Made by a program: the position numbers and the translations under genes
Shown: one piece after another, positions 1 through 64,000 of the stretch
Position numbering within the stretch: position 1 is the stretch's first letter
Layout of the letters: each line of letters begins with the position of its first letter
Assembly: GCA_038450185.1 (NCBI GenBank)
Contig: GCA_038450185.1_4765.1
Direction: 5' to 3' (one strand)
DNA length: 64,000 nucleotides
Source of the DNA: a phage
Notes under the pieces: generated by a model
Seen by the model: only the letters and a program-made list of their open reading frames with translations
Databases searched by the model: none
What the model was told of the DNA's origin: nothing

Positions 1-97
1 TTTACTTGATAGTGGGTTATCTGCTGCTGGTAATGCTTTATCGCGTCTAAATGGCGTTGGTGGGCGTGTGGTGAATACTGTCACTAACTGGTTCTGA
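1..97 (+). CDS. partial CDS, 3' end only (about 31 codons ending ...VTNWF, stop TGA)
   Basis: Open frame from window edge to TGA at about 95-97; convergent with the minus-strand alt cluster; T4 synteny would put a late structural gene here, identity not established. Confidence 0.3.
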   Translation, partial: LLDSGLSAAGNALSRLNGVGGRVVNTVTNWF

Positions 98-106
98 TAA
101 GCGAAA

Positions 107-131
107 GGCGGGGATTATCCCCCGCCTTTTT
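107..131. terminator. bidirectional intrinsic terminator hairpin
   Basis: GGCGGGG-loop-CCCCGCC stem flanked by A-run and T-run, between convergent genes. Confidence 0.55.
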
Positions 132-615
132 ATTTTGCTAAATCATTGCAATATTTTAGTGCCTTAGTTTGAAATTCTGCGCTGTTAAGTTCTTCATAAC
201 GGTCATAATCACCGTTTAATGCTGCCTTTCTTGCTTCTTGCTCTATCTGTATGTCAGACATGATAATACAGCGATCCCGTGCTTTCATCTTCTCAAGTTG
301 TATAGACTCTTCTTTCTGCTTGCGCAATTCTTCTTGACGCTTCTTTTCTTCTTGTGCTTTCTCTTCCCGCGCTTCTTTGATTGCATCCTTGAACATCTGC
401 GTTTGTGGTGCTAAACCAACTTTAACGCGATCCACGTCTCGACGTTCCATTTTAGAAATAAAGCACGATTCGATCTGATCATCACTTGCATATGCTGCTT
501 TACATTCACGAAGCAAGAAAACCGGATCTGATTTAGCATTCATCATAGCTTCCATGTTGGCACAACCAGTAAGCATGAATGCAGCCGCAAGACCAATCAG
601 TTTAATCATTTTCAT
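130..615 (-). CDS. lipoprotein with K/E-rich coiled-coil region (161 aa)
   Basis: N-terminal signal peptide with lipobox LTGC; 4-nt start/stop overlap with upstream ORF. Confidence 0.55.
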   Translation of the reverse strand: MKMIKLIGLAAAFMLTGCANMEAMMNAKSDPVFLLRECKAAYASDDQIESCFISKMERRDVDRVKVGLAPQTQMFKDAIKEAREEKAQEEKKRQEELRKQKEESIQLEKMKARDRCIIMSDIQIEQEARKAALNGDYDRYEELNSAEFQTKALKYCNDLAK

Positions 616-1436
616 TTAGTCACCTCACCGAAAATTGTAAATTGTCTACGATTCTCATCGCCGAAAGATTCTACTACGTCGTTTACCTTGACGCAAGTCC
701 CGCGCGGTAAAATTACTTCACATTCGCAAGGGTTCCATGCAATTGACCCAACAACAAAACCTTTATGATCTTTTACGTCAATTACCCATGATACATTACA
801 AGAATGTTGCATCTTTCCGGTCATTGATTCATATCGATTCTCACAATAAAGGCTAGTGCTGTTTGATAGCCATCCTCCAAAGATGATCGGTGTCATGCTG
901 GTCGATACAAAGTTTTTAAAGGTAAACTCCTTATCTTCAATGATGCGCTCTATTGTCTGAATGTCAAGATGTTGACCGCGATAAAGAGTACCGTTTAACT
1001 TTTCGGTTTTATCCATGACGCAATCCATCAAATCGACAATCTCTGATATCTCATCGGTCATGTCTTCTTCCCCTAAGAGAGCACCATTTACCCATTCGTA
1101 TTGTTCAGATACATAATCACAGATTGCATTATATTCTGCTGGGGTTATGTTGTTATGTTTGTAATGTTTGAATACATTATCTCCAAAGTCTTCGGAGTGT
1201 ACTTCATACATCACATTAATGATTTTCTTGACAAATCCATAATCTTGTGTCTCACGCTCAAGGAAGCGGATAACCTTCACATAATCATCAAAGTTAATCT
1301 GATCGCTGATCATCTCAGTGATCATGTAACCATTAATCCCCTCAATGTCATATGTTTCAATATAATTGTCCATACGTTCCATCATTGATTCGCGTGATTC
1401 TTCTGAAAGACGAAAATCCTGTAATTGTTTGAACAT
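612..1436 (-). CDS. ADP-ribosyltransferase-like protein, paralog of the Alt catalytic region
   Basis: R-S-E-type motifs LYRGQ, FVSTS, CECEVILPRG parallel to those in the adjacent 683-aa Alt-like ORF. Confidence 0.55.
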   Translation of the reverse strand: MFKQLQDFRLSEESRESMMERMDNYIETYDIEGINGYMITEMISDQINFDDYVKVIRFLERETQDYGFVKKIINVMYEVHSEDFGDNVFKHYKHNNITPAEYNAICDYVSEQYEWVNGALLGEEDMTDEISEIVDLMDCVMDKTEKLNGTLYRGQHLDIQTIERIIEDKEFTFKNFVSTSMTPIIFGGWLSNSTSLYCENRYESMTGKMQHSCNVSWVIDVKDHKGFVVGSIAWNPCECEVILPRGTCVKVNDVVESFGDENRRQFTIFGEVTK

Positions 1437-1460
1437 TTTAAACCTCCCATATAACAGAAA

Positions 1461-1494
1461 ACGGGGGCTAGTATAAAACTAGTCCCCGTTTGAG
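1461..1494 (-). terminator. hairpin terminator downstream of alt
   Basis: Inverted repeat AAACGGGG..ACTAG/CTAGT..CCCCGTTT followed by T-rich tract on the minus strand. Confidence 0.45.
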
Positions 1495-1515
1495 TCAACC
1501 ATTATTTCTTAAAAA

Positions 1516-3567
1516 TTACATTTTAAATTTATCTGGCATTGCGTCTACAGATACCAGATCAGCGATAAGCTGACGTAGAGTTGCCTTATCTGCTTTCTTA
1601 CGTTCGGTTTTAGCTTCGGTAATAAAGCTGGAGAAAGACAGGTCAGAAGCAGGTTTAACAACACCTTCACGGATGAATGCATCACCGTCCGCGATCATCT
1701 CGCCAGATTCTTGTAATGCTGCCAGTTCATTTTTGTTCATAATATGTGCCTCAATGTAATAAGTTTCTTGTGAATCCGTCGATGCCGTAGCACGAGTTAC
1801 CGTATCAAAGGATAACACAACACCGCGAGGAAGTAAAATCTCGCATTCTTTGTAAGCAAATGCTTTGTTACCTACTGGCAATACAGGGATGTTTTCCGCG
1901 CCAGCAATGGAGAAAGCAACATTAGCGCCACCTTCACCGCGAGAGCCAGCCATAGAATCAACACCAGCAACGGCACTAGCCACGTTTGCATTCCAGCCGC
2001 CAAAAATGTTAGGTGCAAGGGAAGTGCTCACATAGTTTTTAAAGTAAAACGCTTTTTGCTTACGTGCAGTTTCCCACATTTGAGACCGGAAGTCCATACC
2101 ACGATACAGAATAGTACCCGGATCAAGTTTAACACCATAGTTAGAGAAGGCATTATCCAGTGCATCGCACATCTTGACCAATTCTTCTGGATCTGCGATA
2201 CCATCAAATTCTTCCAGCTTACGGTCGGTTAGGAAGTTGTTCATATTGATGTATGCTGCATCCGCATATTCGCTCAACACAAAACCTTCCGCACCTGGCA
2301 GATCAAGATCAATATCTGCCATCATTTCACCCATGTTGCTAGCAATTGCTTCAAACATACCGGAAGCAACATTACGTAGGGCATCGGTTTTAATCTGGGT
2401 GATATGACTACGCAGCATTTCAGCTTTTACATCTGCTGGCATAGACTGGTCTACTCGATCCATTGCCAGGGCGGTGATCTTGTTTTCGAATACTTCCTCG
2501 CTCATGATTTCTTTTAAGCGTTTGATTGATGCTGCGATAACTTCCGCAGACAACGGATCATATTGATCCTGAACTTTTACCAGTTCGCTTACTGCGTATT
2601 TTGCATCGGCTTCGCTTTCAAAAATAGTACGCATGAAACCATAGCGAGTGATAATATCACTTGTCCAGTCATTCAGAGAACGGGCGGTTGAACGTTCTAA
2701 GGCTTGACGGTCAATCAGAGTATTAAACTGTTTCTTAGGTTCGGCTTCGGTGATATCTTCTTCCGGTTTAAGATTAATTTTTTCTGGATGATTCACATAG
2801 TCGCTGTTATAGGTCGCTTGAGTTTTCAGCATTTCTTCTTTAGTCAAACGAGATTTAGCCGCTACGCGTTGTTCCGCTTCCGCGTTTCGTTCTTCTTCTG
2901 ACACAAGACTAGCCGCATACGCCTCATCTTTAGTCAGAGATTCACCAGTAGCCTTAGATACCCAGCGATCACCTAAATCACTTTCTACTTTAGTGAACAA
3001 GGATTCATCAAGTTTAATCCCTTTAATCTTATCAATCGCCATCCCGCGACGCTTGACAACAACTAAAGCGATCTTTTTGCTGGTCATTACTTCCTGCTGG
3101 AATACTTCAAACTTCGGTGTACGACGCACCAAACGCTCTATAACGCGCTTAACCAGTTCGGTCTTACCTTTCATGCGGGATACGTTAAAACGGAACATAA
3201 CAGCGTCTAATTGCGCTTTACGGGCTGTTTCCATAACCACATCAAAAGCACTTGACATAACTGCAATCGGGTTATCGCCTAGACCATTTTTAAGCTGTAC
3301 AATACGACCGCTTTTGTTCATTTCGCACAGTACAACATGTGCGGTCTTGTCACCCATACGAATGATTTTAGGTGTTTTGTTGGTGAAGTTACAAAGACGG
3401 ACAATCACATCTTTATCGCGTGTCTGTACTGCAAAAAGCTGTTTAGGATTCTGCTTAGGCTTTAAGCACTGTACCGGAGCAATACTGCCAAAGTTTTCTT
3501 CCTCTTCCGTCAACAGCCATTTCTCGAAAGATTCAATCATTAGATCGTCGATTTCTAAGTTAAACAT
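1516..3567 (-). CDS. alt: ADP-ribosyltransferase Alt (virion internal protein)
   Basis: 683 aa, close to the recalled T4 Alt length (682 aa); motifs ILYRGMDFRS, YVSTS, KECEILLPRG; position next to the ligase region as in T4. Confidence 0.7.
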   Translation of the reverse strand: MFNLEIDDLMIESFEKWLLTEEEENFGSIAPVQCLKPKQNPKQLFAVQTRDKDVIVRLCNFTNKTPKIIRMGDKTAHVVLCEMNKSGRIVQLKNGLGDNPIAVMSSAFDVVMETARKAQLDAVMFRFNVSRMKGKTELVKRVIERLVRRTPKFEVFQQEVMTSKKIALVVVKRRGMAIDKIKGIKLDESLFTKVESDLGDRWVSKATGESLTKDEAYAASLVSEEERNAEAEQRVAAKSRLTKEEMLKTQATYNSDYVNHPEKINLKPEEDITEAEPKKQFNTLIDRQALERSTARSLNDWTSDIITRYGFMRTIFESEADAKYAVSELVKVQDQYDPLSAEVIAASIKRLKEIMSEEVFENKITALAMDRVDQSMPADVKAEMLRSHITQIKTDALRNVASGMFEAIASNMGEMMADIDLDLPGAEGFVLSEYADAAYINMNNFLTDRKLEEFDGIADPEELVKMCDALDNAFSNYGVKLDPGTILYRGMDFRSQMWETARKQKAFYFKNYVSTSLAPNIFGGWNANVASAVAGVDSMAGSRGEGGANVAFSIAGAENIPVLPVGNKAFAYKECEILLPRGVVLSFDTVTRATASTDSQETYYIEAHIMNKNELAALQESGEMIADGDAFIREGVVKPASDLSFSSFITEAKTERKKADKATLRQLIADLVSVDAMPDKFKM

Positions 3568-3611
3568 TTTATATCCTCTAGTTGATAACCTATAAACCTA
3601 TATTTATGAAA

Positions 3612-3635
3612 ACGGGGCTTAACGCCCCCTTTTTA
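3612..3635 (-). terminator. hairpin terminator
   Basis: GGGGCTTAACGCCCC stem-loop with flanking T-run. Confidence 0.45.
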
Positions 3636-3848
3636 TTATAATGCACCATCAAGCAATTGCTCTAAGGTGTATCCTGAATAGTCTTTTTCAATCAGGATAT
3701 ATTTTCCTACTCGTTTAATACAACCACGCATTTCAACGTATTCTGCGTAGTTGATGGTACGAGTTGTTCCATCTTCCAGTAATGCAGTACCGATTTCGTT
3801 AATGCGGTCATAAGTTACGTCGGTAATGATGATTTCGATGTTAGCCAT
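3636..3848 (-). CDS. hypothetical small early protein (70 aa from ATG)
   Basis: Track ORF 3636..3899 starts at an upstream GTG inside the promoter; internal ATG is preceded by AAGGAG. Confidence 0.5.
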   Translation of the reverse strand: MANIEIIITDVTYDRINEIGTALLEDGTTRTINYAEYVEMRGCIKRVGKYILIEKDYSGYTLEQLLDGAL

Positions 3849-3884
3849 TTGATACTCCTTAGTAGTTCGTTTCGGTATGTGTGC

Positions 3885-3913
3885 ATTATAGGGGATCACC
3901 GATCCCCTGTCAA
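3885..3913 (-). promoter_or_regulatory. sigma70-type early promoter, TTGACA-17-TATAAT, palindromic spacer
   Basis: -35 TTGACA and -10 TATAAT read on the minus strand; spacer GGGGATCACCGATCCCC. Confidence 0.6.
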
Positions 3914-3920
3914 CAACTTT

Positions 3921-4475
3921 TTAGTTATTTTTTAATTGTTCATCTTGCAATAATGCAATCACATGCTGGCGATGTTCTTCCGATTGAGGTACACCGAAAA
4001 AGTTTGTTTTGTAGAAATACTCTAATCGGTCTTCTCGTGTGCTCTCTTCCATCATGATCGCGGGTAGTCCGAGATTTCGGAAACGTCGCTTTTCTGCTGG
4101 CGTAAAATCACTGTAATACAACATAGAATCATCATTACAAGCAATGCTAAACTCATCCTTCATAAAGGAGAATATTGCGTTTAAACGCTGTTTACCGTCC
4201 ACGATTTCGATCTCATAGCGAGAGCCATCATCAATCTTAGCCATTGCGATAGCACCAACCGGAAAATCATTAATCAGGTTTTCGATAAACATACGTTTGT
4301 TTTCGGTGTCCCATACTAAAGGACGCTGATAATCTGGGTTCATGTTGATATAGCCATCTTCTAACCATGCTTCGTAAACAGAGATGACAAAGTTTTTAGT
4401 ATTGGTATAGTAACGGCGTTTAGGCGTTAAACGGTTCATGTTATAGTCTCCTGAATGGATCATCACGTAAATCAA
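3921..4475 (-). CDS. DUF262 (ParB-like, GmrS-type) domain protein
   Basis: Motifs PDYQRPLVW and IVDGKQRLNA typical of the DUF262 N-terminal domain of GmrSD-type enzymes; alternative ATG at about 4439 right after the upstream stop. Confidence 0.6.
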   Translation of the reverse strand: MIYVMIHSGDYNMNRLTPKRRYYTNTKNFVISVYEAWLEDGYINMNPDYQRPLVWDTENKRMFIENLINDFPVGAIAMAKIDDGSRYEIEIVDGKQRLNAIFSFMKDEFSIACNDDSMLYYSDFTPAEKRRFRNLGLPAIMMEESTREDRLEYFYKTNFFGVPQSEEHRQHVIALLQDEQLKNN

Positions 4476-4773
4476 TATCTTTTAAGAACTCATCCCATGA
4501 ATGGCGGATATTGTTCTTAATTCTCCAGATGAGCGCAGGGATTGAACGCTCTCCCATCTGGAAGTATGGATCATATGATCCGTATGCCCAATATGCTACT
4601 ACAATTCCACAATCAGAGCAATAGTATTCTATTTCACTTGCTGGCGACCAAAGTCCATCAATATGATCGGTGATCTTGCTTTCGATGTTATGGCTATGGC
4701 AATCAGGGCAACGGATGCAATGACCTTGTTTGTCGTAATTTGACGTTAGAGAATACTTAAACAATCTCATCAT
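4441..4773 (-). CDS. Cys/His-rich zinc-binding protein (110 aa)
   Basis: CxxC..CxH and CxxC clusters; translationally coupled to both neighbours. Confidence 0.45.
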   Translation of the reverse strand: MMRLFKYSLTSNYDKQGHCIRCPDCHSHNIESKITDHIDGLWSPASEIEYYCSDCGIVVAYWAYGSYDPYFQMGERSIPALIWRIKNNIRHSWDEFLKDIDLRDDPFRRL

Positions 4774-5486
4774 AGATCCTTATTGGCTTCAAATACTGCC
4801 TTTGCGAATCCTCGCGGGGTAAGCGACCTGATAGTCTTTGTTCTGGTTCCTTTCCCGCCTAGCTTAGAATGCTGTTTACTGTACCCTTTATTAATCTGCA
4901 AAGGTTTCTTTTCTGGCATTATAAAGCCTTGTCCGGTCCATAAGCAAGTCTTTTTTGGGTACATATCACGGGCGGCAATATACTCAGGAAACGTAGGATG
5001 CTTATCATCTTCCGGCAAATAACCGCCATATTCCCACGGATGGAACATATAATCAGGCTTACGCCACATGCTAGAGATAACGCTTACAGGATTCTCTATC
5101 ATGTAGGGAACTCCTAGCCATTCACCCAAATAAGCGGTTATTTTAGCTGCCCGTACATCATGAACTTGAATCAATGGTCCTTGTCCTCGTTTCTTTCGTT
5201 CAAAGTGCGCAGCGCCACTAACAGCTAAATTGGTGCACGGTGGGAATGCAAAGATAATATCCGGTTTCCCCCATTCAAGGTCCATTGCTCTTTCCAGCCA
5301 ATTCAAATCAATCCATGTGTTTACATAAGTAATGTTTGGATGTTCAAATCGGGTATTATACTTTTTGTATGTGCCGTGATCGCCATCGTCAGCATTAAAG
5401 CAGATCACCTTATGACCTTCTTTAGCCCATTCTAGCCCCATTATCCCCGATCCGTCAAAGTTGCAGAATATTAATTTTTGTTTCAT
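4770..5486 (-). CDS. compact C5-cytosine-methyltransferase-like protein (238 aa)
   Basis: Motif I-like FCNFDGSGIMG, motif IV-like IFAFPPCTNLAVSGA (Pro-Cys), motif VI-like ENPVSV, possible motif IX RSLTPRGFAKA; too short to hold a normal target recognition domain. Confidence 0.5.
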   Translation of the reverse strand: MKQKLIFCNFDGSGIMGLEWAKEGHKVICFNADDGDHGTYKKYNTRFEHPNITYVNTWIDLNWLERAMDLEWGKPDIIFAFPPCTNLAVSGAAHFERKKRGQGPLIQVHDVRAAKITAYLGEWLGVPYMIENPVSVISSMWRKPDYMFHPWEYGGYLPEDDKHPTFPEYIAARDMYPKKTCLWTGQGFIMPEKKPLQINKGYSKQHSKLGGKGTRTKTIRSLTPRGFAKAVFEANKDL

Positions 5487-5728
5487 ATACGCCCCTTTAA
5501 TCCAACACAGATTTTAGAAGGTTCTTTGCCGTGCCACATTAAGTAAAGTCCGTTAATGCGGCCTTGTTTTGTATATGATTCTTTTCTGATCTTCTTATAG
5601 TGTCGTGTTTCCTCAACTGATTGTTTAGAATACCAATCATAAAGGAAGAGGCACAAAGGCCAACCATTAGCGGCCTTAATGCAGTTATTAAGAAATTCCT
5701 TATTGCGTTTAATTAATTTTCTTTTCAC
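5483..5728 (-). CDS. hypothetical protein (81 aa), operon member
   Basis: 4-nt overlap with both neighbours. Confidence 0.45.
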   Translation of the reverse strand: MKRKLIKRNKEFLNNCIKAANGWPLCLFLYDWYSKQSVEETRHYKKIRKESYTKQGRINGLYLMWHGKEPSKICVGLKGRI

Positions 5729-5976
5729 GCTGCCCCCATTGGTTTGATAGTAACAGAATCTAAAAGACCTTTGTTAGCCAGTTCGCGGCAAGTTTTCAGA
5801 TCCGCAACTTCCCAGCCAGCCGCAATCAGGTTGTCAATGAGGCTGTTAGCAACTTCTTCGCTCATGAAAGAGCACTGTTTGCCGATGGTGTAGCGTACAC
5901 GCTGTAATTTCAGTTTACGGAAGCCTTTAACGTTCAGGTCTTTAGCGATTTTCTTTGCGGTTTCGATGTTAGCCAT
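5725..5976 (-). CDS. hypothetical protein (83 aa), first gene of operon
   Basis: ORF behind the promoter at about 6017-6045. Confidence 0.5.
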   Translation of the reverse strand: MANIETAKKIAKDLNVKGFRKLKLQRVRYTIGKQCSFMSEEVANSLIDNLIAAGWEVADLKTCRELANKGLLDSVTIKPMGAA

Positions 5977-6016
5977 TGTTTGATTCTCCTAAGTGGTATC
6001 TCGTCTTGATGGTTGT

Positions 6017-6045
6017 ATTGTAGGGGAGTTATCCTCCCCTGTCAA
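6017..6045 (-). promoter_or_regulatory. sigma70-type early promoter, TTGACA-17-TACAAT
   Basis: Spacer GGGGAGGATAACTCCCC is an imperfect palindrome. Confidence 0.5.
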
Positions 6046-6059
6046 CACTTTTTATAAAA

Positions 6060-6227
6060 TTATTTGTTAATTTCTGGTGCGTTGCTCGGATAGTAACCTT
6101 CTTTAACACCCAGATATTTTGCAACCATCCCTACAATCTTCTGTGCTACTACAATGTCAAATTTCAGATAATCTTCGCCGTGGGTTTCAATGATATATGC
6201 TTCACATGCTGCTTTAGTCTCGAACAT
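6060..6227 (-). CDS. hypothetical small protein (55 aa), paralog of 9803..9970
   Basis: C-terminus HGEDYLKFDIVVAQKIVGMVAKYLGVKEGYYPSNAPEINK nearly identical to the second copy; track start is upstream of the promoter. Confidence 0.55.
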   Translation of the reverse strand: MFETKAACEAYIIETHGEDYLKFDIVVAQKIVGMVAKYLGVKEGYYPSNAPEINK

Positions 6228-6260
6228 TTTGATTCTCCTATTTCGTTTCGTTATGTGTGT

Positions 6261-6290
6261 ATTATAGGGGATCGGTGATCCCCTTGTCAA
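6261..6290 (-). promoter_or_regulatory. sigma70-type early promoter, TTGACA / TATAAT
   Basis: Spacer palindrome GGGGATCGGTGATCCCC. Confidence 0.55.
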
Positions 6291-6305
6291 CAACTTTTTT
6301 TAAAA

Positions 6306-6587
6306 TTATTCGTGATTAGTTTCGATGTTGTGCATTTTGCACCAGTTCAGCCAGTCGCCCAGATCTTGATAGTTGATGCTTTTATCTGCTGCCATCGTTT
6401 TTGTCTTGATACCCATATGTGCGTTATGAGTAAGCATTTTTACAGTGAACTCGATTTTATCGCCTTTAGCTTTAACATCAACCAGTTTGGTCCACTGGCT
6501 ACCAGCGCCGCGAATGTTCATACCAACGATGTTTCCGATGTATGCTTCTTTGTTTTTCAGGATTTCGGTTGCTTTGATGAATTTCAT
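6306..6587 (-). CDS. hypothetical early protein (93 aa)
   Basis: ORF behind its own promoter. Confidence 0.5.
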   Translation of the reverse strand: MKFIKATEILKNKEAYIGNIVGMNIRGAGSQWTKLVDVKAKGDKIEFTVKMLTHNAHMGIKTKTMAADKSINYQDLGDWLNWCKMHNIETNHE

Positions 6588-6620
6588 TTTTGGTTCTCCA
6601 GTTCGTTTCGGTATGGGTGT

Positions 6621-6649
6621 ATTATGCTATGTTCTTACTTTGGTGTCAA
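6621..6649 (-). promoter_or_regulatory. sigma70-type early promoter, TTGACA-17-CATAAT
   Basis: -35 and -10 hexamers on the minus strand. Confidence 0.5.
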
Positions 6650-6657
6650 CAACTTTT

Positions 6658-6927
6658 TTAGATATTTTCAGAAATAAATTTTAAAACTTGACGTAAATGT
6701 TTCTCATCTTTGATAGTCGCCGGAAGTTCTTCTTTTACTTCCTGTGCAAGATAGATATTTCCGTTCCAAGTGAAAGATCCGTCTTCGTTTACGCGATAGC
6801 TGAACATCCACTCGCAATCATTTTCGATTTCATATACACACAGAAGGGTGTAATCGTTAAAGCTAGTGATTTCAAGGTCGAAGCCGTGACGTTTTGCAAA
6901 GTTGGTAGTGGTTTTAGTCAGAGCCAT
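6658..6927 (-). CDS. hypothetical early protein (89 aa)
   Basis: ORF behind its own promoter. Confidence 0.5.
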   Translation of the reverse strand: MALTKTTTNFAKRHGFDLEITSFNDYTLLCVYEIENDCEWMFSYRVNEDGSFTWNGNIYLAQEVKEELPATIKDEKHLRQVLKFISENI

Positions 6928-6967
6928 TGTTTGATTCTCCTAAGTGGTATCTCGTTTCGATGTGTGT

Positions 6968-6996
6968 ATTATGCTATAGGCCGGATCTGGTGTCAA
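6968..6996 (-). promoter_or_regulatory. sigma70-type early promoter, TTGACA-17-CATAAT
   Basis: -35 and -10 hexamers on the minus strand. Confidence 0.5.
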
Positions 6997-7002
6997 TGCC
7001 TT

Positions 7003-7030
7003 TTTTAAAAAAGCCGACACTAAGGTCGGC
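7003..7030 (-). terminator. hairpin terminator
   Basis: GCCGAC-loop-GTCGGC followed by T-run on the minus strand. Confidence 0.5.
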
Positions 7031-7231
7031 ACATTTTAAAAATTCTTGCTATATATGCAAGCCTCATAATCTAGAGGATGACCGCCAATCCTACCCGGCT
7101 TAATATTCCAACCGCATCGATATTTGCTGACCATGCTAACAGTTTCGGTTCTTAGAGCATTTCTTTGCAAATCATACCCCCTAAATTCTTGTCTATAAGG
7201 ACAGTCCGCTTTGCAAGTTGGCGGTTCTACG

Positions 7232-7423
7232 TCATTTAGAGGGTCGGAAGCAGTTGGCTTTATTATCAATTCTTTGTTTGCAATAATCATAAGCACATCC
7301 CATTGAAGACAATTTAACATCTTCGCAATAAGTGTTGAATCCGTCAAATACAATCACTTCGTATTTGACTCCATCAGCGATAGCTTTTACTTTATACCAT
7401 CCATGCTTGTATAAAATCTTCAT
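7232..7423 (-). CDS. hypothetical Cys-rich small protein (63 aa)
   Basis: ATG preceded by GAGGAAAT; behind promoter at about 7456-7484. Confidence 0.45.
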   Translation of the reverse strand: MKILYKHGWYKVKAIADGVKYEVIVFDGFNTYCEDVKLSSMGCAYDYCKQRIDNKANCFRPSK

Positions 7424-7455
7424 CTTTATTTCCTCAATCTCGTTTCGATGGGTGT

Positions 7456-7484
7456 ATTATGCTATAGTCGTGATCTGGTGTCAA
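7456..7484 (-). promoter_or_regulatory. sigma70-type early promoter, TTGACA-17-CATAAT
   Basis: -35 and -10 hexamers on the minus strand. Confidence 0.5.
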
Positions 7485-7504
7485 TGCCTTTTTTAAAATT
7501 TTAT

Positions 7505-7536
7505 GCAATAAAAAAGCCGACACTAAGGTCGGCTAA
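7505..7536 (-). terminator. hairpin terminator
   Basis: GCCGAC-CTTAGTGT-GTCGGC followed by a T6 run on the minus strand. Confidence 0.5.
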
Positions 7537-7541
7537 TGAAA

Positions 7542-7847
7542 TCATTTAGACAAATAATCATTCTGTGCAATCCGGTCAGCATGTTCCGGCGTTACGTCAA
7601 TTGCAATCACTTTAACGCGCGCTTTCTTGACTGAATTTTCTCGTAGCCAGTGCGTGTGACCGTGCACATTTTTATACTTTGATGCTTTTTCGAAAGTACG
7701 GATCGGACCTGGGTAATCAGCGTAAAGGATCTCTAGGTCTTCTGTGATGTAAAAATATACATCATAATTACTGTTCTCTAGTTTAAGCAGAGACTTTCGG
7801 AACATTGGGAGATTTTCGCGGGTAAATTCAAAGATATTATCTTTCAT
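7542..7847 (-). CDS. small protein, HxHW paralog family member (101 aa)
   Basis: C-terminal HGHTHWL...VIAIDV motif shared with five nearby ORFs; trimmed to internal ATG. Confidence 0.55.
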   Translation of the reverse strand: MKDNIFEFTRENLPMFRKSLLKLENSNYDVYFYITEDLEILYADYPGPIRTFEKASKYKNVHGHTHWLRENSVKKARVKVIAIDVTPEHADRIAQNDYLSK

Positions 7848-7861
7848 AGTATTATCCTCAA

Positions 7862-7888
7862 TAGTTGGATGAAAAGGGGGCTTAACGC
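7862..7888 (-). terminator. intergenic hairpin (terminator or processing site)
   Basis: GGGGGCTTAACGCCCC stem-loop. Confidence 0.4.
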
Positions 7889-7896
7889 CCCGTATA

Positions 7897-8184
7897 TTAA
7901 AACAGTCCTTCCTGTACACCGTAGTAGAGTTCATCGCTGATAATTTCATTAATGCGACGGTGTGCATATTCCTGATTTGCGAAGTTGTCAGCAAGTTCTA
8001 CTTTAGTTTCGCCGTCATGAGTCCATTTAGTGATAACTTTACCATCTGCAAATTTGAAGTTGAACTCTTTAGCTACTGCATCGCGTACCAGACGTGCAAA
8101 CTTATTGTTGCGGATTGCATTGTCGGTTTCGTGTGCAGCGTGAGCGAATTTGTTAACTTTCAGGGTGATAGTAATGTATGCCAT
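7897..8184 (-). CDS. hypothetical early protein (95 aa)
   Basis: ORF behind its own promoter. Confidence 0.5.
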   Translation of the reverse strand: MAYITITLKVNKFAHAAHETDNAIRNNKFARLVRDAVAKEFNFKFADGKVITKWTHDGETKVELADNFANQEYAHRRINEIISDELYYGVQEGLF

Positions 8185-8230
8185 AATTTGATTCTCCTAG
8201 TTAGAAAGTGTATCTCGTTTCGATGGGTGT

Positions 8231-8259
8231 ATTATGCTATACACCCAACCTCATGTCAA
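8231..8259 (-). promoter_or_regulatory. sigma70-type early promoter, TTGACA-17-CATAAT
   Basis: -35 and -10 hexamers on the minus strand. Confidence 0.5.
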
Positions 8260-8265
8260 CACTTT

Positions 8266-8544
8266 TTATAAAATAATTTTTTGATATTTTTCTATGATGT
8301 TCGTGTAATTCACATCAACCGCTAGCACCGTTGCTTCGAATCCACCGTTTAGCCAATGGCTATGATCGTGATCGTGAAAGAAACCTAGACCAGTACGAAG
8401 ACCTTCTTTATATTCGGCGCGTACATTTAGATCATCATCGATAAACAGATAAAACCATGAATTTTTACTAGGATTGATGATACAACCTTTCAGATTCGGG
8501 AGAATATCACGACTAAGAATAAACTTATCACCTACTTTGAACAT
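8266..8544 (-). CDS. small protein, HxHW paralog family member (92 aa)
   Basis: HDHSHWL...VLAVDV motif; trimmed to internal ATG. Confidence 0.55.
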   Translation of the reverse strand: MFKVGDKFILSRDILPNLKGCIINPSKNSWFYLFIDDDLNVRAEYKEGLRTGLGFFHDHDHSHWLNGGFEATVLAVDVNYTNIIEKYQKIIL

Positions 8545-8558
8545 AATATTTTCCTCAC

Positions 8559-8867
8559 TTATAAAGTTTGACCGTTGTTTTTCGCGTAATGCTGAATGCG
8601 TGCTTGATCTGCTTCCGATGGTGATAGATTCCATGCAACCACTACAACTTCTGAAGCATCGTCATCCGTTTCTGATACCCAATGATTGTGATTCATACAG
8701 TTATTTGCTATCGAGTGAGCAAATGATTTCATCACTGGAGACGTATAATCATAGTAACGGATTTTCAGATTTTCATCAACATACAAGTAGATCGTATACG
8801 GCTTATATTCAGTAACCAATAACAGACAGTTACGCAATTCTGGGAAAATCTTTTTAGTTAATTTCAT
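8559..8867 (-). CDS. small protein, HxHW paralog family member (102 aa)
   Basis: YLYVDENL...NHNHWV...VVVVAW motif pattern. Confidence 0.5.
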   Translation of the reverse strand: MKLTKKIFPELRNCLLLVTEYKPYTIYLYVDENLKIRYYDYTSPVMKSFAHSIANNCMNHNHWVSETDDDASEVVVVAWNLSPSEADQARIQHYAKNNGQTL

Positions 8868-9069
8868 ATTCTAGTTCTCCGTAATACACGGTAATCCATT
8901 TTTCTTCATACTTTGTATCTTTCCAGCACACAATCCCGTTTACTGTGCAATCTTTGGAATTGACGAATGATTCATATTGTTCTGCATCTTCCATCATTTC
9001 ATGAGCGGTCTTTTCATCGAATATATCGCAGATCGCTTTATATGCTCGATAATCTTTAAATTTGCTCAT
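8854..9069 (-). CDS. hypothetical small protein, tandem paralog A
   Basis: MSKFKDYRAY...MMEDA...GIVCWKDT shared with 9072..9281. Confidence 0.5.
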   Translation of the reverse strand: MSKFKDYRAYKAICDIFDEKTAHEMMEDAEQYESFVNSKDCTVNGIVCWKDTKYEEKWITVYYGELEYEIN

Positions 9070-9071
9070 AA

Positions 9072-9281
9072 TTAACACCACTCAAGAGTTTTTGAAAACA
9101 CATCTATCCATTGTTGAGTATATGCGGTTTCTTTCCATGACACAATACCAGTCGAATAATGGTTTTTGTTTCCAGAAAAGGACGGGCATTTTGATGCATC
9201 TTCCATCATCTTTTCGGCGAACTCTGGTGCGTATACTCGCAGGATCTGTTGATATGCTTTATAGTCTTTAAATTTGCTCAT
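9072..9281 (-). CDS. hypothetical small protein, tandem paralog B
   Basis: MSKFKDYKAY...MMEDA...GIVSWKET shared with 8854..9069. Confidence 0.5.
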   Translation of the reverse strand: MSKFKDYKAYQQILRVYAPEFAEKMMEDASKCPSFSGNKNHYSTGIVSWKETAYTQQWIDVFSKTLEWC

Positions 9282-9546
9282 AATCGTTAACTACCTTATC
9301 AGCTTCTTTTATTGTTTTTACATCAACTGCGATAATCCGTAAAGGTTCGTCGAAGGTCCACCAATGATCGTGAATATCAGCTTGTGATTTATCACCAAAG
9401 GAATCACGAATATCATTTTTACATTTATAGCTAATGTGACCGTCATAGTCAACATAAAGGTAATTATCGAAAATCGGCGTTTTTAAGATCATACCGAAAA
9501 ATCTTTCTTTGTGTGTCTTATCCAGTGTTGCAGTAATTCGCATCAT
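9268..9546 (-). CDS. small protein, HxHW paralog family member (92 aa)
   Basis: YLYVDYDG...HDHWW...IIAVDV motif. Confidence 0.55.
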   Translation of the reverse strand: MMRITATLDKTHKERFFGMILKTPIFDNYLYVDYDGHISYKCKNDIRDSFGDKSQADIHDHWWTFDEPLRIIAVDVKTIKEADKVVNDYEQI

Positions 9547-9558
9547 AATATATTCCTC

Positions 9559-9738
9559 TTAGAAAGGGATGGTCATTTCTTGAGCTTGTACATTCTCGTT
9601 AGGATTAAACTTCATCCAACCGATATTGTCTACCAGCATATGTACATTTTTATCATATCCTACGTGAGTAGTCAACACTAAATGTGCTTTACCTTCAACG
9701 ATGATTTCCATGTACTTCTGAACTTCGATAGCTTTCAT
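9559..9738 (-). CDS. hypothetical small protein (about 59 aa, below track cutoff)
   Basis: ATG-initiated ORF MKAIEVQKYMEII... behind a TTGACA -35 at about 9794. Confidence 0.4.
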   Translation of the reverse strand: MKAIEVQKYMEIIVEGKAHLVLTTHVGYDKNVHMLVDNIGWMKFNPNENVQAQEMTIPF

Positions 9739-9802
9739 TTTGATTCTCCGTTTGTTGTCTTGATGGGAGTATATTACTACTCCCTTTAATCATTGTCAAC
9801 TA

Positions 9803-9970
9803 TTATTTGTTAATTTCCGGTGCGTTGCTCGGATAGTAACCTTCTTTAACACCCAGATATTTCGCAACCATTCCGGTGATCTTCTGTGCTACTACGATAT
9901 CGAATTTCAGGTAGTCTTCACCGTGGTTTGCTACAATGTATGCTTCGCATTCTGCTTTAGTCTGGAACAT
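9803..9970 (-). CDS. hypothetical small protein (55 aa), paralog of 6060..6227
   Basis: About 90% nucleotide identity to 6060..6227 by eye; same promoter type. Confidence 0.55.
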   Translation of the reverse strand: MFQTKAECEAYIVANHGEDYLKFDIVVAQKITGMVAKYLGVKEGYYPSNAPEINK

Positions 9971-10003
9971 TTTTGATTCTCCTATATCTCGTTGGTATGT
10001 GTG

Positions 10004-10033
10004 CATTATAGGGGATCACCGATCCCCTGTCAA
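10004..10033 (-). promoter_or_regulatory. sigma70-type early promoter with GGGGATC..GATCCCC spacer
   Basis: Near-identical to promoter at 3885..3913. Confidence 0.55.
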
Positions 10034-10041
10034 CAACTTTT

Positions 10042-10344
10042 TTATTCTTCGTCTTTATCTTTATATGCGTATTTCATAAATTTGTCTGCTACTTCATCGG
10101 CATGTTCCGATTCTACGTCGGATTCGAGAACAATAGCAAGATCGGTTTCGTCGTTTCCGTCATACCAATGATTATGAGTATCGTTTTCTTCGATATAGAA
10201 TGAGTCATTTGGAGTTGGACGACAATATACATCTAAATTCTCATCGATGTAAAAGATCCAATCTTCGTAAAGAATAACCGTATTAGCCAGATTTTTATTG
10301 CCTTCAACGAAAGGTTCAGCTACAAATAGCTTAGTTTGTTCCAT
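10042..10344 (-). CDS. small protein, HxHW paralog family member (100 aa)
   Basis: IFYIDENL...THNHWY...LAIVLESDV motif; trimmed to internal ATG. Confidence 0.5.
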   Translation of the reverse strand: MEQTKLFVAEPFVEGNKNLANTVILYEDWIFYIDENLDVYCRPTPNDSFYIEENDTHNHWYDGNDETDLAIVLESDVESEHADEVADKFMKYAYKDKDEE

Positions 10345-10360
10345 AATATTTTCCTCAAAA

Positions 10361-10552
10361 TTATACAGCTTCGTAAACTTCCCAATGTTCAGCGCCAGCA
10401 CGCTTAACGAAAAGGTTTTCTTTGATGTTATTCATAAACGTCTGGATGGATTTAATGCGGTTGGAAGGTTTCCAGTCTTCGTTAGCATTTCGGCGATACA
10501 TTATAACATTACCAGATCGCTTATATTCAGCAACCATTTTAAGACCACACAT
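10361..10552 (-). CDS. hypothetical small protein (63 aa)
   Basis: ATG-initiated ORF in the array. Confidence 0.4.
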   Translation of the reverse strand: MCGLKMVAEYKRSGNVIMYRRNANEDWKPSNRIKSIQTFMNNIKENLFVKRAGAEHWEVYEAV

Positions 10553-10608
10553 AATATTATCCTCAATTTGTGGGAGAGTATTACCCTCCAGATTATTGTT
10601 ATACTACA

Positions 10609-10911
10609 TTACGCAAAATGGCGTGTCAATGCTTCTTTTGCTGTTCCGCTAAGATTCTCGATCTCTCCTGGCATAACATCAACCGCCAGAACTTCTACAA
10701 CATCCTCTGATCCTAACCAGTGAGTATGACCTTTGTAGAACTTGATATCCCATTTATCGCTATCGCTAGCCCACCACACATCACCGTCGATAAAGTTGAT
10801 GTAAAGCACACTACGACACATTGAATTAATTACTTTCAATACTGCGCCTTTCATATCTTCCACGGTATGGTCTTCCATTTTGAAGACCTCACCTACCTGA
10901 ACTTTTGCCAT
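10609..10911 (-). CDS. small protein, HxHW paralog family member (100 aa)
   Basis: LYINFIDGDV...KGHTHWL...VLAVDV motif. Confidence 0.55.
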   Translation of the reverse strand: MAKVQVGEVFKMEDHTVEDMKGAVLKVINSMCRSVLYINFIDGDVWWASDSDKWDIKFYKGHTHWLGSEDVVEVLAVDVMPGEIENLSGTAKEALTRHFA

Positions 10912-10928
10912 TTAGTCACCTCTCTTTA

Positions 10929-11108
10929 TTACATAACAATCACGCCAGCCGTTGAAAGTTGATGTTTCAACTGAGCATTTTCTGCTACTGTCAAATCAAT
11001 GATTTCTTGTGACGCTGCAATCATATAGCCATTGGTGATATTGTTTTTCATCAGTTCAATGGTTTCTTCGTTGTAGCGGATTTTAGCGATGATTTCGTTG
11101 AAGTTCAT
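10929..11108 (-). CDS. hypothetical small protein (59 aa from internal ATG)
   Basis: Track ORF start lies upstream of the promoter; trimmed. Confidence 0.4.
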   Translation of the reverse strand: MNFNEIIAKIRYNEETIELMKNNITNGYMIAASQEIIDLTVAENAQLKHQLSTAGVIVM

Positions 11109-11142
11109 AATTGATTCTCCTAGTTCGTTTCGGTATGTGTGT

Positions 11143-11171
11143 AGTATAGGGGATCGGTGATCCCCTGTCAA
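11143..11171 (-). promoter_or_regulatory. sigma70-type early promoter with GGGGATCGGTGATCCCC spacer
   Basis: -35 TTGACA, -10 TATACT. Confidence 0.5.
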
Positions 11172-11184
11172 CAACTTTTTTGAA

Positions 11185-11661
11185 TTATTTTTCTTTATGC
11201 TCGCGCTCATACTTTTCGAAATAAAATTCTACTGGCTGGTCGTGGATTGACAGTAAGCCAAAGCGTTTAGCCGCTCGCAATCCCATATTGCGCTGAATGT
11301 ACTTCTGGAAGTTCTCGCGTATACACTTACGCCAGTATTCTAAGCCCATACAGCTTTTATAAAGATTGCATTGCACACATGCCGGATTCATGTTATCAAG
11401 TATATCATGCTCCGGTTTATGCATTCCTACAACCTTATACTTCCACGATCCATCATCATTACGGGCAATTCGTCCATTTTCATCATAGACTACCTTTGAG
11501 CGTCGCAATACTGGTTTGATGTGGTCTGCGTGCCAGCGATCCCCTAGTTCCTCGCCACAATAGGCACAACGTCCACCATATTTCATTTTCAGGATCTGGC
11601 GTTGCTCTTTCTTTGACAATTTTTTAGGTTTAGGGGCTTTCGCCCCTTCATTATCACACAT
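11185..11661 (-). CDS. HNH endonuclease
   Basis: CAYCGEEL...WHADHIKP HNH motif plus C-terminal CVQCN; overlaps the ligase 3' end by 8 nt. Confidence 0.55.
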   Translation of the reverse strand: MCDNEGAKAPKPKKLSKKEQRQILKMKYGGRCAYCGEELGDRWHADHIKPVLRRSKVVYDENGRIARNDDGSWKYKVVGMHKPEHDILDNMNPACVQCNLYKSCMGLEYWRKCIRENFQKYIQRNMGLRAAKRFGLLSIHDQPVEFYFEKYEREHKEK

Positions 11662-13153
11662 CGAATACCTCTTTTACTGTATTTGCAGTGGTCTTGTCGT
11701 AGCGAATACGTTTGATGATCGGGAGAAATAAAGAGAACTCCGGTTCATCTTCTTTACGTGATTTGCTGCGGATATACCCGTTGCATGTCATCTCAATGAC
11801 TTTTCCAATCAGGTTATGACGGTCAGCCCATAACATTTCTCGGTCAAGTTCATTTCTACGATCGAACGGAATCACACGTTCAATACCATCATCTTTTTCG
11901 GTTGTAGTGTCGGTCAATCCCGATCCGGTGTTGGTCATCATTCGTCCGCACGCACTACGGACAGTAAAACCGCCTACCTTATTAGGATCTTTACTATGCG
12001 GATATACATCAACAATTTCCGCGTCGAAGTCAATCACTTCTTTAAATTTAACCTGATCTTTACTGCGACGATCTTCAAATACACCATGCAGATTTTTAAG
12101 GATAATACCTTCTAATCCCATGTTTACATATCGATGATATACTTCGCGAGCTTCATCGATATTGTTAACTACAGTATTTTCGATTATCTGCACACGAGGA
12201 TCGTTAAGTTCTTCAACAATCTGTTTTAGTTCTTCGAATCGATCTTTATATTGCTTCGTTGCTTTCTCGTTTCCGTAATACACATCACGGTTGATAACAT
12301 CCCAGACAGTGTAAACAATACATTGGGCTTCTTCTTTTGGAATAGTTCCTTTCAGTGATTTGTTGAGGATACCATTTCCGGTCTGACGATCTGCAACAAC
12401 GGATTCTTTTACTGCTTCCGCTACTGGCGTTAATGGCATTTCCTCTTCTTCAAATATCCATGACAGAGTACCATCATAAACGCTTTCAACGAAGTTCTGC
12501 GCTGGTGTTTGCGAAAGGGTAGGCATATATACCAATTCGCCATCTAGAACAATTCCACGGCCTCGTAGACGCTCTAAAACAGCAAACAAATCATCCAGCC
12601 CCTGATAGGTATTACCTGAACGGGTATATATTGCTAGTGTTTCCCCGTCAATATCAGCCATACCACGAGCGCCATCACTTTTAAGTTGTGCATATGCCGG
12701 ATATTTGATATTAGCAATAGCCTTATCAGAATATGACGATGCAAGGTGGCATGGTTGCTGTGGGATCAGTTTCTTCCATACCTTGTTTGCAGTGGTAGCG
12801 GAACAACCGCATTCCAGATCACGATTCAGGACCATCATTGCAACTTTAGCATCATCTTCTGACAAGCAAGTCAGAGTATCGGTAACTAGTTGTAATGCAG
12901 CATTACCAGTTACTTGACGCGTGGCAAGTTTATTTTTAAAGACCTGTAATGCACCGGATAAAGACAATACAGACGAATAACGCGATGGTTTATCGTATTT
13001 CTTTACGCCAAACGTAACCTGTTTGCAATATGCCAGATAAAAGCATTCTTTCAGCGTTTCATTGCTTGCAGATTCTTTCAGGATCTTTTCTTTCAGCGAT
13101 GTTTTGTCTGTCGCTGCAAGCTGATTAATGATATTAAGAATTGACATTTTCAC
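11654..13153 (-). CDS. 30: ATP-dependent DNA ligase
   Basis: 499 aa; adenylation motif KSDGAR; position and size match T4 gp30. Confidence 0.85.
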   Translation of the reverse strand: MKMSILNIINQLAATDKTSLKEKILKESASNETLKECFYLAYCKQVTFGVKKYDKPSRYSSVLSLSGALQVFKNKLATRQVTGNAALQLVTDTLTCLSEDDAKVAMMVLNRDLECGCSATTANKVWKKLIPQQPCHLASSYSDKAIANIKYPAYAQLKSDGARGMADIDGETLAIYTRSGNTYQGLDDLFAVLERLRGRGIVLDGELVYMPTLSQTPAQNFVESVYDGTLSWIFEEEEMPLTPVAEAVKESVVADRQTGNGILNKSLKGTIPKEEAQCIVYTVWDVINRDVYYGNEKATKQYKDRFEELKQIVEELNDPRVQIIENTVVNNIDEAREVYHRYVNMGLEGIILKNLHGVFEDRRSKDQVKFKEVIDFDAEIVDVYPHSKDPNKVGGFTVRSACGRMMTNTGSGLTDTTTEKDDGIERVIPFDRRNELDREMLWADRHNLIGKVIEMTCNGYIRSKSRKEDEPEFSLFLPIIKRIRYDKTTANTVKEVFDV

Positions 13154-13613
13154 CTCGTTTTGTTAAACGTTCACGAATATCATTGAGGATACTACAAAAT
13201 TCCGATTCGGTCAATATGGTCTTTAACGGATCAGTTCCACCTATACTATGACGTAATTTCTTATTTCCTGTAGCAAGTAATGCTTTACAAAATTCTGGGT
13301 TATTCCGTGCCATCGTAACAAATGCCAGATGTACCAGTCTGTAATAATGCTCACTCATTCGATGAATCTGGCGACCCTGAAAATATAACATGTGATTCTC
13401 AATCTTTTCAGTTCTTCCGGTTCTTTTTGCTTTGCCACCGTGCATCAAAAAGATTTCTCTTTGTCTCTGAGGGTTCTTAAATCTTAGCCCCTGTAAAAAT
13501 CCTTCTGTGCTGTTAATATCGCAACCAAATAGACGGAATGGTCTTTTATTGAAATTACTCAATTCACCCGATGGATAAGGTCCACCCGCATAGATATCAA
13601 TTTCAGAAGTCAT
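13134..13613 (-). CDS. NADAR (YbiA-like) domain protein
   Basis: N-terminal GPYPSGELSNF...STEGFLQGLRF resembles the NADAR/DUF1768 signature; 159 aa. Confidence 0.5.
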   Translation of the reverse strand: MTSEIDIYAGGPYPSGELSNFNKRPFRLFGCDINSTEGFLQGLRFKNPQRQREIFLMHGGKAKRTGRTEKIENHMLYFQGRQIHRMSEHYYRLVHLAFVTMARNNPEFCKALLATGNKKLRHSIGGTDPLKTILTESEFCSILNDIRERLTKRGENVNS

Positions 13614-13821
13614 TGAAACTAATCTCGCTAATCAGAGAGAACGGATCATAATCGTCATTAGGAATATCGATAGTAATCGAATGAGGATTTACCCATACAC
13701 CAAACTGGTCTTCTTCGGTGAATACTTCGGTATGGATTTCGTGGATGTTTACATTCATAGTTTTCATAATAAAATTCCTTAATAATCAATAACTTACAAA
13801 ATCATATAGCCAAAATATAGG

Positions 13822-13845
13822 CGGGATTATTTCCCGCCGTTTAAA
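13822..13845 (-). terminator. hairpin downstream of gene 31
   Basis: GGCGGGA-loop-TCCCGCC stem-loop. Confidence 0.4.
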
Positions 13846-13849
13846 ATCA

Positions 13850-14173
13850 TTAACCGTAAACTACCACAATATTCTGTTTGTGCGTTACAGTCCATTTCAG
13901 GTCGATCTCTTCTTCCTTCTTAACGCCGTTAATAACGTCTGGATGAGGAACTTTATTCATCTTTCCATGTGGCAGTAGAACAGTTTTACCCAGCAACTCT
14001 TTATCTACCGTTTCACCAATATCAATAATCTTACCTACCAGCGGAATCTCGCCCATAGTGCGCTTTTGCTCAATAATGATCCCCATAGAGCTTTTTACTT
14101 CGGTCCCTGCGCTTTCTGCTTTAGCTTCGATAATTACATAATCACCAAGTGCTTTAGGAGTTTTAACGGTCAT
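13850..14173 (-). CDS. 31: co-chaperonin (GroES-like) for capsid folding
   Basis: 107 aa GroES-like ORF with GDYVII motif; position between cd and ligase as in T4. Confidence 0.6.
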   Translation of the reverse strand: MTVKTPKALGDYVIIEAKAESAGTEVKSSMGIIIEQKRTMGEIPLVGKIIDIGETVDKELLGKTVLLPHGKMNKVPHPDVINGVKKEEEIDLKWTVTHKQNIVVVYG

Positions 14174-14214
14174 AATTTTATTACCTCTTCAAATCAATAC
14201 AGTTTAATGATGAA

Positions 14215-14535
14215 TTATTTATAAATTTCGACGATCTGCGCTGGAGTCAGCCCGTCTACATTAATCAGACTATCAAGCCCAAAACTACGGAAACCTTCAA
14301 CTGCAATTTCATATACTGGCAAAGATGTTTCTGATTCTTTATGCGGTTTTTCAACATTCGGAACTAACCACTTTTCGTATGTTTCAAACGGCATCAGTGC
14401 CGGATCTCGCGTGGCGATCATCTCACGGACAGTACCATCTTTCTTAGTAAACTGTAAAGAGTGAGTACCTACAGCAAGCATTTTCTTTAGTGCTTCACGA
14501 AGTGCGATATTATCAATTTGTTCAGTCATTATCAA
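14215..14535 (-). CDS. hypothetical protein (106 aa)
   Basis: ORF overlapping the cd stop. Confidence 0.45.
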   Translation of the reverse strand: MIMTEQIDNIALREALKKMLAVGTHSLQFTKKDGTVREMIATRDPALMPFETYEKWLVPNVEKPHKESETSLPVYEIAVEGFRSFGLDSLINVDGLTPAQIVEIYK

Positions 14536-15028
14536 TACCCTTCAAATCAGTCAATAATGCTTTTGGAATACGCGTAACCGTAATGTCGGCTTTATCCAAA
14601 ATATCAGCCCAATCACGCCCACCATTTCGGTCGTATGTATCGCAATAGTATAGATGTTTAATACCACTGTTTGCAATTGCTTTAGCGCAATCTGGACACG
14701 GTGAAGCAGTACACCACATACTAGCGCCTTCAATCGATACACCGCTACGGGCAGCAAACAAAATAGCATTTAATTCAGCGTGGATCTCGTTTTTCTGTGA
14801 CCATGCACTATGTTCTGGTCGTTTTTCTGGGATCATTTTACCGTCACCATCCAGCCAACCGCTTTTATGTGCATGACAGCTACAATTTACTTGCCCTGCT
14901 GGAGTGCCATTAAATCCAGTAGAAATGATTCGCCCGTCTTTTTCAATTAGTGCGCCTACCTTCCACGAAACACATTTAGAGTTCTTTGCGATTAGATAGG
15001 CGATCTGCATGTAAGTTTGTGACAACAT
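14522..15028 (-). CDS. cd: dCMP deaminase
   Basis: Zinc-binding motifs HAELNAI and CPDCAKAI. Confidence 0.85.
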   Translation of the reverse strand: MLSQTYMQIAYLIAKNSKCVSWKVGALIEKDGRIISTGFNGTPAGQVNCSCHAHKSGWLDGDGKMIPEKRPEHSAWSQKNEIHAELNAILFAARSGVSIEGASMWCTASPCPDCAKAIANSGIKHLYYCDTYDRNGGRDWADILDKADITVTRIPKALLTDLKGIDND

Positions 15029-15049
15029 AATATAATCCTCACATATTAA

Positions 15050-15253
15050 TTAACCGTATACGCGAAAGTATTCTACTGATCCGTCGCTATATTGTTTTAC
15101 ATTGAATGTATTCACGCCATGATCATTGCTCATAATGACATACACACTGCGACGCTCATCACTAAACGGGTTAACTGGTGCTGGTTCAATTTCAACATTA
15201 AAACCACGTTTAGCAAGTGCTTCGCCTAATTTCTTGAGTTTATCGGTAAACAT
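15050..15253 (-). CDS. hypothetical small protein (67 aa)
   Basis: ORF between pseT and cd. Confidence 0.4.
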   Translation of the reverse strand: MFTDKLKKLGEALAKRGFNVEIEPAPVNPFSDERRSVYVIMSNDHGVNTFNVKQYSDGSVEYFRVYG

Positions 15254-16152
15254 TAAAAGTCTCCGTAGTTAACCTGAAAACATTCTACACCAATTGAGCG
15301 GTACATGTCAACCACTTGATCACGGTCATCTACTGCCAAAACAACATGATATCGCGGTGCAATTTCAGAGAAGAAAATCTCTTTCTTTACTTCATGATCA
15401 GGACGACGATCATTAGTTTCACGTTGAAAGTGATCACTAGGTTCAATACCCTGTTCACGCAACCATTGCAGAGTATCTTCTTCGCAAACATCCTCACGCC
15501 CTGAGCATGTAATGATACGATAGCCATTATCACGATACAGTTTAAGCATTTCGACCACTTGCTGACGTGGTTTATCTTCTTTGACCTTTGTCCAGTCAAA
15601 CGGATGACGACCGCCCTTATCCGCTAATGTTCCATCAATATCAAAGATCACTGCCTTTGGCAGCATAGTATTCGGTTTGTATACTTCTTGACCCATATAT
15701 TCCTGCATCAGATAAAATTGGTTGCGCAAATGAGAAAGTGGAATTGCTTTCTCGCCGCGATAGAAATTACGTTTCTTTAGTGTCTCAAATGATTCATTGA
15801 ACACTTGTTCAGTATACACCGCGTTAAATTCTTTTGCAAGTTCTTTGTAGAATACACGATGTTTTTCTTTCAGGTTAGTATCAGAGATAATGATACTTAA
15901 TCCGCGTGATAGAGTCTCACGAGCAATCATTCTCTGAATAGACTCTACCAGCTTTTCCTTTTCCTTAGTATATTTGTATTTCAAAAGTGAGTCAACACCA
16001 AACAACATAAGACGAAGGTCATCACGATTCACATTACGATAATTACTAAACCTTTTACATGTTTCCATAGCCCATGTAGTTTTACCGGACCCAGAACAAC
16101 CAACGGTTAAAATCACTTCACATTTCGGCATTATTTCTCCTTCGGTTTGCAC
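15253..16152 (-). CDS. pseT: polynucleotide 5'-kinase/3'-phosphatase
   Basis: Walker A GCSGSGKTT and phosphatase motif FDIDGTLA; 299 aa. Confidence 0.85.
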   Translation of the reverse strand: MQTEGEIMPKCEVILTVGCSGSGKTTWAMETCKRFSNYRNVNRDDLRLMLFGVDSLLKYKYTKEKEKLVESIQRMIARETLSRGLSIIISDTNLKEKHRVFYKELAKEFNAVYTEQVFNESFETLKKRNFYRGEKAIPLSHLRNQFYLMQEYMGQEVYKPNTMLPKAVIFDIDGTLADKGGRHPFDWTKVKEDKPRQQVVEMLKLYRDNGYRIITCSGREDVCEEDTLQWLREQGIEPSDHFQRETNDRRPDHEVKKEIFFSEIAPRYHVVLAVDDRDQVVDMYRSIGVECFQVNYGDF

Positions 16153-16586
16153 CGTTCCTCATTAAGTTCTTTTCGATAATAACACATGATCAACTTACTT
16201 TCAAGTGTATATCTCTTAATATCCGCAAGCCAGACTCTGAATTTTTGGGAGTCCTCCCACGACATAGAAACTCTAGGTTTACCGTCTATTGTATCCACTT
16301 TCAGGTCAATGTCAACTTTTTCTATTGGTGCTGGTAGTGGAGGATGTAATTTCGGTTCCTGTGAATAATGGTCCATTGTACACGAAGAAAGAGCAAATAC
16401 AATAGGTACAGCGCAGACATGGATTATGGCGGTCTGAAAATTCTTATGTGCTTTCTTAAACATCCAGTGTATCACGAAAATTGAAAACACCATCAGGATA
16501 ATAATAATGCTTGCACCTATCCCCAGATAATCAACAAGATTAAAATTGTTTATCTGCTCTTGCGTAGACAATATTTCTATGCTCAT
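16131..16586 (-). CDS. putative o-spanin (outer-membrane lipoprotein)
   Basis: Internal signal peptide with lipobox ALSSC; true start probably internal (about 16463); adjacent to pseT as T4 pseT.2. Confidence 0.5.
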   Translation of the reverse strand: MSIEILSTQEQINNFNLVDYLGIGASIIIILMVFSIFVIHWMFKKAHKNFQTAIIHVCAVPIVFALSSCTMDHYSQEPKLHPPLPAPIEKVDIDLKVDTIDGKPRVSMSWEDSQKFRVWLADIKRYTLESKLIMCYYRKELNEERCKPKEK

Positions 16587-16906
16587 TTAGTCGCCTCCTT
16601 TAATTCTTCGGTAAACTCCTTAAATGAATCATTAAGCTGTTTCTCTACCAACTTGGGTTTTTGTGCTACTACATAGCCTCGTGTAGCGTCTTTCATTGCT
16701 TTGTTTTGTTCTTCTGCAAACTTAGTTCTTATTCCGTACATCTCCTTTTGTAGTGAGTCTACGACCTTCATCTTTTCATCTGTCTTTTTCTTATATTCTG
16801 TAAATTCCTGATTCAGTCGATCTACCTCTTTTTTATTTTCCCACCACATATTGCCACCCACCCCCAGCAATACAGATATGATAACAATGTATATCAGCTT
16901 TGACAT
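16583..16906 (-). CDS. putative i-spanin (N-terminal TMD plus coiled coil)
   Basis: MSKLIYIVIISVLLGVGG transmembrane segment then charged helical region; trimmed to internal ATG. Confidence 0.5.
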   Translation of the reverse strand: MSKLIYIVIISVLLGVGGNMWWENKKEVDRLNQEFTEYKKKTDEKMKVVDSLQKEMYGIRTKFAEEQNKAMKDATRGYVVAQKPKLVEKQLNDSFKEFTEELKEATK

Positions 16907-16922
16907 ATTACCCCCAACGACA

Positions 16923-16946
16923 AAAGGCGGGGAACTAGCCCCGCTT
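16923..16946 (-). terminator. hairpin terminator downstream of rnlA
   Basis: GGCGGGG-loop-CCCCGC then T-run on the minus strand. Confidence 0.45.
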
Positions 16947-16950
16947 ATTA

Positions 16951-18120
16951 TTACCAATCAATCTTATCAGCCGGAATAAGTTTCTTATAATTCCGTAGAT
17001 AGTAAGTTTTCATTGAATCCATAATACGGTCATAATCAAGACCATCAAATGCAATCATCAGACACATGAAAATATATGCTTGTGCATCACCGTGTTTACG
17101 TGATTCGATAGTCGCATTTGATGCATATGTCTTTCTGTCTTCTCCCGCGTGTGCGTTATAAAATTCTGTTGCTGTCGTGAAGGCATTGCGAAGAATAGAC
17201 CTGAATGCTTCCTCGAATAGCTCGATTCGTTCCATTGCTTCCGGTTCGCCTTCATATGCAGCACGCAAATCATCGGTTTCGCTTTCTACGACATAGTAGA
17301 TCAGGTTATTAGGAAACATCGATGTGTTTTTAATGTTGTGCACACCAATATACCATTCACTCTTCACTTTGAACATTTGACCGTCTTTAGTGCGGGCAAC
17401 AATTCCTTCGATACCTTCTGCGATCCTAACTTCATCAAGAATATTGCTAAAACGCGCTGAATCAACCTGTAACGCATTTACCAGATGAGGACGTAGGATT
17501 GCGTCAGCAAATAGCATTTGATGCGGTACGTACTCTCCTGTGACGTTATGGCGTACATTCAGAAGTGTTAGCGACGGTTCAGAATATTCTACAACAATTC
17601 GGTTGCTGGGTGCTGTATATTCAAAGTTGAAAGTATAATCAGACCCAATATCAGCAATCTTAGCGCGTAGATCCGCATACTTCTCTGAATACAGAAGACC
17701 GTTTGCTCTCTCTGCCTGGCTTGAGTACAAGGCCGCTTTAGACTTCAACTGAACATAGCCGTTATCAATGTATGTGCTTACTAGACTACCGTCCATTTTG
17801 TCCATGACCATTTCCACATCTTCCGGCTTAAAGCGAGCGCGATCATTCTCGCCCAAATTAAAAAACTTCTCCATAGGACGAGATGCAATGCGGATCGGAC
17901 GACCTTTATCGTCAATTTCAAACATGATCCCGCGACACTCTAACGCATCTGGTTTATTCCACATTTCAGGTTTGCTCAAGTACAGATAACTAAAAATGCG
18001 CATACGGGTTTGCATCGCCGTAATTTCATCTTTGTAATAGAACGTATCAGATCCGTCACATAGTGCCATCAGATTTTTGAACAATGCTAAAACTTTTTTG
18101 TTGTTTTCTTTTGTTGACAT
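16951..18120 (-). CDS. rnlA: RNA ligase 1
   Basis: PDALECRGIMFE, ASRPMEKFFNL and KxDGSLVSTY motifs as in T4 Rnl1. Confidence 0.85.
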   Translation of the reverse strand: MSTKENNKKVLALFKNLMALCDGSDTFYYKDEITAMQTRMRIFSYLYLSKPEMWNKPDALECRGIMFEIDDKGRPIRIASRPMEKFFNLGENDRARFKPEDVEMVMDKMDGSLVSTYIDNGYVQLKSKAALYSSQAERANGLLYSEKYADLRAKIADIGSDYTFNFEYTAPSNRIVVEYSEPSLTLLNVRHNVTGEYVPHQMLFADAILRPHLVNALQVDSARFSNILDEVRIAEGIEGIVARTKDGQMFKVKSEWYIGVHNIKNTSMFPNNLIYYVVESETDDLRAAYEGEPEAMERIELFEEAFRSILRNAFTTATEFYNAHAGEDRKTYASNATIESRKHGDAQAYIFMCLMIAFDGLDYDRIMDSMKTYYLRNYKKLIPADKIDW

Positions 18121-18517
18121 AATTTGTGTTCCATTCTGGTTTAAATTTGGTGATCAAAACAGGTTCTTCGATATCGGCAGTGCTTATAATATCCTTACCC
18201 GTTGGATTCTCGATGTACAACTCAAAGCACTGTCGGTAATAGAATGTTACTGTCTTACCTTCCTCTAGCGCCTTATGAATATTCTTACTCTTGCGAGTAT
18301 CCGCTGTTGGTGTTTGTCTGTTAATGCTAGTCCGGTAATAATTGATCCTCTTTCTGAGATTGACAGTCTGACCAATGTATACCAGTTCATCATCAACCGC
18401 AATAGCGTAAAGAACATTTAAACGGTTCTTCTGAGGCGGCAGAATCACATCACCATCTTTACACTCTAAACATGAATATTTAACGAATCCATAGTTTTCT
18501 ATTAGCTCATTAATCAT
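18056..18517 (-). CDS. denA: endonuclease II (GIY-YIG family)
   Basis: NVLYAIAVDDELVYIGQTVNLRKRINYYR closely matches T4 EndoII. Confidence 0.75.
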   Translation of the reverse strand: MINELIENYGFVKYSCLECKDGDVILPPQKNRLNVLYAIAVDDELVYIGQTVNLRKRINYYRTSINRQTPTADTRKSKNIHKALEEGKTVTFYYRQCFELYIENPTGKDIISTADIEEPVLITKFKPEWNTNYVNKRKQQKSFSIVQKSDGTM

Positions 18518-18540
18518 TATCCTTTCCTCACGTCACAACA

Positions 18541-18566
18541 AAGGCGGGATTTCTCCCGCCCACCTT
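18541..18566 (-). terminator. hairpin terminator
   Basis: GGCGGGA-loop-TCCCGCC stem-loop. Confidence 0.4.
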
Positions 18567-18567
18567 A

Positions 18568-18966
18568 TTAACTTTCCAGAATATCGCGAGCTTCGTTACG
18601 CTCCTTGATGATTTTCAGGACAAATTCCAGTTTTTCTTTGTTTAGTGTTCCGTTTTCCATTGCTTCTTTGACGGTAAACACTCCTCCACCTTGCCCGTAT
18701 ACAGTGACAGTGATTTCACCTAACATCGTGGTGTGAAAACCGCCAATTTTCGGTGATTCGAAAGAAACAATTACCTCGCGGACAGTATTGCCGTCGTTGA
18801 TTTCTGAGAGGGTAATGTCGTTTTTGTAGGCGGTTGCTTTAACCATACGGATCAGCATAGTCTGATCTGGGGAGATGGTCATTTTGTCCATTGCATGTTG
18901 CAATGCAGCGTAACCGAAAACTTTAACGAAGTCCAGAACGTCTTTGCGAGTTTGAAAATTAATCAT
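18568..18966 (-). CDS. hypothetical protein (132 aa)
   Basis: ATG-initiated ORF. Confidence 0.45.
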   Translation of the reverse strand: MINFQTRKDVLDFVKVFGYAALQHAMDKMTISPDQTMLIRMVKATAYKNDITLSEINDGNTVREVIVSFESPKIGGFHTTMLGEITVTVYGQGGGVFTVKEAMENGTLNKEKLEFVLKIIKERNEARDILES

Positions 18967-19253
18967 CTTGATACTCCTTAGTTGTTTTGGTATGGGAGTA
19001 TCTTACTACTCCCGTGATATGCTGTCAACTGCTTTTTTATGCAACCGCAAACATCAACATTTGAACATTCTTGGCTGTCTGGCTTTCAAAGTTCTGACAT
19101 TCTTTGATAATGTCCTCTACTTTCTCGCCGGAGATCTCCGCGTAAGTTTCGATTGCCATTTTCAGTACCGCGTCAAAGTTGTTCATTTGATTCTCCTTAA
19201 AGTGTATTTCGTTTCGATGGGGGTATATTACTACCCCCGTTTCATGCTGTCAA

Positions 19254-19472
19254 CTACTTTTTAATGACAAGTTCGAATTTTGCTACCTTGCGTCCTCGTT
19301 TATTGAAAGCAACCCACGGACGGTTTTCAATGTAGAACAATTCTTCGCCAATAATGAATACTGGCTGATTGTAAAGGCGACCCATCAGGTCACGCTGGCG
19401 AATGGTAGTAGATTCGTATACTTCTCCCACTACAAAGTGTTTGCTGATAGAGTCGGTGCAAGTAAATTTCAT
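19254..19472 (-). CDS. hypothetical small protein (72 aa)
   Basis: ORF behind a promoter. Confidence 0.45.
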   Translation of the reverse strand: MKFTCTDSISKHFVVGEVYESTTIRQRDLMGRLYNQPVFIIGEELFYIENRPWVAFNKRGRKVAKFELVIKK

Positions 19473-19505
19473 TTTGATTCTCCTTTGTTTCGTTTCGATG
19501 GGGGT

Positions 19506-19534
19506 ATATTACTACCCCCGTTATTCAGTGTCAA
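19506..19534 (-). promoter_or_regulatory. sigma70-type early promoter, TTGACA / TAATAT
   Basis: -35 and -10 hexamers on the minus strand. Confidence 0.45.
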
Positions 19535-19541
19535 CTACTTT

Positions 19542-19760
19542 TTACTTGTTGTATTCATTCCACCATTGGGTTAGCTTATCAATTATTTTTGTGTTTCTAT
19601 CCAACTTCTCCCACCGTTTTCTAGGGTTTATCAACCGGAATAGGTAAGGTGTACTTGTTAAGTGAACTCGGTCAATGTAGTGATTGATGTACTGCTTTTC
19701 GATTCTAAGTTTCATCTTTTTACGATGAAAATATGCAATGACTTGTTCTTCTGTTTCCAT
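19542..19760 (-). CDS. hypothetical small protein (72 aa)
   Basis: ORF behind a promoter. Confidence 0.45.
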   Translation of the reverse strand: METEEQVIAYFHRKKMKLRIEKQYINHYIDRVHLTSTPYLFRLINPRKRWEKLDRNTKIIDKLTQWWNEYNK

Positions 19761-19784
19761 ATGTTCCTCCGTTTCGATGTGCGT

Positions 19785-19813
19785 ATTATGCTATGGCAAG
19801 ATCTGATTGTCAA
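19785..19813 (-). promoter_or_regulatory. sigma70-type early promoter, TTGACA-17-CATAAT
   Basis: -35 and -10 hexamers on the minus strand. Confidence 0.5.
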
Positions 19814-19819
19814 CACCCA

Positions 19820-19848
19820 ATAACAAAAAAGTCGCCACTATGGGCGAC
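19820..19848 (-). terminator. hairpin terminator
   Basis: GTCGCC-loop-GGCGAC then T6 on the minus strand. Confidence 0.5.
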
Positions 19849-19860
19849 TTTGAACAAACA

Positions 19861-20337
19861 TTAATCATGACCGTGATTTGCAATATCCGCTCGTGTCGTG
19901 TCTTTGTGATTTCCTACGTCAAAGACACGATAGCCGTTTTCTCTGAGAACTTTAATCACTTCTGGGTTATCTTCGAATACTCCCACCACTTCATCTTTAT
20001 CAAATGATTTAATTACCTCTAATTTGATGTGATAGTCTTTACGGGAATCGGTACGTCCTCTCATAAAGATTTTATCAAAACACACCCCGTTAGAAATTAA
20101 CCAATCAATTGTTTCCATGTAAGCATGTGAACTTCGTCCTGTGAGGATGTAAATCAAATGCCCGTTGTCGGAAAGAGCATTGATAACACGGATTACATCG
20201 TAAATGGGGGAATCTCCCCCACATGCCTTGTTATATTCGATCCATGACTCGACTTTATCAAGATTTTCGGTTGGCATCTTTGCTAGTCGATGCGTTGGAT
20301 CTGTGATCGTAAAATCTAAATCGACAAAATATATCAT
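19861..20337 (-). CDS. HAD-like phosphatase (158 aa)
   Basis: N-terminal DxDxT motif FVDLDFTITD; overlaps nrdB stop by 4 nt. Confidence 0.4.
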   Translation of the reverse strand: MIYFVDLDFTITDPTHRLAKMPTENLDKVESWIEYNKACGGDSPIYDVIRVINALSDNGHLIYILTGRSSHAYMETIDWLISNGVCFDKIFMRGRTDSRKDYHIKLEVIKSFDKDEVVGVFEDNPEVIKVLRENGYRVFDVGNHKDTTRADIANHGHD

Positions 20338-21521
20338 AGATATTTCCCGAATCGGTTGTAGTCGTCGTCTGTTAAATCGGTATTAACCTGAGATACCAGA
20401 TACATGATCTCTACTTCTTGCGCCGCGTTTTGAACTTCGTCAGAGTTTAACCACTTACGCATCCACGGTAAAGGATGACGACGAACACTAAACGGGCTTT
20501 TCAGTCCGGCAGCACGCATACGGGAATCTGCCAGGTATTCTACATAGGTTTTCAGAATTTCCGGTGACAGGTTAGGAATTGCCCCCATTGCGAATAGGTG
20601 GTCTACCCATTCTTTTTCTTGCTCGACAACATCCAGAAAGATTTTCGTTGCTTCGCCTTCAAGTTCTTCCGCAATCTGTTTCCACTCATCACCATCAACC
20701 CCCGTTTGCCATTGACGAATAATGTATTGTGTGCCTTTTAAATGAAGTTGTTCATCACGCGCAATAAATTTCATGATCTTCGCGTTACCTTCCAGTAAAC
20801 CACGTTCGGCAAAGCTGAAAGTACATGCAAAGGACACATAAAAACGGATTGCTTCCAGTGCATTGACGCAGTGTGCACACAGATAAATCGAAGCCATCAG
20901 ATCTCGTTTTGTATCTTCAAAAAATCTTCTTGCATCATCTAATTCTGTCTGATCGTCTCGTTCTTCCCAATAGTGGTGGAGAACTTCTTCTTCCCAATAG
21001 CGGAGATCTTCTTTTGCATTCTCATACTTACGAATCCAATAAAGAACATCATCATAATATTTCCCGATAGATTCCGCTCGCTTCATGATAGCAGGGTTAT
21101 CGATGATCTGGTCGAACTCACTAGCCGGATCAATGAAACAGTTACGCATAATGTGTGTATAGCTTCGGCTATGAATCGTTTCGCTGAATGTCCATGTTTG
21201 CAACCATGTATCGAGAGTTGGATCAGATACAATTGGACCAAATGCTGCGGACGGTGCGCGACCTTGAATAGAATCAAGTAATGTCTGATACTTCAAGTTT
21301 TCAGTAAAGAAACGCTTTTCAACGTCACCCATATTAAGATATTGAATGCGGTCGGTTGCAAGTGAAATTTCTTCTGGACGCCAGAAAAATGACAATTGCT
21401 TTTCGATCAGTTCTTCAAATACTTGATGACGCTGAATATCATAGCGAGCGATACCCAACCCACTACCCAGAAACATTGGTTCGTTCATAATATCAACATG
21501 TTCGCGGTTAAATACGCTCAT
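20334..21521 (-). CDS. nrdB: ribonucleotide reductase small subunit
   Basis: 395-aa class I RNR beta-subunit-like ORF next to nrdA; uninterrupted. Confidence 0.85.
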   Translation of the reverse strand: MSVFNREHVDIMNEPMFLGSGLGIARYDIQRHQVFEELIEKQLSFFWRPEEISLATDRIQYLNMGDVEKRFFTENLKYQTLLDSIQGRAPSAAFGPIVSDPTLDTWLQTWTFSETIHSRSYTHIMRNCFIDPASEFDQIIDNPAIMKRAESIGKYYDDVLYWIRKYENAKEDLRYWEEEVLHHYWEERDDQTELDDARRFFEDTKRDLMASIYLCAHCVNALEAIRFYVSFACTFSFAERGLLEGNAKIMKFIARDEQLHLKGTQYIIRQWQTGVDGDEWKQIAEELEGEATKIFLDVVEQEKEWVDHLFAMGAIPNLSPEILKTYVEYLADSRMRAAGLKSPFSVRRHPLPWMRKWLNSDEVQNAAQEVEIMYLVSQVNTDLTDDDYNRFGKYL

Positions 21522-21703
21522 TAATTCACCTCACTATCACTTTTTAACACAAAAGAACTTAGTATTTCTGTTTATTTCGTTATCCTGTTGCAATTCCTGC
21601 ACGGCTTCAAAACAGCTTTGATGTGATGAAAACTCCACGCTGGTAACAGTTCCTTTATTATATGATCCTACGCTAACGGAAAGCAATAACCATACAGTAG
21701 CCA

Positions 21704-21871
21704 TTATCCTACAACCTCAAAACATTTATCATCGGGAAGAATAACCCATTCTACGCCGTATTCATCCTCAACGTAGTAGCAAGTCCCATCATATCGAGCC
21801 TCATATACATTACCGACAACAAAGCTATCAGCTAGCTCAAAATCTACAGCAACACATTTTAATTTGGTCAT
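21704..21871 (-). CDS. hypothetical small protein (55 aa)
   Basis: Internal ATG with RBS; between nrdA and nrdB. Confidence 0.4.
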   Translation of the reverse strand: MTKLKCVAVDFELADSFVVGNVYEARYDGTCYYVEDEYGVEWVILPDDKCFEVVG

Positions 21872-21939
21872 AATAAAATCCTCACTTGTTTTTGATGGTT
21901 GTATTATAGCGGGGATTTCTCCCCGCGTCAACACTTATT

Positions 21940-24183
21940 TTACAGCTTGCAAGATGAGCACTCGCTAGCGTCTTCCGTACCATCTGCACCGTCGCGAACG
22001 TTCGCATAATACAGGGTTTTCAGACCGTAATATTGAGCAAACAACATATCATCTAACACATCAGCAATATCGACTTTACCAGTCTTATAAGTGCTTGGAT
22101 CATAGGATGTATTGGAACTAATCGCCTGATCTACAAACTTCTGCATGATCGCTGCCAGTGTCAGATAGGGCTTGTTACCTTTCTTGATCAGTGTCCAAAG
22201 CAGGTCAATAACATCAGCATTATTCTCTACGTTCGGAATAACCTGATTAAATTGCCCTTCTTTCGATCCTTTAACCGATACAATCCCGCGAGGCGGTTCA
22301 ATACCGTTTGTGCTGTTAGATACCTGAGAAGACGACTCACAAGGCATCAGAGCCGAAAGCGTACTATTACGAATGCCATATTTTTTCAGGTCTTCGCGCA
22401 GTTCTTCCCAATCCATCTCATACACAGGATCAACCAGTTCATCTACTGTCTTTTTGTACCAGTCGATAGGCAGTTCACCGCGTCCATAACGTGTTTCGTG
22501 CATCAGTTCGCAAGCACCCTTCTCTTTAGCCAGTTGCACACTAGCCTTAATCAGAGCATATTGCAAGCGTTCAAACGTTTTATGCGTAAACTCGTTAGCG
22601 TCTTCATATGTGAAGAAATTATCCGCTAGATATGACGCAAAGTTAGTAACACCAACACCCAGAGAGCGACGTTTTTTGGCTGTCAGAGCTTGTTCTACAG
22701 GATAATCCTGATAATCTAACAGGTTGTCAAGTGCACGCACCATAACCATAGCAATGCGTTCTACTTCTTCCATGTTTTCGATATCGAAATTACCTAAAAC
22801 ATATGCTGCCAAAGTACATAGGCTGATCTCTGAATCATCACGCCCCATCGGTTTAGTAGGCAGAGCAATTTCACAACACAGGTTAGATTGTTTAATTGGT
22901 GCTACATTACGAATAAACGCCCCGTGATTGTTCATGTTGTCTGTGAATGTTGGGTAGATTCGACCAGTGTTAAAACGTTCAATTGCCACCGCTAAAAACA
23001 GGTCTTCGGCTTTAACACGAGTTTTACGAACACTCGGATCTTTTTCCAGTTTTTCGTAAAGCTGGCGGAAACCTTCCTCATCTCGGAAGTACAGATCCCA
23101 CAACAAGCCACCTGCAACATCTGGACTAAACAGAGTAATGTAATCCCGTTTAAGGAATCGCTCTACCATCAGGTTATTAATCTGTACGCCGTAGTCAAGA
23201 TGGCGAATGCGGTTATCTTCCACGCCCTTATTGTTCTTTAACACAATCAGACTTTCAAACTCTAAATGCCACATTGGGTAATAGAGAGTCGCCGCCCCGC
23301 CACGAATACCGCCTTGTGAGCATGACTTAACGGCAGTCTGAAAATGTTTCCAGAATGGGATAACGCCAGTATGACGAACTTCACCATGCCCGATCTTAGA
23401 TCCTTCCGCGCGAATCATGCCAGCGTTGATACCGATACCAGCACGCTTGCTAATATACTTGATGATTGCATTTGCTGTTTCGTTGATGCCCTGCAATGAG
23501 TCATCACTTTCAATCACCACACACGAACTAAATTGTCGTGTTGGAGTACGCACACCCGCCATAATCGGAGTAGGCAGAGAGATTTGCTTATTCGCAACAG
23601 CATTATAAAAATCAATCACATGTTCAAGTCGATTTTCTGTCTCTTCTTGATGCAAACACATACCAATCAGCATATACGCAAATTGCGGTGTTTCGATGAT
23701 TTTCTTAGTGCTGCGATCCTGAACAAGATATTTCTCTTTTAACTGCATCGCACCAGCATAGGTCATTTTAAAATCAAGTTTATGGTCGATGAATTTCTCC
23801 AGATATTCCACTTCTTCACGGGAATATTTTTGCAGAATTTCGCGATCATATTTTCCGGTTGCAATATTACGCTCAATATGGCTATAAAAATCAATAGGTT
23901 GGAATTGACCGTATACTGATTTACGAAGCGCGAACATTGCAAGGTTACTTGCTACATATTGATAATCAGGCGTTTCTACAGTAATGTTATCTGCGGCGAC
24001 CTTAATCAATACTTTCTGGATATCATTGGTAGACATACCTTCTGTCAGAAGTGGTTCAACCATATCAAACAATTCATATGGATCAACGTTATGACCTTCG
24101 GCTGCCGCTTCCAGAATTTTCATTACTTTTTCTTTTTCAAACGGAACAGTCAGACCGGAAGACTTAACAACATTTTTAATCAT
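21940..24183 (-). CDS. nrdA: ribonucleotide reductase large subunit
   Basis: 747 aa (T4 NrdA about 754); active-site region NLCCEI and C-terminal CESSS.. Cys cluster. Confidence 0.9.
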   Translation of the reverse strand: MIKNVVKSSGLTVPFEKEKVMKILEAAAEGHNVDPYELFDMVEPLLTEGMSTNDIQKVLIKVAADNITVETPDYQYVASNLAMFALRKSVYGQFQPIDFYSHIERNIATGKYDREILQKYSREEVEYLEKFIDHKLDFKMTYAGAMQLKEKYLVQDRSTKKIIETPQFAYMLIGMCLHQEETENRLEHVIDFYNAVANKQISLPTPIMAGVRTPTRQFSSCVVIESDDSLQGINETANAIIKYISKRAGIGINAGMIRAEGSKIGHGEVRHTGVIPFWKHFQTAVKSCSQGGIRGGAATLYYPMWHLEFESLIVLKNNKGVEDNRIRHLDYGVQINNLMVERFLKRDYITLFSPDVAGGLLWDLYFRDEEGFRQLYEKLEKDPSVRKTRVKAEDLFLAVAIERFNTGRIYPTFTDNMNNHGAFIRNVAPIKQSNLCCEIALPTKPMGRDDSEISLCTLAAYVLGNFDIENMEEVERIAMVMVRALDNLLDYQDYPVEQALTAKKRRSLGVGVTNFASYLADNFFTYEDANEFTHKTFERLQYALIKASVQLAKEKGACELMHETRYGRGELPIDWYKKTVDELVDPVYEMDWEELREDLKKYGIRNSTLSALMPCESSSQVSNSTNGIEPPRGIVSVKGSKEGQFNQVIPNVENNADVIDLLWTLIKKGNKPYLTLAAIMQKFVDQAISSNTSYDPSTYKTGKVDIADVLDDMLFAQYYGLKTLYYANVRDGADGTEDASECSSCKL

Positions 24184-24252
24184 ATTACCTCACTTCATAT
24201 TTTAGCAGGAACAAGTTTTATCCTCCATATTGGGGGCTTTCGCCCCCTTTGT

Positions 24253-25488
24253 TTATACTGCCATTTGAGCGGTGATCGCTGGATGGCTTTGATAGTTGTG
24301 AATTTTAAAGTCTTTCGGAGTCTTTGTCAATACCTCATCTAAAGACTTAAATTCCGGCAACTCAATTGTTGGTTTATCAAACGGAACACGGCTTAACTGT
24401 TCCATAACTTGATCAAAATGGTTTTTGTAAATGTGGCAATCCCCACACTGATAAACCAGTTCGCCAACTTCTAACCCGCAAATCTTCGCGATGATATGCG
24501 TTAACAGTGCATAGCTCGCTACGTTGAACGGATTCCCTAAAAAGAGATCATTCGAACGCATGAAAAATAAACAACTCAATTTGTTGTCGTTGGAAACATA
24601 AAACTGTACCATCGGATGACATACACCTAACACAGCATTATGCGTTTCCTGTACGTTCCATGAATCAATGATAATACGACGACTATACGGATCATTCTTG
24701 ATCATGTCAATAACTTTTTGTAACTGGTCTTCCCAAATCTTCGGGCGATAGACATATTCTTCATCGTCTTTAGTGCTTGATGTGTCTACGTCCATACTAG
24801 CAAAGATCGTGGTATCTGGTGCTAAAATATCCCCACCCAGATAATCACTATCAAGCAGATAACCGAAATAACCATCATCTACCCATTCCTGGAATCCCCA
24901 CAAGCAATATGCATCATTAACAAAATTAGATTGAGTCTTCCAGTGATCGGCTACTAAGAATTGATTATATTCAGAATCAAACTCTTCATAACGCATACCA
25001 CGCCAGATAGCACATAAACGGTCTTCTGTTTCATTGGTTGGCGTAAAGTCTTCTACCCACGGGTGCTTAAATGTATGTGCATATTTGCTCTTAACTCGCT
25101 TAATTTTGATTTCACCGTGTGGATGAATCGGTTTGCGTCGCCACGCCATACCATACATATTGCCGACATTATAACCATTGAATCGCAAGGGATTCTTTTC
25201 TTTCATATCAAGACAGTTGCCGCGCCAAATATCAAAGGCTTCCTCGTCAAACTTGCCGCGTGTAATTTCCTGTAAGCGACGGCGGTCAAGTGATCCCTCC
25301 ATAAACCATAGCAATTCGCCAATTACAGAGGCTGTAGCCATCTTTTTAGTGGTCAGTAAGGGGAAACCCTTGCTTAAGTCAATTCGCATTTCTGCACCGA
25401 ATTTAGAGAGCGTACCTACCCCCGTGCGGTCTTCACGAGGCCAGCCATTATCAAGAACATCACGCAACAGTTTCAAATATTCTTTCAT
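24253..25488 (-). CDS. td: thymidylate synthase with a large in-frame insertion
   Basis: ThyA motifs DRTGVGT, PLLTTKK, SRRIIIDSWNV, LGVCHPMVQFYV, RSNDLFLGNPFNVASYA; 411 aa against about 286 in T4. Confidence 0.8.
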   Translation of the reverse strand: MKEYLKLLRDVLDNGWPREDRTGVGTLSKFGAEMRIDLSKGFPLLTTKKMATASVIGELLWFMEGSLDRRRLQEITRGKFDEEAFDIWRGNCLDMKEKNPLRFNGYNVGNMYGMAWRRKPIHPHGEIKIKRVKSKYAHTFKHPWVEDFTPTNETEDRLCAIWRGMRYEEFDSEYNQFLVADHWKTQSNFVNDAYCLWGFQEWVDDGYFGYLLDSDYLGGDILAPDTTIFASMDVDTSSTKDDEEYVYRPKIWEDQLQKVIDMIKNDPYSRRIIIDSWNVQETHNAVLGVCHPMVQFYVSNDNKLSCLFFMRSNDLFLGNPFNVASYALLTHIIAKICGLEVGELVYQCGDCHIYKNHFDQVMEQLSRVPFDKPTIELPEFKSLDEVLTKTPKDFKIHNYQSHPAITAQMAV

Positions 25489-25750
25489 CCCACTTCCCCT
25501 TTTTCTTTGCTTTCTTACGCAGTTTTGCTACTGTCTCGCTAATGTTAATAAAAATATCGTCTGGACCGAATACAGTAACAGGTCTTGATATATCGCTATT
25601 TTCTTGTACAGGAAACCATGACGCTTTCGATTCATCATAGAGATATTGCAACCCGTAAAGATCTTCTGCTACTGCGTAGTTTTCATGGGTTGCCGACCAT
25701 AATCGAATAATACTGATTTTCATTATTGTTCCCGTCCGCAGTGTAAACAC
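25460..25750 (-). CDS. hypothetical small protein
   Basis: ORF between frd and td; start uncertain. Confidence 0.4.
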   Translation of the reverse strand: MFTLRTGTIMKISIIRLWSATHENYAVAEDLYGLQYLYDESKASWFPVQENSDISRPVTVFGPDDIFINISETVAKLRKKAKKKGKWDERIFETVA

Positions 25751-25816
25751 CGACTACCAGCAAACATCAAAGATTCACCACAATGTTTGCATTCATAATC
25801 TGTCAGAATTTTCATG

Positions 25817-26386
25817 TTACGCCTTCTTACGTTCTAAAATTTGTTCGCTGATCAGGTAATCATCAAGGAAGTAATTATGTTCTTCTTTTGTTGCAAAGTC
25901 AAAATATAATTCCTGAATCATTTCCTTAGAGATACCAACATCATATTCGAACGGATCATTAATTCCTGCTCGTTGAACATACGTTAACACAATACGGTCC
26001 GCAAAGTCAACCGCTTTTTCAATCAGGGAAGGTCCGCCGATAACACTTACCAAACCTTGCGTTTTCTCTAGGGCTTTTAACAGATCCTTCAATTCAATTC
26101 CAGTATACACATCAGGTTGGTCGCCGTTTTTAGCTTTCGGTTCTGGCTTGTTGGTATCGGTGCTAACAACCACATTCAAACGTCCCCAAAGTGCTTTAGG
26201 CAGACTTTCAAAGGTATTGCGTCCCATTACTACCGCAGAAAAATCAACCTCGCCAATAGTGCGGATTTGAAAGTTTTCCATATCTTTTTTGATTGGACGA
26301 CCCCACGGTAAACCGCCTTTAAAACCAAAAGCCCAATTTTCATCCGACATTTTAGTGTCACCAATAGCAAATACACATTGAATCAT
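25817..26386 (-). CDS. frd: dihydrofolate reductase
   Basis: FGFKGGLPWGRPIKKDMENF DHFR motif; 189 aa. Confidence 0.8.
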   Translation of the reverse strand: MIQCVFAIGDTKMSDENWAFGFKGGLPWGRPIKKDMENFQIRTIGEVDFSAVVMGRNTFESLPKALWGRLNVVVSTDTNKPEPKAKNGDQPDVYTGIELKDLLKALEKTQGLVSVIGGPSLIEKAVDFADRIVLTYVQRAGINDPFEYDVGISKEMIQELYFDFATKEEHNYFLDDYLISEQILERKKA

Positions 26387-26401
26387 AATATAAATCTCCC
26401 A

Positions 26402-26731
26402 TCAAATCAGTTTGAAATAGTTTTCGTTTACATTTTCTTCTGTGATTGCTGTCTTAAATTCTTGACCGTTATCCGGTGTGATGAAATAACGGTCAGAATA
26501 ATCACGAAAACGTTTTAAGTGAGATACACCAACATTAACACCATTTTCCCAAAAACGAAAGGTAATCATTTTTGGTTCATATCGATAGTCGCTGGTTAAC
26601 ACAGTACCATCACCGCGACGGGCTTCATAAACCGTAATACATTCACGATTGGCGGCTTTTAAGCATTCTTCAATAGTGCCGCACGAGATAATACTTACTT
26701 TTTCATCTACGATTTGTTCTACAGTCCACAT
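26402..26731 (-). CDS. hypothetical protein (109 aa)
   Basis: Internal ATG behind promoter. Confidence 0.45.
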   Translation of the reverse strand: MWTVEQIVDEKVSIISCGTIEECLKAANRECITVYEARRGDGTVLTSDYRYEPKMITFRFWENGVNVGVSHLKRFRDYSDRYFITPDNGQEFKTAITEENVNENYFKLI

Positions 26732-26762
26732 AATATAATCCTCTCTTTGTTTCGATATGTGC

Positions 26763-26790
26763 ATTATACACTATTGCGTTACGCTGTCAA
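26763..26790 (-). promoter_or_regulatory. sigma70-type early promoter, TTGACA / TATAAT
   Basis: -35 and -10 hexamers on the minus strand. Confidence 0.5.
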
Positions 26791-27795
26791 CTCTTTTTCA
26801 AAAGTTTTTACGATATACATGATAGTGCTCAATTCAGACGGCGCGACTGTTTCTGTGTAGCCATCCGGCATATCTTCTTTTGAGATATAGGAAGTTTTAC
26901 CTTTCATCGCTTCCTTGATCTTGTTCTCTAATTCTAAGATCTTTTGACCGTCTTGTAAAGTCAATTCATAAAAGATCTCGTGGTCGAATTTAGATTTCGC
27001 TGATTGGTTTCTCATTCGTTCTTGTGTTGTTAAATTGGTTATTCCAAATTTGATTCCATAAAAACATGATTTTTTAATTAGTTTTTGAATGTATAGTGTT
27101 CCGTGTTTTAAAGTGTTGTATCCAAATCTAGCACAACTTGAACATCTATTTCCTGATAGAAACCCGTTAATTGTTGGTGTAAATGTATGACCATTACAAC
27201 ATTGCAATTTTAATTTTGTTGTATTTCCTTTCCATTCACCTATAAATCCATTGAATAGTATGTTTTCTTTATCAAAGATTGGTTTAATTCTAATAATATA
27301 GTCATCTTTGGGTATTGATTTTAATTCTTTCAGTTTTAACCGGTAGCATTCTTGGCAGCGTCTTCCATTTTTGAAATTGTTAATTGTTGGTGTAAATGTA
27401 TGTCCATTACAACATTGTAGATTTAATTTTGTCGATGACCTTTTCCATTCACCTATAAATCCATTGAATAGTATGTTTTCTTTATCAAAGATTGGAGTTA
27501 ACTTATGTAGATGTTCATCTTCCGAAAAAGATTTCATCCTTCCATTCTTTATGTCTGCACATTTATGACAGCGATTTCCAGCGTTGAAATTGTTAATTGT
27601 TATTGTAAATGTATGACCATTACAACATTGCAATTTTAATTTTGTTGTATTTCCTTTCCATTCACCTATAAATCCAATAAACTTTATATTTTCTTTAAAG
27701 AATGTTGGTTTTAATTCTTCGTAGTAATTCACTGGAGATTTTGAATTGTGAGCTTTTCTAACCCATTCAATCTCATGTGCTTGACGTACTAACAT
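26779..27795 (-). CDS. T5orf172-like (GIY-YIG superfamily) protein with three tandem Cys-rich repeats
   Basis: Three copies of about 70 aa containing FIGEWKGNTTKLKLQCCNGHTFT..NRC..C; C-terminal GTLYIQKL...YGIKFGITNLTTQERMRNQ. Confidence 0.5.
   Translation of the reverse strand: MLVRQAHEIEWVRKAHNSKSPVNYYEELKPTFFKENIKFIGFIGEWKGNTTKLKLQCCNGHTFTITINNFNAGNRCHKCADIKNGRMKSFSEDEHLHKLTPIFDKENILFNGFIGEWKRSSTKLNLQCCNGHTFTPTINNFKNGRRCQECYRLKLKELKSIPKDDYIIRIKPIFDKENILFNGFIGEWKGNTTKLKLQCCNGHTFTPTINGFLSGNRCSSCARFGYNTLKHGTLYIQKLIKKSCFYGIKFGITNLTTQERMRNQSAKSKFDHEIFYELTLQDGQKILELENKIKEAMKGKTSYISKEDMPDGYTETVAPSELSTIMYIVKTFEKELTA
27160..27700 (-). repeat. three tandem direct repeats, about 210 bp each, inside the CDS
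   Basis: Near-identical blocks ...GTAAATGTATGACCATTACAACATTGCAATTTTAATTTTGTTGTATTTCCTTTCCATTCACCTATAAATCCA... at about 27170, 27380 and 27590. Confidence 0.75.
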
Positions 27796-27825
27796 AATTT
27801 TATCCTCCGTTGTTTCTATGGGTGC

Positions 27826-27853
27826 ATTATACATTACCACATCAGCATGTCAA
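27826..27853 (-). promoter_or_regulatory. sigma70-type early promoter, TTGACA / TATAAT
   Basis: -35 and -10 hexamers on the minus strand. Confidence 0.5.
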
Positions 27854-27881
27854 TACATTTTCATAAAATTTTATGCAATAA

Positions 27882-27906
27882 AAAAGCCTCCCCGAAGGAA
27901 GGCTTT
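27882..27906 (-). terminator. intrinsic terminator downstream of gene 32
   Basis: GCCTTCC-TTCGGG-GAGGC hairpin then T6 on the minus strand. Confidence 0.55.
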
Positions 27907-27914
27907 AAAATTCA

Positions 27915-28889
27915 TTACATCCCTAACAGAGCGTCAAGATCATCCAGATCAGAAGCGGAGGAAGTACCGCCACCCAGGTCCAGAGATGCCATCAGGTCAT
28001 CAGCGGAAGAATCTAACGCCGTGCTAGCTGCGTTAATACCAACTACAGTGCTAGCTGCGGTCATACCAGAATCGAATGCATTCATCTGTGCGTCAAAATC
28101 GTCAAGCTGGCTGTTAATCGCTGCCGCAGCACTGGAAGCCGCAGCACCAGCTACCATAGAAACGCCCATAGTTTTCTTAAATTTGGTTTCCAGTTCATCG
28201 AACGGTTTAAACTGGCTAGGCGCTACAATCTCACTCAGATCAACCATGTTTTCCATCAGATATTTCTGATATGCTTCGTCTTCAATTTTCGGAAGCTGTG
28301 ATTGCTGCATGAAACGAGAATCATCATAGTTCTGGTGTTTATCAACCTTCTTAGCTTTCAGGAGGAAGTTAGCACCGGAGAACACACAAGTTACATCGAC
28401 CGGAACTTCGCCCATGTCGGTATTCACGTTCACCATTGCAACGATCTTATCATAAATTTTCTGACCGAAGCGGAATTTGAATACCTTACCTTCATTTTCT
28501 GGTGCTTGAGGATCTTTCAGTACCAGAATATTTGCGTAGTAAGACGCTTTACGCTTAATCAGTTGCCATTCGGTTTTATCGGTATTGTACAAGTCTTTTT
28601 CGTTAATATATTTGCACACAGGGCAAGAATCAAAATCACCGTGGGTGCTAGAGCAGTTTTCCCAATACCATTTGCCATTAACTTTGAAGGAATGGTTTAC
28701 CAGTTTCACAATCGGCAGACCGTCTTCTGTCTTAGACGGCAGGAAGCGAATCAGGGCTTCACCGTTACCTGCTGCATCAGTCTTAATCTTCCACTCTTTC
28801 GGATCTTCTTTGGAGAAACCGTTGCCACCTTTCAGTGCGGCCAGTTGAGCTTGCAATTTGGAGCTATCTTGACGACGAAACATGTTCAT
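27915..28889 (-). CDS. 32: single-stranded DNA-binding protein
   Basis: IRFLPSK...[24 protein letters not shown] matches the T4 gp32 zinc-binding core; acidic C-terminus. Confidence 0.9.
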
Positions 28890-28949
28890 AATTATACCTC
28901 TTTATACATTAACTATTGATTAATTTACGTTTTATACTATATCAGATAC

Positions 28950-29546
28950 TTAATTGCTTGTCAATACTTTATCAATTATATCTAACAGTTTTGGCTTTCT
29001 ATTTTCAAATTCTAACATCTCTTCGGGAGAAATGTCAACTACTTCTGTTTTGTTGAAAAAGTTTGGGTCTATAGCATCAGCAACAAAGTTTCTCGCAAGT
29101 GCTGCCGCTTTCTCATGAACATATATTCCCAAATATATCAACTTCTTTCTTTCGACCTGAATATTGGCAACATATTTACCATCTCGTTTATAAAGACTAA
29201 CACCGATATATTCAGACGATCGACCTTTCTGTTTACCCATATTTCTTGAGTTTTGTTGCTCGTTCGCATCTCTCAAGTTTTCAATCCGATTATCTGTTAT
29301 AATTCGGTTAACATGGTCAACGTATTTTGGCATGTATCCATGATGCATAAAGAAAATTATTCTATGCTCTTTATGATGTTTACCATCGATACACACCAAT
29401 CTGTATCCATGACTAGGATTAACTCCACCAGCTCTAGATCCGACTTTATGCTTTCGGTTTGTCGATATCTTGCAAATCAGCTTACCGTTATCATATTTAA
29501 AGAGTTCATGACAACGAGCATACAATTCAGGATCATATGTTTTCAC
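28950..29546 (-). CDS. HNH endonuclease with AP2-type DNA-binding domain
   Basis: HNH motif HHKEHRIIF...DHVNRI..DNRIENLR; AP2-like YIGVSLYKRDGKYVANIQV...IYLGIY; lies between genes 32 and 59. Confidence 0.6.
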   Translation of the reverse strand: MKTYDPELYARCHELFKYDNGKLICKISTNRKHKVGSRAGGVNPSHGYRLVCIDGKHHKEHRIIFFMHHGYMPKYVDHVNRIITDNRIENLRDANEQQNSRNMGKQKGRSSEYIGVSLYKRDGKYVANIQVERKKLIYLGIYVHEKAAALARNFVADAIDPNFFNKTEVVDISPEEMLEFENRKPKLLDIIDKVLTSN

Positions 29547-30210
29547 CTTTTAACCTCGATATTTCTTTACACTCTTTAACTACTTTAACAAATAATGCTC
29601 TTGCTTTTGCGGCGTCAATAACAAGTAGTTTCTTGTACGCCTTCATTTTAACACTATAAGTTTGCCAAATCAAGTCTTTGGCTACCTTGTCGTGTTCGTC
29701 GATTATATTTAGAAAGCTATCTAACAACATAAACGACTCAAACGATATAATCCGATTTTGCAGTAGTTTAAAAATACCGCTTGTTTCGGTTGCGGGATTA
29801 TATGTAATTAGCTCTTTAAGAGTAACCCCGCGTTTCTCGGAGAAGTATACCAGACTTTTAATGTCATCGTCAAATCTTGTTGCTGCATCGGTTATCTTTC
29901 CTATGTATTCCATATAAAAGCCGTATGCGTCAACATCAGTGATTTCACCTACCCATGCATCGGTATTAGCTACCAGATTGCTTAGGAATAGGAAGTATAA
30001 TTCTCTTAGATTGTATTTTTCCGCTAATTTCGCGAAATAATACTTATCTCTGCGTTTATTGAATGCGGCATCAGATAACCGCATCCTCCAATTATATTTT
30101 ACGCAATCATAACGCCCGTTCATATGAGCTTTCATCATGCAATATAACATATACACAGATTTAGCATTAATTCGCATATCTGGATCTGGAGGAAGACGGT
30201 TTCTGATCAT
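29533..30210 (-). CDS. 59: helicase loader gp59
   Basis: Size (225 aa), position between 32 and 33, and similarity to the recalled T4 gp59 N-terminus. Confidence 0.65.
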   Translation of the reverse strand: MIRNRLPPDPDMRINAKSVYMLYCMMKAHMNGRYDCVKYNWRMRLSDAAFNKRRDKYYFAKLAEKYNLRELYFLFLSNLVANTDAWVGEITDVDAYGFYMEYIGKITDAATRFDDDIKSLVYFSEKRGVTLKELITYNPATETSGIFKLLQNRIISFESFMLLDSFLNIIDEHDKVAKDLIWQTYSVKMKAYKKLLVIDAAKARALFVKVVKECKEISRLKGENI

Positions 30211-30219
30211 ACATACCCC

Positions 30220-30489
30220 TTAAATATCGAGAGTGTTGGTCGGTTCGTCGATCACTCCCTTCCTGAGTGTTCTATTTACTATACATTCTTGTGTGATCTT
30301 GTCAATAATGGACACCGGAATATACTTCTGATAGTGACCATATTCTATAGAGTTTTCCTCTACAAACTGAGTGGTCGCTTCAAGATAAGTCAATCCCTCT
30401 TCAACAACCAGTTTTTCGATTGCAAGACCGTTTGCTGTTTTGTTCGCGGCTTTTACCGCATGTTCATTAAGCATTGAACACCCGATCAT
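30220..30489 (-). CDS. 33: late transcription accessory protein gp33
   Basis: Small acidic protein with EEGLTYLEATTQFVEENSI region at the T4-syntenic position. Confidence 0.5.
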   Translation of the reverse strand: MIGCSMLNEHAVKAANKTANGLAIEKLVVEEGLTYLEATTQFVEENSIEYGHYQKYIPVSIIDKITQECIVNRTLRKGVIDEPTNTLDI

Positions 30490-30742
30490 AGAGTTCTACC
30501 GCTTCGTCGCGTTCTGCTTCGAAGGTTTCGCGCTGTTGCTGGTGATACAGTTTAAACAGAATGCCCCACATTTTACCATCTACGCCTAATTCTTCTTTAG
30601 CACGCTGTTTGATCTCTTTGATCTTATCGCCATATGCTTCTTGAATTGTTTTCTGATCGCTGGCTTCTTTAATCAGTTGTGCCAGGGTATTTCCGTGTAC
30701 ATTTTCATCGAATACTACTTTTTCTTTTTTCTGTTCAGTCAT
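30467..30742 (-). CDS. dsbA: double-stranded DNA-binding protein
   Basis: 91 aa; KEASDQK...AKEELGVDGKMWGILFKLYH...ELYDRVF matches T4 DsbA. Confidence 0.7.
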   Translation of the reverse strand: MTEQKKEKVVFDENVHGNTLAQLIKEASDQKTIQEAYGDKIKEIKQRAKEELGVDGKMWGILFKLYHQQQRETFEAERDEAVELYDRVFNA

Positions 30743-30747
30743 AATAT

Positions 30748-31350
30748 TTAACCCTCTTTCGTCATTAATTGAAAACCACGTTCAGCTTTTGAAATTTCGC
30801 TAGGACTTAAATCGTCACCAACATATTCTAGCATCATTTCTCGGATAATGTCAAGTGCTTTTTCATCACCTGATTTTAACTCGAACTCAAGTTCATAATT
30901 TGCGCTTGTGTTGATAGTATATCTACCTATTCCTGCATAATTAAATGCATCTGTGCATATTTCAACTAAGCCTACACCAGTATCAATTGTTCTAGCTACT
31001 CTCGCTGTCATCACATAAAATTGCGGTCTAAGTTGTGTTAAATTGACACCCAGACAATCAACAAATTCAGAAAAATCTTGATAATTACATAACACTATTT
31101 CTTCTCGGTTAAATAAACCGCTTTCGTGACTTCCATGTTTTATTAGAAATTTATTTGTCTTTTTGTCAAGACGTGCATACACTCCCTGTTTATGTAAAAT
31201 ATATTCTTCGTCATCATAATACGATTCTAGCTTATTATAGATTTTTCTGTCTACAATACTATAACAATCATATAACTTAGAACATGCGTCAAAAATAGAC
31301 TTAAGCCCTTTGTTTGACCTTGCATAGTATTTTAATTCAAGTTCTTTCAT
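30748..31350 (-). CDS. CYTH-like triphosphate tunnel metalloenzyme domain protein
   Basis: N-terminal ExExK signature MKELELKYY and C-terminal acidic strand ELEFELK; 200 aa. Confidence 0.4.
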   Translation of the reverse strand: MKELELKYYARSNKGLKSIFDACSKLYDCYSIVDRKIYNKLESYYDDEEYILHKQGVYARLDKKTNKFLIKHGSHESGLFNREEIVLCNYQDFSEFVDCLGVNLTQLRPQFYVMTARVARTIDTGVGLVEICTDAFNYAGIGRYTINTSANYELEFELKSGDEKALDIIREMMLEYVGDDLSPSEISKAERGFQLMTKEG

Positions 31351-31360
31351 ATGTCAATCC

Positions 31361-32308
31361 TTAGAACTCACCAATTTTCTGCAACATTTTAACTAACGCA
31401 TTTGTTACAAAATAGTTATAAATCTTACCGCGTGGTGCTGGTTTAGATTTCTCCCATGACTCCAGGATCTGATTCTGGATATTGTCTGGGATCTCGTCAA
31501 AGTCAATCAACTGACGGTTTTCATCAAAGCGTCGTGCTTCTTCCTCTGTCATCAAAGACTTTGGATCTTCGGCATCGAAAATTTGCTCTAACCATTTGGT
31601 TGCAATTGGTTTAGCTCGTTCTCCTTCCAGTCGTGAGATAATGAAATCACTACGGCACTTGATCGAAGCTACACCGTCTTTTGCGTCACCCTTAACACAT
31701 TTTACCATAAGGTCTTTGTAAGGGCTACCATATTTGCATTTCTTCCATGCTTTCTGTACTGGCGCCCACTGTTTCACGTTTTTGTATTTGTGCAACTGTG
31801 TGTAGTCACCATCGCCGGAGTTGATTAGCACCTGGCGACCTTCTACAGAAAACTTTTTAGTTAACACAGCGATTATATCATCCGCTTCAACTTTGTCAAC
31901 CTTAATAACGTGATAAGGCATGTTCTCTTTAAACTCTTCGGTGATCTTATTGATCGCAGCAAAGATCATCTCCCAATCACGCGGATCTGCGTCTCGTTTT
32001 TCCTTACGGTTGCGTTTATAGTAAGGGGCGATATCACGTCGCCAGTAACCTTTGCTTGAATCAAAGGCAAGTACCGTAATTGGGTATTGCTCTTTGAATT
32101 TTGTCATATTATAACGCATGGTGTCAAGAATAAGATGACGGATCATGCCTTCACTAATAGGGTCTTCCGGTTTAAAGGTATGCGAGATAGTAGCAATCAT
32201 AAGCTGCGACATATCAATCAAATGCACACCTTCCGGCAGTTTATCTTCTGGATCATCGAAGAAATCATTAAGTGTAGCGGTAGTTTTTGTAAACGGGTTA
32301 TACGTCAT
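31361..32308 (-). CDS. rnh: RNase H (FEN-family 5'-3' exonuclease)
   Basis: 315 aa; multiple matches to T4 Rnh (GYWRRD, NMPYHVIKVDKVEADD, HKYKNVKQW, VRSDF, IDFDEIPDNI). Confidence 0.85.
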   Translation of the reverse strand: MTYNPFTKTTATLNDFFDDPEDKLPEGVHLIDMSQLMIATISHTFKPEDPISEGMIRHLILDTMRYNMTKFKEQYPITVLAFDSSKGYWRRDIAPYYKRNRKEKRDADPRDWEMIFAAINKITEEFKENMPYHVIKVDKVEADDIIAVLTKKFSVEGRQVLINSGDGDYTQLHKYKNVKQWAPVQKAWKKCKYGSPYKDLMVKCVKGDAKDGVASIKCRSDFIISRLEGERAKPIATKWLEQIFDAEDPKSLMTEEEARRFDENRQLIDFDEIPDNIQNQILESWEKSKPAPRGKIYNYFVTNALVKMLQKIGEF

Positions 32309-32310
32309 AA

Positions 32311-32496
32311 TTAAGTTCTCTCCACTCTCACAACAACATATTCGCCAAACGAGTTAGATACTTCACGATCATACCCGTATTTCTCCATAACTCGCAGAAT
32401 TGCATTGTTTAATTCGGCACGGAAATAATTATAATCCTTATCAGGGATTCTGTCAACTACCCATTTTGCACCTTCTGACAAATCAACTTTAACCAT
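32311..32496 (-). CDS. hypothetical small protein (61 aa)
   Basis: ORF directly upstream of rnh. Confidence 0.4.
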   Translation of the reverse strand: MVKVDLSEGAKWVVDRIPDKDYNYFRAELNNAILRVMEKYGYDREVSNSFGEYVVVRVERT

Positions 32497-32534
32497 AATA
32501 TATCATCCTCTTTTGTTTCTATCAAGCCTCATTT

Positions 32535-32542
32535 TATAAATA
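32535..32542 (+). promoter_or_regulatory. T4-type late promoter TATAAATA
   Basis: Exact TATAAATA about 29 nt upstream of the gene 34 ATG. Confidence 0.65.
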
Positions 32543-32570
32543 TGAACATACTATAAAAGGAGACCCAATA

Positions 32571-35500
32571 ATGGCAGATTTTTCTCAACATTTCAAGGCC
32601 ACATTTGGCTTTGACGCTGGTAATGAAAAGGTCGTCAATGTAGCATTGGCTGATAAGAATGTCAACACCGATGCGGTCAACGTTGAATTTTTCAATTACC
32701 ATAATGGTATTACTCAGTATGACACAACTCGCGGTTATGATCAATACGGAACTACAATCTATCAAAACCGTCCGTATTATGCAAAAGAAGATATCACAAA
32801 ACCAGCAGGTGACTTTGACCCGACTAAATGGCAAGCACTGCGCACGGACCCACGTTGGGATTATGTTGCAGCAACTTCCGGCGATACTCCTTTAAAGTCC
32901 GGTGATTATATCGCAGCGGACTGTCAGTTTGCAAACTTGACATTCTCAATGCCTACTAATCCGGCAGAGGGCGACACTATAACAGTAAAAGATATCGGTG
33001 GCAAGTGCGGTGTTAATGAGTTATCGTTCCTTGCGGCTGGTCATGAGTTCTATCATAACGGTGTGGTAAACAACCGCAAATGGTATTGTACTACCCCTTA
33101 TGCAATGAACTACTTCATTTTTGCTCGCAATCGCTGGCACGTTTACCAGACGGGAACAGAGCCGCGCGGGGTATATGCACAACCATCTATCGACCCGATT
33201 CAGATGCAAAACGGTGATCAGGTATTCCGCCGTAGTTCTTTGGGTAACATTGTTTTGATGCTTCCTAAGTTTGCTAATAACGGTGATATAATCCAGACTA
33301 CCGATCTTGACGGATTGACTGCAACCAACCATGTTACGGTAAAAGTGCATGAAGGTGCGCAAGAACAATCGATCGGTACTTTCGGGGTAAAAGAAATTGT
33401 TGGTAAGCGTAGCGGTCATGGTGTATTCATATTTGACAAACCGGAAAACTTATGGCGTTTGTGGGATGGTGATCAGTCTGTTCGCTTGAATCCTATCATT
33501 AGTGATACTCGCTTATCCCCCAATAGCTATGTTGCAGTATTTGGTGATCGTGATGTTACCTTGACTTTACCGACCAATGTCGAGCCGGGTGATCGTATTC
33601 AAGTTTCTATGCAGTATATGCACGGAAACCAGACTTGCCGAATCATTACCTCAGAAGAGGATACAAAAATCCTTATGCAGAAAAACATGGTTCAGTTTCC
33701 TAAGCGTAGCGAGTACCCATTCAATGGGGCCGATACATGGACGGGAGTGTCTGAATTGTCTTTCAACGCTGCAAATGATTATGTACCTTATCTGGAGTTC
33801 TCTTATTCAGAAGGTGATGATGGTAAGAAATACTGGTTGGTGGCACATGCTCACCCGATTGTAGAACGAGTAGATCCGACTCGTAAAGATCGTGTTGGTG
33901 TAATTGCACTGGCTACCCAGGATGAAACAAACAAAAACCATGAAGATAATCCTAGCGACGAAGTTGCGGTGACTCCAAAGGTTCTGGCTAATAAAACAGC
34001 CAACGAAACTCGACGCGGTATTGCTCGCATTGCAACTCAAGCGGAAACTCATCAAGATACTGGTTCCAGCTTCCTGGATGATGTTATCGTTACACCTAAA
34101 AAGTTAAATGACTGTGTTGCTACCGAAGCCCGTCGTGGTGTGATGGAAATTGCAACTCAACATGAAACCAACGAAGGTTTAGACGATACCCGCGCAATCA
34201 CTCCTAAGAAGTTAGAAGAGCGTCGAGCGTCAGAGGATCTTGCTGGTATCGCTGAAATTGTTCAGGTAGGCGGTAATGCTGCCGCTCTAAGGGGTGAAGC
34301 TGGTACAGGGATCTATAACATCAATGACCATGCTAAAATTGTTACACCGCAAAACATCAACGAAGTTAAGGCGACCGAAACTTCCCGTGGTGTTGGGTAT
34401 CTGGCGACGGATGAGGAAGTTCAAGGGGCTACTGAATCAACCCCGCAAGATGCATTGCTGATCACTACTCGCACGTTAACCAAGCGCACTGCTACCGAAT
34501 CCCGTACTGGTATCGCTGAAATTGCAACTCAAGAAGAAACAAACTTAGGCCAAAGTGATGACCATATCATCACACCTAAAAAACTGCATACTCGCCGCGC
34601 AACGGAAACTTTACATGGTTTAGCAGAAATTGCAACTCAAGAAGAGTTTGACGCAGGTCTTGACGATGCTCGCATTTCTACCCCATTGAAGATTAAAACC
34701 TTCTTTGAGAATGCACAGCGTTTGAAAGTAGACCCGACTCAGGGGCTTAACCTTACTGGTGATTTGTGGCAAGGTATCATGATCAGCGGTCTGGACGCAA
34801 CCGAAGACACAAAAGGTGTCGCTAAAGTTGCTACTACTCAGCTTACGGATGCTGGTCAAGATGATACTACAATCATCACGCCTAAAAAGCTGCAAGGCAA
34901 AAAAGCCACCGAAGGTAAAGAAGGTATTATCCGCGTTGGTACTCAAGCCGAAACCGTGGCTGGTACACTGGCTAATGTAGCAATTTCTCCGAAGAACTTC
35001 AAATATGTTGTTCAGACAGAGGATACATGGAAAGCAACCGAAGCGCGTCGTGGATTCTTGAAAGTTGCTACTCAGGAAAACTGTTTTGTTGGTGATAATC
35101 TGCAAGGTTCTACTCAAGAACTAGGAAACTACCAGCATGACGGAATTGCTGTTACCCCGAAAGGATTAAACTACGCACTTGCTAATTTCTTACCTAAGAT
35201 GGCAACTGCTCAGAATAGTTTGAAATTGGGTAACGTAGAGGCCGCTAAATGGGCGCGTAGAGACATTGACCAGACCATAGAGAGCAATTACACGTTTAAT
35301 AAAAACGTTAACGTGAAGGGCGATTTAGAGTGCTTAAAATCAGGTTCCTTTGAAACTCTATCTGTGACTAAGAACTCGACCGATGTTCCGAGTAATGGTC
35401 ATCTGGTGTTGGGTGAGCGTGGAGTTGACGGTCACACCGGAATTACTCTGCATGGCACAACCGCATCGGAAGGCATGAAAAACTCTTGGTCTATTATCGT

Positions 35501-36311
35501 TGGTGGCACTGGAACAGCGCAAGTTGTTGATAGTGATGCTATCGCTTTCGGTAAAATCAATGATGGTGGAGTCGTTGAGCATTACGCCTTTGCTATGAAA
35601 CACAATGGCGACGCGACAGCATATAGAGACTTTATTGCAGGTCGTAACCTGTATGCGAAACAAGGCGGTTTATACATTGTTGACCAGTCTAATCCGGCAA
35701 TGACTCGTTCCCCAGATGGTATGCTGAATATCGGTCACGGTGGAAGTGTTAACATCAAGGCAGGTCATCAAACGTTAACTACAGAGATCGCCGGACAGAA
35801 ATATCAGATCGTACACGCAGGAAACGCTGACGAAGTTCTTAACCGTCAGTTTGTTAAGAATGCTGGCGATACAATGGTCGGTAAGCTGACTATGGATAAT
35901 GCGCCTATTGTTTCTGTTAAGCATGAAGCTAGCGCGGCAACCGCTCCGGCAATCGGTAACATCGGTTTCTGGAATATGCGAGTTACTACCCAGAACATCA
36001 AAGAAACTTATCCAGAGAAGAAAAACGGTACTCTGATGCAATGGGGTACTGACGCGGACGGGCTTACCCAGCTTTGGTCCCCCGATGGTACTCATAAACA
36101 TTATATCCGTTCCGGTACTGGTGGTCAATGGACCGCATGGGGTGAAATTTACACCAAACAGAATAAGCCTACCGCTCAGGAAATCGGGGCAGTAGTTGCA
36201 GAAGGTGGTTTAATGAACTCTATGACGGTTCGTGATTGGATCAAAGTTGGTAATGTTAAAATCATCGCCAATAATCTGACTCGTACCGTAGACTTTATCT
36301 GGGAAGACTAA
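32571..36311 (+). CDS. 34: long tail fibre proximal subunit
   Basis: 1246 aa; repeated ATQ.ET..G.DDT..ITPKKL motifs and LAEIATQEEFDAGLDDARISTPLKIKT as in T4 gp34. Confidence 0.85.
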   Translation: MADFSQHFKATFGFDAGNEKVVNVALADKNVNTDAVNVEFFNYHNGITQYDTTRGYDQYGTTIYQNRPYYAKEDITKPAGDFDPTKWQALRTDPRWDYVAATSGDTPLKSGDYIAADCQFANLTFSMPTNPAEGDTITVKDIGGKCGVNELSFLAAGHEFYHNGVVNNRKWYCTTPYAMNYFIFARNRWHVYQTGTEPRGVYAQPSIDPIQMQNGDQVFRRSSLGNIVLMLPKFANNGDIIQTTDLDGLTATNHVTVKVHEGAQEQSIGTFGVKEIVGKRSGHGVFIFDKPENLWRLWDGDQSVRLNPIISDTRLSPNSYVAVFGDRDVTLTLPTNVEPGDRIQVSMQYMHGNQTCRIITSEEDTKILMQKNMVQFPKRSEYPFNGADTWTGVSELSFNAANDYVPYLEFSYSEGDDGKKYWLVAHAHPIVERVDPTRKDRVGVIALATQDETNKNHEDNPSDEVAVTPKVLANKTANETRRGIARIATQAETHQDTGSSFLDDVIVTPKKLNDCVATEARRGVMEIATQHETNEGLDDTRAITPKKLEERRASEDLAGIAEIVQVGGNAAALRGEAGTGIYNINDHAKIVTPQNINEVKATETSRGVGYLATDEEVQGATESTPQDALLITTRTLTKRTATESRTGIAEIATQEETNLGQSDDHIITPKKLHTRRATETLHGLAEIATQEEFDAGLDDARISTPLKIKTFFENAQRLKVDPTQGLNLTGDLWQGIMISGLDATEDTKGVAKVATTQLTDAGQDDTTIITPKKLQGKKATEGKEGIIRVGTQAETVAGTLANVAISPKNFKYVVQTEDTWKATEARRGFLKVATQENCFVGDNLQGSTQELGNYQHDGIAVTPKGLNYALANFLPKMATAQNSLKLGNVEAAKWARRDIDQTIESNYTFNKNVNVKGDLECLKSGSFETLSVTKNSTDVPSNGHLVLGERGVDGHTGITLHGTTASEGMKNSWSIIVGGTGTAQVVDSDAIAFGKINDGGVVEHYAFAMKHNGDATAYRDFIAGRNLYAKQGGLYIVDQSNPAMTRSPDGMLNIGHGGSVNIKAGHQTLTTEIAGQKYQIVHAGNADEVLNRQFVKNAGDTMVGKLTMDNAPIVSVKHEASAATAPAIGNIGFWNMRVTTQNIKETYPEKKNGTLMQWGTDADGLTQLWSPDGTHKHYIRSGTGGQWTAWGEIYTKQNKPTAQEIGAVVAEGGLMNSMTVRDWIKVGNVKIIANNLTRTVDFIWED

Positions 36312-36315
36312 TTAA

Positions 36316-36334
36316 AGGGGGCGAAAGCCCCCTA
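36316..36334 (+). other. intergenic stem-loop between genes 34 and 35
   Basis: GGGGGC-GAAA-GCCCCC hairpin without a T-run. Confidence 0.4.
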
Positions 36335-36344
36335 TGGGGTTATT

Positions 36345-37484
36345 ATGACACAAGAGATAGAATTACGCAACACTGGAATTACGTTTGCGCATTTCGACGA
36401 AGACTCTGCGACATTTACAAGCATTTCAGAAAACAACTCTGTAATGTATAAGCTGGAAGTGCGCGGATCTAATGCAGATTCTACCAAACCAGCAAGGATT
36501 AGATTTAATGGAGTGGAGATCGTTGGTACTGGCTATGAAAATGGCCTAAATTTTAAAGTTCTTACTCCAACTGGACAACTACACGAAGAAAAGGTATTCT
36601 ATGGTCGCGGTGCTGTTTTGGCAATGCGTGATTATCTTTCTTTGCTGAAAGGTGACTATATCATTGCGATGGCAACTCATGGAGAATTGTTTGCAGATCC
36701 GATAAGTGATGTTGTATTTTCTAAGATGGGATCTGTATCATTCCCGAATCACATTTTGTTACAGCAAATGCCTCGTGTATCCTATGCAGCAATTTATTCT
36801 ACTAAAATGGGTAAAATTGTGTGCGAAGGGATGCAAGCAACTAACGGGGAAGGACAAAATTCATCTATACAAATTGAGAAAGTCTATGATACTATAGATG
36901 ATCTTGCTATAACAGGAACACCACAACGATTTTTAGATTATCCGGTTGAGTATGTTAGCGAAGATGCCGAACATTTCGAGCTAATACAATGGCCTCATGA
37001 TGAGACCAGCGCCCCACTTGAGGATTTTAACATAAAGGCAGGTGACAAACTATCAATATCCTTTGAATTGTTCCGTGATAGTGCCGCAGCCGCAGCCAAC
37101 GTAACAGCGCGTTTCTATCACAACTACTTCACCGATGGACAATATAAAACTGGTGTTCGATACAATGCCAGCAAAAAAGACCAGTGGGAAAAGTTTGAAG
37201 CAGTCTATACCGTACCGGAAGGTGTCGATAGTGTAGTAACTGGTTGTATCAGATATCCAACCAACTCAAATGAAGGTATTGTTAAAATTAGAAACATACT
37301 AATAACGCCGATCAGTGGAGTCGTCAAAACTACTGGTCCGACTTCATTTGGTGTTAATGGTGTTAGAACAACTCATATTCAGGATAACGGTGATTTTACT
37401 AACCCTGTAATGAGTCTTCTTAAACTTCCTAGAGACAATAAACATATCACATCCAACAACTTTAAAGAGTTCGATGTTGATTAA
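36345..37484 (+). CDS. 35: long tail fibre hinge connector
   Basis: 379 aa (T4 gp35 about 372) between 34 and 36. Confidence 0.7.
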   Translation: MTQEIELRNTGITFAHFDEDSATFTSISENNSVMYKLEVRGSNADSTKPARIRFNGVEIVGTGYENGLNFKVLTPTGQLHEEKVFYGRGAVLAMRDYLSLLKGDYIIAMATHGELFADPISDVVFSKMGSVSFPNHILLQQMPRVSYAAIYSTKMGKIVCEGMQATNGEGQNSSIQIEKVYDTIDDLAITGTPQRFLDYPVEYVSEDAEHFELIQWPHDETSAPLEDFNIKAGDKLSISFELFRDSAAAAANVTARFYHNYFTDGQYKTGVRYNASKKDQWEKFEAVYTVPEGVDSVVTGCIRYPTNSNEGIVKIRNILITPISGVVKTTGPTSFGVNGVRTTHIQDNGDFTNPVMSLLKLPRDNKHITSNNFKEFDVD

Positions 37485-37498
37485 CATTTTTAACAAGC

Positions 37499-37524
37499 CG
37501 ATCCTCGTGGTCGGCTTTATTTTT
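37499..37524 (+). terminator. intrinsic terminator after gene 35
   Basis: AGCCGATC-loop-GGTCGGCT then TTTATTTTT. Confidence 0.55.
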
Positions 37525-37644
37525 ATACAGTTGGTTAAATTGTAACCAAAACGAAGAAAGATCTTTAGAATAATAAAAATTTGTTTCGGTTAAAAAGTAG
37601 TCAGTGCCTACGGCACGTCGCGAAGCGATATTTTGTTAACATTC

Positions 37645-37652
37645 TATAAATA
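37645..37652 (+). promoter_or_regulatory. T4-type late promoter TATAAATA
   Basis: Exact TATAAATA about 34 nt upstream of the gene 36 ATG. Confidence 0.65.
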
Positions 37653-37685
37653 CTCGGAACTATAACTAATTTTTGAGGTTACTTT

Positions 37686-39176
37686 ATGGCAGATTTGAAA
37701 TATGGATCTACTGTAGGTGGATCTCCCATTTGGACGCAAGGAAACTTGACGATCCAGCCAGCGGGGGATCAGCTTTTCTACAAAGGTCATAAAATCTATA
37801 CCGCTTTTGATAGACCTTCGGCTACCGATTTTGATGCTGTTAGTGCATCTGAAGGTGGCACATTTCAAAAGCAAGTTCATTTCGAGGAAGGTTTAAGCGT
37901 AGGTAGCGCATCGGCTGGAGAAACCAAAAAGAATGGTATCTTTAAAGGTCAGAGTGACGCTGCTAATTTTGACGGCGTAAGCTGGGGTTTGCATTCATGG
38001 AAGTCAATCGGCTTTGTTAATGCCCGTGATGGCGTTATTATGGCGTATATTGACACCACAACGGGCGAATTTAAGTCTAAAGGGACTATCGAAGGGACAA
38101 CCATTAAAGACACAGGTCAACGCGTCTATAGCCCTGTTAATAAACCAACGAATAATGATTTAGATTTGGTGTCTCGTCGCGGTGATACTCTCACAGGAAC
38201 ATATAATTTAAACACTGTCACTGTTAAACTATCGGTTGATTCGAAATTAATTGCAAGGGAACGTGATTTAATTAATTTTGATGCGACTAAGATCTATTAT
38301 GGTAACGTTCTTGATACGTTGGTCTTCCGAAGTAAAGATGAGCCTACCATTTTTGTTAATGGCATAGAAGGTCGTTTTTATCACACCAACAATAAACCAA
38401 CTAAAGCCGATGTTGGACTAGGCAATGTCACCAATGATGCACAGGTTAAACGTGCTGGTGATATTATGGAAGGTAACTTGCAAGCGCCTAGAATGTTGGC
38501 GACAAACGATCCTGCTGGTCCTAATGAATTGGTTCGTTTGAGCTACTTTGAGAGAAAATCAATGGTAGCAAATCCAACCATCATAGGAAACGTTGATTGG
38601 AACACTCTTATTAATCGCGGTATCTATCGTGTGGAAAATGCTGGGTCGGGTACTAATAAACCGTCTGATAGCTATTATAACGGCGTTTTGATGGTATATC
38701 GCCCAGAAGATGCGGTCGGTACTCGTCGAATTGTTCAGGTGTATTATCCTGAATCTATTGACCATCCGATGTGCTGGCGTTCGTGTTCTAATGAATCATG
38801 GACTGCATGGAACTATGTAGATCACCGTAAATTGGCTGATATTCGCTATGTTAACGTCACTGGCGATACCATGACAGGACCGTTAACTGTTCCTGCTGCA
38901 AATGGCGTTAGAACGGCTAGAGGTGCATATAATGGTGATAACTACTATGCTGGGTTAAATAGTGCTGATGGCACTGCTATGATTCACCGTATCAGCGATA
39001 TTAAAGCCACCGAAAAATTGGGTATTACTCACGATTCTAAAGCTGTTTTCATTAAAGCGCGTGGAAATACTCAAGACACAGACCGCTATGAACTTTACCA
39101 CGAAGGCCATAAACCGACACCCGCAGAGGTTGGCGCGGTTCCACTTAATGCGGTGATTGATTTTGGTACTTTCTAA
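37686..39176 (+). CDS. 36: long tail fibre distal hinge subunit, enlarged
   Basis: N-terminus MADLKYGSTVGGSPIWTQGN matches T4 gp36; 496 aa against about 221 in T4. Confidence 0.75.
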   Translation: MADLKYGSTVGGSPIWTQGNLTIQPAGDQLFYKGHKIYTAFDRPSATDFDAVSASEGGTFQKQVHFEEGLSVGSASAGETKKNGIFKGQSDAANFDGVSWGLHSWKSIGFVNARDGVIMAYIDTTTGEFKSKGTIEGTTIKDTGQRVYSPVNKPTNNDLDLVSRRGDTLTGTYNLNTVTVKLSVDSKLIARERDLINFDATKIYYGNVLDTLVFRSKDEPTIFVNGIEGRFYHTNNKPTKADVGLGNVTNDAQVKRAGDIMEGNLQAPRMLATNDPAGPNELVRLSYFERKSMVANPTIIGNVDWNTLINRGIYRVENAGSGTNKPSDSYYNGVLMVYRPEDAVGTRRIVQVYYPESIDHPMCWRSCSNESWTAWNYVDHRKLADIRYVNVTGDTMTGPLTVPAANGVRTARGAYNGDNYYAGLNSADGTAMIHRISDIKATEKLGITHDSKAVFIKARGNTQDTDRYELYHEGHKPTPAEVGAVPLNAVIDFGTF

Positions 39177-39182
39177 TTTTAG

Positions 39183-39205
39183 CGGGGAGATAATCCCCGC
39201 TTTTC
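39183..39205 (+). terminator. intrinsic terminator after gene 36
   Basis: GCGGGGA-loop-TCCCCGC then TTTTC. Confidence 0.5.
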
Positions 39206-39246
39206 TAAATAATATTATTCTAATAACCGTTTAAGGATTTTATAAA

Positions 39247-42162
39247 ATGGCAGATTTAAGCAGAATCCAATTTAAACGTACTAGCACTAAAGGCCGTCGA
39301 CCTGATGCTGGTACGATGAATCCGGGGGAATTGGCAATCAACCTTGCGGATCAATATCTTCTTACTAAAAATGATTCCGGTGCTATTATCAATTTAAGTT
39401 GTCCTCCGGTTTATGACAGCGATGTTACAATGGCGGGTAAGGTTAAAGGAAATAATTATATTTTAAGTAAAACCGCTAATTATTTTGAAGACCAAACCGC
39501 GCGAGATCTTAATTATTTTGGTGCGTTTCGACCGAATAATGCTGATGGTTGGTCTAACTTGATTCTGAACATTCCTCATCCCAGCGGTAAAGCACACGGT
39601 CGCGGGTTTGAATTTGAATATGGTTCTAGTTCCTCTCAGGTTAAAACCTATGGCTTTGATAAGGATGGTAACAAGAGATTCAGCTTTCGCATGTATCACG
39701 AAGGTGATAAACCTACTCCCTCAGAATTGAACGTCTATAGCAAACAAGAAATTGACCGTATGTTTGTTAAGAACGTTAAAATGGTTGTTCCTTCTGGTGG
39801 TGCAACCCGTGGTTATTTTAAAATTGCATCCGCAATGATCCCGCAGAGTGGTCGGATGGCGTTTCTGCGAATCTATGGTGGTAATGGATATAATGTAAAC
39901 TCATATGATCAAGTTGATTTTCTTGAAATTGTTATTCGTAGTGGTAATAATAACCCTAAAGGCGTTAGTATTGCTGCATATCGTCGAAATTCTTTGAACG
40001 TCCATGAAGTATTTGCAATTAATACTTCCGGTGATAACTATGACATTTATGTTAACTATGGTCGCTTCACCGATAACGTTATTGTAGAGTTTGGAAAAAC
40101 TGTTGATGTTGCATTGACTGTTCACGATGTTCCTGAATTTTCGGCGACTAAACCAGAAACCGGAACTAAATTTGATGCTCGTGTTATTACTATGTTCAAC
40201 ACCGAAAACAAAGCCGGAACGTTGATGTTTGATAATAACTCACAAACAACCTATGATATTGTTAGCCTTAATAACGTACCAGACAACAATAAAAAATATA
40301 TGCGTAAATTCCGCAGTCGTGCGGCGGAAACAATATGGCATGAAACTGTTCAAGGTGATGTTTATCGCCTAGCGACAGGGGCTACCGATCAGAAAGAAGT
40401 GTTAAAGATTGTAGGTAGTGATGGTTTATTTGTCAATAGACTTCATCTGCAAGGCAATAACGCGATTCGTATGTGGCGTCCTACTGGTTGTAGTAACTAT
40501 TTTGAATATATGGATCAGCGAGACGGGGCTAATAAACGTCAAGGCTGGTTTGGTTTTGGTTCTACAGAAACCAACGATTTTCAATGGTATAGTGACGAAG
40601 GTAAAAACTTTGTTAAGCTAGAAGCAAGTGGTCAAGTATCTTTAAGCGCAGGTGCAACCAAAATTGTATACACTAATGGTCAATATGTAGCTGCCAATTC
40701 TGATGCATACCGTATGATCTTTGGTAATTATGGTGCATTCTGGCGTAATGACGGCACTAAAGTTTATCTTATGTCTACTGCCGAAAATGATAGATTTGGT
40801 GGCTGGAATGCCTATCGTCCATTCATTTATGATTTAACTTCCGGTAACGTTCAATTAGGCGGTGATGGTAACGAAGATGCATTAACGTTAGAAAGTGCTT
40901 CTCGTGCCGCTCGCTTTAGTAATGACGTTTACATTAAGAAAGGGCTTTTGACTTTCGACGCTGGGCGATTAAATTCCCGCGATTACTTCCGGTTTAACCA
41001 TTGGGGCGATAGCAATAACGGTCGCGATAACATTTTACAGCTTGACGATAGCATAGGTCCACACTTCACCACTGAACGTACTTTAGCAACTGGTTCAATT
41101 AAAACTAAATTCTTCGGTAATTTGGAATCTGCTGGTCAAATTAAATGGGGTAAAGGGACCGCCACATCTACGTTTACTCTACGTGTATGGGGTAGCGATA
41201 GCCGTAAACAAATATTTGAATGCGGCGATGAAAGCGGGTGGCATTGGTATACCCAACGCGCGGGCGGTCCTGATACTTCTGCAATTGATTTTGCCATCAA
41301 TGGTACTGTTAGGCCTCAAGCAATTCACACTGGCGGTAATATCACTATCAACGGTGCTGATATTGAGTTTAAACGCACTGGCAATAAGCACATCTGGTTT
41401 AGAGATCCAAACGGCTTAGAGTTAGGTCTGTTGTACTGCGATGATGCTGGCGTTATGCGTATGCGCGGTAAGAAACAAACCGAAGTCTGGAAATTCGGCG
41501 GTAAGATGATTCAACTTGAAACTGGTACTGTAACCGGTGGCGGTAGTGGTCTGATTCGTGGTAGCGTTGCTGGTGGTAGTTGGACTAGCTGGCGCGATCG
41601 TGCTTCCGGTTTACAGGTCGACTGTCAACAATCAACCGTTTCCGCTCATAACGTATGGAAAGCAACCCATCAAGGTAAATATCATATAGCAGCAATGGGT
41701 GTACACGTTCCTAGTGGTACTATCGGAAATGCTATGGTGCGTATGCACGTACACGATGCAACTTTTGACTTTGGTGCGAGCGGTGACTTCCAGGCAAGCC
41801 GTAATGGTAATTTTAACGATGTTTATATTCGTTCTGATGCTCGCCTTAAAATCAATAAGGAAGAGTATAAGGAGAATGCCACCGATAAAGTTAATCGCTT
41901 GACGGTATACACCTATGACAAGGTTAAATCTTTAACCGACCGTACTGTCATTGCTCATGAAGTTGGTATTATTGCTCAGGATCTTGAAAAAGAATTGCCG
42001 GAAGCCGTAACAACTTCTAAGATCGGCGATCCAGATAATCCAGAAGAGATCTTAACAATTTCTAACTCCGCTGTCAACGCTCTTTTAATTAAGGCGTTTC
42101 AGGAAATGAGCGAAGAACTTAAAGCCGTTAAAGCTGAACTAGCGGAACTTAAAAAGAATTAA
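39247..42162 (+). CDS. 37: long tail fibre distal subunit with C-terminal intramolecular chaperone domain
   Basis: N-terminus MADLSRIQFKRTSTKGRRPDAG..GELAINL matches T4 gp37; C-terminal roughly 108 aa begin at an S-D-A-R-L-K motif. Confidence 0.85.
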   Translation: MADLSRIQFKRTSTKGRRPDAGTMNPGELAINLADQYLLTKNDSGAIINLSCPPVYDSDVTMAGKVKGNNYILSKTANYFEDQTARDLNYFGAFRPNNADGWSNLILNIPHPSGKAHGRGFEFEYGSSSSQVKTYGFDKDGNKRFSFRMYHEGDKPTPSELNVYSKQEIDRMFVKNVKMVVPSGGATRGYFKIASAMIPQSGRMAFLRIYGGNGYNVNSYDQVDFLEIVIRSGNNNPKGVSIAAYRRNSLNVHEVFAINTSGDNYDIYVNYGRFTDNVIVEFGKTVDVALTVHDVPEFSATKPETGTKFDARVITMFNTENKAGTLMFDNNSQTTYDIVSLNNVPDNNKKYMRKFRSRAAETIWHETVQGDVYRLATGATDQKEVLKIVGSDGLFVNRLHLQGNNAIRMWRPTGCSNYFEYMDQRDGANKRQGWFGFGSTETNDFQWYSDEGKNFVKLEASGQVSLSAGATKIVYTNGQYVAANSDAYRMIFGNYGAFWRNDGTKVYLMSTAENDRFGGWNAYRPFIYDLTSGNVQLGGDGNEDALTLESASRAARFSNDVYIKKGLLTFDAGRLNSRDYFRFNHWGDSNNGRDNILQLDDSIGPHFTTERTLATGSIKTKFFGNLESAGQIKWGKGTATSTFTLRVWGSDSRKQIFECGDESGWHWYTQRAGGPDTSAIDFAINGTVRPQAIHTGGNITINGADIEFKRTGNKHIWFRDPNGLELGLLYCDDAGVMRMRGKKQTEVWKFGGKMIQLETGTVTGGGSGLIRGSVAGGSWTSWRDRASGLQVDCQQSTVSAHNVWKATHQGKYHIAAMGVHVPSGTIGNAMVRMHVHDATFDFGASGDFQASRNGNFNDVYIRSDARLKINKEEYKENATDKVNRLTVYTYDKVKSLTDRTVIAHEVGIIAQDLEKELPEAVTTSKIGDPDNPEEILTISNSAVNALLIKAFQEMSEELKAVKAELAELKKN

Positions 42163-42204
42163 GGAAAAATCCCAGGGAAGGGAAACTATTAAGGAGAAAC
42201 GGCT

Positions 42205-42444
42205 ATGGTCTATAATATCGTCATTGGTGCTTTGTCTAGTTTCGGAATGAAACTATTATCAAAGTTAATTAGTGAAAAGATGCTCACTAAAATTTTCTTC
42301 TATTGCGCTCGTCGTCTTGCGGCTTATACCAATACGCCAATTGATGATCGTTTTGTGGAAGAACTTTATAAGGAGTTTAATAAAGATCAGTCAGAAGATA
42401 GTAACGAGCAAGATAAACCTAGTGATAGTCAACTACCTAAATAA
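42205..42444 (+). CDS. hypothetical small protein (79 aa) between gene 37 and holin
   Basis: Strong RBS AAGGAG; hydrophobic N-terminus and acidic C-terminus; no similarity recognised to gp38. Confidence 0.45.
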   Translation: MVYNIVIGALSSFGMKLLSKLISEKMLTKIFFYCARRLAAYTNTPIDDRFVEELYKEFNKDQSEDSNEQDKPSDSQLPK

Positions 42445-42477
42445 GAATACACTGTCATAGTTATCTTAGGGCATTAT

Positions 42478-43134
42478 ATGCAAGTTTCTGAAAAAGGGAA
42501 AGACTTTGCTATCTCAAATGTCCTGCGCGCTATTTTCACAACTAAAAGCACGGAGTTGCTCGTACTTCGTGTTTTTGCTGCCGTCGTGTTGTCCGTATTG
42601 GCATTTGTCGTTTATAGTAAAAACGAGTTATTTGCGCTTTATAAAGAGACTCGTTATGAGACTTATGCTCACATTCTCCAGGTAGAGAAAGACCGCAATT
42701 TTGATAATGCAGCACAGGAGCAGTTACAGATAGTTCATGTGTCGGCTGATGCCGATTTTTCTGCTGTTTTTAGCTTTCGTCCGAAAAACCTAAACTATTT
42801 TGTTGATTTGGTGGCATATGAAGGAAAGCTACCGCATACGATCGATGAAAAGAATTTAGGCGGATTCCCTATCAATAAAACGAGTGAAGAATATCGTAGG
42901 CATCTTTTAGGTAAATCATATTTTACCGATAAAGATTTCCAGTATATTCCATCGAGGGAGAAAAAATTAGAGAATATCGATATAGGGTTTATGTATTCTT
43001 GTCCTATATTCAATCTCGATAATGTCTATTCTGGTAGTATCGCCATTGCATGGAAGAATAAACCGGATATTGACATTGAGAATTTGGATACTCTTTGCAA
43101 TCAATCTGCCAGAATCCTCGGAAGGATTAGATAA
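42478..43134 (+). CDS. t: holin
   Basis: 218 aa, same length as T4 holin T; LEQLQIVHVSADADFSAVFSFRPKNLNYFVDLVAYEGKLP and C-terminal ARILGR match. Confidence 0.85.
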   Translation: MQVSEKGKDFAISNVLRAIFTTKSTELLVLRVFAAVVLSVLAFVVYSKNELFALYKETRYETYAHILQVEKDRNFDNAAQEQLQIVHVSADADFSAVFSFRPKNLNYFVDLVAYEGKLPHTIDEKNLGGFPINKTSEEYRRHLLGKSYFTDKDFQYIPSREKKLENIDIGFMYSCPIFNLDNVYSGSIAIAWKNKPDIDIENLDTLCNQSARILGRIR

Positions 43135-43141
43135 CTTAAAG

Positions 43142-43168
43142 GGGAAGCCTTTCGGCCTCCCCTTCTTT
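43142..43168. terminator. bidirectional intrinsic terminator
   Basis: GGGGAAGCC-TTTCG-GCCTCCCC hairpin flanked by A-run and T-run, between convergent genes. Confidence 0.6.
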
Positions 43169-43169
43169 T

Positions 43170-43418
43170 TTATTGGCGCATAGAAGCCCCTGAATCACAT
43201 TTTGACGCTGTATGATGAAAACAGGTAGCGTACCAGTCATCGGCTTGTTTGTCTTCGTCAGAAAACGCGTAATTTCGTTGTATGCCGTTTTCTACTTTGA
43301 CCAGCGCAATAGCTGTTTCTGGAAGATCAATCAATCGGACAAAATCGCCATCTTCCCATTCTACACGAGCAATATCATAACCCATCTCAAAGTATACAAT
43401 CGCTTGTCCTAATTTCAT
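43170..43418 (-). CDS. hypothetical protein (82 aa)
   Basis: ORF, 4-nt overlap with upstream gene. Confidence 0.4.
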   Translation of the reverse strand: MKLGQAIVYFEMGYDIARVEWEDGDFVRLIDLPETAIALVKVENGIQRNYAFSDEDKQADDWYATCFHHTASKCDSGASMRQ

Positions 43419-43747
43419 TCTGGAAACTTCCCGTAAATGTTCTCTGCCAACATACGCGCATCGCTAATGATATCTTTCATGCTATGACCGTAGTGTTCAG
43501 CCATTGAGTTGACACAATCAACAAAGAAATTATAACGGCGACGGTTTAAGATTTCTTCTCTGCTATAGTTTTCATATTTGACGGTCGAGTGTGCTTTCTC
43601 GATTGCCTTGATCGCTATATTGACTTCATTGATAATGGTTTTAGCATTGTATGCGCCACGACGGATCAGGATATTTGTCAATTCTCTTGCAATATCTTGC
43701 AATTCTTCATATTCATGTTCAAACATAATCAACCTCTCAAAATACAA
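43415..43747 (-). CDS. hypothetical protein (110 aa)
   Basis: ORF; start may be internal. Confidence 0.4.
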   Translation of the reverse strand: MYFERLIMFEHEYEELQDIARELTNILIRRGAYNAKTIINEVNIAIKAIEKAHSTVKYENYSREEILNRRRYNFFVDCVNSMAEHYGHSMKDIISDARMLAENIYGKFPE

Positions 43748-43750
43748 TCC

Positions 43751-44083
43751 TTACAGATGAAAACCTGTTACGATCACCGCATCGATCTTACCGCTAGGAA
43801 TAAACGGTTCGCCCTCTTTTATTTCAACTTTGAATTGATGCCATTTCGCTAATACTTCTTCCGGTACACCCAGCGATTCGGCGTCTGCTTTAGTTTCATC
43901 CATAATCCAACTAGGCTGCATGAGAGCATAGTTTACATAGTCCATTTCTGGGGTCATGTCATCAATGTTAATATATTTGCAGTTGACGCGTTTCAGAATT
44001 TCAAATTCTTTATTATCAACCTGTACCATGTATAATTCAGTAGTTTCTGGAATCAGTTCCCACACAATCAGTACATTTTTCAT
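43751..44083 (-). CDS. hypothetical protein (110 aa)
   Basis: ATG-initiated ORF. Confidence 0.4.
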   Translation of the reverse strand: MKNVLIVWELIPETTELYMVQVDNKEFEILKRVNCKYINIDDMTPEMDYVNYALMQPSWIMDETKADAESLGVPEEVLAKWHQFKVEIKEGEPFIPSGKIDAVIVTGFHL

Positions 44084-44091
44084 AGTTCACC

Positions 44092-44460
44092 TCACTTAAC
44101 AAAGATTTTCTTTAATGCTTTCAGGATCGTTGCTTCCGGCGCTTCTTCCGGTGGAGGAAGCAATTCTACCACTTCCTCTTCCAACTCGATATAGTCTACC
44201 AGATATTCTACATAGAATGCAAGTGCTTCCATGAAATTAGATGCTACATCCGATTCACCACAAGCGCCTACATGCATTGTATAAACATCACTGCGATCAA
44301 GTTTGTGGATGCTTCCCAGATAGTTTCGGTTATACCAGACTTCCCACACTTTCAGCTTTCCGGTTTTGGTTGCTGTTTTATAATCGGTTTCGTAATGATG
44401 CAATTGACGTTGCAAATCATTGATAATAACACATTTTTCGTAATTGTTTTGAATTTCCAT
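44092..44460 (-). CDS. hypothetical protein (122 aa)
   Basis: ATG-initiated ORF. Confidence 0.4.
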   Translation of the reverse strand: MEIQNNYEKCVIINDLQRQLHHYETDYKTATKTGKLKVWEVWYNRNYLGSIHKLDRSDVYTMHVGACGESDVASNFMEALAFYVEYLVDYIELEEEVVELLPPPEEAPEATILKALKKIFVK

Positions 44461-44470
44461 GATGTAATCC

Positions 44471-44662
44471 TCACTTATCGTTAAGAAGTTCTAAAACTTT
44501 CTGTCGTACTTTGTCAATATTAGTTGATTCAAAAACTGTACGGTATCCCCAGCTTTGACCGTATGAGCGGTTGCAATCTCCATATCCCCATTGTTCAACC
44601 TGATAGTATTCAAGGAATGGGTGCTGCCGAACTATGATACCATCGCGATTAAAAATTACCAT
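44471..44662 (-). CDS. hypothetical small protein (63 aa)
   Basis: ATG-initiated ORF. Confidence 0.35.
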   Translation of the reverse strand: MVIFNRDGIIVRQHPFLEYYQVEQWGYGDCNRSYGQSWGYRTVFESTNIDKVRQKVLELLNDK

Positions 44663-44685
44663 AATATAATCCTCACGTCAACAAC

Positions 44686-44973
44686 TTATTTTCGGTTGTG
44701 GTCACGATATGTTTTAAAATATCCCTCGTACCACGGTAAAACATCTGGATTTTTACCACTATACAGACCTTTAACCATCATGTCAATAAGACCGTCCGGT
44801 GTTTGATAATTACCAGCTTTTATAAGCTCTCTGATTAAAATTTCCCTGTATATGTCTTTCGGATCTTCGTAATCAACTTGTATCGTGGTTGTTGTCTCGC
44901 TTAATTTGGTTTCTGGAGTATCTTGCATCGCCTTCCACCAATCTTTTGTGATCTTCATGTTATTGAATTGCAT
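44686..44973 (-). CDS. hypothetical protein (95 aa)
   Basis: ATG-initiated ORF. Confidence 0.4.
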   Translation of the reverse strand: MQFNNMKITKDWWKAMQDTPETKLSETTTTIQVDYEDPKDIYREILIRELIKAGNYQTPDGLIDMMVKGLYSGKNPDVLPWYEGYFKTYRDHNRK

Positions 44974-44984
44974 AATTTAACCTA

Positions 44985-45743
44985 TTACTTGCAAACGTAT
45001 TGATCTACATCAATTGCGCCACCGAATGTAGGATGACGTTTTTCGAATCGAATAGTTCCGTCGTTTGGTTCGAAAACGGAGTATTCATATAGATCTTTCT
45101 TGCCAACATTCTTATAAAACCCGCCTTTAGTCATAACGGTTTCTTGTACGTTTGCTTTGTGTACGTTGTATTCATCAATGTATACAAAATCAACCATCTT
45201 CCCATTTTTAATTGTTACTTTAAGATCTCCTGGTTGGTTTCCATATTTGGCATACAGTGGCGCTTCTTTAATTTTTGTGGAAATTCCATCTTTCATACTC
45301 CACTCATAACGAACGGTGCATTGATAGGTAAAAGTTTCGACCTTCGGTTCTTCTACCACTTTTTCTTCCTGTTTCGGTTGTTCTTCTTCAACCTTCACAG
45401 AAGTCTCTGAATCGCTTTCTGACGCGGTTTCTTCTTTAGGTAATACATTCATCAAGTTTTGGATTTGAGCGTTGTATACAGCCTCCAGTGGCTGAATCTG
45501 CCCGATATTGATCATTGTATCACGAACAGTTTTATTCCAGTTGCGTTGCTCTTGTTTCAGAGACGGATCAATCTTAACAGCTTTAACATATACTTCATGA
45601 AGTTTCGAATCCAGTGCGGAGATTGACTCATTAACACAAATAAACTTCTCTGATTTGGTAGTAGCCTTAGTGCAATCAAAGGACGCAGCATTAGCACCTA
45701 AAGCAGTAGCAGAAAGAACGATAGCAGCGATAATGTTTTTCAT
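44985..45743 (-). CDS. secreted protein with LprI-like (DUF1311) N-terminal domain
   Basis: Signal peptide MKNIIAAIVLSATALGANA; then FDCTKATTKSEKFICVNESISALDSKLHEVY as in lysozyme-inhibitor LprI-type domains. Confidence 0.45.
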   Translation of the reverse strand: MKNIIAAIVLSATALGANAASFDCTKATTKSEKFICVNESISALDSKLHEVYVKAVKIDPSLKQEQRNWNKTVRDTMINIGQIQPLEAVYNAQIQNLMNVLPKEETASESDSETSVKVEEEQPKQEEKVVEEPKVETFTYQCTVRYEWSMKDGISTKIKEAPLYAKYGNQPGDLKVTIKNGKMVDFVYIDEYNVHKANVQETVMTKGGFYKNVGKKDLYEYSVFEPNDGTIRFEKRHPTFGGAIDVDQYVCK

Positions 45744-45813
45744 AATATATTCCTCAATGTTTTGTCTTGATGGGAGTATCTTACTACTCCCTTAATCCGG
45801 TGTCAACTACTTT

Positions 45814-45969
45814 TTAAATTTCTTCTACAGTAAAGTCTTCAATGTTGTTGTGCTCGGCGAACGTTGCCAGACCAGCATTCCATGCATCATCCTCAGAGAA
45901 GAATACACCGTAACGTTCATATCCTTTAGCGCCTTCAAATTTAACCATTAATTTGTGAGTATGTTTCAT
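45814..45969 (-). CDS. hypothetical small protein (51 aa from internal ATG)
   Basis: Track ORF start lies across the promoter; trimmed. Confidence 0.35.
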   Translation of the reverse strand: MKHTHKLMVKFEGAKGYERYGVFFSEDDAWNAGLATFAEHNNIEDFTVEEI

Positions 45970-46000
45970 TTTGATTCTCCTTCGTTGTCTTGATGAGTTC

Positions 46001-46029
46001 ATTATAGGGGATCGCAGATCCCCTGTCAA
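46001..46029 (-). promoter_or_regulatory. sigma70-type early promoter with GGGGATCGCAGATCCCC spacer
   Basis: -35 TTGACA, -10 TATAAT. Confidence 0.55.
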
Positions 46030-46041
46030 CTATTTTTTAAA

Positions 46042-46323
46042 TTATTTTCGCCATTCACCGGAAACAATGAAGTTTGTAAAGTGATTGTGGTCCGTGATAA
46101 TGTCATTAAGTACCATATGCGGATATGCTTTAGTGTAATCACGTTTACGATCAGTCATCCAACCAACGAAAGTCGGTGCAAAGTACGGCACACCGTCAGA
46201 TGATGCCATATTAAACCCTTTATCAGCCATAAATGCAGCCGCCCTAAGATTTTTAATTGAAGTAGTGCGACTAATTTCAAAAACTTTATCGGTAAAATTC
46301 ATTTTAAACCCCCACTCGTGCAT
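46042..46323 (-). CDS. hypothetical protein (93 aa)
   Basis: ATG-initiated ORF. Confidence 0.4.
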   Translation of the reverse strand: MHEWGFKMNFTDKVFEISRTTSIKNLRAAAFMADKGFNMASSDGVPYFAPTFVGWMTDRKRDYTKAYPHMVLNDIITDHNHFTNFIVSGEWRK

Positions 46324-46513
46324 TAATACGCATTTTCTGCATAGCCATGATCTGGCTTACTGCTTCTTCTTTACGTTCTTGCGTGATAACGTGACCAGAT
46401 TCCGCAAACTCTCCCGTAACTTCTTCTATGATCTCGCGAACTTGAGAACGTCCAAAGATGCGGTTTCCTTCGTAGCTCATAAATTCAGTCACTACTTGCT
46501 CAATAGATTTCAT
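46304..46513 (-). CDS. hypothetical small protein (69 aa)
   Basis: ATG-initiated ORF. Confidence 0.4.
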   Translation of the reverse strand: MKSIEQVVTEFMSYEGNRIFGRSQVREIIEEVTGEFAESGHVITQERKEEAVSQIMAMQKMRINARVGV

Positions 46514-46578
46514 GTGATTCTCCTTTCGTTTGGTATGGGAGTATCTTACTACTCCCTTATCTTTACGTCAACCAGTTT

Positions 46579-46821
46579 TTAGAAATTTTTCGCTTCTTCT
46601 TCGGTCATCATCACCGCGCATTCGTGCATAACTTTGAAAACCGGGTCAATCATATCGAATGCTTCGCGGGACAGTTTACGAGAAGCGATTTTGATTGCTT
46701 CAACGTCTTCTACTACAGGAACAAAAACAGTTTTCAGTTCGTCGAGCACGGCAGCTTCTTTTTCATTCAGGAAGATTCCAGCGTCGTACAATGCAACTTC
46801 GATAACATTAACTTTAACCAT
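46579..46821 (-). CDS. hypothetical small protein (80 aa from internal ATG)
   Basis: Trimmed to internal ATG. Confidence 0.4.
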   Translation of the reverse strand: MVKVNVIEVALYDAGIFLNEKEAAVLDELKTVFVPVVEDVEAIKIASRKLSREAFDMIDPVFKVMHECAVMMTEEEAKNF

Positions 46822-46884
46822 TTTTATTTCCTCCAGTTCGTTTCGGTATGGGAGTATAATACTACCGATGACCTTTGGCGTCAA

Positions 46885-47085
46885 CTAGTTTTTGTTATTT
46901 TCGTGAAAATTTTTCGTCGCCTCATGTGCTTTTCGCTGGGCTTCTTGTTGTGCTTGCTGGCGTGCTGCCTCTTGCGATGCCATAACAGACGCATTTGCAG
47001 CAGTTACAGCCGCGACCATCGCTGCGGTATTAGCATTTACCGTACATGCACTAGCCAGCAAAGCAATTGCAATCATTTTCTTCAT
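46885..47085 (-). CDS. small secreted or lipoprotein-like protein (66 aa)
   Basis: Signal peptide MKKMIAIALLASACTVNA. Confidence 0.4.
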   Translation of the reverse strand: MKKMIAIALLASACTVNANTAAMVAAVTAANASVMASQEAARQQAQQEAQRKAHEATKNFHENNKN

Positions 47086-47252
47086 AGTTTCCCCTTTAGG
47101 TTATCTTCGACCTTCACCCATTCCGCGTATTCTTGCGCGGCTACTTTCGGATTTAAGCCGTCTTCGTACATTGCTTCAAGTAATTCTTCGTCGGTTGGCT
47201 TATACCCTAGATAAGCCTCCACCTGATTTTTCCAAATTTTATACCAGTTCAT
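47082..47252 (-). CDS. hypothetical small protein (56 aa)
   Basis: Trimmed to internal ATG. Confidence 0.35.
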   Translation of the reverse strand: MNWYKIWKNQVEAYLGYKPTDEELLEAMYEDGLNPKVAAQEYAEWVKVEDNLKGKL

Positions 47253-47256
47253 ATTA

Positions 47257-47529
47257 TCACCAGTCAAGAGCGCGTGTCTCTGCGTCTTCCCATGCTTGAT
47301 CCATAACAGCCTTGAAAACATATTCTAGAGTATCATCTTTAGAGAATCCGAAGACTTTAGACGGAATATCTTCGATTGCTACTCCCGCAACTTCTGCATT
47401 ACGCGCTTGGCAATAATGCAACTCTAAGTTATCGAGATAGCGACCGCCTAATTTCTCCATATCATCCCAGCATTTCCAGTAACCTACTTTATCTGCAATT
47501 GCCAACACTTTGCTGTTTTCGTTGTTCAT
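47257..47529 (-). CDS. hypothetical protein (90 aa)
   Basis: Trimmed to internal ATG. Confidence 0.4.
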   Translation of the reverse strand: MNNENSKVLAIADKVGYWKCWDDMEKLGGRYLDNLELHYCQARNAEVAGVAIEDIPSKVFGFSKDDTLEYVFKAVMDQAWEDAETRALDW

Positions 47530-47560
47530 CTTTGATTCTCCTTTTGTTTGGTATGTGTGT

Positions 47561-47589
47561 ATTATGCAATGATGGATTATGGAAGTCAA
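47561..47589 (-). promoter_or_regulatory. sigma70-type early promoter, TTGACT / CATAAT
   Basis: -35 and -10 hexamers on the minus strand. Confidence 0.45.
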
Positions 47590-47605
47590 CAACTTTTAAA
47601 ATAAA

Positions 47606-47628
47606 AAAGCCGACCACAAGGATCGGCT
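47606..47628 (-). terminator. hairpin terminator
   Basis: GCCGATC-loop-GGTCGGC then T-run on the minus strand. Confidence 0.5.
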
Positions 47629-47638
47629 TAATAATCAG

Positions 47639-48034
47639 TTACTTACTAAATTTCTTTTTGGCTTCGTCTACTGCATGAGATGCTAGTACCGCTGCCGCAT
47701 GTGCACTTTTATCTGTGTTGCAGAGAACACCCAGATAAACATCACGCCAAAGTTTAATCATCTCATAGATCATATCAATATCATTTTCTTGTTTGTTGGC
47801 GATGCTATTCGTCGTTATCTGGTAAGGTAACGGCTTGATCTGTACTGGTTCCGCCATCGGGCTAATCGGTTTCGGATCAGTCATAATAGGTGCTGTTGTG
47901 GGTGGTGTTTTCCATACATCATTATTCCACGGTTTAATCGTTGTGTCGTAAAGTTTATAAGGATTTTTGTCTGGGTCAACCATCCATGCATGATGAGTAC
48001 CCAAACCATTTGAAGTGATGCGTCGTTCAGTCAT
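47639..48034 (-). CDS. hypothetical protein (131 aa)
   Basis: ATG-initiated ORF. Confidence 0.4.
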   Translation of the reverse strand: MTERRITSNGLGTHHAWMVDPDKNPYKLYDTTIKPWNNDVWKTPPTTAPIMTDPKPISPMAEPVQIKPLPYQITTNSIANKQENDIDMIYEMIKLWRDVYLGVLCNTDKSAHAAAVLASHAVDEAKKKFSK

Positions 48035-48236
48035 ACTTTCCCTCCAAAAATTCTTTCATCAAATAGTCTATCGTTACTCTGTGTTCTGGTGTGTTTGTTA
48101 TCTCTGCTAACTTATTCAGAGATTCAATAGTGATCCGGTTGGCTTCTTCCATAGTCTCAACGACCATCGGTACAATCTTTTTATTGTTGTACACGAAAGC
48201 CACATAACCGCCTTCTGGATATTCTTTCATAATCAA
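48027..48236 (-). CDS. hypothetical small protein (69 aa)
   Basis: ORF overlapping both neighbours. Confidence 0.4.
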   Translation of the reverse strand: MIMKEYPEGGYVAFVYNNKKIVPMVVETMEEANRITIESLNKLAEITNTPEHRVTIDYLMKEFLEGKYD

Positions 48237-49612
48237 CCCTTCTTAAGTTCTTTAAGATCTTTCTTATATTCCTTCATTGCGGTCGTCTTTGTCCAATACT
48301 CATATTCACTATGATGTTTATCGGCATCTTTGACCAGTCGATCATACTCTTCTTGAGTAACGCTATACAATGGCATAGAAACTAGCTTATCGGCGTATGG
48401 ACGCAGTTTTTCATGTCCATTGATGGATTGCATTACCTCGGCCTTTTTCTTTCCCTGTAGCTCGATTTCGCCCTTAATTACAAGGTCGATAAATTCAGCT
48501 TTAGCCATTGCATAATTGTATGCTTCCAGTGTTTCCGCTTGCATCAATTCAATGCGTTTATCTACATAGCCTAATCGGATTTCGACGAATCGACGGATCA
48601 GATCGCTCGCTTTTTCGAATACTTCTACTAAACCACGTTCGTTAACTACTACGATATTCTGGGCTACTAACTGCGTTAGTTTAAAATCCTTCATGATTTG
48701 CTCATGTCGAGCGGATTCATCTTCGCTTTTGAAATAATCACGTTTCAGTGTTACTTCAAATCTGAATCCGTCCTTAGAGCAACGGTCATTATACGATACA
48801 ATCAGATCTTTTTCTTCCAGTGCATCCAGTACCGCTACATATTCTTCACGGTCGAACTTATAAGGAACTTCTGATATTGTCAGTTTAGTCTTGCCGTTTA
48901 GTTCATATGTACCCTCAAGAATCACACCATCGCGATCATCTCGCGGGATAACTTTACCCGTGAATTTCGGGAATTGAACACTAGGTTCTTTATCCAGTTT
49001 TCCGGCAAGTGCTAGCTCTGTGCATTCAATAAGGCTTTCCAGTGAATGCGGTAAAATGTCAGTTTTATACCCTGTAGCAATACCACTAATACCGTTAGCC
49101 AATACCATTGGAACAACTGGCAAGTAGAACGCTGGCGGGATGTGTTCCAGATCTTCGTGCTTAGGTGCGCAATTCATATCTTTATAGATTTTAAAGAAGT
49201 TTTCATGAACACGAGCAAAGATATAACGTGCCGCACCTGCTTTCTGGACTAAACGCGATCCGAAGTTACCTTGACCGTCAAGCAGTGGAGTATTATTGCT
49301 CCATGTATTCGCCATGAGTGATCCGGCTTCTACGGCATTAGTTTCCCCGTGGTGATAACCCAACTCAGCAACACCAGATCCAATATCTGCCATCTTACGG
49401 AATTTCTTACGGTCGCCTTTACTCTTTTGAAGTGCGCACTCCATAACAAAGCGTTGCACTGGTTTAAGCCCATCCACTAATTGAGGAATCCCGCGTTCCT
49501 CGGCAGAATAGATCGCATATTCCTTAGCTTCATTATGTACAATGCTTTCAAGGCTGCGGTAAGTAAATGTGTTTACAATTTGACTAATTTTATCCATCTT
49601 CACCTCATACAC
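48233..49612 (-). CDS. 52: DNA topoisomerase II medium subunit (GyrA-like)
   Basis: 459 aa; GyrA-type PQLVDGLKPVQRFVM motif; T4 gp52 about 442 aa. Confidence 0.8.
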   Translation of the reverse strand: MYEVKMDKISQIVNTFTYRSLESIVHNEAKEYAIYSAEERGIPQLVDGLKPVQRFVMECALQKSKGDRKKFRKMADIGSGVAELGYHHGETNAVEAGSLMANTWSNNTPLLDGQGNFGSRLVQKAGAARYIFARVHENFFKIYKDMNCAPKHEDLEHIPPAFYLPVVPMVLANGISGIATGYKTDILPHSLESLIECTELALAGKLDKEPSVQFPKFTGKVIPRDDRDGVILEGTYELNGKTKLTISEVPYKFDREEYVAVLDALEEKDLIVSYNDRCSKDGFRFEVTLKRDYFKSEDESARHEQIMKDFKLTQLVAQNIVVVNERGLVEVFEKASDLIRRFVEIRLGYVDKRIELMQAETLEAYNYAMAKAEFIDLVIKGEIELQGKKKAEVMQSINGHEKLRPYADKLVSMPLYSVTQEEYDRLVKDADKHHSEYEYWTKTTAMKEYKKDLKELKKG

Positions 49613-49967
49613 GCTTACAAATCACATTCTTTACTTTATCAGATTTATCAGCCCAATCCAATAGCCATTTTAACGGAAGGATTGAAACAATAAACGGGGC
49701 AGCAATCAAAGCAAACATGATACCCCTGATAATCAGGAAAGCGCAAGTGACAAAACTGGCGATAGTGATCCCGACAAAACAAAATACCATAGAAAACAGA
49801 GTAATGATATAGAAAGGCCAGAATACCCACTCCCGCATCTTAACTCCTTTGTATTCTCTGAATTGCTTAAAATCTACAAACAACTCTCGGATAGACGCGT
49901 ACAGGACCGAAAAATCATCTTTCATTGCTCTGAATGAGCAATCTTCTATTTTAGAATGACCTAGCAT
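49605..49967 (-). CDS. hypothetical membrane protein (120 aa)
   Basis: Two or three predicted transmembrane helices. Confidence 0.4.
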   Translation of the reverse strand: MLGHSKIEDCSFRAMKDDFSVLYASIRELFVDFKQFREYKGVKMREWVFWPFYIITLFSMVFCFVGITIASFVTCAFLIIRGIMFALIAAPFIVSILPLKWLLDWADKSDKVKNVICKRV

Positions 49968-49969
49968 TA

Positions 49970-50263
49970 TTAACCGCCTTTAACCATTGATACAGGAATT
50001 GTTTTCTGATTTGTGTATAAGTGGCCTACTTCAATTTTTTCTTGAATCACCACGACGTTACAATATCCACTGTCTTTAAGTTTTCTGATAATGACTCGCT
50101 TTTGTTCGTCGGTGATAGGATTGACTGTTCTCACCAATTCACCACAAATAATAGCACCATCTTTACAATTACCAGTAACTTTCATGCTACGACCGTGAAC
50201 AACAACCACGTCACCGTAAATCACATTTTCGTCGTCGTATTTGGTAATAACCGTGACCGTCAT
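49970..50263 (-). CDS. hypothetical protein (97 aa)
   Basis: ATG-initiated ORF. Confidence 0.4.
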   Translation of the reverse strand: MTVTVITKYDDENVIYGDVVVVHGRSMKVTGNCKDGAIICGELVRTVNPITDEQKRVIIRKLKDSGYCNVVVIQEKIEVGHLYTNQKTIPVSMVKGG

Positions 50264-50282
50264 AATGTATACCCTCTAAGAA

Positions 50283-50305
50283 AGGCCGCTTTGCGCGGCC
50301 TATGT
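50283..50305 (-). terminator. intergenic hairpin
   Basis: GGCCGC-TTTG-CGCGGCC stem-loop. Confidence 0.4.
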
Positions 50306-50308
50306 TTA

Positions 50309-50626
50309 TTATTGTTCTACAGTATAACCGTTGTTTTCAAGCCATGCAATAACAATCTTTTCGCCAATTTCATCGAGCATTTCATCAGCGCCATATTCTT
50401 TAATGAAAGTCGATGGATCATTATTGCTTACTACGTGCTGGATCACAACATGTTCAGGGATTGCATCTAACAGTTCATCATGGTCATACTCGTTAGCAAT
50501 ATCTTCAACGGTAACATTATTAGCCAGATCCACATCGTCTAAAGTCACCGTAACGCGTCGAGATGGATATAATACCTGTTCTACTTCAACATGTGCACTT
50601 TCGCAAGTAACCTTCATATCAATCAT
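50309..50626 (-). CDS. hypothetical acidic protein (105 aa)
   Basis: ATG-initiated ORF downstream of rIIB. Confidence 0.4.
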   Translation of the reverse strand: MIDMKVTCESAHVEVEQVLYPSRRVTVTLDDVDLANNVTVEDIANEYDHDELLDAIPEHVVIQHVVSNNDPSTFIKEYGADEMLDEIGEKIVIAWLENNGYTVEQ

Positions 50627-50640
50627 AATTAATTCCTCTA

Positions 50641-51642
50641 TTAGTAATGGCTAAAACCTTCGGTTACATCTTCAACCACATAGTAACGATGACAGCGCAT
50701 TTTGGCATTCGCATAATCTTTCGGGATACTTACAACGTGACGCGGATCAACTTTGCATTTAATGATTCGGCCTCGCCCACCGCCATAGTGCGGAATATAG
50801 TGTTTCGCTGCAACGTGGAGGCCATTAGAGCAAGTGCGATCATCATCTGGGTCCACGTCTTTACGCTTCATTTTAACCGTGCGCCCTGGGCTATTATCAA
50901 ACGTATGCGTAAAGAAATCTTTATAATCAACATCAACACGTTTCCATGCATAGAAACAACCATCTTCCCCGATCTCAATGTCGTTGTGCTCTAAGAAGTC
51001 AAACAGACGATCTACGGCCTTACGGCTAGGGTTTTTCTTGCACTTCTCAAAGAAGTTCAGATAGTGCGTATATGGCTTATTCTCTTTAATCGACTCCACC
51101 ACTCGACGAGTCAGATTATTATCAAGAACAATATTATGATAATACACAATACCATTTTCGATACGGAAAGCACCGTGATAATATACTTCAACCGCTTTCT
51201 TAATGTCAATCAGCGTAATAGCTTTGATGAAATCATTATGTTTAATCGCTTCCAGTGCTTCATTAAAGTTAACATGTGATGGGTCAGCAGTATAAACAAT
51301 GTCACCACATGTAATAGTAATAAATTTAGATGAGGCTATTGCTACGATTTTTGAGGAAGTAGTCACGGGCTTTTTTGCGCGTTCACCGCCTTTTCCTTTA
51401 CTGGTTTTACGGCGTGCTTTACGGTTTTCCAGTGCCTTGCGACCTTCCGCTACTGCGTCTTTCTGAATCAGTAATACACGAGAGGCAGTGCGACGAGATA
51501 CACCGAATGCTGCCGCAAGTGCTTCGCGGGTAGTAAACTTACCTTCGCCCCACTGTTTAGCCAGTTTGATTTGTTTTGCGGAGTCCAGACATTGAACGTT
51601 ACGGTCAGAGACGGTGATTTTTGCTTTAGTCATATTATTCAT
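50641..51642 (-). CDS. rIIB: rIIB protein
   Basis: 333 aa; SQKAVSRLFDFL, YFYAWK, HTFDNSPG, VDPDDD, DYANAKMR, YVVEDVTE match T4 rIIB. Confidence 0.85.
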   Translation of the reverse strand: MNNMTKAKITVSDRNVQCLDSAKQIKLAKQWGEGKFTTREALAAAFGVSRRTASRVLLIQKDAVAEGRKALENRKARRKTSKGKGGERAKKPVTTSSKIVAIASSKFITITCGDIVYTADPSHVNFNEALEAIKHNDFIKAITLIDIKKAVEVYYHGAFRIENGIVYYHNIVLDNNLTRRVVESIKENKPYTHYLNFFEKCKKNPSRKAVDRLFDFLEHNDIEIGEDGCFYAWKRVDVDYKDFFTHTFDNSPGRTVKMKRKDVDPDDDRTCSNGLHVAAKHYIPHYGGGRGRIIKCKVDPRHVVSIPKDYANAKMRCHRYYVVEDVTEGFSHY

Positions 51643-51695
51643 TCCTCTATTAGTTGGGCGACTCTCGCCGCCCGATTCACATCATTATACCAGAA

Positions 51696-51827
51696 TTATT
51701 TTGCTTCTACAACCTTGCGGATTGTGCGGTCTGATACATTATAGATTCGTGCCAGTTCGCCTTTAGTCAAGCCGCGAGCGTATTGTTTACGGATGGTTTC
51801 TTTCTGGATAGCGGTCAGTTTAGTCAT
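51696..51827 (-). CDS. small helix-turn-helix protein (about 43 aa, below track cutoff)
   Basis: ORF MTKLTAIQKETIRKQYARGLTKGELARIYNVSDRTIRKVVEAK with SD AAGAGGTGA; sits between rIIA and rIIB. Confidence 0.45.
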   Translation of the reverse strand: MTKLTAIQKETIRKQYARGLTKGELARIYNVSDRTIRKVVEAK

Positions 51828-51838
51828 AATATCACCTC

Positions 51839-53944
51839 TTAAAATTTAACATTCTTAACCAGTTTCATAAAGTCTTGTGCGCGTTTGTCGTTATGCAGAA
51901 TACGATACCAGTTATCTACAATATCATACAGTAACGGGCTATTCTCTTTAAACTTCGCACAAACTGCTTTAATTCGTTCGTTTGCTGCCGTGAATTTTTC
52001 ATCACAAATCTTTTTAGTTTCTTCGTCCATAATCCAACGAGTACGAAGGAGTAACTTGGAAACCTCTTTATTATAATGACGACCGTACAGTCTGTCAATA
52101 AATTCTGGAATACAGCGTTCTAGTTCATCGTCATGAAACAACATAGTGATCACACCCAGATATTCGCCATACCCCAGATGATTGGTCTTAACCTTCTTAG
52201 CCAGACCAGCCAGCTTACCGCGAACAAATTCTAGCGCACATTCCAATTGTTCGTCAACGAGATATTTTTGTGTCTCGTTTCTAGTAATAATATACTTTGT
52301 TACCCCGAAGTAGTCAAGCGCCGTGTGTAATGTATTTTCACTATAGATCGATTTACGACTACGGCTTTCGAATGCATCACCTACGCGGAACATGTGCAAG
52401 CCTGATAACTCGCGAATCTCTGCCGCTTTCATGTGATGGCTGGTTTTATGCCAACTGTCACCAATCTTTTCCATGATATACACGTTAGGCAGCTTGGGAG
52501 TCGCTTCACGTTGTGTGCTCGGTCTTTCCGGTTTAACTGCTTTAGCACGCAGATCATCGGCCTCTGATACCTTAATCACGGTCATTTCAGAATCATCATA
52601 ATACTGTTTGATGTACTCGAAAGTCTCCATATGTTTTTCGTTGTTCTGACGGAACACCAGTACCTTTTTATTGATGCCGTATTCTTGGACCATGCCGTTA
52701 AGAGTCAGTGCACGCAGTTTCGGTTTATCAGTATCATCAATAAGACACGTAATATCTTCTTTATGCATCCATACAAAATGCGTAATGTTGTATTGACTGC
52801 TAACGAAAGCAGGGCGCAATTTGCTGATTGTGTGACGAGTACGATACAGAGTATACACCTGACCTTCTACGTCATTTGGCGAATCTTTACCCGCATTCAC
52901 AAACTTATTATAGGTTGCTACCGGATCATCCCACTGCCCGATCTTACCCATCTTGCTAATAATATTGCGTTGAGTCGATGAATACTCGCTCATAAATTGC
53001 GCAAGTTTACGCTCTGTTTTAATGTTGGCGATCTTTTCTTTAACCTTTTCCAACATCATTTCATTGATTTCTGCAATGCGTTTTTCGATGTTCGCTTTAG
53101 TCTCAATTGACAAGTGAACTTCTTCACGCGATGGCATCAGGTCCAGATCACCCAACTCAAAACTAATGTAAATGGTCTGGTGCTGGCGGTTTACAGCTTC
53201 TAACCATGTTCCGCGAACATATTCATACGGGATCGGATACTGGATCTTACCCATGATTGCATATACTACATAGGAATCGTTATCACGCCCATTACAAACA
53301 TAATAATTATCAAAGCTAGGGAAATAATTAATTTCGATTGCATTGATATTCGGTTTGTGTTCCCCAAAATGACGCAGTACAAATTGCGCTTCTCGATGCC
53401 ATGTCTGAATGTCTTTTTCTTTCACCGGAATAGTGATTTTCAGACCGTTGTCTTCATAGGTCGGTTCGTCGAAAATCTGCACCATTTTCGGAATAGAGTT
53501 TTGCACAAATGCAGTAAAGCCATAAGCGCGACCATTGTAGTAGTTTACGATTGTAAAGGTGTCAGTATAGCTATAAGCAGACTTCGCACCTAAACCAAAA
53601 GATCCGATATAATCATTAGTCTGGTCTTTGGTTGATTCAAAGTAAACAGTAAACAGTTGTTCTAATTCTTTCTTAGACGGAATACCCGTACCATAATCAC
53701 GCACAGAGAAATAAGGTTCAATTGCGGTAGGCAAATGAATATCAAACGGACGATCTAAGGTTCCGGCTTCTTTGTGGGTGTCGGTAGCATTACATGAATA
53801 CTCACGGACACAAGCACGTTCACAATATTGATAAGTGTTCTTAGAAAGCACCATAAAAGCCTTGCTACTTGCTTTCAGAGAAAAATCAACCGCACCGCTC
53901 AAGTCACTGCCAAATACTTCTTCATTATCAATATGCATTTTCAT
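51839..53944 (-). CDS. rIIA: rIIA protein
   Basis: 701 aa; YIGSFGLGAKSAYSYTDTFTIVNYYNG matches T4 rIIA. Confidence 0.85.
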   Translation of the reverse strand: MKMHIDNEEVFGSDLSGAVDFSLKASSKAFMVLSKNTYQYCERACVREYSCNATDTHKEAGTLDRPFDIHLPTAIEPYFSVRDYGTGIPSKKELEQLFTVYFESTKDQTNDYIGSFGLGAKSAYSYTDTFTIVNYYNGRAYGFTAFVQNSIPKMVQIFDEPTYEDNGLKITIPVKEKDIQTWHREAQFVLRHFGEHKPNINAIEINYFPSFDNYYVCNGRDNDSYVVYAIMGKIQYPIPYEYVRGTWLEAVNRQHQTIYISFELGDLDLMPSREEVHLSIETKANIEKRIAEINEMMLEKVKEKIANIKTERKLAQFMSEYSSTQRNIISKMGKIGQWDDPVATYNKFVNAGKDSPNDVEGQVYTLYRTRHTISKLRPAFVSSQYNITHFVWMHKEDITCLIDDTDKPKLRALTLNGMVQEYGINKKVLVFRQNNEKHMETFEYIKQYYDDSEMTVIKVSEADDLRAKAVKPERPSTQREATPKLPNVYIMEKIGDSWHKTSHHMKAAEIRELSGLHMFRVGDAFESRSRKSIYSENTLHTALDYFGVTKYIITRNETQKYLVDEQLECALEFVRGKLAGLAKKVKTNHLGYGEYLGVITMLFHDDELERCIPEFIDRLYGRHYNKEVSKLLLRTRWIMDEETKKICDEKFTAANERIKAVCAKFKENSPLLYDIVDNWYRILHNDKRAQDFMKLVKNVKF

Positions 53945-53958
53945 AATATAATCCTCAC

Positions 53959-54216
53959 TTAATTAAAATCTTCTTTGTCCATCTCTGCGTAGATTACATC
54001 CCACGCCCATAAATCAATAAACGCATTATATGTCACGGTGCAATCGTTGTCAATCACTTCTTTCGCATATTTCTTGATGTTTTCGTAGGAAACTTGCGGA
54101 TCAATTTTGTGTTTACGAAGGTGTGCATATTCATACCTCAAACATTTCATAAACAGGTCCATCGATTTCTTTTCTCGATGGTACTTGGCGAACATAAAAT
54201 CAAAACTTCTATTCAT
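53959..54216 (-). CDS. hypothetical small protein (85 aa)
   Basis: ATG-initiated ORF. Confidence 0.4.
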   Translation of the reverse strand: MNRSFDFMFAKYHREKKSMDLFMKCLRYEYAHLRKHKIDPQVSYENIKKYAKEVIDNDCTVTYNAFIDLWAWDVIYAEMDKEDFN

Positions 54217-54226
54217 TTTCTACTCC

Positions 54227-54421
54227 TTATACATTTTCAATCACCCATTGCAGATGGGCTTCTGCGTCAACCAGTTCAGCGCGGCTTTTCTCTAAGCACT
54301 TGCTGTATTCTTTACGTTCCCAATCAGCAATTTCGTTTTTCAGGACTTCTTCATAGTAAGCAATTACGCCTTTCAGATCGGAAACTTTACGGCTTGCCAG
54401 TTCGATGTAATGGTTACGCAT
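54227..54421 (-). CDS. hypothetical small protein (64 aa)
   Basis: ATG-initiated ORF. Confidence 0.4.
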   Translation of the reverse strand: MRNHYIELASRKVSDLKGVIAYYEEVLKNEIADWERKEYSKCLEKSRAELVDAEAHLQWVIENV

Positions 54422-54617
54422 TTTGATTCTCCTTTGTTACTAGATAACGAATTTGGTCTTGCATTGCAATCAGTTCCCAGCGTGCTACTTTCATCATAGA
54501 AACCGACTCTTTGAACATAATATTAGCTTTTTCCTTATCCCCTGTCAAGTAGATTTCTGCAATTTTTTCACAAAATTTTTGAGTTTCTTCATTCTTAAAC
54601 GGTTTCATATAAGTCAA
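54414..54617 (-). CDS. hypothetical small protein (67 aa)
   Basis: ORF behind promoter-like TTGACA at about 54662. Confidence 0.4.
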   Translation of the reverse strand: MTYMKPFKNEETQKFCEKIAEIYLTGDKEKANIMFKESVSMMKVARWELIAMQDQIRYLVTKENQNA

Positions 54618-54674
54618 CCTTTTGTTTTCGATGGGGATATTATGATATATCCCCGATCCAGTGTCAACAGATTT

Positions 54675-54974
54675 TTAATCTTTTTTCAGTGCATCCATTA
54701 CTCGCTCTGCGATCAGTTCTCTTAAGCACTGATAACCATGATATTTGATGGCAATGTCACGCAGATCATTAACCAGTTCCCGTACTTCATGGTCTTTCAG
54801 ATCGTCTCTGTATTTCGATTTAATCGTATCTTTAGGTGGATTGCGGATAACCTGAAAACCTTGTTCTGCAATCACTGCGGCTTCTCGCTGGCGTTCATGC
54901 TGTACGGTATTTTTGATCAGGTCTGCTTCCATGAACTTTGCCATACTCATCATCATGTTATTCTTTTTGCTCAT
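54675..54974 (-). CDS. hypothetical protein (99 aa from internal ATG)
   Basis: Internal ATG with GAGGA Shine-Dalgarno; downstream of gene 39. Confidence 0.4.
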   Translation of the reverse strand: MSKKNNMMMSMAKFMEADLIKNTVQHERQREAAVIAEQGFQVIRNPPKDTIKSKYRDDLKDHEVRELVNDLRDIAIKYHGYQCLRELIAERVMDALKKD

Positions 54975-55039
54975 CGTTAAATCCTCATAAAAGAAAAGGG
55001 AGACTCCCATTATAGAGAATCTCCCTTGTATGTCAAGTG

Positions 55040-56863
55040 TTATGATTGCATCCAAATTTTGCGCTGATCTGCATCTTCACTATAGAGCAAATCGAATAGC
55101 TCTTTATAGTTTTCCGGTAACGTGATGATCTCCATGACAGGATCGTTGATCACGCGATGATAGTCGGATTCTGTGAGCGATGCTAAACCTTTGATATATC
55201 GAATGTTGTAACCTTTGATATTATCTCGGTCGTTCTCGAAATCTTCTAGGTCATAATACCATCGAACATCATCACCTTTCTTTGGTTCAGCAATGATAAT
55301 AGGTGTTTTGATAAACCGGATTCGTCCATCTTCAAACAATTCAGGCCAACGTGCAAAGAAAGAGATCAGACTAGGTTTAATAGACCCGATCCCGTCAGTA
55401 TCAGCGTCGGTCATAATCGCAATATTTTTGTATTGCATAACTTCCAATGCATCAACACCAAATTGCAAACCAGTGATCGCCATGATGTTAAAAATTTCGG
55501 CGTTCTTAACGATCTTTGCCTCTGGTTGTTCCCACGTTGTAAGAGTTTTACCTCGCAACGGGAAACCGCCATGTAAATCTTGATCACGTACAGAGATCAG
55601 ATAGTTGATCGCGGAATCACCTTCCGTCAAAAACAGGGTAGTTTCTGCGTCAGTTCCAATAAGGTTAGCTTTAACGTGTTTTGCTACCTTAGCCCGTTTC
55701 GCTGCTTTTGCTGCCTTAGTCGCTGCCGCTTTATCTGCTGCCTCTTTGCGTGCCAGGACTACAGCAATAATAGGCATGATAATGTTTTCTTTCTTCGCAA
55801 TGACTTTAGCCAGCTTTTTAAAATCAAGAACAATATGACGCTTGATATCACCAGTTGGGTTAGTCAAGCGTTCTTTTGTCTGTGAATCAAAGCGCAAGTT
55901 AGGCAATTCACGAACAATAAGAATACAGGTCAATCCAGACTTAACCGCAGCTTTAGTAACATCAACCTTATATTCTTTCTTGATTCGTTTTACAATCTCT
56001 TCACAAAGATCATCTGTCACATAATCAACGTGTGTTCCCCCGTTTTTGGTAAACAGACCATTAGCAAAGGATACTGATTTAAAACCTTCTCCCTCGACCG
56101 CCGGAACTAGAGCAAGTGAAAAGTTTTTATCTTCAATGACAAACGGATCATCATTGTATAGTTTAGCATAATCCTTGAACTTACTAACAATGCGTTTACC
56201 ATTAAACTTAAACGTGATCTTAGGAAAGATTACGCTCAATGATTGCAGACGATCATGAACAATATCTAAAACAGAGTTGTCCATCATATAACCTTCGAAG
56301 TGGTCGAAGTCTGGGCAAAATGTAACCTTTGTTCCCTTCAATTTTGATGGTTTTGATGACCATGTGATATTTTCAGCACCGTTTGTGCATTGAACGGTCA
56401 TTTCTGTTTCGCCGTCACAGGTCACACCAGTAAACCAATCGCTAAAGAAATTTGACAACGACGACCCCACACCGTTCATCCCTTGCGTTAATCGATTGGT
56501 ATCATCAAAGTTAGACCCTGCTTTTGTTCGTGTCCATGCGGCTACAGGTTGCGGAATCTGCGTACCCTCTGGGGTAGTAACCATATGTTGAGGAATACCG
56601 CGACCATTGTCTGTTACCGTAACAATATTGTTTTGGATATCGACGCTAATCACATTGGCAAATTCAAAATTAGTGCGGATCGCCTCGTCTACAGAGTTGT
56701 CGATGATCTCATCAATGATTTTAACCAGTCCAGGAACGTATGAAATTTTTGTCCATTTACCGAACAGGAAACGTTGATGTTCTTCGTAAGTTGTTGATCC
56801 TATATACATTCCTGCACGCTTAAGGACATGTTCACGATCAGATAAAATGCGAAACTCACTCAT
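55040..56863 (-). CDS. 39: DNA topoisomerase II large subunit (GyrB-like), single uninterrupted ORF
   Basis: 607 aa; GyrB-type ATPase and Toprim regions; no split gene 60 segment. Confidence 0.85.
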   Translation of the reverse strand: MSEFRILSDREHVLKRAGMYIGSTTYEEHQRFLFGKWTKISYVPGLVKIIDEIIDNSVDEAIRTNFEFANVISVDIQNNIVTVTDNGRGIPQHMVTTPEGTQIPQPVAAWTRTKAGSNFDDTNRLTQGMNGVGSSLSNFFSDWFTGVTCDGETEMTVQCTNGAENITWSSKPSKLKGTKVTFCPDFDHFEGYMMDNSVLDIVHDRLQSLSVIFPKITFKFNGKRIVSKFKDYAKLYNDDPFVIEDKNFSLALVPAVEGEGFKSVSFANGLFTKNGGTHVDYVTDDLCEEIVKRIKKEYKVDVTKAAVKSGLTCILIVRELPNLRFDSQTKERLTNPTGDIKRHIVLDFKKLAKVIAKKENIIMPIIAVVLARKEAADKAAATKAAKAAKRAKVAKHVKANLIGTDAETTLFLTEGDSAINYLISVRDQDLHGGFPLRGKTLTTWEQPEAKIVKNAEIFNIMAITGLQFGVDALEVMQYKNIAIMTDADTDGIGSIKPSLISFFARWPELFEDGRIRFIKTPIIIAEPKKGDDVRWYYDLEDFENDRDNIKGYNIRYIKGLASLTESDYHRVINDPVMEIITLPENYKELFDLLYSEDADQRKIWMQS

Positions 56864-56962
56864 TATTAAACCTCTTCATAACATAACCATAACTTACTGC
56901 AACCGCCACAAAGACGGCTGCAACAATCATATTAAAAATTGAGTGATTGTCAAGTATATGAC

Positions 56963-57136
56963 TCATGACACGCGCACATTTTTATCATAGTACCCGCCAT
57001 TAATCCCGCGCGGGGCAGTTAATCCCTGTTTGCATTCTTTACCACATTCAGGGCATTCTGCCTTTTCACGCTCGGAAATTTTGCGGATTTTCTGAAATTG
57101 ACCGTGTTCTTCACAAGAATAATCGTATAATGGCAT
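56963..57136 (-). CDS. FmdB-like zinc-ribbon protein (57 aa)
   Basis: MPLYDYSCEEHGQFQ...CPECGK pattern; trimmed to internal ATG. Confidence 0.4.
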   Translation of the reverse strand: MPLYDYSCEEHGQFQKIRKISEREKAECPECGKECKQGLTAPRGINGGYYDKNVRVS

Positions 57137-57137
57137 A

Positions 57138-57806
57138 TTATCCCCTTTGTTTCTTAACTGAATTTGGATCTGGATTTTCTGGTAGGTCTTCCAGACCCAT
57201 AGCATAACGTTGTGCATAGATTAGCATAAGAATATCGCGAGCGCAATCATGAATTGCATCATGTGCGATAAAACCATCTAGCGTACCCATTGGTAACGGA
57301 CACTCACACATCCCGCGATGCATCAATGTACGCTCAATGGCGGTGCGAACATCTCGGATGTTCCAGAATCGCACAGGTTCAAGATTGAACGTCTCTCGTG
57401 TATTGTGTGCACAGCGGATCATATCAACTAGTAACGGAATATCAAACGCATTACCGCGTGACCACATTACGGATTTAACCGGATCTACCCCTACGGCTTC
57501 ACAGAATGCGTTAAAACGCGCTAAACCTTCTTTAGTTGATACTTCCGTACCATTTGTGATTAATTGCTTTCTCATACCTTCTGAGGCGGTATTCTTCCAC
57601 CATTCAACCACACCATGATCAAACACCCTTACACCTTTCTGGGAAGGAATATCAAATTTTACCAGAAAGGAATTGTCGACCAGTTCTTTAAATGTAGGTG
57701 GATTGTGCGGATCTTCTTTAAATCCGATTGCCGCCATATTGATAACCGCCCCATCGGGCGGATAACCTAAACTTTCAAAGTCAATCATTAAATCCACTGG
57801 AAGCAT
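57138..57806 (-). CDS. dexA: exonuclease A (DnaQ-like 3'-5' exonuclease)
   Basis: IDFESLGY, KFDIPSQKG, EWWKN, LEPVRFWNIRD, CPLPMGTLDGFIAHDAIHDCARDILM, YAMGLEDLP match T4 DexA. Confidence 0.75.
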   Translation of the reverse strand: MLPVDLMIDFESLGYPPDGAVINMAAIGFKEDPHNPPTFKELVDNSFLVKFDIPSQKGVRVFDHGVVEWWKNTASEGMRKQLITNGTEVSTKEGLARFNAFCEAVGVDPVKSVMWSRGNAFDIPLLVDMIRCAHNTRETFNLEPVRFWNIRDVRTAIERTLMHRGMCECPLPMGTLDGFIAHDAIHDCARDILMLIYAQRYAMGLEDLPENPDPNSVKKQRG

Positions 57807-57807
57807 T

Positions 57808-58050
57808 TTAAATATCCTCCGCGATATGCCGGAACAACTCCAGATCGTTTTTATCCAGAATGAAACCGCTACAATCAATAATCCCGTTACCGTAATTATC
57901 GGTTAACAGTCGTTCCGTTGCCATGTATGCGCGTACTTTGTTGTTAAAATTCATTACATGTTGTGCATAGTCACAATGAATCTTTTGACGGTTCCACGCG
58001 ACAATTGATTGTAGATGTATTACATTAGCCACATTATTAATAACAACCAT
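57808..58050 (-). CDS. hypothetical small protein
   Basis: Internal ATG inside the repeated RBS element. Confidence 0.35.
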   Translation of the reverse strand: MVVINNVANVIHLQSIVAWNRQKIHCDYAQHVMNFNNKVRAYMATERLLTDNYGNGIIDCSGFILDKNDLELFRHIAEDI

Positions 58051-58292
58051 ATCAAAACCCTCGCTTAGTGGAATGTTCTGGCATTTTATTGATACATTCA
58101 GCTTGGTCGTCACGAGATTTTTTTGACGAATTAAGAGCTACAGCCAAAAAATCCTGTAACTGTTCGTTTGTCATTTTTGGCTTACACCGCGTATCTAAAC
58201 CCTTCGTTCTTCTAGCTTCATTAGCCATATCAAAACCCTCGCTTAGTGAAATGCTCGATCATTTTATTGATACATGCAGCTTCACTATCGCC
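58046..58292 (-). repeat. two copies of an about 65-bp direct repeat spaced about 180 bp apart
   Basis: CATATCAAAACCCTCGCTTAGTG.AATG.TC...CATTTTATTGATACAT.CAGCTT at about 58046 and 58226; on the minus strand each spans a conserved C-terminus, stop, and RBS-ATG of the next small ORF. Confidence 0.6.
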
Positions 58293-58407
58293 GGACACGT
58301 TCCAGCCGTATAGACCCCATCTAAAGCACATGGTAACAGTTCCATTGTGACGGCTTACCGTCACATCATTAAATTCTGGGATACTTCGCATAATCATAAT
58401 AATTTCC

Positions 58408-59799
58408 TCAAATATAGTCTACTCGATACCGCGCACGGGTAACACCCACATATAATAACTGCATTGCCAATTCAAAGTCAACATTGTCTGTACACATGCA
58501 AGGAGTATACAGGAACACGCGGTCTACGCTGATCCCTTGTGACTTATGAATGGTGCAAGCTGGTAATGCTTTTACATTCAAGAACATACGCTTCATCGTC
58601 CAGAAGGAATCCCAATCTGGTTTAAATTTTGGATTCTCTTTCTTCATTTCGCGATATTGTCCGGCGACCGTATTCAGATAGATAGAGAAAATGTTCTTCT
58701 GACGTTGTTCTGTCAGAATGTTGATTTCTACTAAATCTGGTTTATCTGTAGTGATTCCGACTGCATCTAAACCGACTTTCTGATTTAGGATTTCTTTGTC
58801 TTCGTCATCATCGACGCTTTCCACTTTCAGAGTATAGCCTAAAACTGGTTGCGGATCTACCCCCGTGCAACGTAATGTAAATTCGCGCGGGATGACCTCT
58901 TTAACTCGGATCATCTCACCATTGTTAAAAATAACATTGGGAATCTTCTTCCCGCGTTCATCTCGCAGATATTCGATCAATGGTTCCTGAGTAACCAGAA
59001 TTTCATCTACAATCACTGGTTCATCGGTGTTATAAACGCGCTTACGCACAATTTCATTGAGTTTTTCGACGCTCTTGTTAGTGTAGGCCAGAATACGGTT
59101 TTCTAGCAGGTCTTCCGGCGTTTTAACGGTTTCGAAATAATGCTTCATAAACTCCGGCAGAGTTGAGCTATGGAATACACCCTCGTTGCCGCACTGCTTT
59201 TCGAATACCCATTTACCATTACGGACAGCGGTCGCCACATCAATGATCGGTGCATTAGATCGTTTAATTTCTGTCAACTCCACGTTTTGAAAATTTTCAT
59301 CCGTGAAGAAAGGAGAGATCGACGTTGCACCGCTCGGATCAACTGGTCGTAACTGGTGCGGATCGCCAACTGCAATAACAACAATTCGACCGTTGATACT
59401 CTTCATGAGAATATCAAATAGTTTCTTATCGACCATACTCGCTTCATCAACAATGATGATCTGAACATCATCTAGCTTAGGAGTATCTTTTTGTTCAAAT
59501 ACTTGAGTATCTTCATAGTTGGTTGGATTTAGTCGCAGTAGTGCATGTAAAGTAAATGCTTGACGACCTACCGCCTTACTCAAAACTTTTTTAGCCTGGT
59601 GGGTAGGCGTTGCCAAAACCACACCAGTTACACCACGGCGGACCATTTCCTGAACAATGAATTTCATCATTGCGGTTTTACCAGTACCCGCCGCACCACG
59701 GACAGTTGTATGCTTCTTTTGTTCAATACGTTTCATTAGAACATCAAAAGCATGTTTTTGCCCGTCTGTTAACATATCGAAAGTTAATACTCTGCTCAT
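58408..59799 (-). CDS. dda: Dda DNA helicase (SF1)
   Basis: Walker A GAAGTGKT; N-terminus LTDGQKHAFDVLMKRIEQKKH matches T4 Dda. Confidence 0.85.
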   Translation of the reverse strand: MSRVLTFDMLTDGQKHAFDVLMKRIEQKKHTTVRGAAGTGKTAMMKFIVQEMVRRGVTGVVLATPTHQAKKVLSKAVGRQAFTLHALLRLNPTNYEDTQVFEQKDTPKLDDVQIIIVDEASMVDKKLFDILMKSINGRIVVIAVGDPHQLRPVDPSGATSISPFFTDENFQNVELTEIKRSNAPIIDVATAVRNGKWVFEKQCGNEGVFHSSTLPEFMKHYFETVKTPEDLLENRILAYTNKSVEKLNEIVRKRVYNTDEPVIVDEILVTQEPLIEYLRDERGKKIPNVIFNNGEMIRVKEVIPREFTLRCTGVDPQPVLGYTLKVESVDDDEDKEILNQKVGLDAVGITTDKPDLVEINILTEQRQKNIFSIYLNTVAGQYREMKKENPKFKPDWDSFWTMKRMFLNVKALPACTIHKSQGISVDRVFLYTPCMCTDNVDFELAMQLLYVGVTRARYRVDYI

Positions 59800-60149
59800 T
59801 ATCCTAAAATCCTCACCTTGCGAACACAGATAGTATTGAGTTCTCGCCGTACCCGTTCTTTTTCATATTCAGGAATTTTATATTCGATACCATCCCGAAC
59901 AATTTCAGAAGACCGGATTATGCCAAATTTTCGTTTAGGTACAACCTTGTATTTCGGTTCACCCGCCAATAGACTCTCACAATAATCTATCTGATCACAC
60001 ATTGACGCTAACGCAGCATCATGTGTTTCGCAAGTTAGGACGCGACCCTTCGCGTCCACTGAGTATTGAAAGAATCCGTCTTTATCACGATAACATACAG
60101 CAAATACATGCATTATAAACCTACCTTCGCTTTCATCAATTCGATCCAC
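59799..60149 (-). CDS. hypothetical protein
   Basis: ORF between srd and dda; start may be the internal Met. Confidence 0.4.
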   Translation of the reverse strand: MDRIDESEGRFIMHVFAVCYRDKDGFFQYSVDAKGRVLTCETHDAALASMCDQIDYCESLLAGEPKYKVVPKRKFGIIRSSEIVRDGIEYKIPEYEKERVRRELNTICVRKVRILG

Positions 60150-60868
60150 GACGCATCAATCGGAAGCCCGTATTTCACGCGTTCTTTTTGTGCTGGCGTT
60201 AAGTTCTCATACTTAGAAAGAGATTCAATCAAAACGCTGGTATATTTTAGCACGATTTCGGTATTGTTTGCAATAGCCTTAAGTTTTTCTTCTTTCTTGT
60301 TGATTTCGCTAAGGGCTTGCTTGAGATCTGCAATTTTCTGATAACGTTCTTCCATACGTAAGAGAGTATTTTTAATCGCTCGCTCGGCTGCCTCTGCTTT
60401 CTCCGGTTCGTTGTGCTTTTTGTGGCGCTCTATTGCTAATTTCTTTTCTTCGATTGCCATTTCCTGATTTTTGATGCGATTCTCGTTAAGTTCGATCCAC
60501 TCGATGTACTTCGCACGTAGGGCAATTTCATCATCAGAAAGTTTACCGTTAGTTCCTAGTTCCTGGATCTCTTTAAGAGATTCGATAGTGTGATTGCCAC
60601 GGAAAGAATTGTATTTCAGTTTAACCGGAATTACATTGCCATCAACATATCCCAGATTGCAATCAATGCGCTCTAAGGAGAGTCCGTCATCACCTTCACC
60701 GAAAGCCTCACCTGAATAGGCACAATGAGTCTGGCGGTAAATGTTACGCACAGTGACTAAGCTCATAGAGAAGTCTTTGTTGCGACGTGAAGCACCAGCC
60801 ATGATAGAGTTCAGCCGGAAAACAACCAGCGCCAATTCTTCGTTAGATTTAAAAGCAAACAGTTTCAT
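60113..60868 (-). CDS. srd: Srd-like protein
   Basis: 251 aa at the T4-syntenic position between dda and the Mod-like gene; identity is from position and size only. Confidence 0.45.
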   Translation of the reverse strand: MKLFAFKSNEELALVVFRLNSIMAGASRRNKDFSMSLVTVRNIYRQTHCAYSGEAFGEGDDGLSLERIDCNLGYVDGNVIPVKLKYNSFRGNHTIESLKEIQELGTNGKLSDDEIALRAKYIEWIELNENRIKNQEMAIEEKKLAIERHKKHNEPEKAEAAERAIKNTLLRMEERYQKIADLKQALSEINKKEEKLKAIANNTEIVLKYTSVLIESLSKYENLTPAQKERVKYGLPIDASWIELMKAKVGL

Positions 60869-60929
60869 AATTGATTCTCCTTAGTTGGTATGTGTGTATT
60901 ATTGTCTATCTGGTTTGTGCTGTCAACAC

Positions 60930-61433
60930 TTAAATTAAAGAAAATTTGTAAATCTCTATCAGATCGCCATTACACGCGTAAACTTCCTCGATCTCATCAA
61001 GGATCATGGTCGTCCCTGTCTTGTATATGCACTCGCGCTCATCTGCCAACATAGCATACAAAGACAGTCGAGTAGTCGGATTGTCATACTCTTTAGACAC
61101 CACTCGGTCAATAGCATGTTCGTAATAATTCATGCAAGGCTTGGTAGGTTTTATTGCAATAATCTTTCCTGTTGCATAAACATCGGTTGCAAAGTCCTCT
61201 GCTGTTGATTGCAGTGGCGTAAAGCTCATAGGACGCTCTACAACGAAAGAATCGCCTACAATTAAGGTATCCAGCTTACGGCCTTCTCTTTTGCTCACAC
61301 CGCGATACAAGGCTTCATGATGCACTAACCGCTCAGTCTTTTCAATCAATCCATTAAGGATCGACATATCGATATTTTCTTTAGAGTTCATCACCTCATC
61401 AATGATGTTAAGTTCTTCTGGTGTAAATTGCAT
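60930..61433 (-). CDS. ADP-ribosyltransferase, ModA/ModB-like
   Basis: ALYRGVS, SFTPLQSTAED and ADERECIYKTG motifs parallel to the Alt-like proteins; 167 aa. Confidence 0.5.
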   Translation of the reverse strand: MQFTPEELNIIDEVMNSKENIDMSILNGLIEKTERLVHHEALYRGVSKREGRKLDTLIVGDSFVVERPMSFTPLQSTAEDFATDVYATGKIIAIKPTKPCMNYYEHAIDRVVSKEYDNPTTRLSLYAMLADERECIYKTGTTMILDEIEEVYACNGDLIEIYKFSLI

Positions 61434-61444
61434 AATAAAAAAGC

Positions 61445-61468
61445 CTCCAATCTTTCGACGGGAGGCAT
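61445..61468 (-). terminator. hairpin terminator
   Basis: GCCTCC-loop-GGAGGC then T6 on the minus strand. Confidence 0.5.
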
Positions 61469-61502
61469 AATAAAACCATTATAGAGTAGTGTCAACTAAT
61501 TT

Positions 61503-62027
61503 TTAGTAGCCGCGTTCTTGACGGGCGAAGTTTTCAGCATTTTTCAGATAGTACAGAATAAAGAGTTCTTGAGCGTCAATACCCAGCGGGATCATCTTTG
61601 ACAGAATGAAGTGGATCGCGTCCACAAATTCAAATTTCACTTCAAGCTGATCTTCCGGTGACAGTTCAGAGAATTTACGCGCTCGCGCTTCCCCGTGGTT
61701 CTTTTTCCACATTTTCCAGATTGCACTTGCATCTTTACCATTGGACATTCCACCCAGAGATGTGTAAAGCTCTCGTGTTTCGTCTGCGATAGCGTCATCC
61801 ATCCGTTGCATCCAATCCAGCATTTCACCGCAAGTCTCTAGCTTAGTTGGATTTGGGACCCAATCAAATTTTTCGGATAATGCAACCTGCAAACCAGTTT
61901 GCATTTCGAGCATCACCTGAAACGGATCTTTACCTTCTGCAATCGCGTGATGATATGCGGCGATAGCCGCGTTAATATCTTTTTCGTTAACCAGACCAGC
62001 ACAAGAATTAAATTCTGACATATTCAC
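61503..62027 (-). CDS. putative dCTP pyrophosphatase (gp56-like, MazG-type)
   Basis: 174 aa (T4 gp56 about 171) adjacent to primase; identity is inferred from size and position. Confidence 0.4.
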   Translation of the reverse strand: MNMSEFNSCAGLVNEKDINAAIAAYHHAIAEGKDPFQVMLEMQTGLQVALSEKFDWVPNPTKLETCGEMLDWMQRMDDAIADETRELYTSLGGMSNGKDASAIWKMWKKNHGEARARKFSELSPEDQLEVKFEFVDAIHFILSKMIPLGIDAQELFILYYLKNAENFARQERGY

Positions 62028-62035
62028 CTCATTAA

Positions 62036-63064
62036 TTAAAATTTACAATATTTCATAAACCGCATTTTAGCCATCAGACCTTGTACGGTGTTCTCTTTGA
62101 TATATTCCATGATCTGGTCGCGTGTAGCGCCCTCGTCCTGAATCATGGCGTTAACGTCTTTAGAATGCCACGGGCAGCGATCCCACAAAACAATCTTTTC
62201 CCCTGCATTGATAAACTTTTCCAGTCGGTGCATTGTATCGGCAGACCGTGGTTCCGCATCAAGTACAAACACTCGCTGATCAGGGAAAGGAATTTCATCT
62301 AATCCCAAAGTACCGCCAGTAATTGCACACCCGTTATCAATAAACAATGAATCGATCGGACCTTCTAAGAAATACACAGGTTTACTCGGATCGGCGCGTT
62401 CAAGACCATAGACCTTACTCGCTAACTCATGAGTTTTAATCGTCATATATTTGGTCTTTCCGTAATCCTTTCTCAATGCTCGCCCCTGAATGGATTCTAT
62501 CTTGTTCTCGCGGTTAAAGATAGGAATCACTAAACGCGGTTCAGGTTGTGGATTCTTGAAAGTATCAGCCTTAATGTGATTTGCTACCTTTTGCCATTCT
62601 CTCGTGAAATACAGAAGATCCCATTTATCGTGAGGAATACAGCGATCACTGACATACTTTATTATAGGATGATTAGCCGGAAGAGTATCTAATCTCTCGC
62701 AGAAAGGCAATGTTTGCACTTTCTTAATCTCCGGCTTTTCTACCTTTTTCAGTGGCTTGAACGTGGTGTTCTTGTGGTCGCCTTGTTCCTTCCGTCTCTC
62801 CATAAGCCATTCCCTGAATAGGTCCGGCTTATACTGTTTGAGAAATTCACCTAACGGCTGATTGTAGTTACAGTTGAAACAACCACAACGCAAACTATCT
62901 TTATAGGTATAGATACGGAATCGCGCTTGAGTATGATTTTTCTTTGAGTCACCGCAGATCGGACAACTACAGACCAGCGTAAATGAGCTAGTATGCAACC
63001 GTTTAAAATTTCGTTCGCCGTATATGGCTTTTTCCGCTATTTCATAATCTGCGTAGTAAATCAT
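62036..63064 (-). CDS. 61: DNA primase
   Basis: 342 aa, same as T4 gp61; zinc ribbon CSCPICGDS..CGCFNC; Toprim-like YFLEGPIDSLFIDNG. Confidence 0.75.
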   Translation of the reverse strand: MIYYADYEIAEKAIYGERNFKRLHTSSFTLVCSCPICGDSKKNHTQARFRIYTYKDSLRCGCFNCNYNQPLGEFLKQYKPDLFREWLMERRKEQGDHKNTTFKPLKKVEKPEIKKVQTLPFCERLDTLPANHPIIKYVSDRCIPHDKWDLLYFTREWQKVANHIKADTFKNPQPEPRLVIPIFNRENKIESIQGRALRKDYGKTKYMTIKTHELASKVYGLERADPSKPVYFLEGPIDSLFIDNGCAITGGTLGLDEIPFPDQRVFVLDAEPRSADTMHRLEKFINAGEKIVLWDRCPWHSKDVNAMIQDEGATRDQIMEYIKENTVQGLMAKMRFMKYCKF

Positions 63065-63073
63065 AATAACCTC

Positions 63074-63277
63074 TTATAGCTCAAATTTCATGAAAGTTCC
63101 TACACTTTCATTTTCATTCTCTCCGTTTTCATCTAAGCCAAATTTGTAGACACTACCATCTGGCGATGTGTAAGAGAATACACGAAAACGGCCTACCGAA
63201 TCAAGTTCTGTAAATTCATATTCTTTTCCGGCTTCAAAAAGTGCATATGTGCTTTTAAGACATTTCATCGTAATCAT
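63074..63277 (-). CDS. hypothetical small protein (67 aa)
   Basis: ORF upstream of primase. Confidence 0.35.
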   Translation of the reverse strand: MITMKCLKSTYALFEAGKEYEFTELDSVGRFRVFSYTSPDGSVYKFGLDENGENENESVGTFMKFEL

Positions 63278-63597
63278 TTAAGCGCCACCGACAACAGAAT
63301 GAGAACTACACCAACATACATTGTGATCTCGGATAACTTTTCTGTTTTTGTTTTGTGTCCAGATAATCCGAAAACAACAACACCGATAATAGCGGACAGC
63401 AAGCCAACGATAAACATGATGATACTAAGCACCGTCTTTCTCCTTTTTGCGTTTTTCTTTACCCGCTACACTAGGTCCACGATTGGTAATAGATCCGCTC
63501 GTTTCACCTGCTGCGATCTTCTCAGGATTGCCGCCAGCATCGCCAGCGGTCATATCTTCTTTGAGTTTATTTTCTTCAACAAACTGTTTAAAGCCAA

Positions 63598-63975
63598 TCA
63601 TAGAATAATCTCTTTCAGTAAGTCAACAATCTGGTCTTTCGTCAGTTTATCCTGATTCTCTACAATCTTGATAACACAAGCGTTAACATCTTTTCGAGTA
63701 ACGCGGGAGATCGTTTTAATACGATGAAACGGTTCGTAGAAATATACTGCTTCATTATAGAGCGCAGCAATTTTTCGACGCATTTGATCTTTATCCGACA
63801 AGAAAACAAGTGCTGTTTTATGACCTTCTACACCCGCCACGTTATATAGTTCAGCAACACCCCAGCGACCTTCCGGTTCAATCATTCCGGCGTGTTTACC
63901 GTCGATAAAAATAAGAATATCTCCGTTGAATGCGGTTTTGAATGCTACATCTTCCGGCGTAATCATATTTTTCAT
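63598..63975 (-). CDS. hypothetical protein (125 aa)
   Basis: ATG-initiated ORF near window end. Confidence 0.4.
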   Translation of the reverse strand: MKNMITPEDVAFKTAFNGDILIFIDGKHAGMIEPEGRWGVAELYNVAGVEGHKTALVFLSDKDQMRRKIAALYNEAVYFYEPFHRIKTISRVTRKDVNACVIKIVENQDKLTKDQIVDLLKEIIL

Positions 63976-64000
63976 AATATAGTCTCCTTAGAGTTTCATT

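Follow-up and report, generated by a model that had tools for sequence, protein, structure and literature searches.

In phage T4, the junction between genes 32 and 59 is the insertion site of segG, a homing endonuclease gene (HEG) whose product has its target in gene 32 (PMC2988022, Table 1). segG is a promoter-less cassette with the gene-32 promoters embedded in its coding region, and SegG drives marker exclusion and co-conversion (PMC2988022). In other free-standing enzymes of the Seg type, the cleavage sites lie hundreds of bp from the HEG (PMC2988022). T4 HEGs overlap upstream ORFs by 11–24 bp; mobA overlaps its upstream gene by 23 bp, with a predicted GUG start, and mobE by 1 nt, and the Mob genes are expressed from upstream host promoters (PMC2988022). 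MobA and MobE nick their targets, and I-HmuI nicks one strand (PMC2988022). Several T4 HEGs are regulated by late promoters or by hairpins that sequester the ribosome binding site (RBS); for the hairpins, I-TevI, segB and mobE serve as the comparison here.

The HNH-AP2 class of homing endonucleases was reportedly defined by Magnani, Sjolander and Hake in the Plant Cell in 2004. The tally of such HEGs among T4-related phages is one in RB49, two in JSE, three in RB43 and six in RB16 (Petrov et al. 2010, PMC2993671, Table 5), and RB49ORF040c is listed as an HNH-AP2 HEG (Nolan et al. 2006, PMC1524935). A literature search found no cleavage or homing assay for the endonuclease described below or for any T4-group HNH-AP2 enzyme.

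The DNA analyzed here, a stretch of 64,000 nucleotides referred to as the window, is part of the genome of a Krischvirus, an RB49-like member of the Straboviridae. Its positions 27900–30300 are 99.4% identical to Escherichia phage Skers and 95–99% identical to about 50 other Krischvirus records. The original prediction, made from the letters of the DNA, had placed an ORF of 198 aa between genes 32 and 59. This placement is borne out, with the ORF on the minus strand and initiated by GTG, both of the motif strings quoted for the protein, GKHHKEHRIIFFMHHGYMPKYVDHVNRIITDNRIENLR and YIGVSLYKRDGKYVANIQVERKKLIYLGIYVHEKAAALA, are found in the translation, and both neighbors, which are essential genes of replication, are identified by Pfam. 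The order of genes on the minus strand is dsbA, 33, 59, the endonuclease ORF and 32:

29533..30210, minus strand: gene 59 (helicase loader), the upstream neighbor; Pfam T4_Gp59_N and T4_Gp59_C, E = 4e-41 and 6.5e-29

29546..29533, minus strand: overlap of 14 nt between the end of gene 59 and the start of the endonuclease, GTGAAAACATATGA; from ORF coordinates, sequence and alignment

28950..29546, minus strand: HNH-AP2 endonuclease ORF, 198 aa, GTG start and TAA stop; from the ORF list, Pfam and PHROG

27915..28889, minus strand: gene 32 (ssDNA-binding protein), the downstream neighbor; Pfam gp32, E = 1e-51

27906..27883, minus strand: terminator-like hairpin 3′ of gene 32; from a terminator scan

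Several GenBank records annotate the same ORF as an HNH or homing endonuclease, and the counterpart in phage Skers, with a 99% identical protein, is called a “putative HNH homing endonuclease”. Two records, E26 and 011D4, carry the label “Fis family transcriptional regulator” instead, which is without Pfam support. A tblastn search of the endonuclease against the whole 64-kb window returned only the self match and no paralog.

The HNH and AP2 architecture that had been claimed for the protein is confirmed by Pfam, by a structure model and by family profile matches. Three parts of the protein can be mapped onto the DNA:

29244..29366, minus strand: HNH (His-Me finger) catalytic core, aa 61–101, with D77-H78 and N86/R87/E89/N90/R92, followed by N99 (a candidate metal ligand) and N102

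29088..29213, minus strand: AP2-type DNA-binding domain, aa 112–153, made of three strands and then a helix

28953..29057, minus strand: C-terminal extension, aa 164–198 (helix 174–197); from the alignment of 34 homologs and the structure model

The Pfam HNH_3 model (PF13392) matches aa 61–101 and passes its threshold (E = 2.2e-11, 43.6 bits against a cutoff of 24.8), and PHROG 99, “HNH endonuclease”, matches with E = 3.6e-50. The Pfam AP2 match (PF00847, E = 7.2e-5), at 23.4 bits, falls below the gathering cutoff of 33.3; a precomputed PF00847 match is present in 14 of 35 homologs. In a family alignment of 34 homologs, which consists of the window protein and 33 from the database, residues R62, D77, H78, N86, R87, E89, N90, R92, N102 and A148 show no variation, and N99 almost none. 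The profile made from this alignment matches I-HmuI (PDB 1U3E, E = 2e-7) and also the AP2 domains of WRI1 (E = 5.5e-8) and TEM1 (1.3e-4).

Residues D77, H78, N90, N99 and N102 align with D74, H75, N87, N96 and N99 of I-HmuI. In the latter enzyme (1U3E), the His is presumably the general base, with the Asp adjacent to it, and the Asn a metal ligand, all on a ββα scaffold. In the structure model, the AP2 region consists of strands at residues 116–119, 124–132 and 135–142 and a helix at 145–159, with pLDDT above 90, and it shows a three-stranded antiparallel sheet packed on one helix, as in solved AP2 domains. Both domain calls stand, since the profile matches solved HNH and AP2 domains and the structure bears out the low-scoring Pfam AP2 match. 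Judging from the alignment and the model, the protein retains its full set of catalytic D-H...N...N residues and an intact AP2 fold. The C-terminal extension of 35 aa is exclusive to the two alleles of the protein found in Krischvirus (see below) and is missing from every other homolog aligned. Its origin was sought among gp59 tails, intergenic DNA and all of the fetched loci, with no similarity found. The DNA that codes for the extension also holds promoter-like sites for gene 32.

Comparison of the 32–59 junction across related phages, proposed along with the original prediction, revealed a presence/absence polymorphism. The endonuclease is present in 12 of 59 Krischvirus records (about 20%), the count being of phage records that cover the 59/32 junction to at least 80%. 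It is always found at the same position, all 12 copies are full length, and the rest of the 59 are clean. Universal presence at this locus, which would have refuted the original prediction, does not apply, since only 12 of the 59 records are occupied, and at a frequency of only about 20% the element is not sweeping. Ten of the 12 carriers have the allele of the window, here called O1, with 98–99% protein identity to it, and the other two, E26 and 011D4, have a second allele, O2, with 84.6% protein identity to the window. Carriers are found among records assigned to the species Krischvirus RB49 (kvi, 011D4) and gec3s (Makalu_002, E26), whereas RB49 and GEC-3S themselves are empty.

The site is likewise empty in JSE, ELT3, phiS and Phi1, and the six empty genomes examined share the same junction. 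In the sampled outgroups T2, RB69, RB43, Acinetobacter phage AC4 and Erwinia phage Vettismorki, gene 59 is followed directly by gene 32. A search of 50,697 phage records turned up no close relative at other loci or in other phages beyond the 12, the next homolog being about 44% identical or less. No homolog closer than 44% was found in IMG/VR, and a database of 5.8 billion proteins contained only two clusters of close relatives, with the best other homolog at 49%.

Alignments of occupied and empty junctions define the inserted DNA and the signals around it:

29540..29557, minus strand: rewritten 3′ end of gene 59, with seven substitutions and one extra base; from a table of variable sites

28971..29538, minus strand: DNA inserted relative to HEG-less relatives, 568 bp; from alignments of occupied and empty junctions

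29009..29038, minus strand: second promoter-like site aimed at gene 32, TTGACA-18-TAGAAT with TG; 11/12, a consensus match only

28936..28964, minus strand: sigma-70-like gene 32 promoter, TTGACA-17-TATAGT with an extended -10 TG; promoter scan, 11/12 match

Microhomology leaves the boundaries of the insert uncertain to within a few bases, and the length differences between occupied and empty sites, 586 bp for O1 and 570 bp for O2, are accounted for by the alignment. The empty site reads ...AAAGAAATATCTCAATTAAAAACAGAAAC|AAATAGTTGACAAGTAAATTTAAATCTGTATAAT..., and there the -35 box of the promoter for gene 32 contains the gene 59 stop codon (TGA). At the occupied site the sequence is ...AAAGAAATATCGAGGTTAAAAGGTGAAAAC-ATATGATCC...[HEG]...GATAAAGTA-TTGACAAG..., where the 568-bp insert separates the penultimate gene 59 codons from this -35 box. 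The final gene 59 codon and its stop (ATATGA, 29538..29533) come from the insert. The rewritten end of gene 59 next to it is fixed in seven of the seven carriers examined and in none of the six non-carriers. The rewriting creates the Shine-Dalgarno sequence GAGG and the GTG start of the endonuclease, and it changes the gp59 tail from SQLK(T/A)ETNS at empty sites to SRLKGENI at occupied ones, a part of the protein beyond the Pfam gp59 C-terminal domain, whose last residue is 215.

At the other end, the -35 TTGACA of the gene 32 promoter coincides with codons 194–195 of the endonuclease, and the endonuclease stop lies in the promoter spacer. An equivalent gene 32 promoter is annotated in GEC-3S. 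The second promoter-like site is located wholly within the 3′ coding region of the endonuclease, and its -35 is TTGATA in O2.

The leader and first codons of gene 32 (28890–28956) come in two haplotypes that differ by indels of 11–17 nt and in the N-terminus, MFRRQ or MFKRQ; one is found in O1 carriers and in empty ELT3 and phiS, the other in O2 carriers and in JSE, Phi1, GEC-3S and RB49. Translational autoregulation of gene 32 is known for T4 and RB69 (PMC535899), and the leader haplotypes could affect the site at which it acts. The acidic C-terminal tail of gp32 (28019–28047), rich in Ala, Ser and Asp, has in-frame length polymorphisms: relative to the window, 27 nt are missing in 011D4, and 27 nt are missing at a slightly shifted position in phiS.

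The original prediction also implied read-through expression from gene 59. The overlap with the gene 59 stop is real, but translational read-through does not hold up because the two ORFs are read in different frames across the 14 nt. GTG is the sole in-frame start codon of the endonuclease upstream of its conserved N-terminus, with homologs aligning from about residue 7, and the Shine-Dalgarno sequence GAGG (29554–29557) lies 7 nt 5′ of this GTG (29544–29546). A terminator scan found no terminator-like site between gene 59 and the endonuclease or between the endonuclease and gene 32. The lack of a terminator after gene 59, together with the ORF having a Shine-Dalgarno sequence of its own, suggests co-transcription with gene 59, the probable partner, followed by independent or coupled initiation of translation. 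The search for an RBS-sequestering hairpin of the I-TevI, segB or mobE type was negative, as 101 nt around the start fold no better than shuffled sequences (z = 0.47). The late promoter sequence TATAAATA is absent from the 59-HEG-32 region, and late-promoter sites with one mismatch at 29501 and 29713 are unremarkable.

The two alleles are far more diverged from each other than the DNA around them. Between O1 and O2, dS is 0.75–0.78 with dN/dS of 0.12–0.13, and dN/dS within the alleles is 0.05–0.13. For the same pair of genomes, the flanks have a dS of 0.064 (gene 59) and 0.090 (gene 32), which makes the alleles about ten times more diverged at synonymous sites than the flanks. The dN/dS values and the contrast in dS therefore indicate purifying selection and a history separate from that of the flanks. 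The ORF is not a chance one, since it is kept in 12 phage genomes with dN/dS of 0.12–0.13 between alleles. Divergence is central, the ends of the ORF being near-identical between the alleles (the first 120 nt and the last 90 nt), and the amino-acid changes are concentrated in an N-terminal hairpin (aa 41–56) and in the AP2 strands (aa 118–145). The window copy has Cys25 (TGC, 29472–29474), whereas the six other copies translated have Arg (CGC). This change is probably harmless because position 25 varies across the family at large (W/R/H).

Toward gene 59, the haplotypes at distances of more than about 230 bp show no coupling to the presence of the HEG, and a single gene 59 haplotype is common to kvi (O1), 011D4 (O2) and RB49 (empty). 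Carrier-specific sequence on this side amounts to only 18 bp, and no extended tract of co-conversion linked to the HEG is visible. Toward gene 32, about 90 bp are linked to O1, yet this sequence is also found in empty ELT3 and phiS, and the O2 flank on that side is common to JSE-type empty genomes. Read from these haplotypes, the flanks are a mosaic with breakpoints near the HEG.

The 3′ third of gene 59 (29558–29772, 215 bp) is near-invariant in 13 Krischvirus genomes, carriers and non-carriers, with two singleton differences compared to about 27 variable sites in the other approximately 440 bp of the gene. Synonymous sites are frozen as well, and P is about 0.004 by an approximate Poisson calculation. 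The stretch may owe this to recent recombinational homogenization beside the HEG site or to an overlapping signal.

The ORF is probably an HNH-AP2 HEG, free-standing and inserted into a Krischvirus genome where gene 59 meets gene 32. The gene is best read as one that is or was mobile, an active or recently active HEG. The patchy presence, the separate history and the scattered carriers all point to the mobile homing endonuclease that the original prediction proposed.

In the proposed mechanism, the gene would be transcribed together with gene 59 from upstream early promoters, with low-level translation from the weak GTG, possibly coupled to termination of gene 59. When a carrier and a HEG-less relative infect the same cell, a specific site would be bound by the N-terminal β-hairpin module together with the AP2 domain, and the HNH domain would nick or cut the DNA of the HEG-less genome. 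The likeliest target site would be at or beside the empty 59/32 junction, ...GAAATATCTCAATTAAAAACAGAAAC|AAATAGTTGACAAG...; nowhere else are all carriers distinct from all non-carriers, and if carriers are immune, the site of recognition or cleavage would be expected to span the junction. Such self-immunity is not obligatory, given the distant cleavage sites of Seg enzymes (PMC2988022). Recombination-dependent repair of the T4 type would then copy the HEG and short flanks from the carrier genome, which would itself be protected by the insertion and the seven substitutions. A search for a GCC-box-like AP2 target near the junction turned up GC-rich 8-mers at 29609 (gene 59) and 28835 (gene 32); these are not evidence for a target, since GCCGC occurs 63 times in the window.

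Once in place, the gene would not be easily lost. Clean loss of the HEG is disfavored because the insert holds the gene 59 stop and because promoter signals of gene 32, an essential gene, lie in or straddle the 3′ end of the HEG. This hard-to-delete arrangement appears to resemble the one described for T4 segG.

The same tight integration with gene 59 termination and gene 32 promoter signals could also be expected of a protein that has lost homing and been domesticated by the phage, to which it would be of benefit either through DNA binding or regulation near the gene-32 promoter or by excluding competitor phages or satellites without copying itself. The strong purifying selection over a deep divergence (dN/dS of 0.13 at a dS of 0.75) and the lineage-specific C-terminal helix fit such a role, as does the regulator label in two GenBank records, although Pfam gives that label no support. 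There are precedents in HEG DNA-binding domains that were co-opted as regulators elsewhere (PMC10448857) and in I-TevI, which doubles as an autorepressor (PMC2988022). Nevertheless, domestication is unlikely, as a useful gene would not be missing from about 80% of close relatives, and every catalytic residue is kept, as would not be expected of a protein that only binds DNA. Moreover, excluding a co-infecting genome and then repairing it from the carrier amounts mechanistically to homing, so that this part of the proposal overlaps with the mobile HEG favored here.

It is less probable still, and decidedly doubtful, that the endonuclease is an ancestral Krischvirus gene that at no time moved within the genus and disappeared from most lineages through one or more deletions. 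All 12 copies share the exact position and junction, and there is no close copy at another locus or in another phage group (the nearest homologs being those at about 44% or less among phage records, 44% in IMG/VR and 49% in the protein database), as simple inheritance with loss would have it. However, gene 59 abuts gene 32 in the sampled HEG-less outgroups, and the empty sites have a complete and different gp59 C-terminus and an intact promoter, with no deletion scars. A synonymous divergence between the alleles about ten times that of their flanks, and carriers scattered over species-level groups and flank haplotypes, are also hard to reconcile with loss from a common ancestor. Finally, a decaying remnant of a formerly active HEG, now inactive and drifting to loss, is highly improbable in spite of the low frequency (12 of 59 records), the weak GTG start and the private R25C change in the window copy, given that 12 of 12 copies are full length, dN/dS is 0.05–0.13 in all comparisons, all of the invariant family residues are kept and the structure model is confident throughout.

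O1 and O2 might be two homing endonucleases of diverged specificity that contest a single 59/32 slot, each locked in by the gene 59 stop and the gene 32 promoter signals. This is a tentative idea and an unlikely one. If it were true, the 59/32 junction would be, with T4 SegG taken into account, a place where nuclease genes of unrelated families have landed repeatedly and independently, and O1 and O2 would form a natural pair for learning how AP2 domains read DNA in the context of a nuclease.

Two other loci near gene 32 and gene 59 deserve mention. Just 3′ of gene 32 on the minus strand (26779..27840) is an ORF listed as 353 aa, probably a second mobile nuclease. Translation likely begins at Met16 (27795), downstream of a TTGACA-16-TATAAT promoter that fits the consensus perfectly (27853..27826). 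CapR-homology (treble-clef zinc) repeats occur three times in tandem, at a period of 213 bp, and the protein matches Pfam CapR (E = 1.1e-22) and PHROG 681, “endonuclease” (E = 1.5e-73). CapR domains are linked to HEGs of the T5orf172 type (PMC10448857). The protein is 45% identical overall to a 392-aa “endonuclease” of GEC-3S, rising to about 90% over the C-terminal 100 or so aa, with the last 70 or so nearly identical. The cassette is bounded by 71-nt direct repeats (26747–26817 and 27810–27880) that are 70% identical. What occupies the interval from gene 32 to frd differs among phages: only 110-aa ORFs are present in JSE, kvi, G2494 and others, and CapR-repeat proteins of 460, 392 and 414 aa are found in Phi1, GEC-3S and phiS, respectively.

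The second locus, between dsbA and rnh (30748..31350, minus strand), is an ORF of 200 aa that belongs to PHROG 14893, of unknown function, and has no Pfam match at E ≤ 0.01. Its counterpart in Makalu_002 is annotated as an “inorganic triphosphatase”. RB49ORF244c, which has a weak CYTH-domain match (0.0026; PMC1524935), may correspond to it. G2494 has two ORFs in the equivalent region, so a frameshift or nonsense mutation seems to have interrupted the gene there.

The endonuclease is a clean, well-delimited addition to the catalog of free-standing homing endonucleases of T4-type phages. The class, the hotspot and the regulatory tricks have all been described already, and current understanding is unchanged. 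The insert is woven into its surroundings in three ways: it rewrites the final gene 59 codons to form its own RBS and start, it supplies the gene 59 stop, and it ends inside the gene-32 promoter. Such weaving shows how HEGs become difficult to delete. Carriers such as kvi and Skers and non-carriers such as RB49 and JSE, which are otherwise 98% identical, would be a handy pair for the first biochemistry on a phage HNH-AP2 enzyme.

That T4-like phages host other free-standing endonucleases at this locus, as had been stated, is true of T4 and of Klebsiella phage KP179. In the T4 record, the GIY-YIG enzyme SegG lies between genes 59 and 32 in the same orientation as the HNH-AP2 ORF, and the occupant of the slot in KP179, a SegG homolog, is 54% identical to SegG over 121 aa. 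The HNH-AP2 protein shows no homology to T4 SegG (BLASTP E = 11). Two nuclease families that are not related have thus converged on the 59/32 junction, with GIY-YIG enzymes there in T4 and KP179 and an HNH-AP2 enzyme in some Krischvirus phages.

I-HmuI of Bacillus phage SPO1, to which the catalytic core aligns, is intron-encoded, unlike the free-standing HNH-AP2 gene, and has helical and helix-turn-helix DNA-binding modules rather than AP2. MobA and MobE of T4 are likewise free-standing HNH HEGs in T4-type phages, but their C-terminal DNA-binding regions are not AP2, and their loci differ from 59/32. The HNH-AP2 class has the same N-terminal HNH_3 and C-terminal AP2 domains, occurs in the same phage group and is similarly free-standing and sporadic. 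However, the HNH-AP2 HEGs tabulated for RB49, JSE, RB43 and RB16 are located at other loci, and RB49, JSE and Phi1 are empty at 59/32. The other Krischvirus paralogs of this class are about 40% identical to the 59/32 protein, in which the 35-aa C-terminal helix is unique. T4 SegG (formerly 32.1) shares the slot, the orientation, the form of a promoter-less cassette and the embedded gene-32 promoter signals with the HNH-AP2 gene and is its positional analog, not its homolog. SegG was shown experimentally to cut in gene 32, at a distance from its own gene.

Follow-up and report, generated by a model that had tools for sequence, protein, structure and literature searches.

The window analysed here, a 64,000-nucleotide stretch of phage DNA, derives from an RB49-like T4-type phage of the genus Krischvirus, the nearest record being Escherichia phage vB_EcoM_Skers with 98% nucleotide identity over the locus. 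Between rnh and dsbA lies a minus-strand ORF, initiated at ATG and included in the ORF list, that encodes 200 residues (Table 1). The three genes share the same strand and are tightly packed, with 5 nt separating the ORF from dsbA and 10 nt separating it from rnh. The initial annotation had described a product opening with an ExExK motif and carrying an acidic strand near the C-terminus, and this is what the translation gives: the protein begins MKELELKYY (E3-x-E5-x-K7) and Y152 is followed by ELEFELK at residues 153–159. We conclude that the ORF is a real, selected gene and not a chance frame, since full-length homologues occur in 59 phage records and 42 protein clusters and the dN/dS ratio is less than 1. 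The gene is low in G+C (32.5%; the window as a whole has 40.4%, rnh and dsbA 41%), as would fit a foreign origin. The statement that dsbA and rnh are adjacent in T4 is correct; in NC_000866 a gap of 8 nt separates them and no gene intervenes.

Two other features distinguish this neighbourhood. A 61-residue ORF assigned to phrog_3594 is placed between rnh and gene 34, the latter being on the plus strand. This ORF is kept in RB49 (RB49p247) and in Skers and is missing from T4, where rnh leads directly to gene 34. Between genes 32 and 59 there is a homing endonuclease gene of the HNH-AP2 type, which shares 14 nt with the end of gene 59 and is present in Skers but not in RB49 (gap of 652 nt as opposed to 66 nt). 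The T4 slot between genes 32 and 59 holds the unrelated GIY-YIG endonuclease SegG, and the two endonuclease genes appear to have invaded this intergenic site independently.

Table 1. Coordinates of features at the rnh–dsbA locus and active-site residues aligned with those of E. coli YgiF
Feature	Coordinates	Strand	Remarks
Gene 32	27915..28889	-	
HNH-AP2 homing endonuclease	28950..29546	-	
Gene 59	29533..30210	-	
Gene 33	30220..30489	-	
dsbA	30467..30742	-	PF11126, E 5e-22
CYTH gene, CDS	30748..31350	-	Stand-alone CYTH / triphosphate tunnel metalloenzyme domain, without CHAD or other domain
Conserved 3' third	30748..30897	-	Codons 152–200: β8, helix, C-terminal SKAERG helix with K188 and R191
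E-L-E-F-E-L-K	30874..30894	-	Codons 153–159, strand β8; E155 corresponds to metal-1 and E157 to metal-2 ligand
Variable central cassette	30898..31320	-	Codons 11–151, 423 nt; blastn breakpoints against RB49
Y-A-R-L-D	31165..31179	-	Codons 58–62, strand β3; from alignments, R60 = YgiF R56, D62 in place of YgiF R58
ExExK hallmark, E-L-E-L-K	31330..31344	-	Codons 3–7, strand β1; alignment to YgiF E4/E6/K8
Shine-Dalgarno AAGGA	31358..31362	-	7 nt upstream of ATG; overlaps rnh stop codon (31361..31363); read from sequence
rnh	31361..32308	-	PF09293, E 5e-38, plus PF02739
Sigma-70-like site	31899..31872	-	Perfect 12/12; upstream of CYTH gene
61-residue ORF	32311..32496	-	phrog_3594
Sigma-70-like site	32456..32428	-	Perfect 12/12; upstream of CYTH gene
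E3, E5			= YgiF E4, E6; metal site 2
K7			= YgiF K8; tunnel lysine
R60			= YgiF R56; catalytic arginine
K71			= YgiF K69; substrate binding
E155			= YgiF E160; metal site 1
E157			= YgiF E162; metal site 2

No T4 late promoter (TATAAATA) is found upstream of the CYTH gene on its own strand, the sole such site nearby, at 32535 on the plus strand, serving gene 34. Between positions 30000 and 32700 there are 19 sigma-70-like matches, nearly all on the minus strand, compared with 9.0 ± 2.9 in shuffled sequences. The gene is probably transcribed together with the replication genes in the early or middle phase. Two further sites match at 11 of 12 positions. The -35 box of the first (31357..31329) falls between the Shine-Dalgarno sequence and the start codon of the CYTH gene; the second (30854..30825) is upstream of dsbA, inside the conserved 3' third of the CYTH gene.

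Assignment to the CYTH family

On its own, the protein matches no Pfam family at E ≤ 1, PF01928 included, and no NCBIfam family. Nothing significant is found among PDB sequences, where the sole match is to a Cas2 at chance level (E 0.78), and phrog_14893 is the only direct match of any kind. The search against PF01928 proposed in the initial annotation therefore fails for this protein but succeeds for its family: matches at E ≤ 1 are obtained for 20 of the 21 aligned members (best E 5.8e-8), in agreement with precomputed Pfam matches, so that we attribute the miss to divergence of this particular allele. Searching 1.84 billion representatives with the family profile retrieves 134 proteins at E ≤ 1e-3, mostly of approximately 200 or 500 residues. 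When the best ten of these remote relatives were scanned, eight matched PF01928, and one of the eight also has a CHAD domain, as does E. coli YgiF. YgiF is also the only match of the family profile among PDB sequences (E 0.026). Profile–profile alignment with hhalign against 17 CYTH domains (YgiF plus 16 proteins, all 17 matching PF01928) gives a probability of 99.5% and an E of 1.9e-22 over residues 1–198 for the protein alone, and 99.8% when the whole family profile is used.

The AlphaFold2 model, computed from a shallow alignment of 21 sequences of low diversity, has a pLDDT of 87 and a pTM of 0.79. It comprises eight main strands plus flanking helices and displays the eight-stranded antiparallel β-barrel of the tunnel fold. 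With this model as query, Foldseek returns from the PDB top matches that are all triphosphate tunnel metalloenzymes (TTMs), YgiF being first (E 2.4e-9, TMq 0.72). The PF01928-matching relatives, remote homology, profile–profile match and predicted fold together support the assignment, made in the initial annotation from the two motifs, as a YgiF-like stand-alone triphosphate tunnel metalloenzyme of the CYTH branch. No match to a CHAD domain is found, and no further domain follows the tunnel in this protein of 200 residues. A PADLOC scan for defence proteins with four alleles yields nothing meaningful, the single match being to CARF with an E of 0.008 and 12.7 bits.

One remote relative, P0049, has a different architecture. 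In this protein of 462 residues the match to the phage CYTH profile is N-terminal (residues 12–175), in a part that has no Pfam CYTH match, and a P-loop kinase-like domain of the AAA_28 type (residues 253–404) is fused behind it.

The predicted active site

The ygiF gene was translated from MG1655 and aligned with the phage clade and the remote relatives, residue roles being taken from PMC4641920. The residues of YgiF shown to be important by mutagenesis or structure are E4, E6, R56, K69, E160 and E162 (Martinez et al. 2015, PMC4641920). The R56A exchange strongly impairs YgiF, and the E160 position is invariant across the TTMs characterised so far (PMC4641920). The glutamates of the phage protein fall on the catalytic positions of the family, E3, E5, E155 and E157 aligning with E4, E6, E160 and E162, and the remaining correspondences are given in Table 1.

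Conservation of this site is high. The ExExK motif is invariant in 21 of 21 family members and present in 122–123 of the 133 remote relatives. E155 and E157 are likewise invariant in the family and are kept in 132 and 133 of the 133, respectively. R82, E84, R117, E130, D134, K188 and R191 are also conserved, and taken as a group the catalytic and further conserved residues are invariant or nearly so among the phage proteins and occur in 116–133 of the 133 remote relatives. All metal ligands and the catalytic arginine are the same in every allele class and in relatives with identity as low as 26%. The basic lining of the tunnel is intact save at one position, where the second arginine of the RxR motif is D62.

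That exception forms part of a motif peculiar to the phage clade. On strand β3 these proteins carry Y-x-R-x-D where other CYTH proteins have a small residue in the pattern small-x-R-x-R. Position 62 is arginine in 125 of the 133 remote relatives, and Asp or Asn occurs only in three representatives from T4-like phage contigs (P0043, P0044 and P0046). Position 58 is Ala, Ser, Gly or Thr in 113 of the 133 and aromatic in two; the two most distant phage relatives have Val or Ile there. An aromatic residue in the pattern W/YxRxR, against which the thiazole ring stacks, is a mark of thiamine triphosphatases (Vogt et al. 2021, PMC8233210). In thiamine triphosphatase the residue equivalent to Y58 is Trp. 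Compared with that pattern, the phage protein presents the aromatic Y58 and R60, with D62 replacing the second arginine. Judged from the alignments, the phage motif is a hybrid in which a thiamine triphosphatase-like aromatic is combined with an acid in place of the second phosphate-binding arginine. Because D62 removes that arginine, binding of bare PPPi may be weaker, and the pairing of Y58 with D62 hints at a substrate that carries an organic group. The clade-specific tunnel motif predicts an altered substrate specificity.

Hydrolase or cyclase

The initial annotation had offered a CyaB-type cyclase and a triphosphatase as alternatives. Three features discriminate the class IV adenylate cyclases (AC-IVs) from other members of the family: an HFxxxxExExK motif, replacement of the first arginine of xRxR by a small neutral residue, and replacement of the second glutamate of the β8 ExE by alanine (PMC8233210). 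The AC-IV cluster is small, with 141 bacterial sequences, and the 'adenylate cyclase' labels on other CYTH proteins have no experimental support (PMC8233210). In the phage protein the HF pair four residues before ExExK is missing, only M1 and K2 preceding E3; R60, the first arginine of xRxR, is retained and invariant, and so is E157, the second glutamate. With all three discriminators failing, a phosphohydrolase is to be preferred. The label 'adenylate cyclase', carried by three Krischvirus records among those listed, is probably wrong and a legacy misannotation. We predict an active two-metal phosphohydrolase rather than a cyclase, which retains the triphosphatase half of the original suggestion.

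The central allele cassette

Comparison with RB49 reveals that the gene is a composite. The central cassette is approximately 50% identical in nucleotide and 42% identical in amino acid sequence to its RB49 counterpart and its boundaries are sharp. The flanking DNA, together with the first 30 nt and the last 150 nt of the gene, is 93–97% identical. The conserved 3' third, with 98% amino acid and 97% nucleotide identity, evolves at the level of the backbone. Fast amino acid evolution was considered as the main cause of the divergent centre and rejected, as synonymous sites there are saturated too, with pS approximately 0.8 against 0.10–0.18 in rnh, dsbA and the C-terminal third. Such saturation is better explained by old alleles moved by recombination than by a burst of amino acid change.

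Among 41 protein clusters there are at least three allele classes, a lower bound, which share less than 50% identity in the centre on backbones that are approximately 95% identical. The RB49 type accounts for 34 clusters, the window type for six and a third type for one. Over the C-terminal 50 residues the median pairwise identity among the 41 is 96%. The window-type allele occurs in one of the 59 sequenced isolates, vB_EcoM_Skers. Comparison with the closest diverged allele of the window class gives a dN/dS ratio of 0.26 for the centre, 0.13 for the C-terminal part and approximately 0.08 for rnh, which indicates purifying selection on the centre that is more relaxed than on rnh.

Which faces of the barrel are free to vary? 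Over strands β2–β7 of eight phage-clade alleles, conservation is 71% at positions that share the parity of the catalytic residues and 30% on the opposite face (permutation p<5e-5), although lumen-facing positions were assigned from strand parity alone and, with parity set by the catalytic residues, the test is mildly circular. On this placement, the residues predicted to face the tunnel are kept across alleles. In a 49-kb comparison with RB49 there are two breaks only that represent diverged replacements of equal length, namely the cassette and a tail-fibre stretch (40401..40620, plus strand; 220 nt as opposed to 247 nt in RB49). The latter lies within an ORF at 39247..42162, a homologue of RB49p251 and the distal long-tail-fibre gene that is responsible for receptor recognition. 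The pair hints at diversifying pressure on the exterior of the CYTH protein, a hint that rests on one comparison. In the scheme that we propose, the alleles of the central two thirds would be ancient and would be kept in circulation by recombination through the conserved ends of the gene.

Distribution and earlier annotation

A tblastn search with the protein identifies 59 phage records, and megablast with the dsbA–gene 33 DNA likewise identifies 59, which agree with the first set in their breakdown by organism name and in the host counts listed. Given the matching counts we take these to be the same records, in which case every Krischvirus-type genome in the collection has the CYTH gene. The order rnh–CYTH–dsbA is kept in RB49 and Skers, in metagenomic contigs with alleles of 87% and 55% identity, and in a more distant T4-like contig where rnh is 80% and the CYTH protein 41% identical. 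On short contigs with CYTH proteins just 26–38% identical the gene is still directly upstream of dsbA. The proposal of an accessory insertion consequently holds relative to T4 but not in the sense of a sporadic event, with 59 of 59 Krischvirus-type records carrying the gene and its position kept in distant T4-like contigs. The gene is extra relative to T4, yet an old and fixed feature of the Krischvirus lineage, and may be regarded as a fixed accessory gene packed with the replication genes rnh, dsbA, 33, 59 and 32.

Disrupted forms also occur. In vB_EcoM_G2494 (MK327935.1) the homologue matches in two pieces, corresponding to two CDSs labelled 'hypothetical protein', and a truncated form of 130 residues (P0042) is present in metagenomes and in BFVD (A0A482GBZ4). 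These split and truncated homologues suggest that the gene can be disrupted in viable phages.

The domain call is not itself new. The RB49 record carries on the orthologue the note 'similar to P45267, P30871, HI1598, ygiF', and Nolan et al. 2006 list 'RB49ORF244c CYTH domain 0.0026' (PMC1524935). With the call for the RB49 orthologue already published, the novelty lies in the divergent allele, the lumen motif of the clade and the allele-cassette structure. In the searchable literature we found no characterised phage CYTH protein, functional study or anti-defence role. A remark that jumbo-phage CYTH/MazG triphosphatases degrade unmodified NTPs is speculative (PMC7824862). Some Krischvirus phages have cytosine modifications made by an unexplained pathway; phage SAP is modified and TB34, which is 99.96% identical, has canonical cytosine (PMC13390438). 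A tie between the CYTH gene and this modification was considered, but there is no evidence for one: the two phages are nearly identical and SAP has the common RB49-type allele.

Proposed function and alternatives

We consider it probable that the gene encodes a stand-alone, catalytically competent CYTH tunnel metalloenzyme that acts as a phosphohydrolase, and that it is a fixed Krischvirus gene with recombining central alleles. The mechanism that follows, from its metals and substrate to the direction of cleavage, is inferred by homology to YgiF and AtTTM3. A triphosphate substrate would be accommodated with one Mg2+ or Mn2+ ion in the lumen of the eight-stranded β-barrel, held by K7, R60, K71, R82, R117, K188 and R191, with E155 at metal site 1. 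A second metal ion on E3, E5 and E157 would activate water, and the terminal phosphate would be cleaved off. The default substrate by homology would be inorganic triphosphate, but in the light of D62 and the bulky or aromatic residue at position 58 an organic triphosphate, NTP/dNTP-like or thiamine-triphosphate-like, seems about equally plausible.

A bolder version, which we regard as unlikely though worth stating, is that the enzyme is not a housekeeping PPPi-ase but a hydrolase dedicated to one particular organic triphosphate of the infected cell and serving phage takeover or counter-defence, with Y-x-R-x-D setting the specificity and the outer surface kept polymorphic by host immunity. If so, its target might, for example, be a molecule of the thiamine-triphosphate type that signals starvation or alarm, a nucleotide generated by a defence system or an unwanted (d)NTP. 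Polymorphism driven by host immunity would explain why the cassette and the tail-fibre gene are the sole two equal-length diverged replacements.

Very unlikely, in our judgement, is an RNA 5'-triphosphatase resembling the Cet1-type enzymes of eukaryotic viruses, which would take the γ-phosphate off primary transcripts or primers and in this way might, for example, hasten the 5'-end-dependent decay of host mRNA or assist RNase H in primer processing. The tunnel chemistry is shared, a fold search of BFVD yields many giant-virus capping triphosphatases, and the gene adjoins rnh, whose product processes RNA primers. The Cet1-like RNA triphosphatases (PF02940, mRNA_triPase) provide neither a family match nor the closest structural similarity.

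Lower again we place a non-catalytic binding protein that has retained the tunnel fold, for example as a sponge for a phosphorylated signal or as the partner of a host protein, an interaction that the rapidly replaced outer surface would then reflect. Replacement of a phosphate-binding arginine by D62, the strong difference in outer surface between alleles and the receptor-recognising nature of the other replaced gene would all fit, but the invariance of metal ligands and catalytic arginine is unexpected had catalysis been lost. Least probable of all is a CyaB-type class IV adenylate (nucleotidyl) cyclase making cAMP or another cNMP in the infected cell, a name used in several GenBank records of Krischvirus phages but contradicted by the failure of all three discriminators of PMC8233210 and by a closest structure, YgiF, that is a hydrolase.

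The phosphohydrolase that we favour is open to direct test, given that the gene is fixed in Krischvirus, a genus of coliphages often isolated and characterised for phage therapy and biocontrol. Having an exchangeable central cassette makes it a candidate for involvement in host–phage conflict. What is new here is the Y-x-R-x-D motif of the phage clade and the central cassette of deeply diverged alleles. These gains, with the doubt cast on the cyclase labels, are modest and do not overturn current knowledge.

Comparison with known systems

The nearest characterised relative is the tunnel domain of YgiF, an E. coli inorganic triphosphatase of the CYTH-CHAD type (PDB codes 5a60 and 5a61). The two proteins share approximately 20% identity. 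YgiF has 433 residues and includes a CHAD domain, whereas the phage-encoded protein has 200 and lacks one, and in the tunnel R58 and G54 of YgiF are replaced by D62 and Y58. With the CyaB-type class IV adenylate cyclase of Yersinia pestis (2fjt and 3n10) the protein has in common the CYTH superfamily, the tunnel fold and two-metal chemistry; it is without the HF motif, keeps the gatekeeper arginine and the second glutamate of ExE, and is not a member of that class. The mammalian 25-kDa thiamine triphosphatase differs in having arginine where the phage motif ends in aspartate. Overall similarity to this enzyme is lower than to YgiF, and the aromatic residue is lost, to Val or Ile, in the most distant phage relatives. 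RB49 ORF244c (RB49p245) and its Krischvirus orthologues in phrog_14893 represent the same gene in the same rnh–CYTH–dsbA position. The first 10 and last 50 residues of the RB49 protein are identical or nearly so to those described here, while over residues 11–150 amino acid identity falls to 42% and the synonymous sites are saturated.

Follow-up and report, generated by a model that had tools for sequence, protein, structure and literature searches.

A gp37 with a self-cleaving-type chaperone domain and a probably displaced gene 38 in the long-tail-fibre locus of an RB49-like phage

The distal long-tail-fibre locus considered here is very probably the standard module of RB49-like phages, built on the plan of T2, T6 and S16 with gene 38 displaced from its usual place. 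The self-cleaving chaperone domain at the end of its gp37 is real, and it is a published and ordinary arrangement; as the arrangement is already known, the value of the analysis is mainly that of a correction. Taken by itself, the window, that is the whole 64-kb stretch of DNA that was analysed, suggests a T4-like phage that lacks gp38 and has gp37 as its receptor binder, and host-range or engineering work guided by that picture would target the wrong protein. Published receptor specificity in RB49-like phages resides in gp38, whose gene is separated from gene 37 by more than 50 kb, and the chaperone domain would ready the end of gp37 for capping by gp38. The trap is one of window-based annotation, since absence of a gene from its usual slot is not absence from the genome.

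In the favoured model gp37 would be made as a precursor of 971 aa, the last 108 residues of which would nucleate trimerisation of the beta-helical fibre, and the chaperone domain would then cut itself off after Ser863 through a Ser863-Lys868 dyad. The gp37 end so exposed (…NDVYIRS) would be capped by one copy of gp38 carrying the receptor-binding loops. Gene 38 itself would have been relocated to a variable region close to rI/tk, with the slot between 37 and t now occupied by a member of the PM2 gp l family. Within this model, T2/T6-type cleavage, the receptor role of gp38 and the displacement in RB49 are taken from the literature (PMC3157838, PMC9569957, PMC12032242).

The phage and the layout of its fibre locus

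By nucleotide comparison the window is from a Krischvirus (RB49-like coliphage): the region from gene 37 to t shares 89-94% nucleotide identity with RB49-like phages, and the DNA flanking it 97-99%. The features of the locus, including those within gp37, are as follows.

37645..37652, + strand: late promoter of T4-type consensus, TATAAATA, 5′ of gene 36
37686..39176, + strand: gene 36, distal hinge/connector of the long tail fibre, 496 aa (phrog_16472, full-length)
39247..42162, + strand: gene 37, precursor of the distal subunit of the long tail fibre, 971 aa (phrog_1699, E=6e-178)
40498..40830, + strand: trimerisation domain of the Gp34_trimer type in the gp37 shaft, aa 418-528 (PF21446, E=9.6e-31)
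41398..41832, + strand: distal tip of mature gp37, aa ~718-862, a putative docking platform for gp38
41833..41850, + strand: predicted autocleavage site and Ser-Lys dyad (from the translation and homolog alignments)
41836..42159, + strand: intramolecular chaperone domain of the Peptidase_S74 family, aa 864-971, with predicted release once the trimer has folded
42205..42444, + strand: 79-aa ORF, equivalent of RB49p252/Dc5 (phrog_402, E=5.5e-20)
42478..43134, + strand: gene t, T4-type holin (Phage_holin_T PF11031, E=2.1e-61; phrog_860)

The order 34-35-36-37-small ORF-t is identical in RB49, with 96% identity for the small ORF and 99% for t. The coordinates in a preliminary description of the locus are correct, and the 79-aa ORF is, as it said, the only one between 37 and t. 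The gene 36 product matches Phage_T4_gp36 weakly and is 96% identical to RB49p250. Exact matches to the late promoter consensus number three in the whole window, two of them shortly 5′ of genes 34 (32535) and 36 (37645), and there is none between gene 36 and t. The promoter at 37645 is likely the start of a late transcript 36-37-ORF79-t, on which the four genes would be co-transcribed.

Overall gp37 is 79% identical to its RB49 counterpart, but the identity is mosaic along its length and is only 38-76% in aa 101-150, 351-450 and 651-850. As judged from the alignment, this mosaic shaft and tip is merely a different gp37 allele, and an identical gp37 protein is present in Logan SRR28796287 contig_12. 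The trimerisation domain at aa 418-528 resembles the T4 gp34 structures 4UXE and 5NXF and that of Mu S, 5YVQ. T4 gp37 occupies the same position in the fibre and has the N-terminal and shaft architecture in common with gp37 of the window; it differs in having its own needle-shaped receptor-binding tip and in lacking an S74 domain.

The chaperone domain and its predicted cleavage site

That the C-terminus of gp37 is an intramolecular chaperone domain, as first proposed from an S-D-x-R-x-K motif, is confirmed by an HMM search in which Peptidase_S74 (PF13884) matches aa 863-922 over the full model (1-58 of 58) with 44.8 bits and E=1.5e-11, the Pfam cutoff being 22 bits. The domain makes up the last 108 of the 971 aa and lies 3′ of fibre trimerisation domains. 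It is about 96% identical to that of RB49 and 64% identical over its 108 aa to the C-terminus of T6 gp37 (E=5e-38), a resemblance far beyond chance. Further relatives are the C-termini of EndoNF, T5 pb1 and GA-1 gp12 and the ICA domain of MyRF (MEROPS S74).

Nucleotides 41818-41862 translate as DVYIRSDARLKINKE, in which the dyad stands in the context DVYIRS followed, beyond the predicted cut, by DARLK. Ser863 is encoded by 41833-41835, Asp864 starts at 41836 and Lys868 is 41848-41850. With Ser863 in this position the predicted cleaved piece is exactly 108 aa, where the preliminary description had counted roughly that number from the motif. Five residues of the motif (S, D, R, L, K) do not vary across an alignment of 14 homologs, and the spacing of Ser863 and Lys868 (i, i+5) is the same as that of the dyads of endoNF, S911/K916, and MyRF, S587/K592 (PMC8326128). 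It is from these features that we infer cleavage after Ser863, and folding of the trimer followed by this self-cleavage is the likely route of maturation.

The same C-terminal motif, VYIRSD.RL, is found in gp37 of T6 and of PaulHMueller, each with an adjoining gene 38, and the shaft of T6 gp37 is 45% identical to that of the window (E=3e-48). In S16 gp37 (6F45_A) the chaperone domain aligns, with SSDRRIK against RSDARLK here (E=8e-11 with a profile), though a phmmer search of PDB with full-length gp37 misses 6F45, which is matched only with the C-terminal 271 aa or the profile. In T6, PaulHMueller and S16 the gp37 chaperone domain coexists with a gp38 at the tip (Efimov 2022, PMC9569957), and so one does not stand in for the other. 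The earlier proposal that the tip folds by autochaperone and proteolytic maturation thus stands as the likely route, but not its second half, that this happens instead of by way of gp38/gp57A: T6 and S16 have both, and RB49 keeps gp57A (RB49p127). The T4 protein called gp38 is unrelated, a chaperone absent from the virion (Trojet 2011, PMC3157838; S16 structure description).

Fibres of the T2/T6/S16 type combine a homologous gp37 bearing a cleavable-type C-terminal domain, which is found here, with a gene 38 directly 3′ of gene 37, which is not; the 79-aa ORF is there instead, a known RB49 variant. Gene 38 adjoins gene 37 in T2 and T6, where mature gp37 is unlike that of the window over its distal ~145 residues, and it is likewise adjacent, unlike in the window, in S16, the long tail fibre tip of which is (gp37)3-gp38 (PDB 6F45).

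Gene 38 and the tip of mature gp37

The preliminary description held that no recognisable gp38 is present, and this is true of the locus and of the 64-kb window. The best tblastn match of RB49 gp38 to all 64 kb has E 3.9, a scan for glycine-rich motifs in all window ORFs that reach 150 aa gave no gp38 candidate, and the genes within 10 kb 3′ of gene 37 include none with a match to a fibre-assembly family (T4 gp38-like/Tfa-like). Relatives, however, encode a distant gp38. In RB49 this protein, an adhesin of the T2/T6/S16 type, is the product of RB49p079 (45367-46143; PF05268, 7e-72, and PF21721, 3e-17), and it aligns with S16 gp38 (6F45_D) at E=8e-50 over its full length, including the N-terminal attachment domain. 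Gene 38 lies 53-57 kb downstream of t in all four genomes measured, RB49, GoldenSnicker, Delraymugoa and PHB13, in the variable region near rI/tk, and it has the same displaced context in five independent metagenome contigs. Among the 30 listed relatives of the gp37 locus, gp38 was found in 23, and also in Delraymugoa, which was checked separately. The displacement of g38 in RB49, with a small ORF in its place, is described in Trojet 2011 (PMC3157838), citing Desplats 2002.

The final 3 kb of the window correspond at 99% to RB49 8988-11987, so that gene 38 is expected ~33 kb beyond its right end, in the counterpart of RB49 40-50 kb between dam and rI/tk. In the run from which the identical gp37 comes, SRR28796287, gp38 was not found, the five gp38 cluster representatives looked up all being from other runs. 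The expected locus is outside the window, and we infer that this particular genome also encodes gp38.

What gp38 would dock onto is the distal tip of mature gp37. Its identity with RB49 is 68-76%, lower than that of its flanks (90-96% in neighbouring parts). BLASTP against T6 gp37 finds nothing past aa ~717, and between aa 718-862 and the S16 tip sequence similarity was not detected, although the final ~25 residues of the tip do align with gp37 of T6 and PaulHMueller (F.F...G...N..VYIRS). With the tip lacking detectable similarity to T6 and S16, the gp38 docking geometry is conjectural and a conserved docking surface is unsupported by the sequence. Homologs of the tip occur in prophage fibres at 55-72% identity, and near one of these, a Salmonella prophage fibre with the tip and chaperone module at 55% identity, a recognisable gp38-type gene was not found.

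The greater variability of the tip, the prophage fibre without a gp38-like neighbour and the lack of gp38 in the window would all suit a phage from which gp38 is wholly absent, its chaperone domain replacing gp38/gp57A and the gp37 tip binding the receptor in the manner of the T5 L-shaped fibre, where in pb1 the receptor-binding domain is directly 5′ of the chaperone domain and there is no capping adhesin. Such a reading is very unlikely. Besides the conserved distant gene 38 of the relatives, the gp57A retained by RB49 and the joint occurrence of domain and gp38 in T6 and S16, the host-range mutants of RB49 (E230K) map to gp38 (Efimov 2022, PMC9569957), and receptor assignments and predictions for Krischvirus follow Gp38 variants (PMC12032242). 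The idea in the preliminary description that the receptor-binding tip is within gp37 accordingly runs counter to the published mapping of receptor specificity in RB49-like phages to gp38, and in contrast to T5 a separate gp38 is expected here.

A division of labour between the two proteins, in which gp38 binds outer-membrane proteins while aa ~718-862 of gp37 also bind a surface structure, e.g. O-antigen, is unlikely, though less so. The same drop in identity over the tip would fit it, as would the spread of the tip and chaperone module among prophage fibres, one with no detectable gp38 partner, and that so small a protein as gp38 should recognise several O-antigens has been called ‘counter-intuitive’ (Efimov 2022, PMC9569957). 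On the other hand, the RB49 mutants in that work that gained growth on an O-antigen strain had changes only in gp38, fibre shafts are mosaic for reasons other than binding, and the tip matches no binding-domain family. Double binding of this kind would be compatible with a displaced gp38. If true, it would mean two receptor-binding elements in series in RB49-like fibres, and could explain the use of both O-antigens and outer-membrane proteins, a combination that Efimov 2022 found difficult to square with the size of gp38.

The 79-aa ORF in the slot of gene 38

The 79-aa ORF has an AAGGAG ribosome-binding site 8 nt upstream. Profile comparison assigns its product to the PM2 gp l (P18) family: precomputed matches to PF26925 Phage_PM2_Gpl exist for the protein itself and for all 15 homologs, and hhalign of the family profile with PM2 gp l gives a probability of 88.9% and E=2.4e-6, while NCBIfam gave no match. 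The N-terminus of the protein is basic and its C-terminus acidic. The hydrophobic N-terminus attributed to it earlier is slight and only borderline, with a maximum Kyte-Doolittle 19-residue mean of 1.45 against 2.85 for the membrane helix of holin T. A classical holin was considered and rejected, the hydropathy being under the usual threshold for a membrane helix.

Standing in the slot of gene 38, and with homologs directly 3′ of a tail-fibre gene in Felix O1-like and Kolesnikvirus phages, the ORF could be thought a functional gp38 analog, be it a tip protein or a small chaperone of the tail fibre. The preliminary description had named this as an outcome that would count against its own reading; when checked, the notion is extremely unlikely, as the ORF is a member of the PM2 gp l family and tail fibres are absent from PM2. 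The gp l of PM2 is, we assume, the protein P18. Nor does the ORF have similarity to gp38 or Tfa families, and its neighbours here and elsewhere include lysis-type genes: it adjoins holin t, the gene directly after the Felix O1-like homolog is i-spanin-like and has a lipobox ORF embedded in it, and a Vibrio phage homolog is 3′ of a lysozyme-like gene.

In the favoured model, with gp38 encoded at its distant locus, the 79-aa protein is probably a lysis accessory protein. P18 of PM2 is described in PMC9502842 as a lysis factor required for disruption of the outer membrane. RB49-like phages have T4-type spanins (Kongari 2018), and so an additional outer-membrane disruptor would look redundant in them. 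PM2 gene l is placed like the 79-aa ORF, last in a late operon and beside a holin-type gene.

The long-tail-fibre block and its gp37 allele

Megablast places the phage among the RB49-like phages, genus Krischvirus, its nucleotide identity to them being 89-94% across 37-t and 97-98% across the 22 kb that follow, and the last 3 kb of the window correspond to RB49 8988-11987 at 99%. The block 34-35-36-37-79-aa ORF-t is of the T4 long-tail-fibre type.

Genes of the block (ORF listing, identities backed by family scans)
32571..36311, plus strand, gene 34
36345..37484, plus strand, gene 35
37686..39176, plus strand, gene 36, 496 aa
39247..42162, plus strand, gene 37, 971 aa
42205..42444, plus strand, 79-aa ORF
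42478..43134, plus strand, holin t

The motif TATAAATA is present at 37645, and late transcription of 36-37-79-aa ORF-t would start from it. The match of gp36 to Phage_T4_gp36 is weak and covers aa 57-154 only; the length of the protein, the same in RB49, is more than twice the ~220 aa of Trojet 2011 (PMC3157838).

The genes neighbouring gene 37 are 96-99% identical to those of RB49, and within gp37 stretches at 90-100% identity to RB49 are interspersed with others at only 38-76% (aa 101-150, 351-450 and 651-850). Sequence searches with the gp37 tip, aa 718-862, detected no similarity to the T6 or S16 tips, only its last ~25 residues aligning with T6 and PaulHMueller gp37. The tip plus chaperone module has homologs in prophage fibres of enterobacteria; a Gp38_N-bearing protein comes next in some of these and is lacking in one. 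An apparent chimera, the 303-aa prophage protein P0037 (E. coli GCA_031535085.1, locus L015, 5001..5912), is encoded directly 3′ of a 1140-aa fibre that, like it, has an S74 domain, there terminal. Its aa 1-162 comprise the N-terminal attachment domain of gp38 and GP38's first half, joined to a gp37-like end that has an S74 chaperone domain of its own (aa 193-251, …NDVYIRSDRRLK…). The protein may stem from genuine recombination or from faulty assembly.

The chaperone domain and its putative cleavage site

The C-terminal chaperone-type domain reported for gp37 in the preliminary description is borne out by Pfam, as Peptidase_S74 spans aa 863-922 with the entire model covered (44.8 bits against a cutoff of 22 bits, E=1.5e-11). 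The boundary in translation reads DVYIRS|DARLKINKE, with Ser863 at 41833-41835, Asp864 at 41836 and Lys868 at 41848-41850, and the fragment past Ser863 is exactly 108 aa. Motif residues S, D, R, L and K are unchanged in an alignment of 14 homologs, and the Ser863/Lys868 spacing is that of the catalytic dyads S911/K916 of the endosialidase endoNF and S587/K592 of MyRF (PMC8326128). PDB matches of the domain profile are S16 gp37 (6F45_A, E=8e-11), the MyRF ICA (7DC3, E=4e-6) and the fibre 8JOV. That the domain is ~96% identical to RB49 while the remainder of gp37 is mosaic, down to 38% locally, fits a conserved folding function. By analogy with the family, the gp37 precursor would trimerise starting at this domain, and the dyad would then self-cleave after Ser863, freeing the 108 aa. 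T6 gp37 in the record AF052605 reads SDSRLNINK, with Asn in the expected catalytic-Lys position and an ambiguous residue close by, which may be a sequencing error of that 1990s record.

Displaced gene 38 and receptor specificity

As first noted, no gp38 homolog follows gene 37, and tblastn found none elsewhere in the window either (best E=3.9). The empty slot had been taken for absence of gp38, but in RB49 the gene is displaced: RB49p079 (45367-46143, minus strand, 258 aa), annotated g38, matches PF05268 GP38 (E=7e-72), PF21721 Gp38_N (E=3e-17) and S16 gp38 (6F45_D, E=8e-50). Its counterpart lies 53-57 kb downstream of t in the nearest gp37-locus relatives, GoldenSnicker, Delraymugoa and PHB13, and in the same displaced context in five unrelated metagenome contigs; of the 30 relatives listed for the gp37 locus at least 23 have gp38, Delraymugoa having been checked separately. 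Because the window ends at RB49 ~11,987, gp38 is expected about 33 kb past it, where a first reading could not see it.

A terminator-like hairpin, GCCCCTTAATTGGGGCTTTTCTT, immediately precedes the displaced g38 in RB49 (46144..46200) and Delraymugoa. No late-promoter consensus was found near the displaced gene, the sole TATAAATA in RB49 1-50000 being at 48724..48731, 2.6 kb upstream of g38 and before rI. Intergenic sequences of 30-100 bp that are 78-97% identical to the RB49 g38-locus flanks recur in the window at 6923..8281, 9968..10011, 19186..19264, 47523..47607 and 60865..60902. They probably represent the PeSL (promoter/stem-loop) elements reported from RB49/phi1 and proposed as mediators of gene shuffling (PMC4122927).

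Nor is the chaperone domain an alternative to gp38, as had been proposed, for both occur together in T6, PaulHMueller and S16. T6 gp37 is 64% identical to the window protein in the C-terminal domain (E=5e-38) and 45% in the shaft (E=3e-48); T6 and PaulHMueller gp37 have the VYIRSD.RL motif in common with it, with gene 38 directly next, and the domain is also found in S16 gp37, whose crystal structure includes gp38 at the tip. For RB49 the combination is explicit in Efimov 2022 (PMC9569957). Of the suggested non-T4 folding route, one part stands: a T4-type gp38 chaperone is absent, and folding of gp37 most likely depends on the protein's C-terminal domain. Independence from gp57A does not, this general fibre chaperone being kept in RB49 (RB49p127).

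Receptor specificity, previously suggested for gp37, maps to gp38 in the RB49-like lineage: the sole changes in new-host mutants of RB49 are in gp38, E230K alone or together with Y231S (Efimov 2022, PMC9569957), and Krischvirus Gp38 variants decide the use of Tsx, OmpF or OmpA (PMC12032242). As in the S16 structure, one gp38 would dock via its N-terminal helical domain on the exposed gp37 end, and its loops, from the literature, would bind the receptor. RB49 gp38 retains Gp38_N, but the gp37 tip of this phage has no detectable likeness to those of T6 and S16; docking is the weakest step of the mechanism. An independent binding function of this variable tip is quite improbable. The S74 domain, gp38 capping, g38 displacement and the small slot ORF are all already described in RB49 and relatives, and the sole addition made by the window is a further mosaic allele of gp37.

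The 79-aa ORF and genes downstream of t

The ORF that occupies the gene-38 slot is preceded by a good ribosome-binding site, is conserved across Krischvirus and belongs to phrog_402 and, by precomputed Pfam matches, PF26925 ‘Phage_PM2_Gpl’. In profile alignment its family matches PM2 gp l, which we take to be P18, with 88.9% probability (E=2.4e-6). P17 and P18 of PM2 act as lysis factors, and outer-membrane disruption needs P18 (PMC9502842, citing Krupovic 2007). The ORF adjoins holin t; in a Vibrio phage its homolog comes after a lysozyme-like gene, and in Felix O1-like phages and Kolesnikvirus the homolog directly precedes a gene in which a lipobox ORF is embedded and whose product has a membrane helix at the N-terminus and a coiled coil. 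Together these two make a spanin-like pair, overlapped spanins being listed for these phages (Kongari 2018). From family and genomic context the 79-aa product, whose N-terminus is of borderline hydrophobicity only, is most likely an accessory protein in lysis rather than an analog of gp38.

In Felix O1-like phages (Escherichia phage VpaE1, locus L006, 3992..4558) the gp l-family gene is directly followed by that for a 123-aa protein with N-terminal membrane helix and coiled coil, in which a 35-aa ORF with lipobox LLGC is embedded; the arrangement resembles a compact lysis cassette closing the tail-fibre operon. Members of the gp l/P18 family are widely distributed, among them proteins of Felixounavirus, Kolesnikvirus, Vibrio, Aeromonas and Cronobacter phages, and are usually labelled hypothetical. 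Here the family member stands beside holin t in a phage already equipped with T4-type spanins.

Just downstream of t, an 82-aa ORF (43170..43418, minus strand) has a weak precomputed match to PF11195 ‘Tad2-like’, whose name derives from an anti-Thoeris protein. Further on, a 252-aa ORF (44985..45743, minus strand) has a clear signal-peptide-like N-terminus (MKNIIAAIVLSATALGANAAS…), and its probable RB49 counterpart is ORF260c, which has a weak DUF1311 match (Nolan 2006).

Follow-up and report, generated by a model that had tools for sequence, protein, structure and literature searches.

A secreted DUF1311-like protein of RB49-like phages with an exchangeable C-terminal cassette and a predicted MliC/PliC-type barrel

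The window, i.e. the whole 64,000-nucleotide stretch of DNA that was analysed, comes from an RB49-like T-even phage of the genus Krischvirus, and the 3-kb stretch around the gene under study is 97% identical to many such genomes. The gene (44985..45743, minus strand) is a complete coding sequence for 252 amino acids plus the stop codon, precisely as delimited in an earlier sequence-only reading, whose quoted peptide, FDCTKATTKSEKFICVNESISALDSKLHEVY, corresponds to residues 22-52. It is the ortholog of RB49 ORF260c (AAQ15486.1) and belongs to PHROG 14799. The ORF260c orthologs are labelled ‘hypothetical protein’ in every phage record, and relatives of the protein are already named ‘LprI-like’ in UniProt and NCBI/RefSeq. 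A weak resemblance of RB49 ORF260c to DUF1311 (E=0.2) was tabulated in 2006 (PMC1524935), and the literature that was searched contains no paper on this gene beyond that table.

The gene lies in a block of small early-strand genes that is flanked by the holin gene t (42478..43134, plus strand), about 1.9 kb away, on one side and by topoisomerase gene 52 (48233..49612, minus strand) on the other. A consensus scan identified a sigma-70-type (early) promoter-like site, TTGACA-17 nt-TAAGAT (45778..45806, minus strand; 10 of 12 matches), in the 70-nt gap after the upstream gene, with the end of the -10 hexamer 34 nt before the ATG; the annotation of phage GEC-3S marks a promoter at the equivalent position. 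Judging from this site, the gene is likely to be expressed early. In the sequence, a GAGG ribosome-binding site (45752..45755, minus strand) precedes the ATG by 8 nt. A perfect 6-bp inverted repeat (GGAGTA-GTAAGA-TACTCC; 45773..45790, minus strand) overlaps the -10 hexamer of the putative promoter.

The downstream gene, the ortholog of RB49 ORF259c (95 aa; 44686..44973, minus strand), starts 11 nt after the stop codon of the 252-aa gene, is probably co-transcribed with it and has no Pfam, PADLOC or other family match. It is represented by two alleles that are about 50% identical, one in the window phage, RB49 and UPWr_E1 and the other in JSE, GEC-3S and Phi1; the divergence is mosaic within the gene, which is partly caught in the same mosaic region as the C-terminal domain of the 252-aa protein. 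In the UPWr_E1 annotation, this gene starts 15 codons later. On the upstream side, a 93-aa ORF (46042..46323, minus strand), about 347-584 nt from the ATG, is an insertion/deletion polymorphism: the stretch is common to Phi1 (92-100% identity) and absent from RB49, JSE, GEC-3S and UPWr_E1. A 66-aa ORF (46885..47085, minus strand) starts with MKKMIAIALLASAC, including a possible lipobox (ASA followed by C), and continues with a Gln/Ala-rich helix; it looks like a small secreted or lipoprotein-type product and is another candidate envelope protein in the same early block. No effector or toxin gene adjoins the 252-aa gene, its phage neighbours being small early ORFs without matches.

Residues 1-19 of the protein (MKNIIAAIVLSATALGANA, followed by AS; 45687..45743, minus strand) are a textbook signal peptide of Sec type I. 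Manual analysis of the n-, h- and c-regions and of the AXA motif distinguishes the n-region MK, about 15 hydrophobic residues (NIIAAIVLSATALGA) and A-N-A at positions -3 to -1, with predicted cleavage after A19, and detects no lipobox; residues 1-17 have a pLDDT below 50 in the AlphaFold model. The mature protein, which has four cysteines (24, 36, 142 and 251), should be soluble in the periplasm.

Residues 20-100 (45444..45686, minus strand) form a constant helical domain, recognised by a match to the LprI/DUF1311 family (PF07007) above the Pfam gathering cutoff and by the AlphaFold helices. The match (E=5e-5, 24.1 bits vs a gathering cutoff of 22) aligns residues 24-76 with positions 1-71 of the 106-position profile and is marginal and C-terminally incomplete. 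It is not a chance match, because the same partial match recurs independently in four diverged homologs, namely those of JSE (24.4 bits), lambdoid phage ev099 (25.2 bits), Klebsiella phage F48 (23.1 bits) and E. coli P0019 (26.4 bits). Profile positions 72-106 are aligned in no homolog, i.e. the C-terminal third of the domain is absent from the match. The modelled helices span residues 30-37, 39-58, 62-80 and 83-98 (pLDDT 75-86), and the domain contains a QRxWxxxxRD motif and the pair Cys24/Cys36, its only two cysteines, both invariant in all homologs. The helical domain is followed by an acidic, Glu/Lys/Pro-rich, disordered linker (residues 101-134; 45342..45443, minus strand), delimited by composition, pLDDT (34-45) and DNA identity profiles. 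Residues 101-138 include 32% Glu and have a net charge of -8, residues 105-131 are disordered in the AlphaFold model, and TRF finds no tandem repeats in the linker. The cleavable signal peptide, the DUF1311 likeness and the acidic linker had all been pointed out in the sequence-only reading and are borne out by this analysis, the DUF1311 likeness by a narrow margin over the cutoff.

The polymorphic C-terminal cassette (residues 135-252; 44988..45341, minus strand) belongs, in the window phage, to allele class 1 (RB49 type). The same reading had noticed a C-terminal domain and left its fold undescribed. In the AlphaFold model, residues 135-251 are all-beta with a pLDDT of about 90, and the domain folded alone reaches a pLDDT of 91.1 and a pTM of 0.83. 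The model is an eight-stranded antiparallel beta-barrel of about 100 residues, the architecture that characterises the MliC/PliC type. By rmsd, the structural matches are PliC, PhiA and ACP at 2.6-2.8 A, with PhiA the best of the MliC/PliC type, compared with 3.8-4.4 A for calycin/Cap15-like structures; the surface-lipoprotein barrels TbpB, NHBA, fHbp and HpuA are further good matches. The fold shared by PliC, MliC, ACP and PhiA is a flattened eight-stranded barrel with a conserved beta1-beta8 disulfide (PMC5507604, PMC8334348). The sole two cysteines of the phage domain, invariant in all alleles, are Cys142 in the first strand (C-domain position 10) and Cys251 at the end of the last strand (position 119); a Cys142-Cys251 disulfide is predicted, as are the other disulfides of the periplasmic protein. 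A Foldseek search of the PDB with the two-domain model was uninformative, and a structure search of BFVD returned only uncharacterised small phage barrels.

At the sequence level, membership of the C-domain in the MliC family was rejected. The motifs SxSGAxY (loop 4) and YxxxTKG (strand 6), which are found only in true MliC/PliC members (PMC5507604, PMC8334348), occur in none of the 12 allele sequences; the ‘TKGG’ of the window allele, considered as an echo of YxxxTKG, is a lone, non-conserved TKG in a loop and hence a coincidence. No Pfam family, including MliC (PF09864), matches any C-domain allele at E<=10, and a profile search of PDB sequences with the C-domain gave no match, PliC, MliC, ACP and PhiA included. 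A HMMER profile scan of 1.84 billion representatives recovered only the protein's own family, one fragment and one spurious repeat protein. Because the cysteines are placed alike and the motifs are absent, the C-domain resembles ACP and PhiA, which likewise combine the fold and the disulfide position with a lack of family membership.

The two parts of the protein differ sharply in conservation. Among the homologs aligned from a 5.8-billion-protein collection, residues 1 to about 130 are nearly invariant (the median identity of the N-module across all homologs is 97%), whereas the C-domain diverges or is replaced. Pairwise analysis with a 60% identity threshold divides the C-domains into at least 8 allele classes, with 17-56% identity between classes, that fall into two superclasses: superclass I includes the alleles of the window phage and RB49, GEC-3S and Phi1, UPWr_E1, E. 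coli 266917 and P0011-14, and superclass II those of JSE, E. coli P0019 and P0020. Only the two cysteines, one glycine and the strand pattern are kept between alleles. A single fold for all alleles could not be demonstrated for superclass II, which hhalign aligns to superclass I only over the first 26 residues (the first strand) with a probability of 4.7%. Among the isolated Krischviruses, 45 records carry the window type at >=95.8% identity (43 of them at >=99%), 12 have alleles of about 36% identity, and none are in between.

The transition between the conserved and the variable parts is abrupt. Over the first 365 nt or so, counted from the ATG, the DNA is 90-100% identical to that of RB49, JSE, GEC-3S, UPWr_E1 and Phi1; identity is then 30-55% to the stop codon and is back to about 100% within 0-300 nt downstream of the stop. 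The junction to the other alleles lies in the linker, where identity collapses at about nt 355-400 of the gene (roughly window positions 45343-45388), and genomes that are otherwise 95-100% identical carry at least 8 deeply divergent C-domain classes. Chromosomal copies are present in 26 of the 5426 complete E. coli genomes; these match the phage gene at 95-97% identity over the first 371-408 nt and are divergent in the remainder, such that phage and prophage are similar from the start codon as far as the linker. Two prophage alleles have identical upstream and downstream sequences and differ in the C-domain alone. Because identity breaks in the linker both in the Krischviruses and in the prophages, the C-domain is an exchangeable cassette that is joined in the linker in two independent genomic contexts. 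Hypermutation, in particular by a DGR, was rejected as the source of this diversity: the alleles are discrete, the class 1 cassette is essentially invariant, and no reverse transcriptase is annotated in RB49.

A search of RB49 and the window for a second or donor copy of the cassette found none, with the exception of a distant paralog in RB49, ORF192c (117423..117899, minus strand). This is a stand-alone secreted barrel without the DUF1311 module: its signal peptide (MKKIIAIAVVAALSMTNVAHA followed by A) precedes a sequence of the form TYQC…DG…VWCK, and it is matched by the C-domain profile with an hhalign probability of 95% (E 2.7e-8) and an hmmsearch E-value of 4.8e-7. ORF192c is found in only 7 phage records, as two alleles (100% and about 57% identity), and not in the window.

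Co-variation of the C-domain alleles with three other genes was considered and rejected. All Krischviruses share a gp5 lysozyme region of 97.5-100% identity, regardless of the C-domain class, so the variable module cannot be tuned to self-type gp5. The receptor-binding tip of gp37 shows 52-88% identity that is spread within both main allele classes, which implies that the C-domain is not matched to the phage's own receptor. Pairing with the 95-aa downstream gene is not one-to-one. In the window, gp37 occupies 39247..42162, and its distal part (41044..41946, plus strand) is the tip that is 52-88% identical among Krischviruses; this tip has matches of about 50% identity, with about 88% query cover, in two records named after a Hafnia phage, Zyzzx, and a Listeria phage, LPML1 (87 kb); Listeria is an odd host for such a match.

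Beyond the Krischviruses, the succession of a signal peptide, AASFDC, DUF1311-like helices, a charged linker and a different C-terminal module recurs in Klebsiella Marfaviruses, Aeromonas T4-like phages and a lambdoid phage. The Marfavirus homologs lie between the genes for primase and dCTPase, and the homolog of the lambdoid phage between ea22 and xis/int; the E. coli copies are located at a prophage end, beside a truncated hicB, and have prophage genes and hicAB as neighbours, with no cognate secreted toxin gene among them. The temperate-phage copies sit in accessory (moron) positions. In E. coli 266917_2, the prophage is apparently integrated in hicB (annotated as truncated; locus positions 10016-10324), leaving hicA with a damaged antitoxin gene. 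A comparison of the 252-aa protein with the PADLOC-DB defence HMMs produced only insignificant matches (E>=0.004).

To our knowledge, Imm and Spackle of T4 are the only factors through which superinfection exclusion is understood in T-even phages. Spackle acts by inhibiting the gp5 tail lysozyme of a superinfecting phage (PMC7677548). RB49 has the gp5 tail lysozyme, rI and t and no annotated sp or imm, and neither tblastn nor phmmer nor a three-sequence HMM (T4 to Marfavirus) detected a Spackle-like ORF in RB49 or the window, the Marfavirus Spackle being found as a control; otherwise, Spackle is present in 984 phage records. The 252-aa protein itself matches phrog_14799 and phrog_4675, and not phrog_1586 of Spackle. 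Two 93-aa ‘hypothetical proteins’ encoded just downstream of helicase gene 41, gp103 of Klebsiella phage F48 (locus positions 640-921) and gp255 of phage R3_1 (601-882), are divergent Spackle proteins (phrog_1586, E 4e-25 and 2e-26, respectively). The Marfaviruses, then, encode both an unannotated Spackle and the LprI-like protein, which rules out a complementary distribution with Spackle as a general rule. An assignment of the F48 homolog to the T4 sp slot proved wrong, given that, by the T4 order 56-dam-61-61.1-61.2-sp-61.4-dmd-41, the F48 gene is in the dam slot. The putative endolysin of RB49, ORF102c (locus positions 4719-5108), is annotated as a small peptidase type, not as a T4 e-type lysozyme, and has a weak match to D-Ala-D-Ala carboxypeptidase (PMC1524935). 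With an endolysin of this type, a muramidase inhibitor presumably need not block the phage's own lysis, which matters for any model that places such an inhibitor in the periplasm.

The sequence-only reading had proposed that the protein could inhibit the tail lysozyme of incoming phages. Its anatomy stands, i.e. the protein is secreted and consists of a DUF1311-like N-domain, an acidic linker and a C-domain; the proposal as a whole is partly supported, its functional inference resting largely on a weakly founded Pfam name. By the account cited in PMC7933661, LprI of M. tuberculosis is a reported lysozyme inhibitor in which the separate MliC domain is sufficient for inhibition, and ScwA, a periplasmic protein with the LprI domain only, gave no lysozyme protection (PMC7933661). 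For these two reasons, the Pfam name ‘lysozyme inhibitor LprI’ is not evidence of inhibition by the N-domain. Precedents of a different kind come from immunity: Etsi4, a secreted DUF1311 protein, rescues the toxicity of Etse4, providing immunity against a cell-wall T6SS effector that acts in the periplasm (PMC12981562), and DUF1311 immunity proteins are predicted in S. Dublin, Pantoea and WHIX loci. Taken with the MliC/PliC-type barrel, these precedents suggest that both halves of the phage protein point to the binding of muralytic enzymes in the periplasm. In the models, the DUF1311 domain and the MliC-type barrel together appear to reproduce the domain combination of LprI. The inhibitor interpretation is plausible, although it was first reached for a partly wrong reason.

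The best, if tentative, explanation is that the protein acts in the periplasm to inhibit muralytic enzymes brought in from outside, with specificity lying in its polymorphic module, which makes it a candidate for superinfection exclusion. Under this scheme, the soluble periplasmic protein would be supplied early in infection through the gene's own sigma-70 promoter, and in lysogens by the prophage copies. It would bind and neutralise peptidoglycan-cleaving enzymes of foreign origin, whether the tail lysozymes of a superinfecting phage, T6SS or bacteriocin toxins of the muramidase type, or both, and would so provide superinfection exclusion or protect against lysis from without. As the constant part, the invariant DUF1311-like domain would serve for binding or as a scaffold, and the flexible acidic linker would tether to it a barrel of the MliC/PliC/ACP/PhiA type, closed by a disulfide, that acts as the exchangeable determinant of specificity. 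A consistent picture would have the N-domain directed against a constant target and the cassette against variable targets from outside, for example the enzymes of rival phages or toxins. The deep, discrete polymorphism of the C-domain, with clean exchange in lytic phages and prophages alike, fits a conflict interface, and the presence in RB49 of the gp5 tail lysozyme with no detectable Spackle or annotated imm keeps the idea of an inhibitor alive. The most informative features are the predicted MliC/PliC-like, disulfide-bracketed barrel and the discrete cassette polymorphism that is common to virulent and temperate phages. Against an inhibitor stand the absence of the MliC/PliC motifs, the lack of a Pfam MliC or PDB sequence match and the negative results for PhiA, whose proposed target was not inhibited in vitro (PMC8334348), and for ScwA; nor could the barrel be demonstrated for the superclass II alleles. 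A simple substitute for Spackle is contradicted by the Marfaviruses, which have both proteins, and by the C-domain, which does not co-vary with the near-invariant gp5.

A different form of exclusion, which we consider unlikely, would do without enzyme inhibition. The barrel would mask the envelope from the periplasm by binding a variable host component (a porin or receptor turn, a Tol-Pal/Ton component or a lipoprotein) or a non-enzymatic part of the virion (the tail tip, the tape measure or ejected proteins) and would thereby block entry, with DUF1311 serving as a stable scaffold only. The predicted secretion and early expression, the moron positions in temperate phages and the discrete deep polymorphism, which is typical of a protein-protein conflict interface, agree with masking as well, and the structural matches to protein- or ligand-binding surface-lipoprotein barrels (TbpB, NHBA, fHbp and HpuA) and the existence of ORF192c, a secreted barrel that stands alone, speak for it too. 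However, the alleles do not track the phage's own gp37 tip, so that the phage's own receptor is not what would be masked, known receptor blockers, T5 Llp for one, differ from the protein, which carries neither a lipobox nor a membrane anchor, and the invariant DUF1311 domain is left unexplained.

Quite improbable is a role in cell-wall turnover or lysis timing, in which a ScwA-like regulator would act on endogenous lytic transglycosylases or on the phage's own lysis machinery and so stabilise the sacculus or tune lysis. ScwA does alter the levels of MltD, and its overproduction leads to lysis (PMC7933661); for PhiA, the restraint of an endogenous autolysin has been proposed (PMC8334348), and holin t is close by in the window; but the nearness to t is not conserved in Marfavirus, the lambdoid phage or the prophage, a housekeeping-type target leaves the at least 8 divergent alleles in 95-100% identical genomes unexplained, and the RB49 endolysin is of the peptidase type and not a muramidase. 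Lysis-timing modulation, the second function offered in the sequence-only reading, gained no specific support. The sequestration of a periplasmic metabolite, lipid or signal by a calycin/Cap15-like, small-molecule- or lipid-binding C-domain is very improbable, considering that binding pockets are usually conserved and here only two cysteines, one glycine and the strand pattern survive between alleles, that cyclic-nucleotide signalling is cytoplasmic, and that the calycin-like matches are structurally more distant than those to PliC, PhiA and ACP.

The reading of the protein as a periplasmic inhibitor of muralytic enzymes can be taken further, into a more doubtful proposition: the gene could be a polymorphic ‘periplasmic immunity’ locus, in which a linker that permits recombination joins a constant secreted DUF1311 module to interchangeable barrels, each neutralising different envelope-breaching proteins of rival phages, or T6SS or bacteriocin toxins, and the cassettes are traded between virulent T-even and temperate phages. 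If true, the locus would be to phages what polymorphic toxin-immunity systems are elsewhere, and its mode of superinfection exclusion would be new and specific to the allele. For the exclusion of rivals by RB49-type phages, the 252-aa gene is a concrete and easily cloned candidate, and the natural allele series, with at least 8 C-domain classes on a near-identical N-module, is a ready-made specificity-swap experiment. Should the alleles differ in the phages or toxins that they block, it would follow that the cassette polymorphism of a periplasmic inhibitor is driven by competition between phages, with one gene pool common to the lytic and the temperate ones. Such a result would also give a first functional handle on the widespread DUF1311 domain, independent of the questionable database name, and would be of practical relevance to the design of phage cocktails from Krischviruses.

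Compared with known systems, the phage protein shares different features with each of several envelope proteins. Like T4 Spackle (gp61.3, phrog_1586), it would be an early, Sec-secreted, disulfide-containing periplasmic phage protein, these properties being predicted for the phage protein; there is no sequence relationship between the two, Spackle is a 75-residue single helical bundle (PMC7677548), and, unlike the phage protein, it is highly conserved across 178 homologs and neither modular nor polymorphic. The T6SS-associated immunity proteins, EHEC Etsi4, S. Dublin SED_RS06230 and the products of the Pantoea orphan immunity genes, have in common with it a signal peptide and DUF1311 and act, or are predicted to act, in the periplasm against cell-wall-degrading effectors; however, these are single-domain proteins of about 146 aa encoded beside the effector, whereas no effector gene adjoins the phage gene, whose product has a polymorphic barrel in addition. 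Salmonella ScwA is, like the predicted mature phage protein, a soluble periplasmic LprI-domain protein, and its disulfides are DsbA-dependent (PMC7933661), but it is 275 aa long and all-helical, with the LprI domain at the C-terminus. LprI, by the account cited in PMC7933661, is likewise secreted to the envelope and pairs a helical domain of the DUF1311 type with an eight-stranded MliC/PliC-type barrel (PF07007 + PF09864). The differences are that LprI is a lipoprotein and the phage protein is predicted to be soluble in the periplasm, that the phage barrel shows no similarity in sequence to MliC, neither of whose motifs it contains, and that the phage protein has a partial DUF1311 match (1-71 of 106), a long acidic linker and a polymorphic barrel. 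Neisseria ACP and Brucella PhiA, which are classed as periplasmic inhibitors, are similar to the phage C-domain in the MliC/PliC fold, the position of the cysteines in the first and last strands and the absence of the family motifs. Both are single-domain bacterial proteins conserved within genera, whereas the barrel described here follows a DUF1311 domain in a fusion protein, is carried by phages and occurs in at least 8 divergent alleles.
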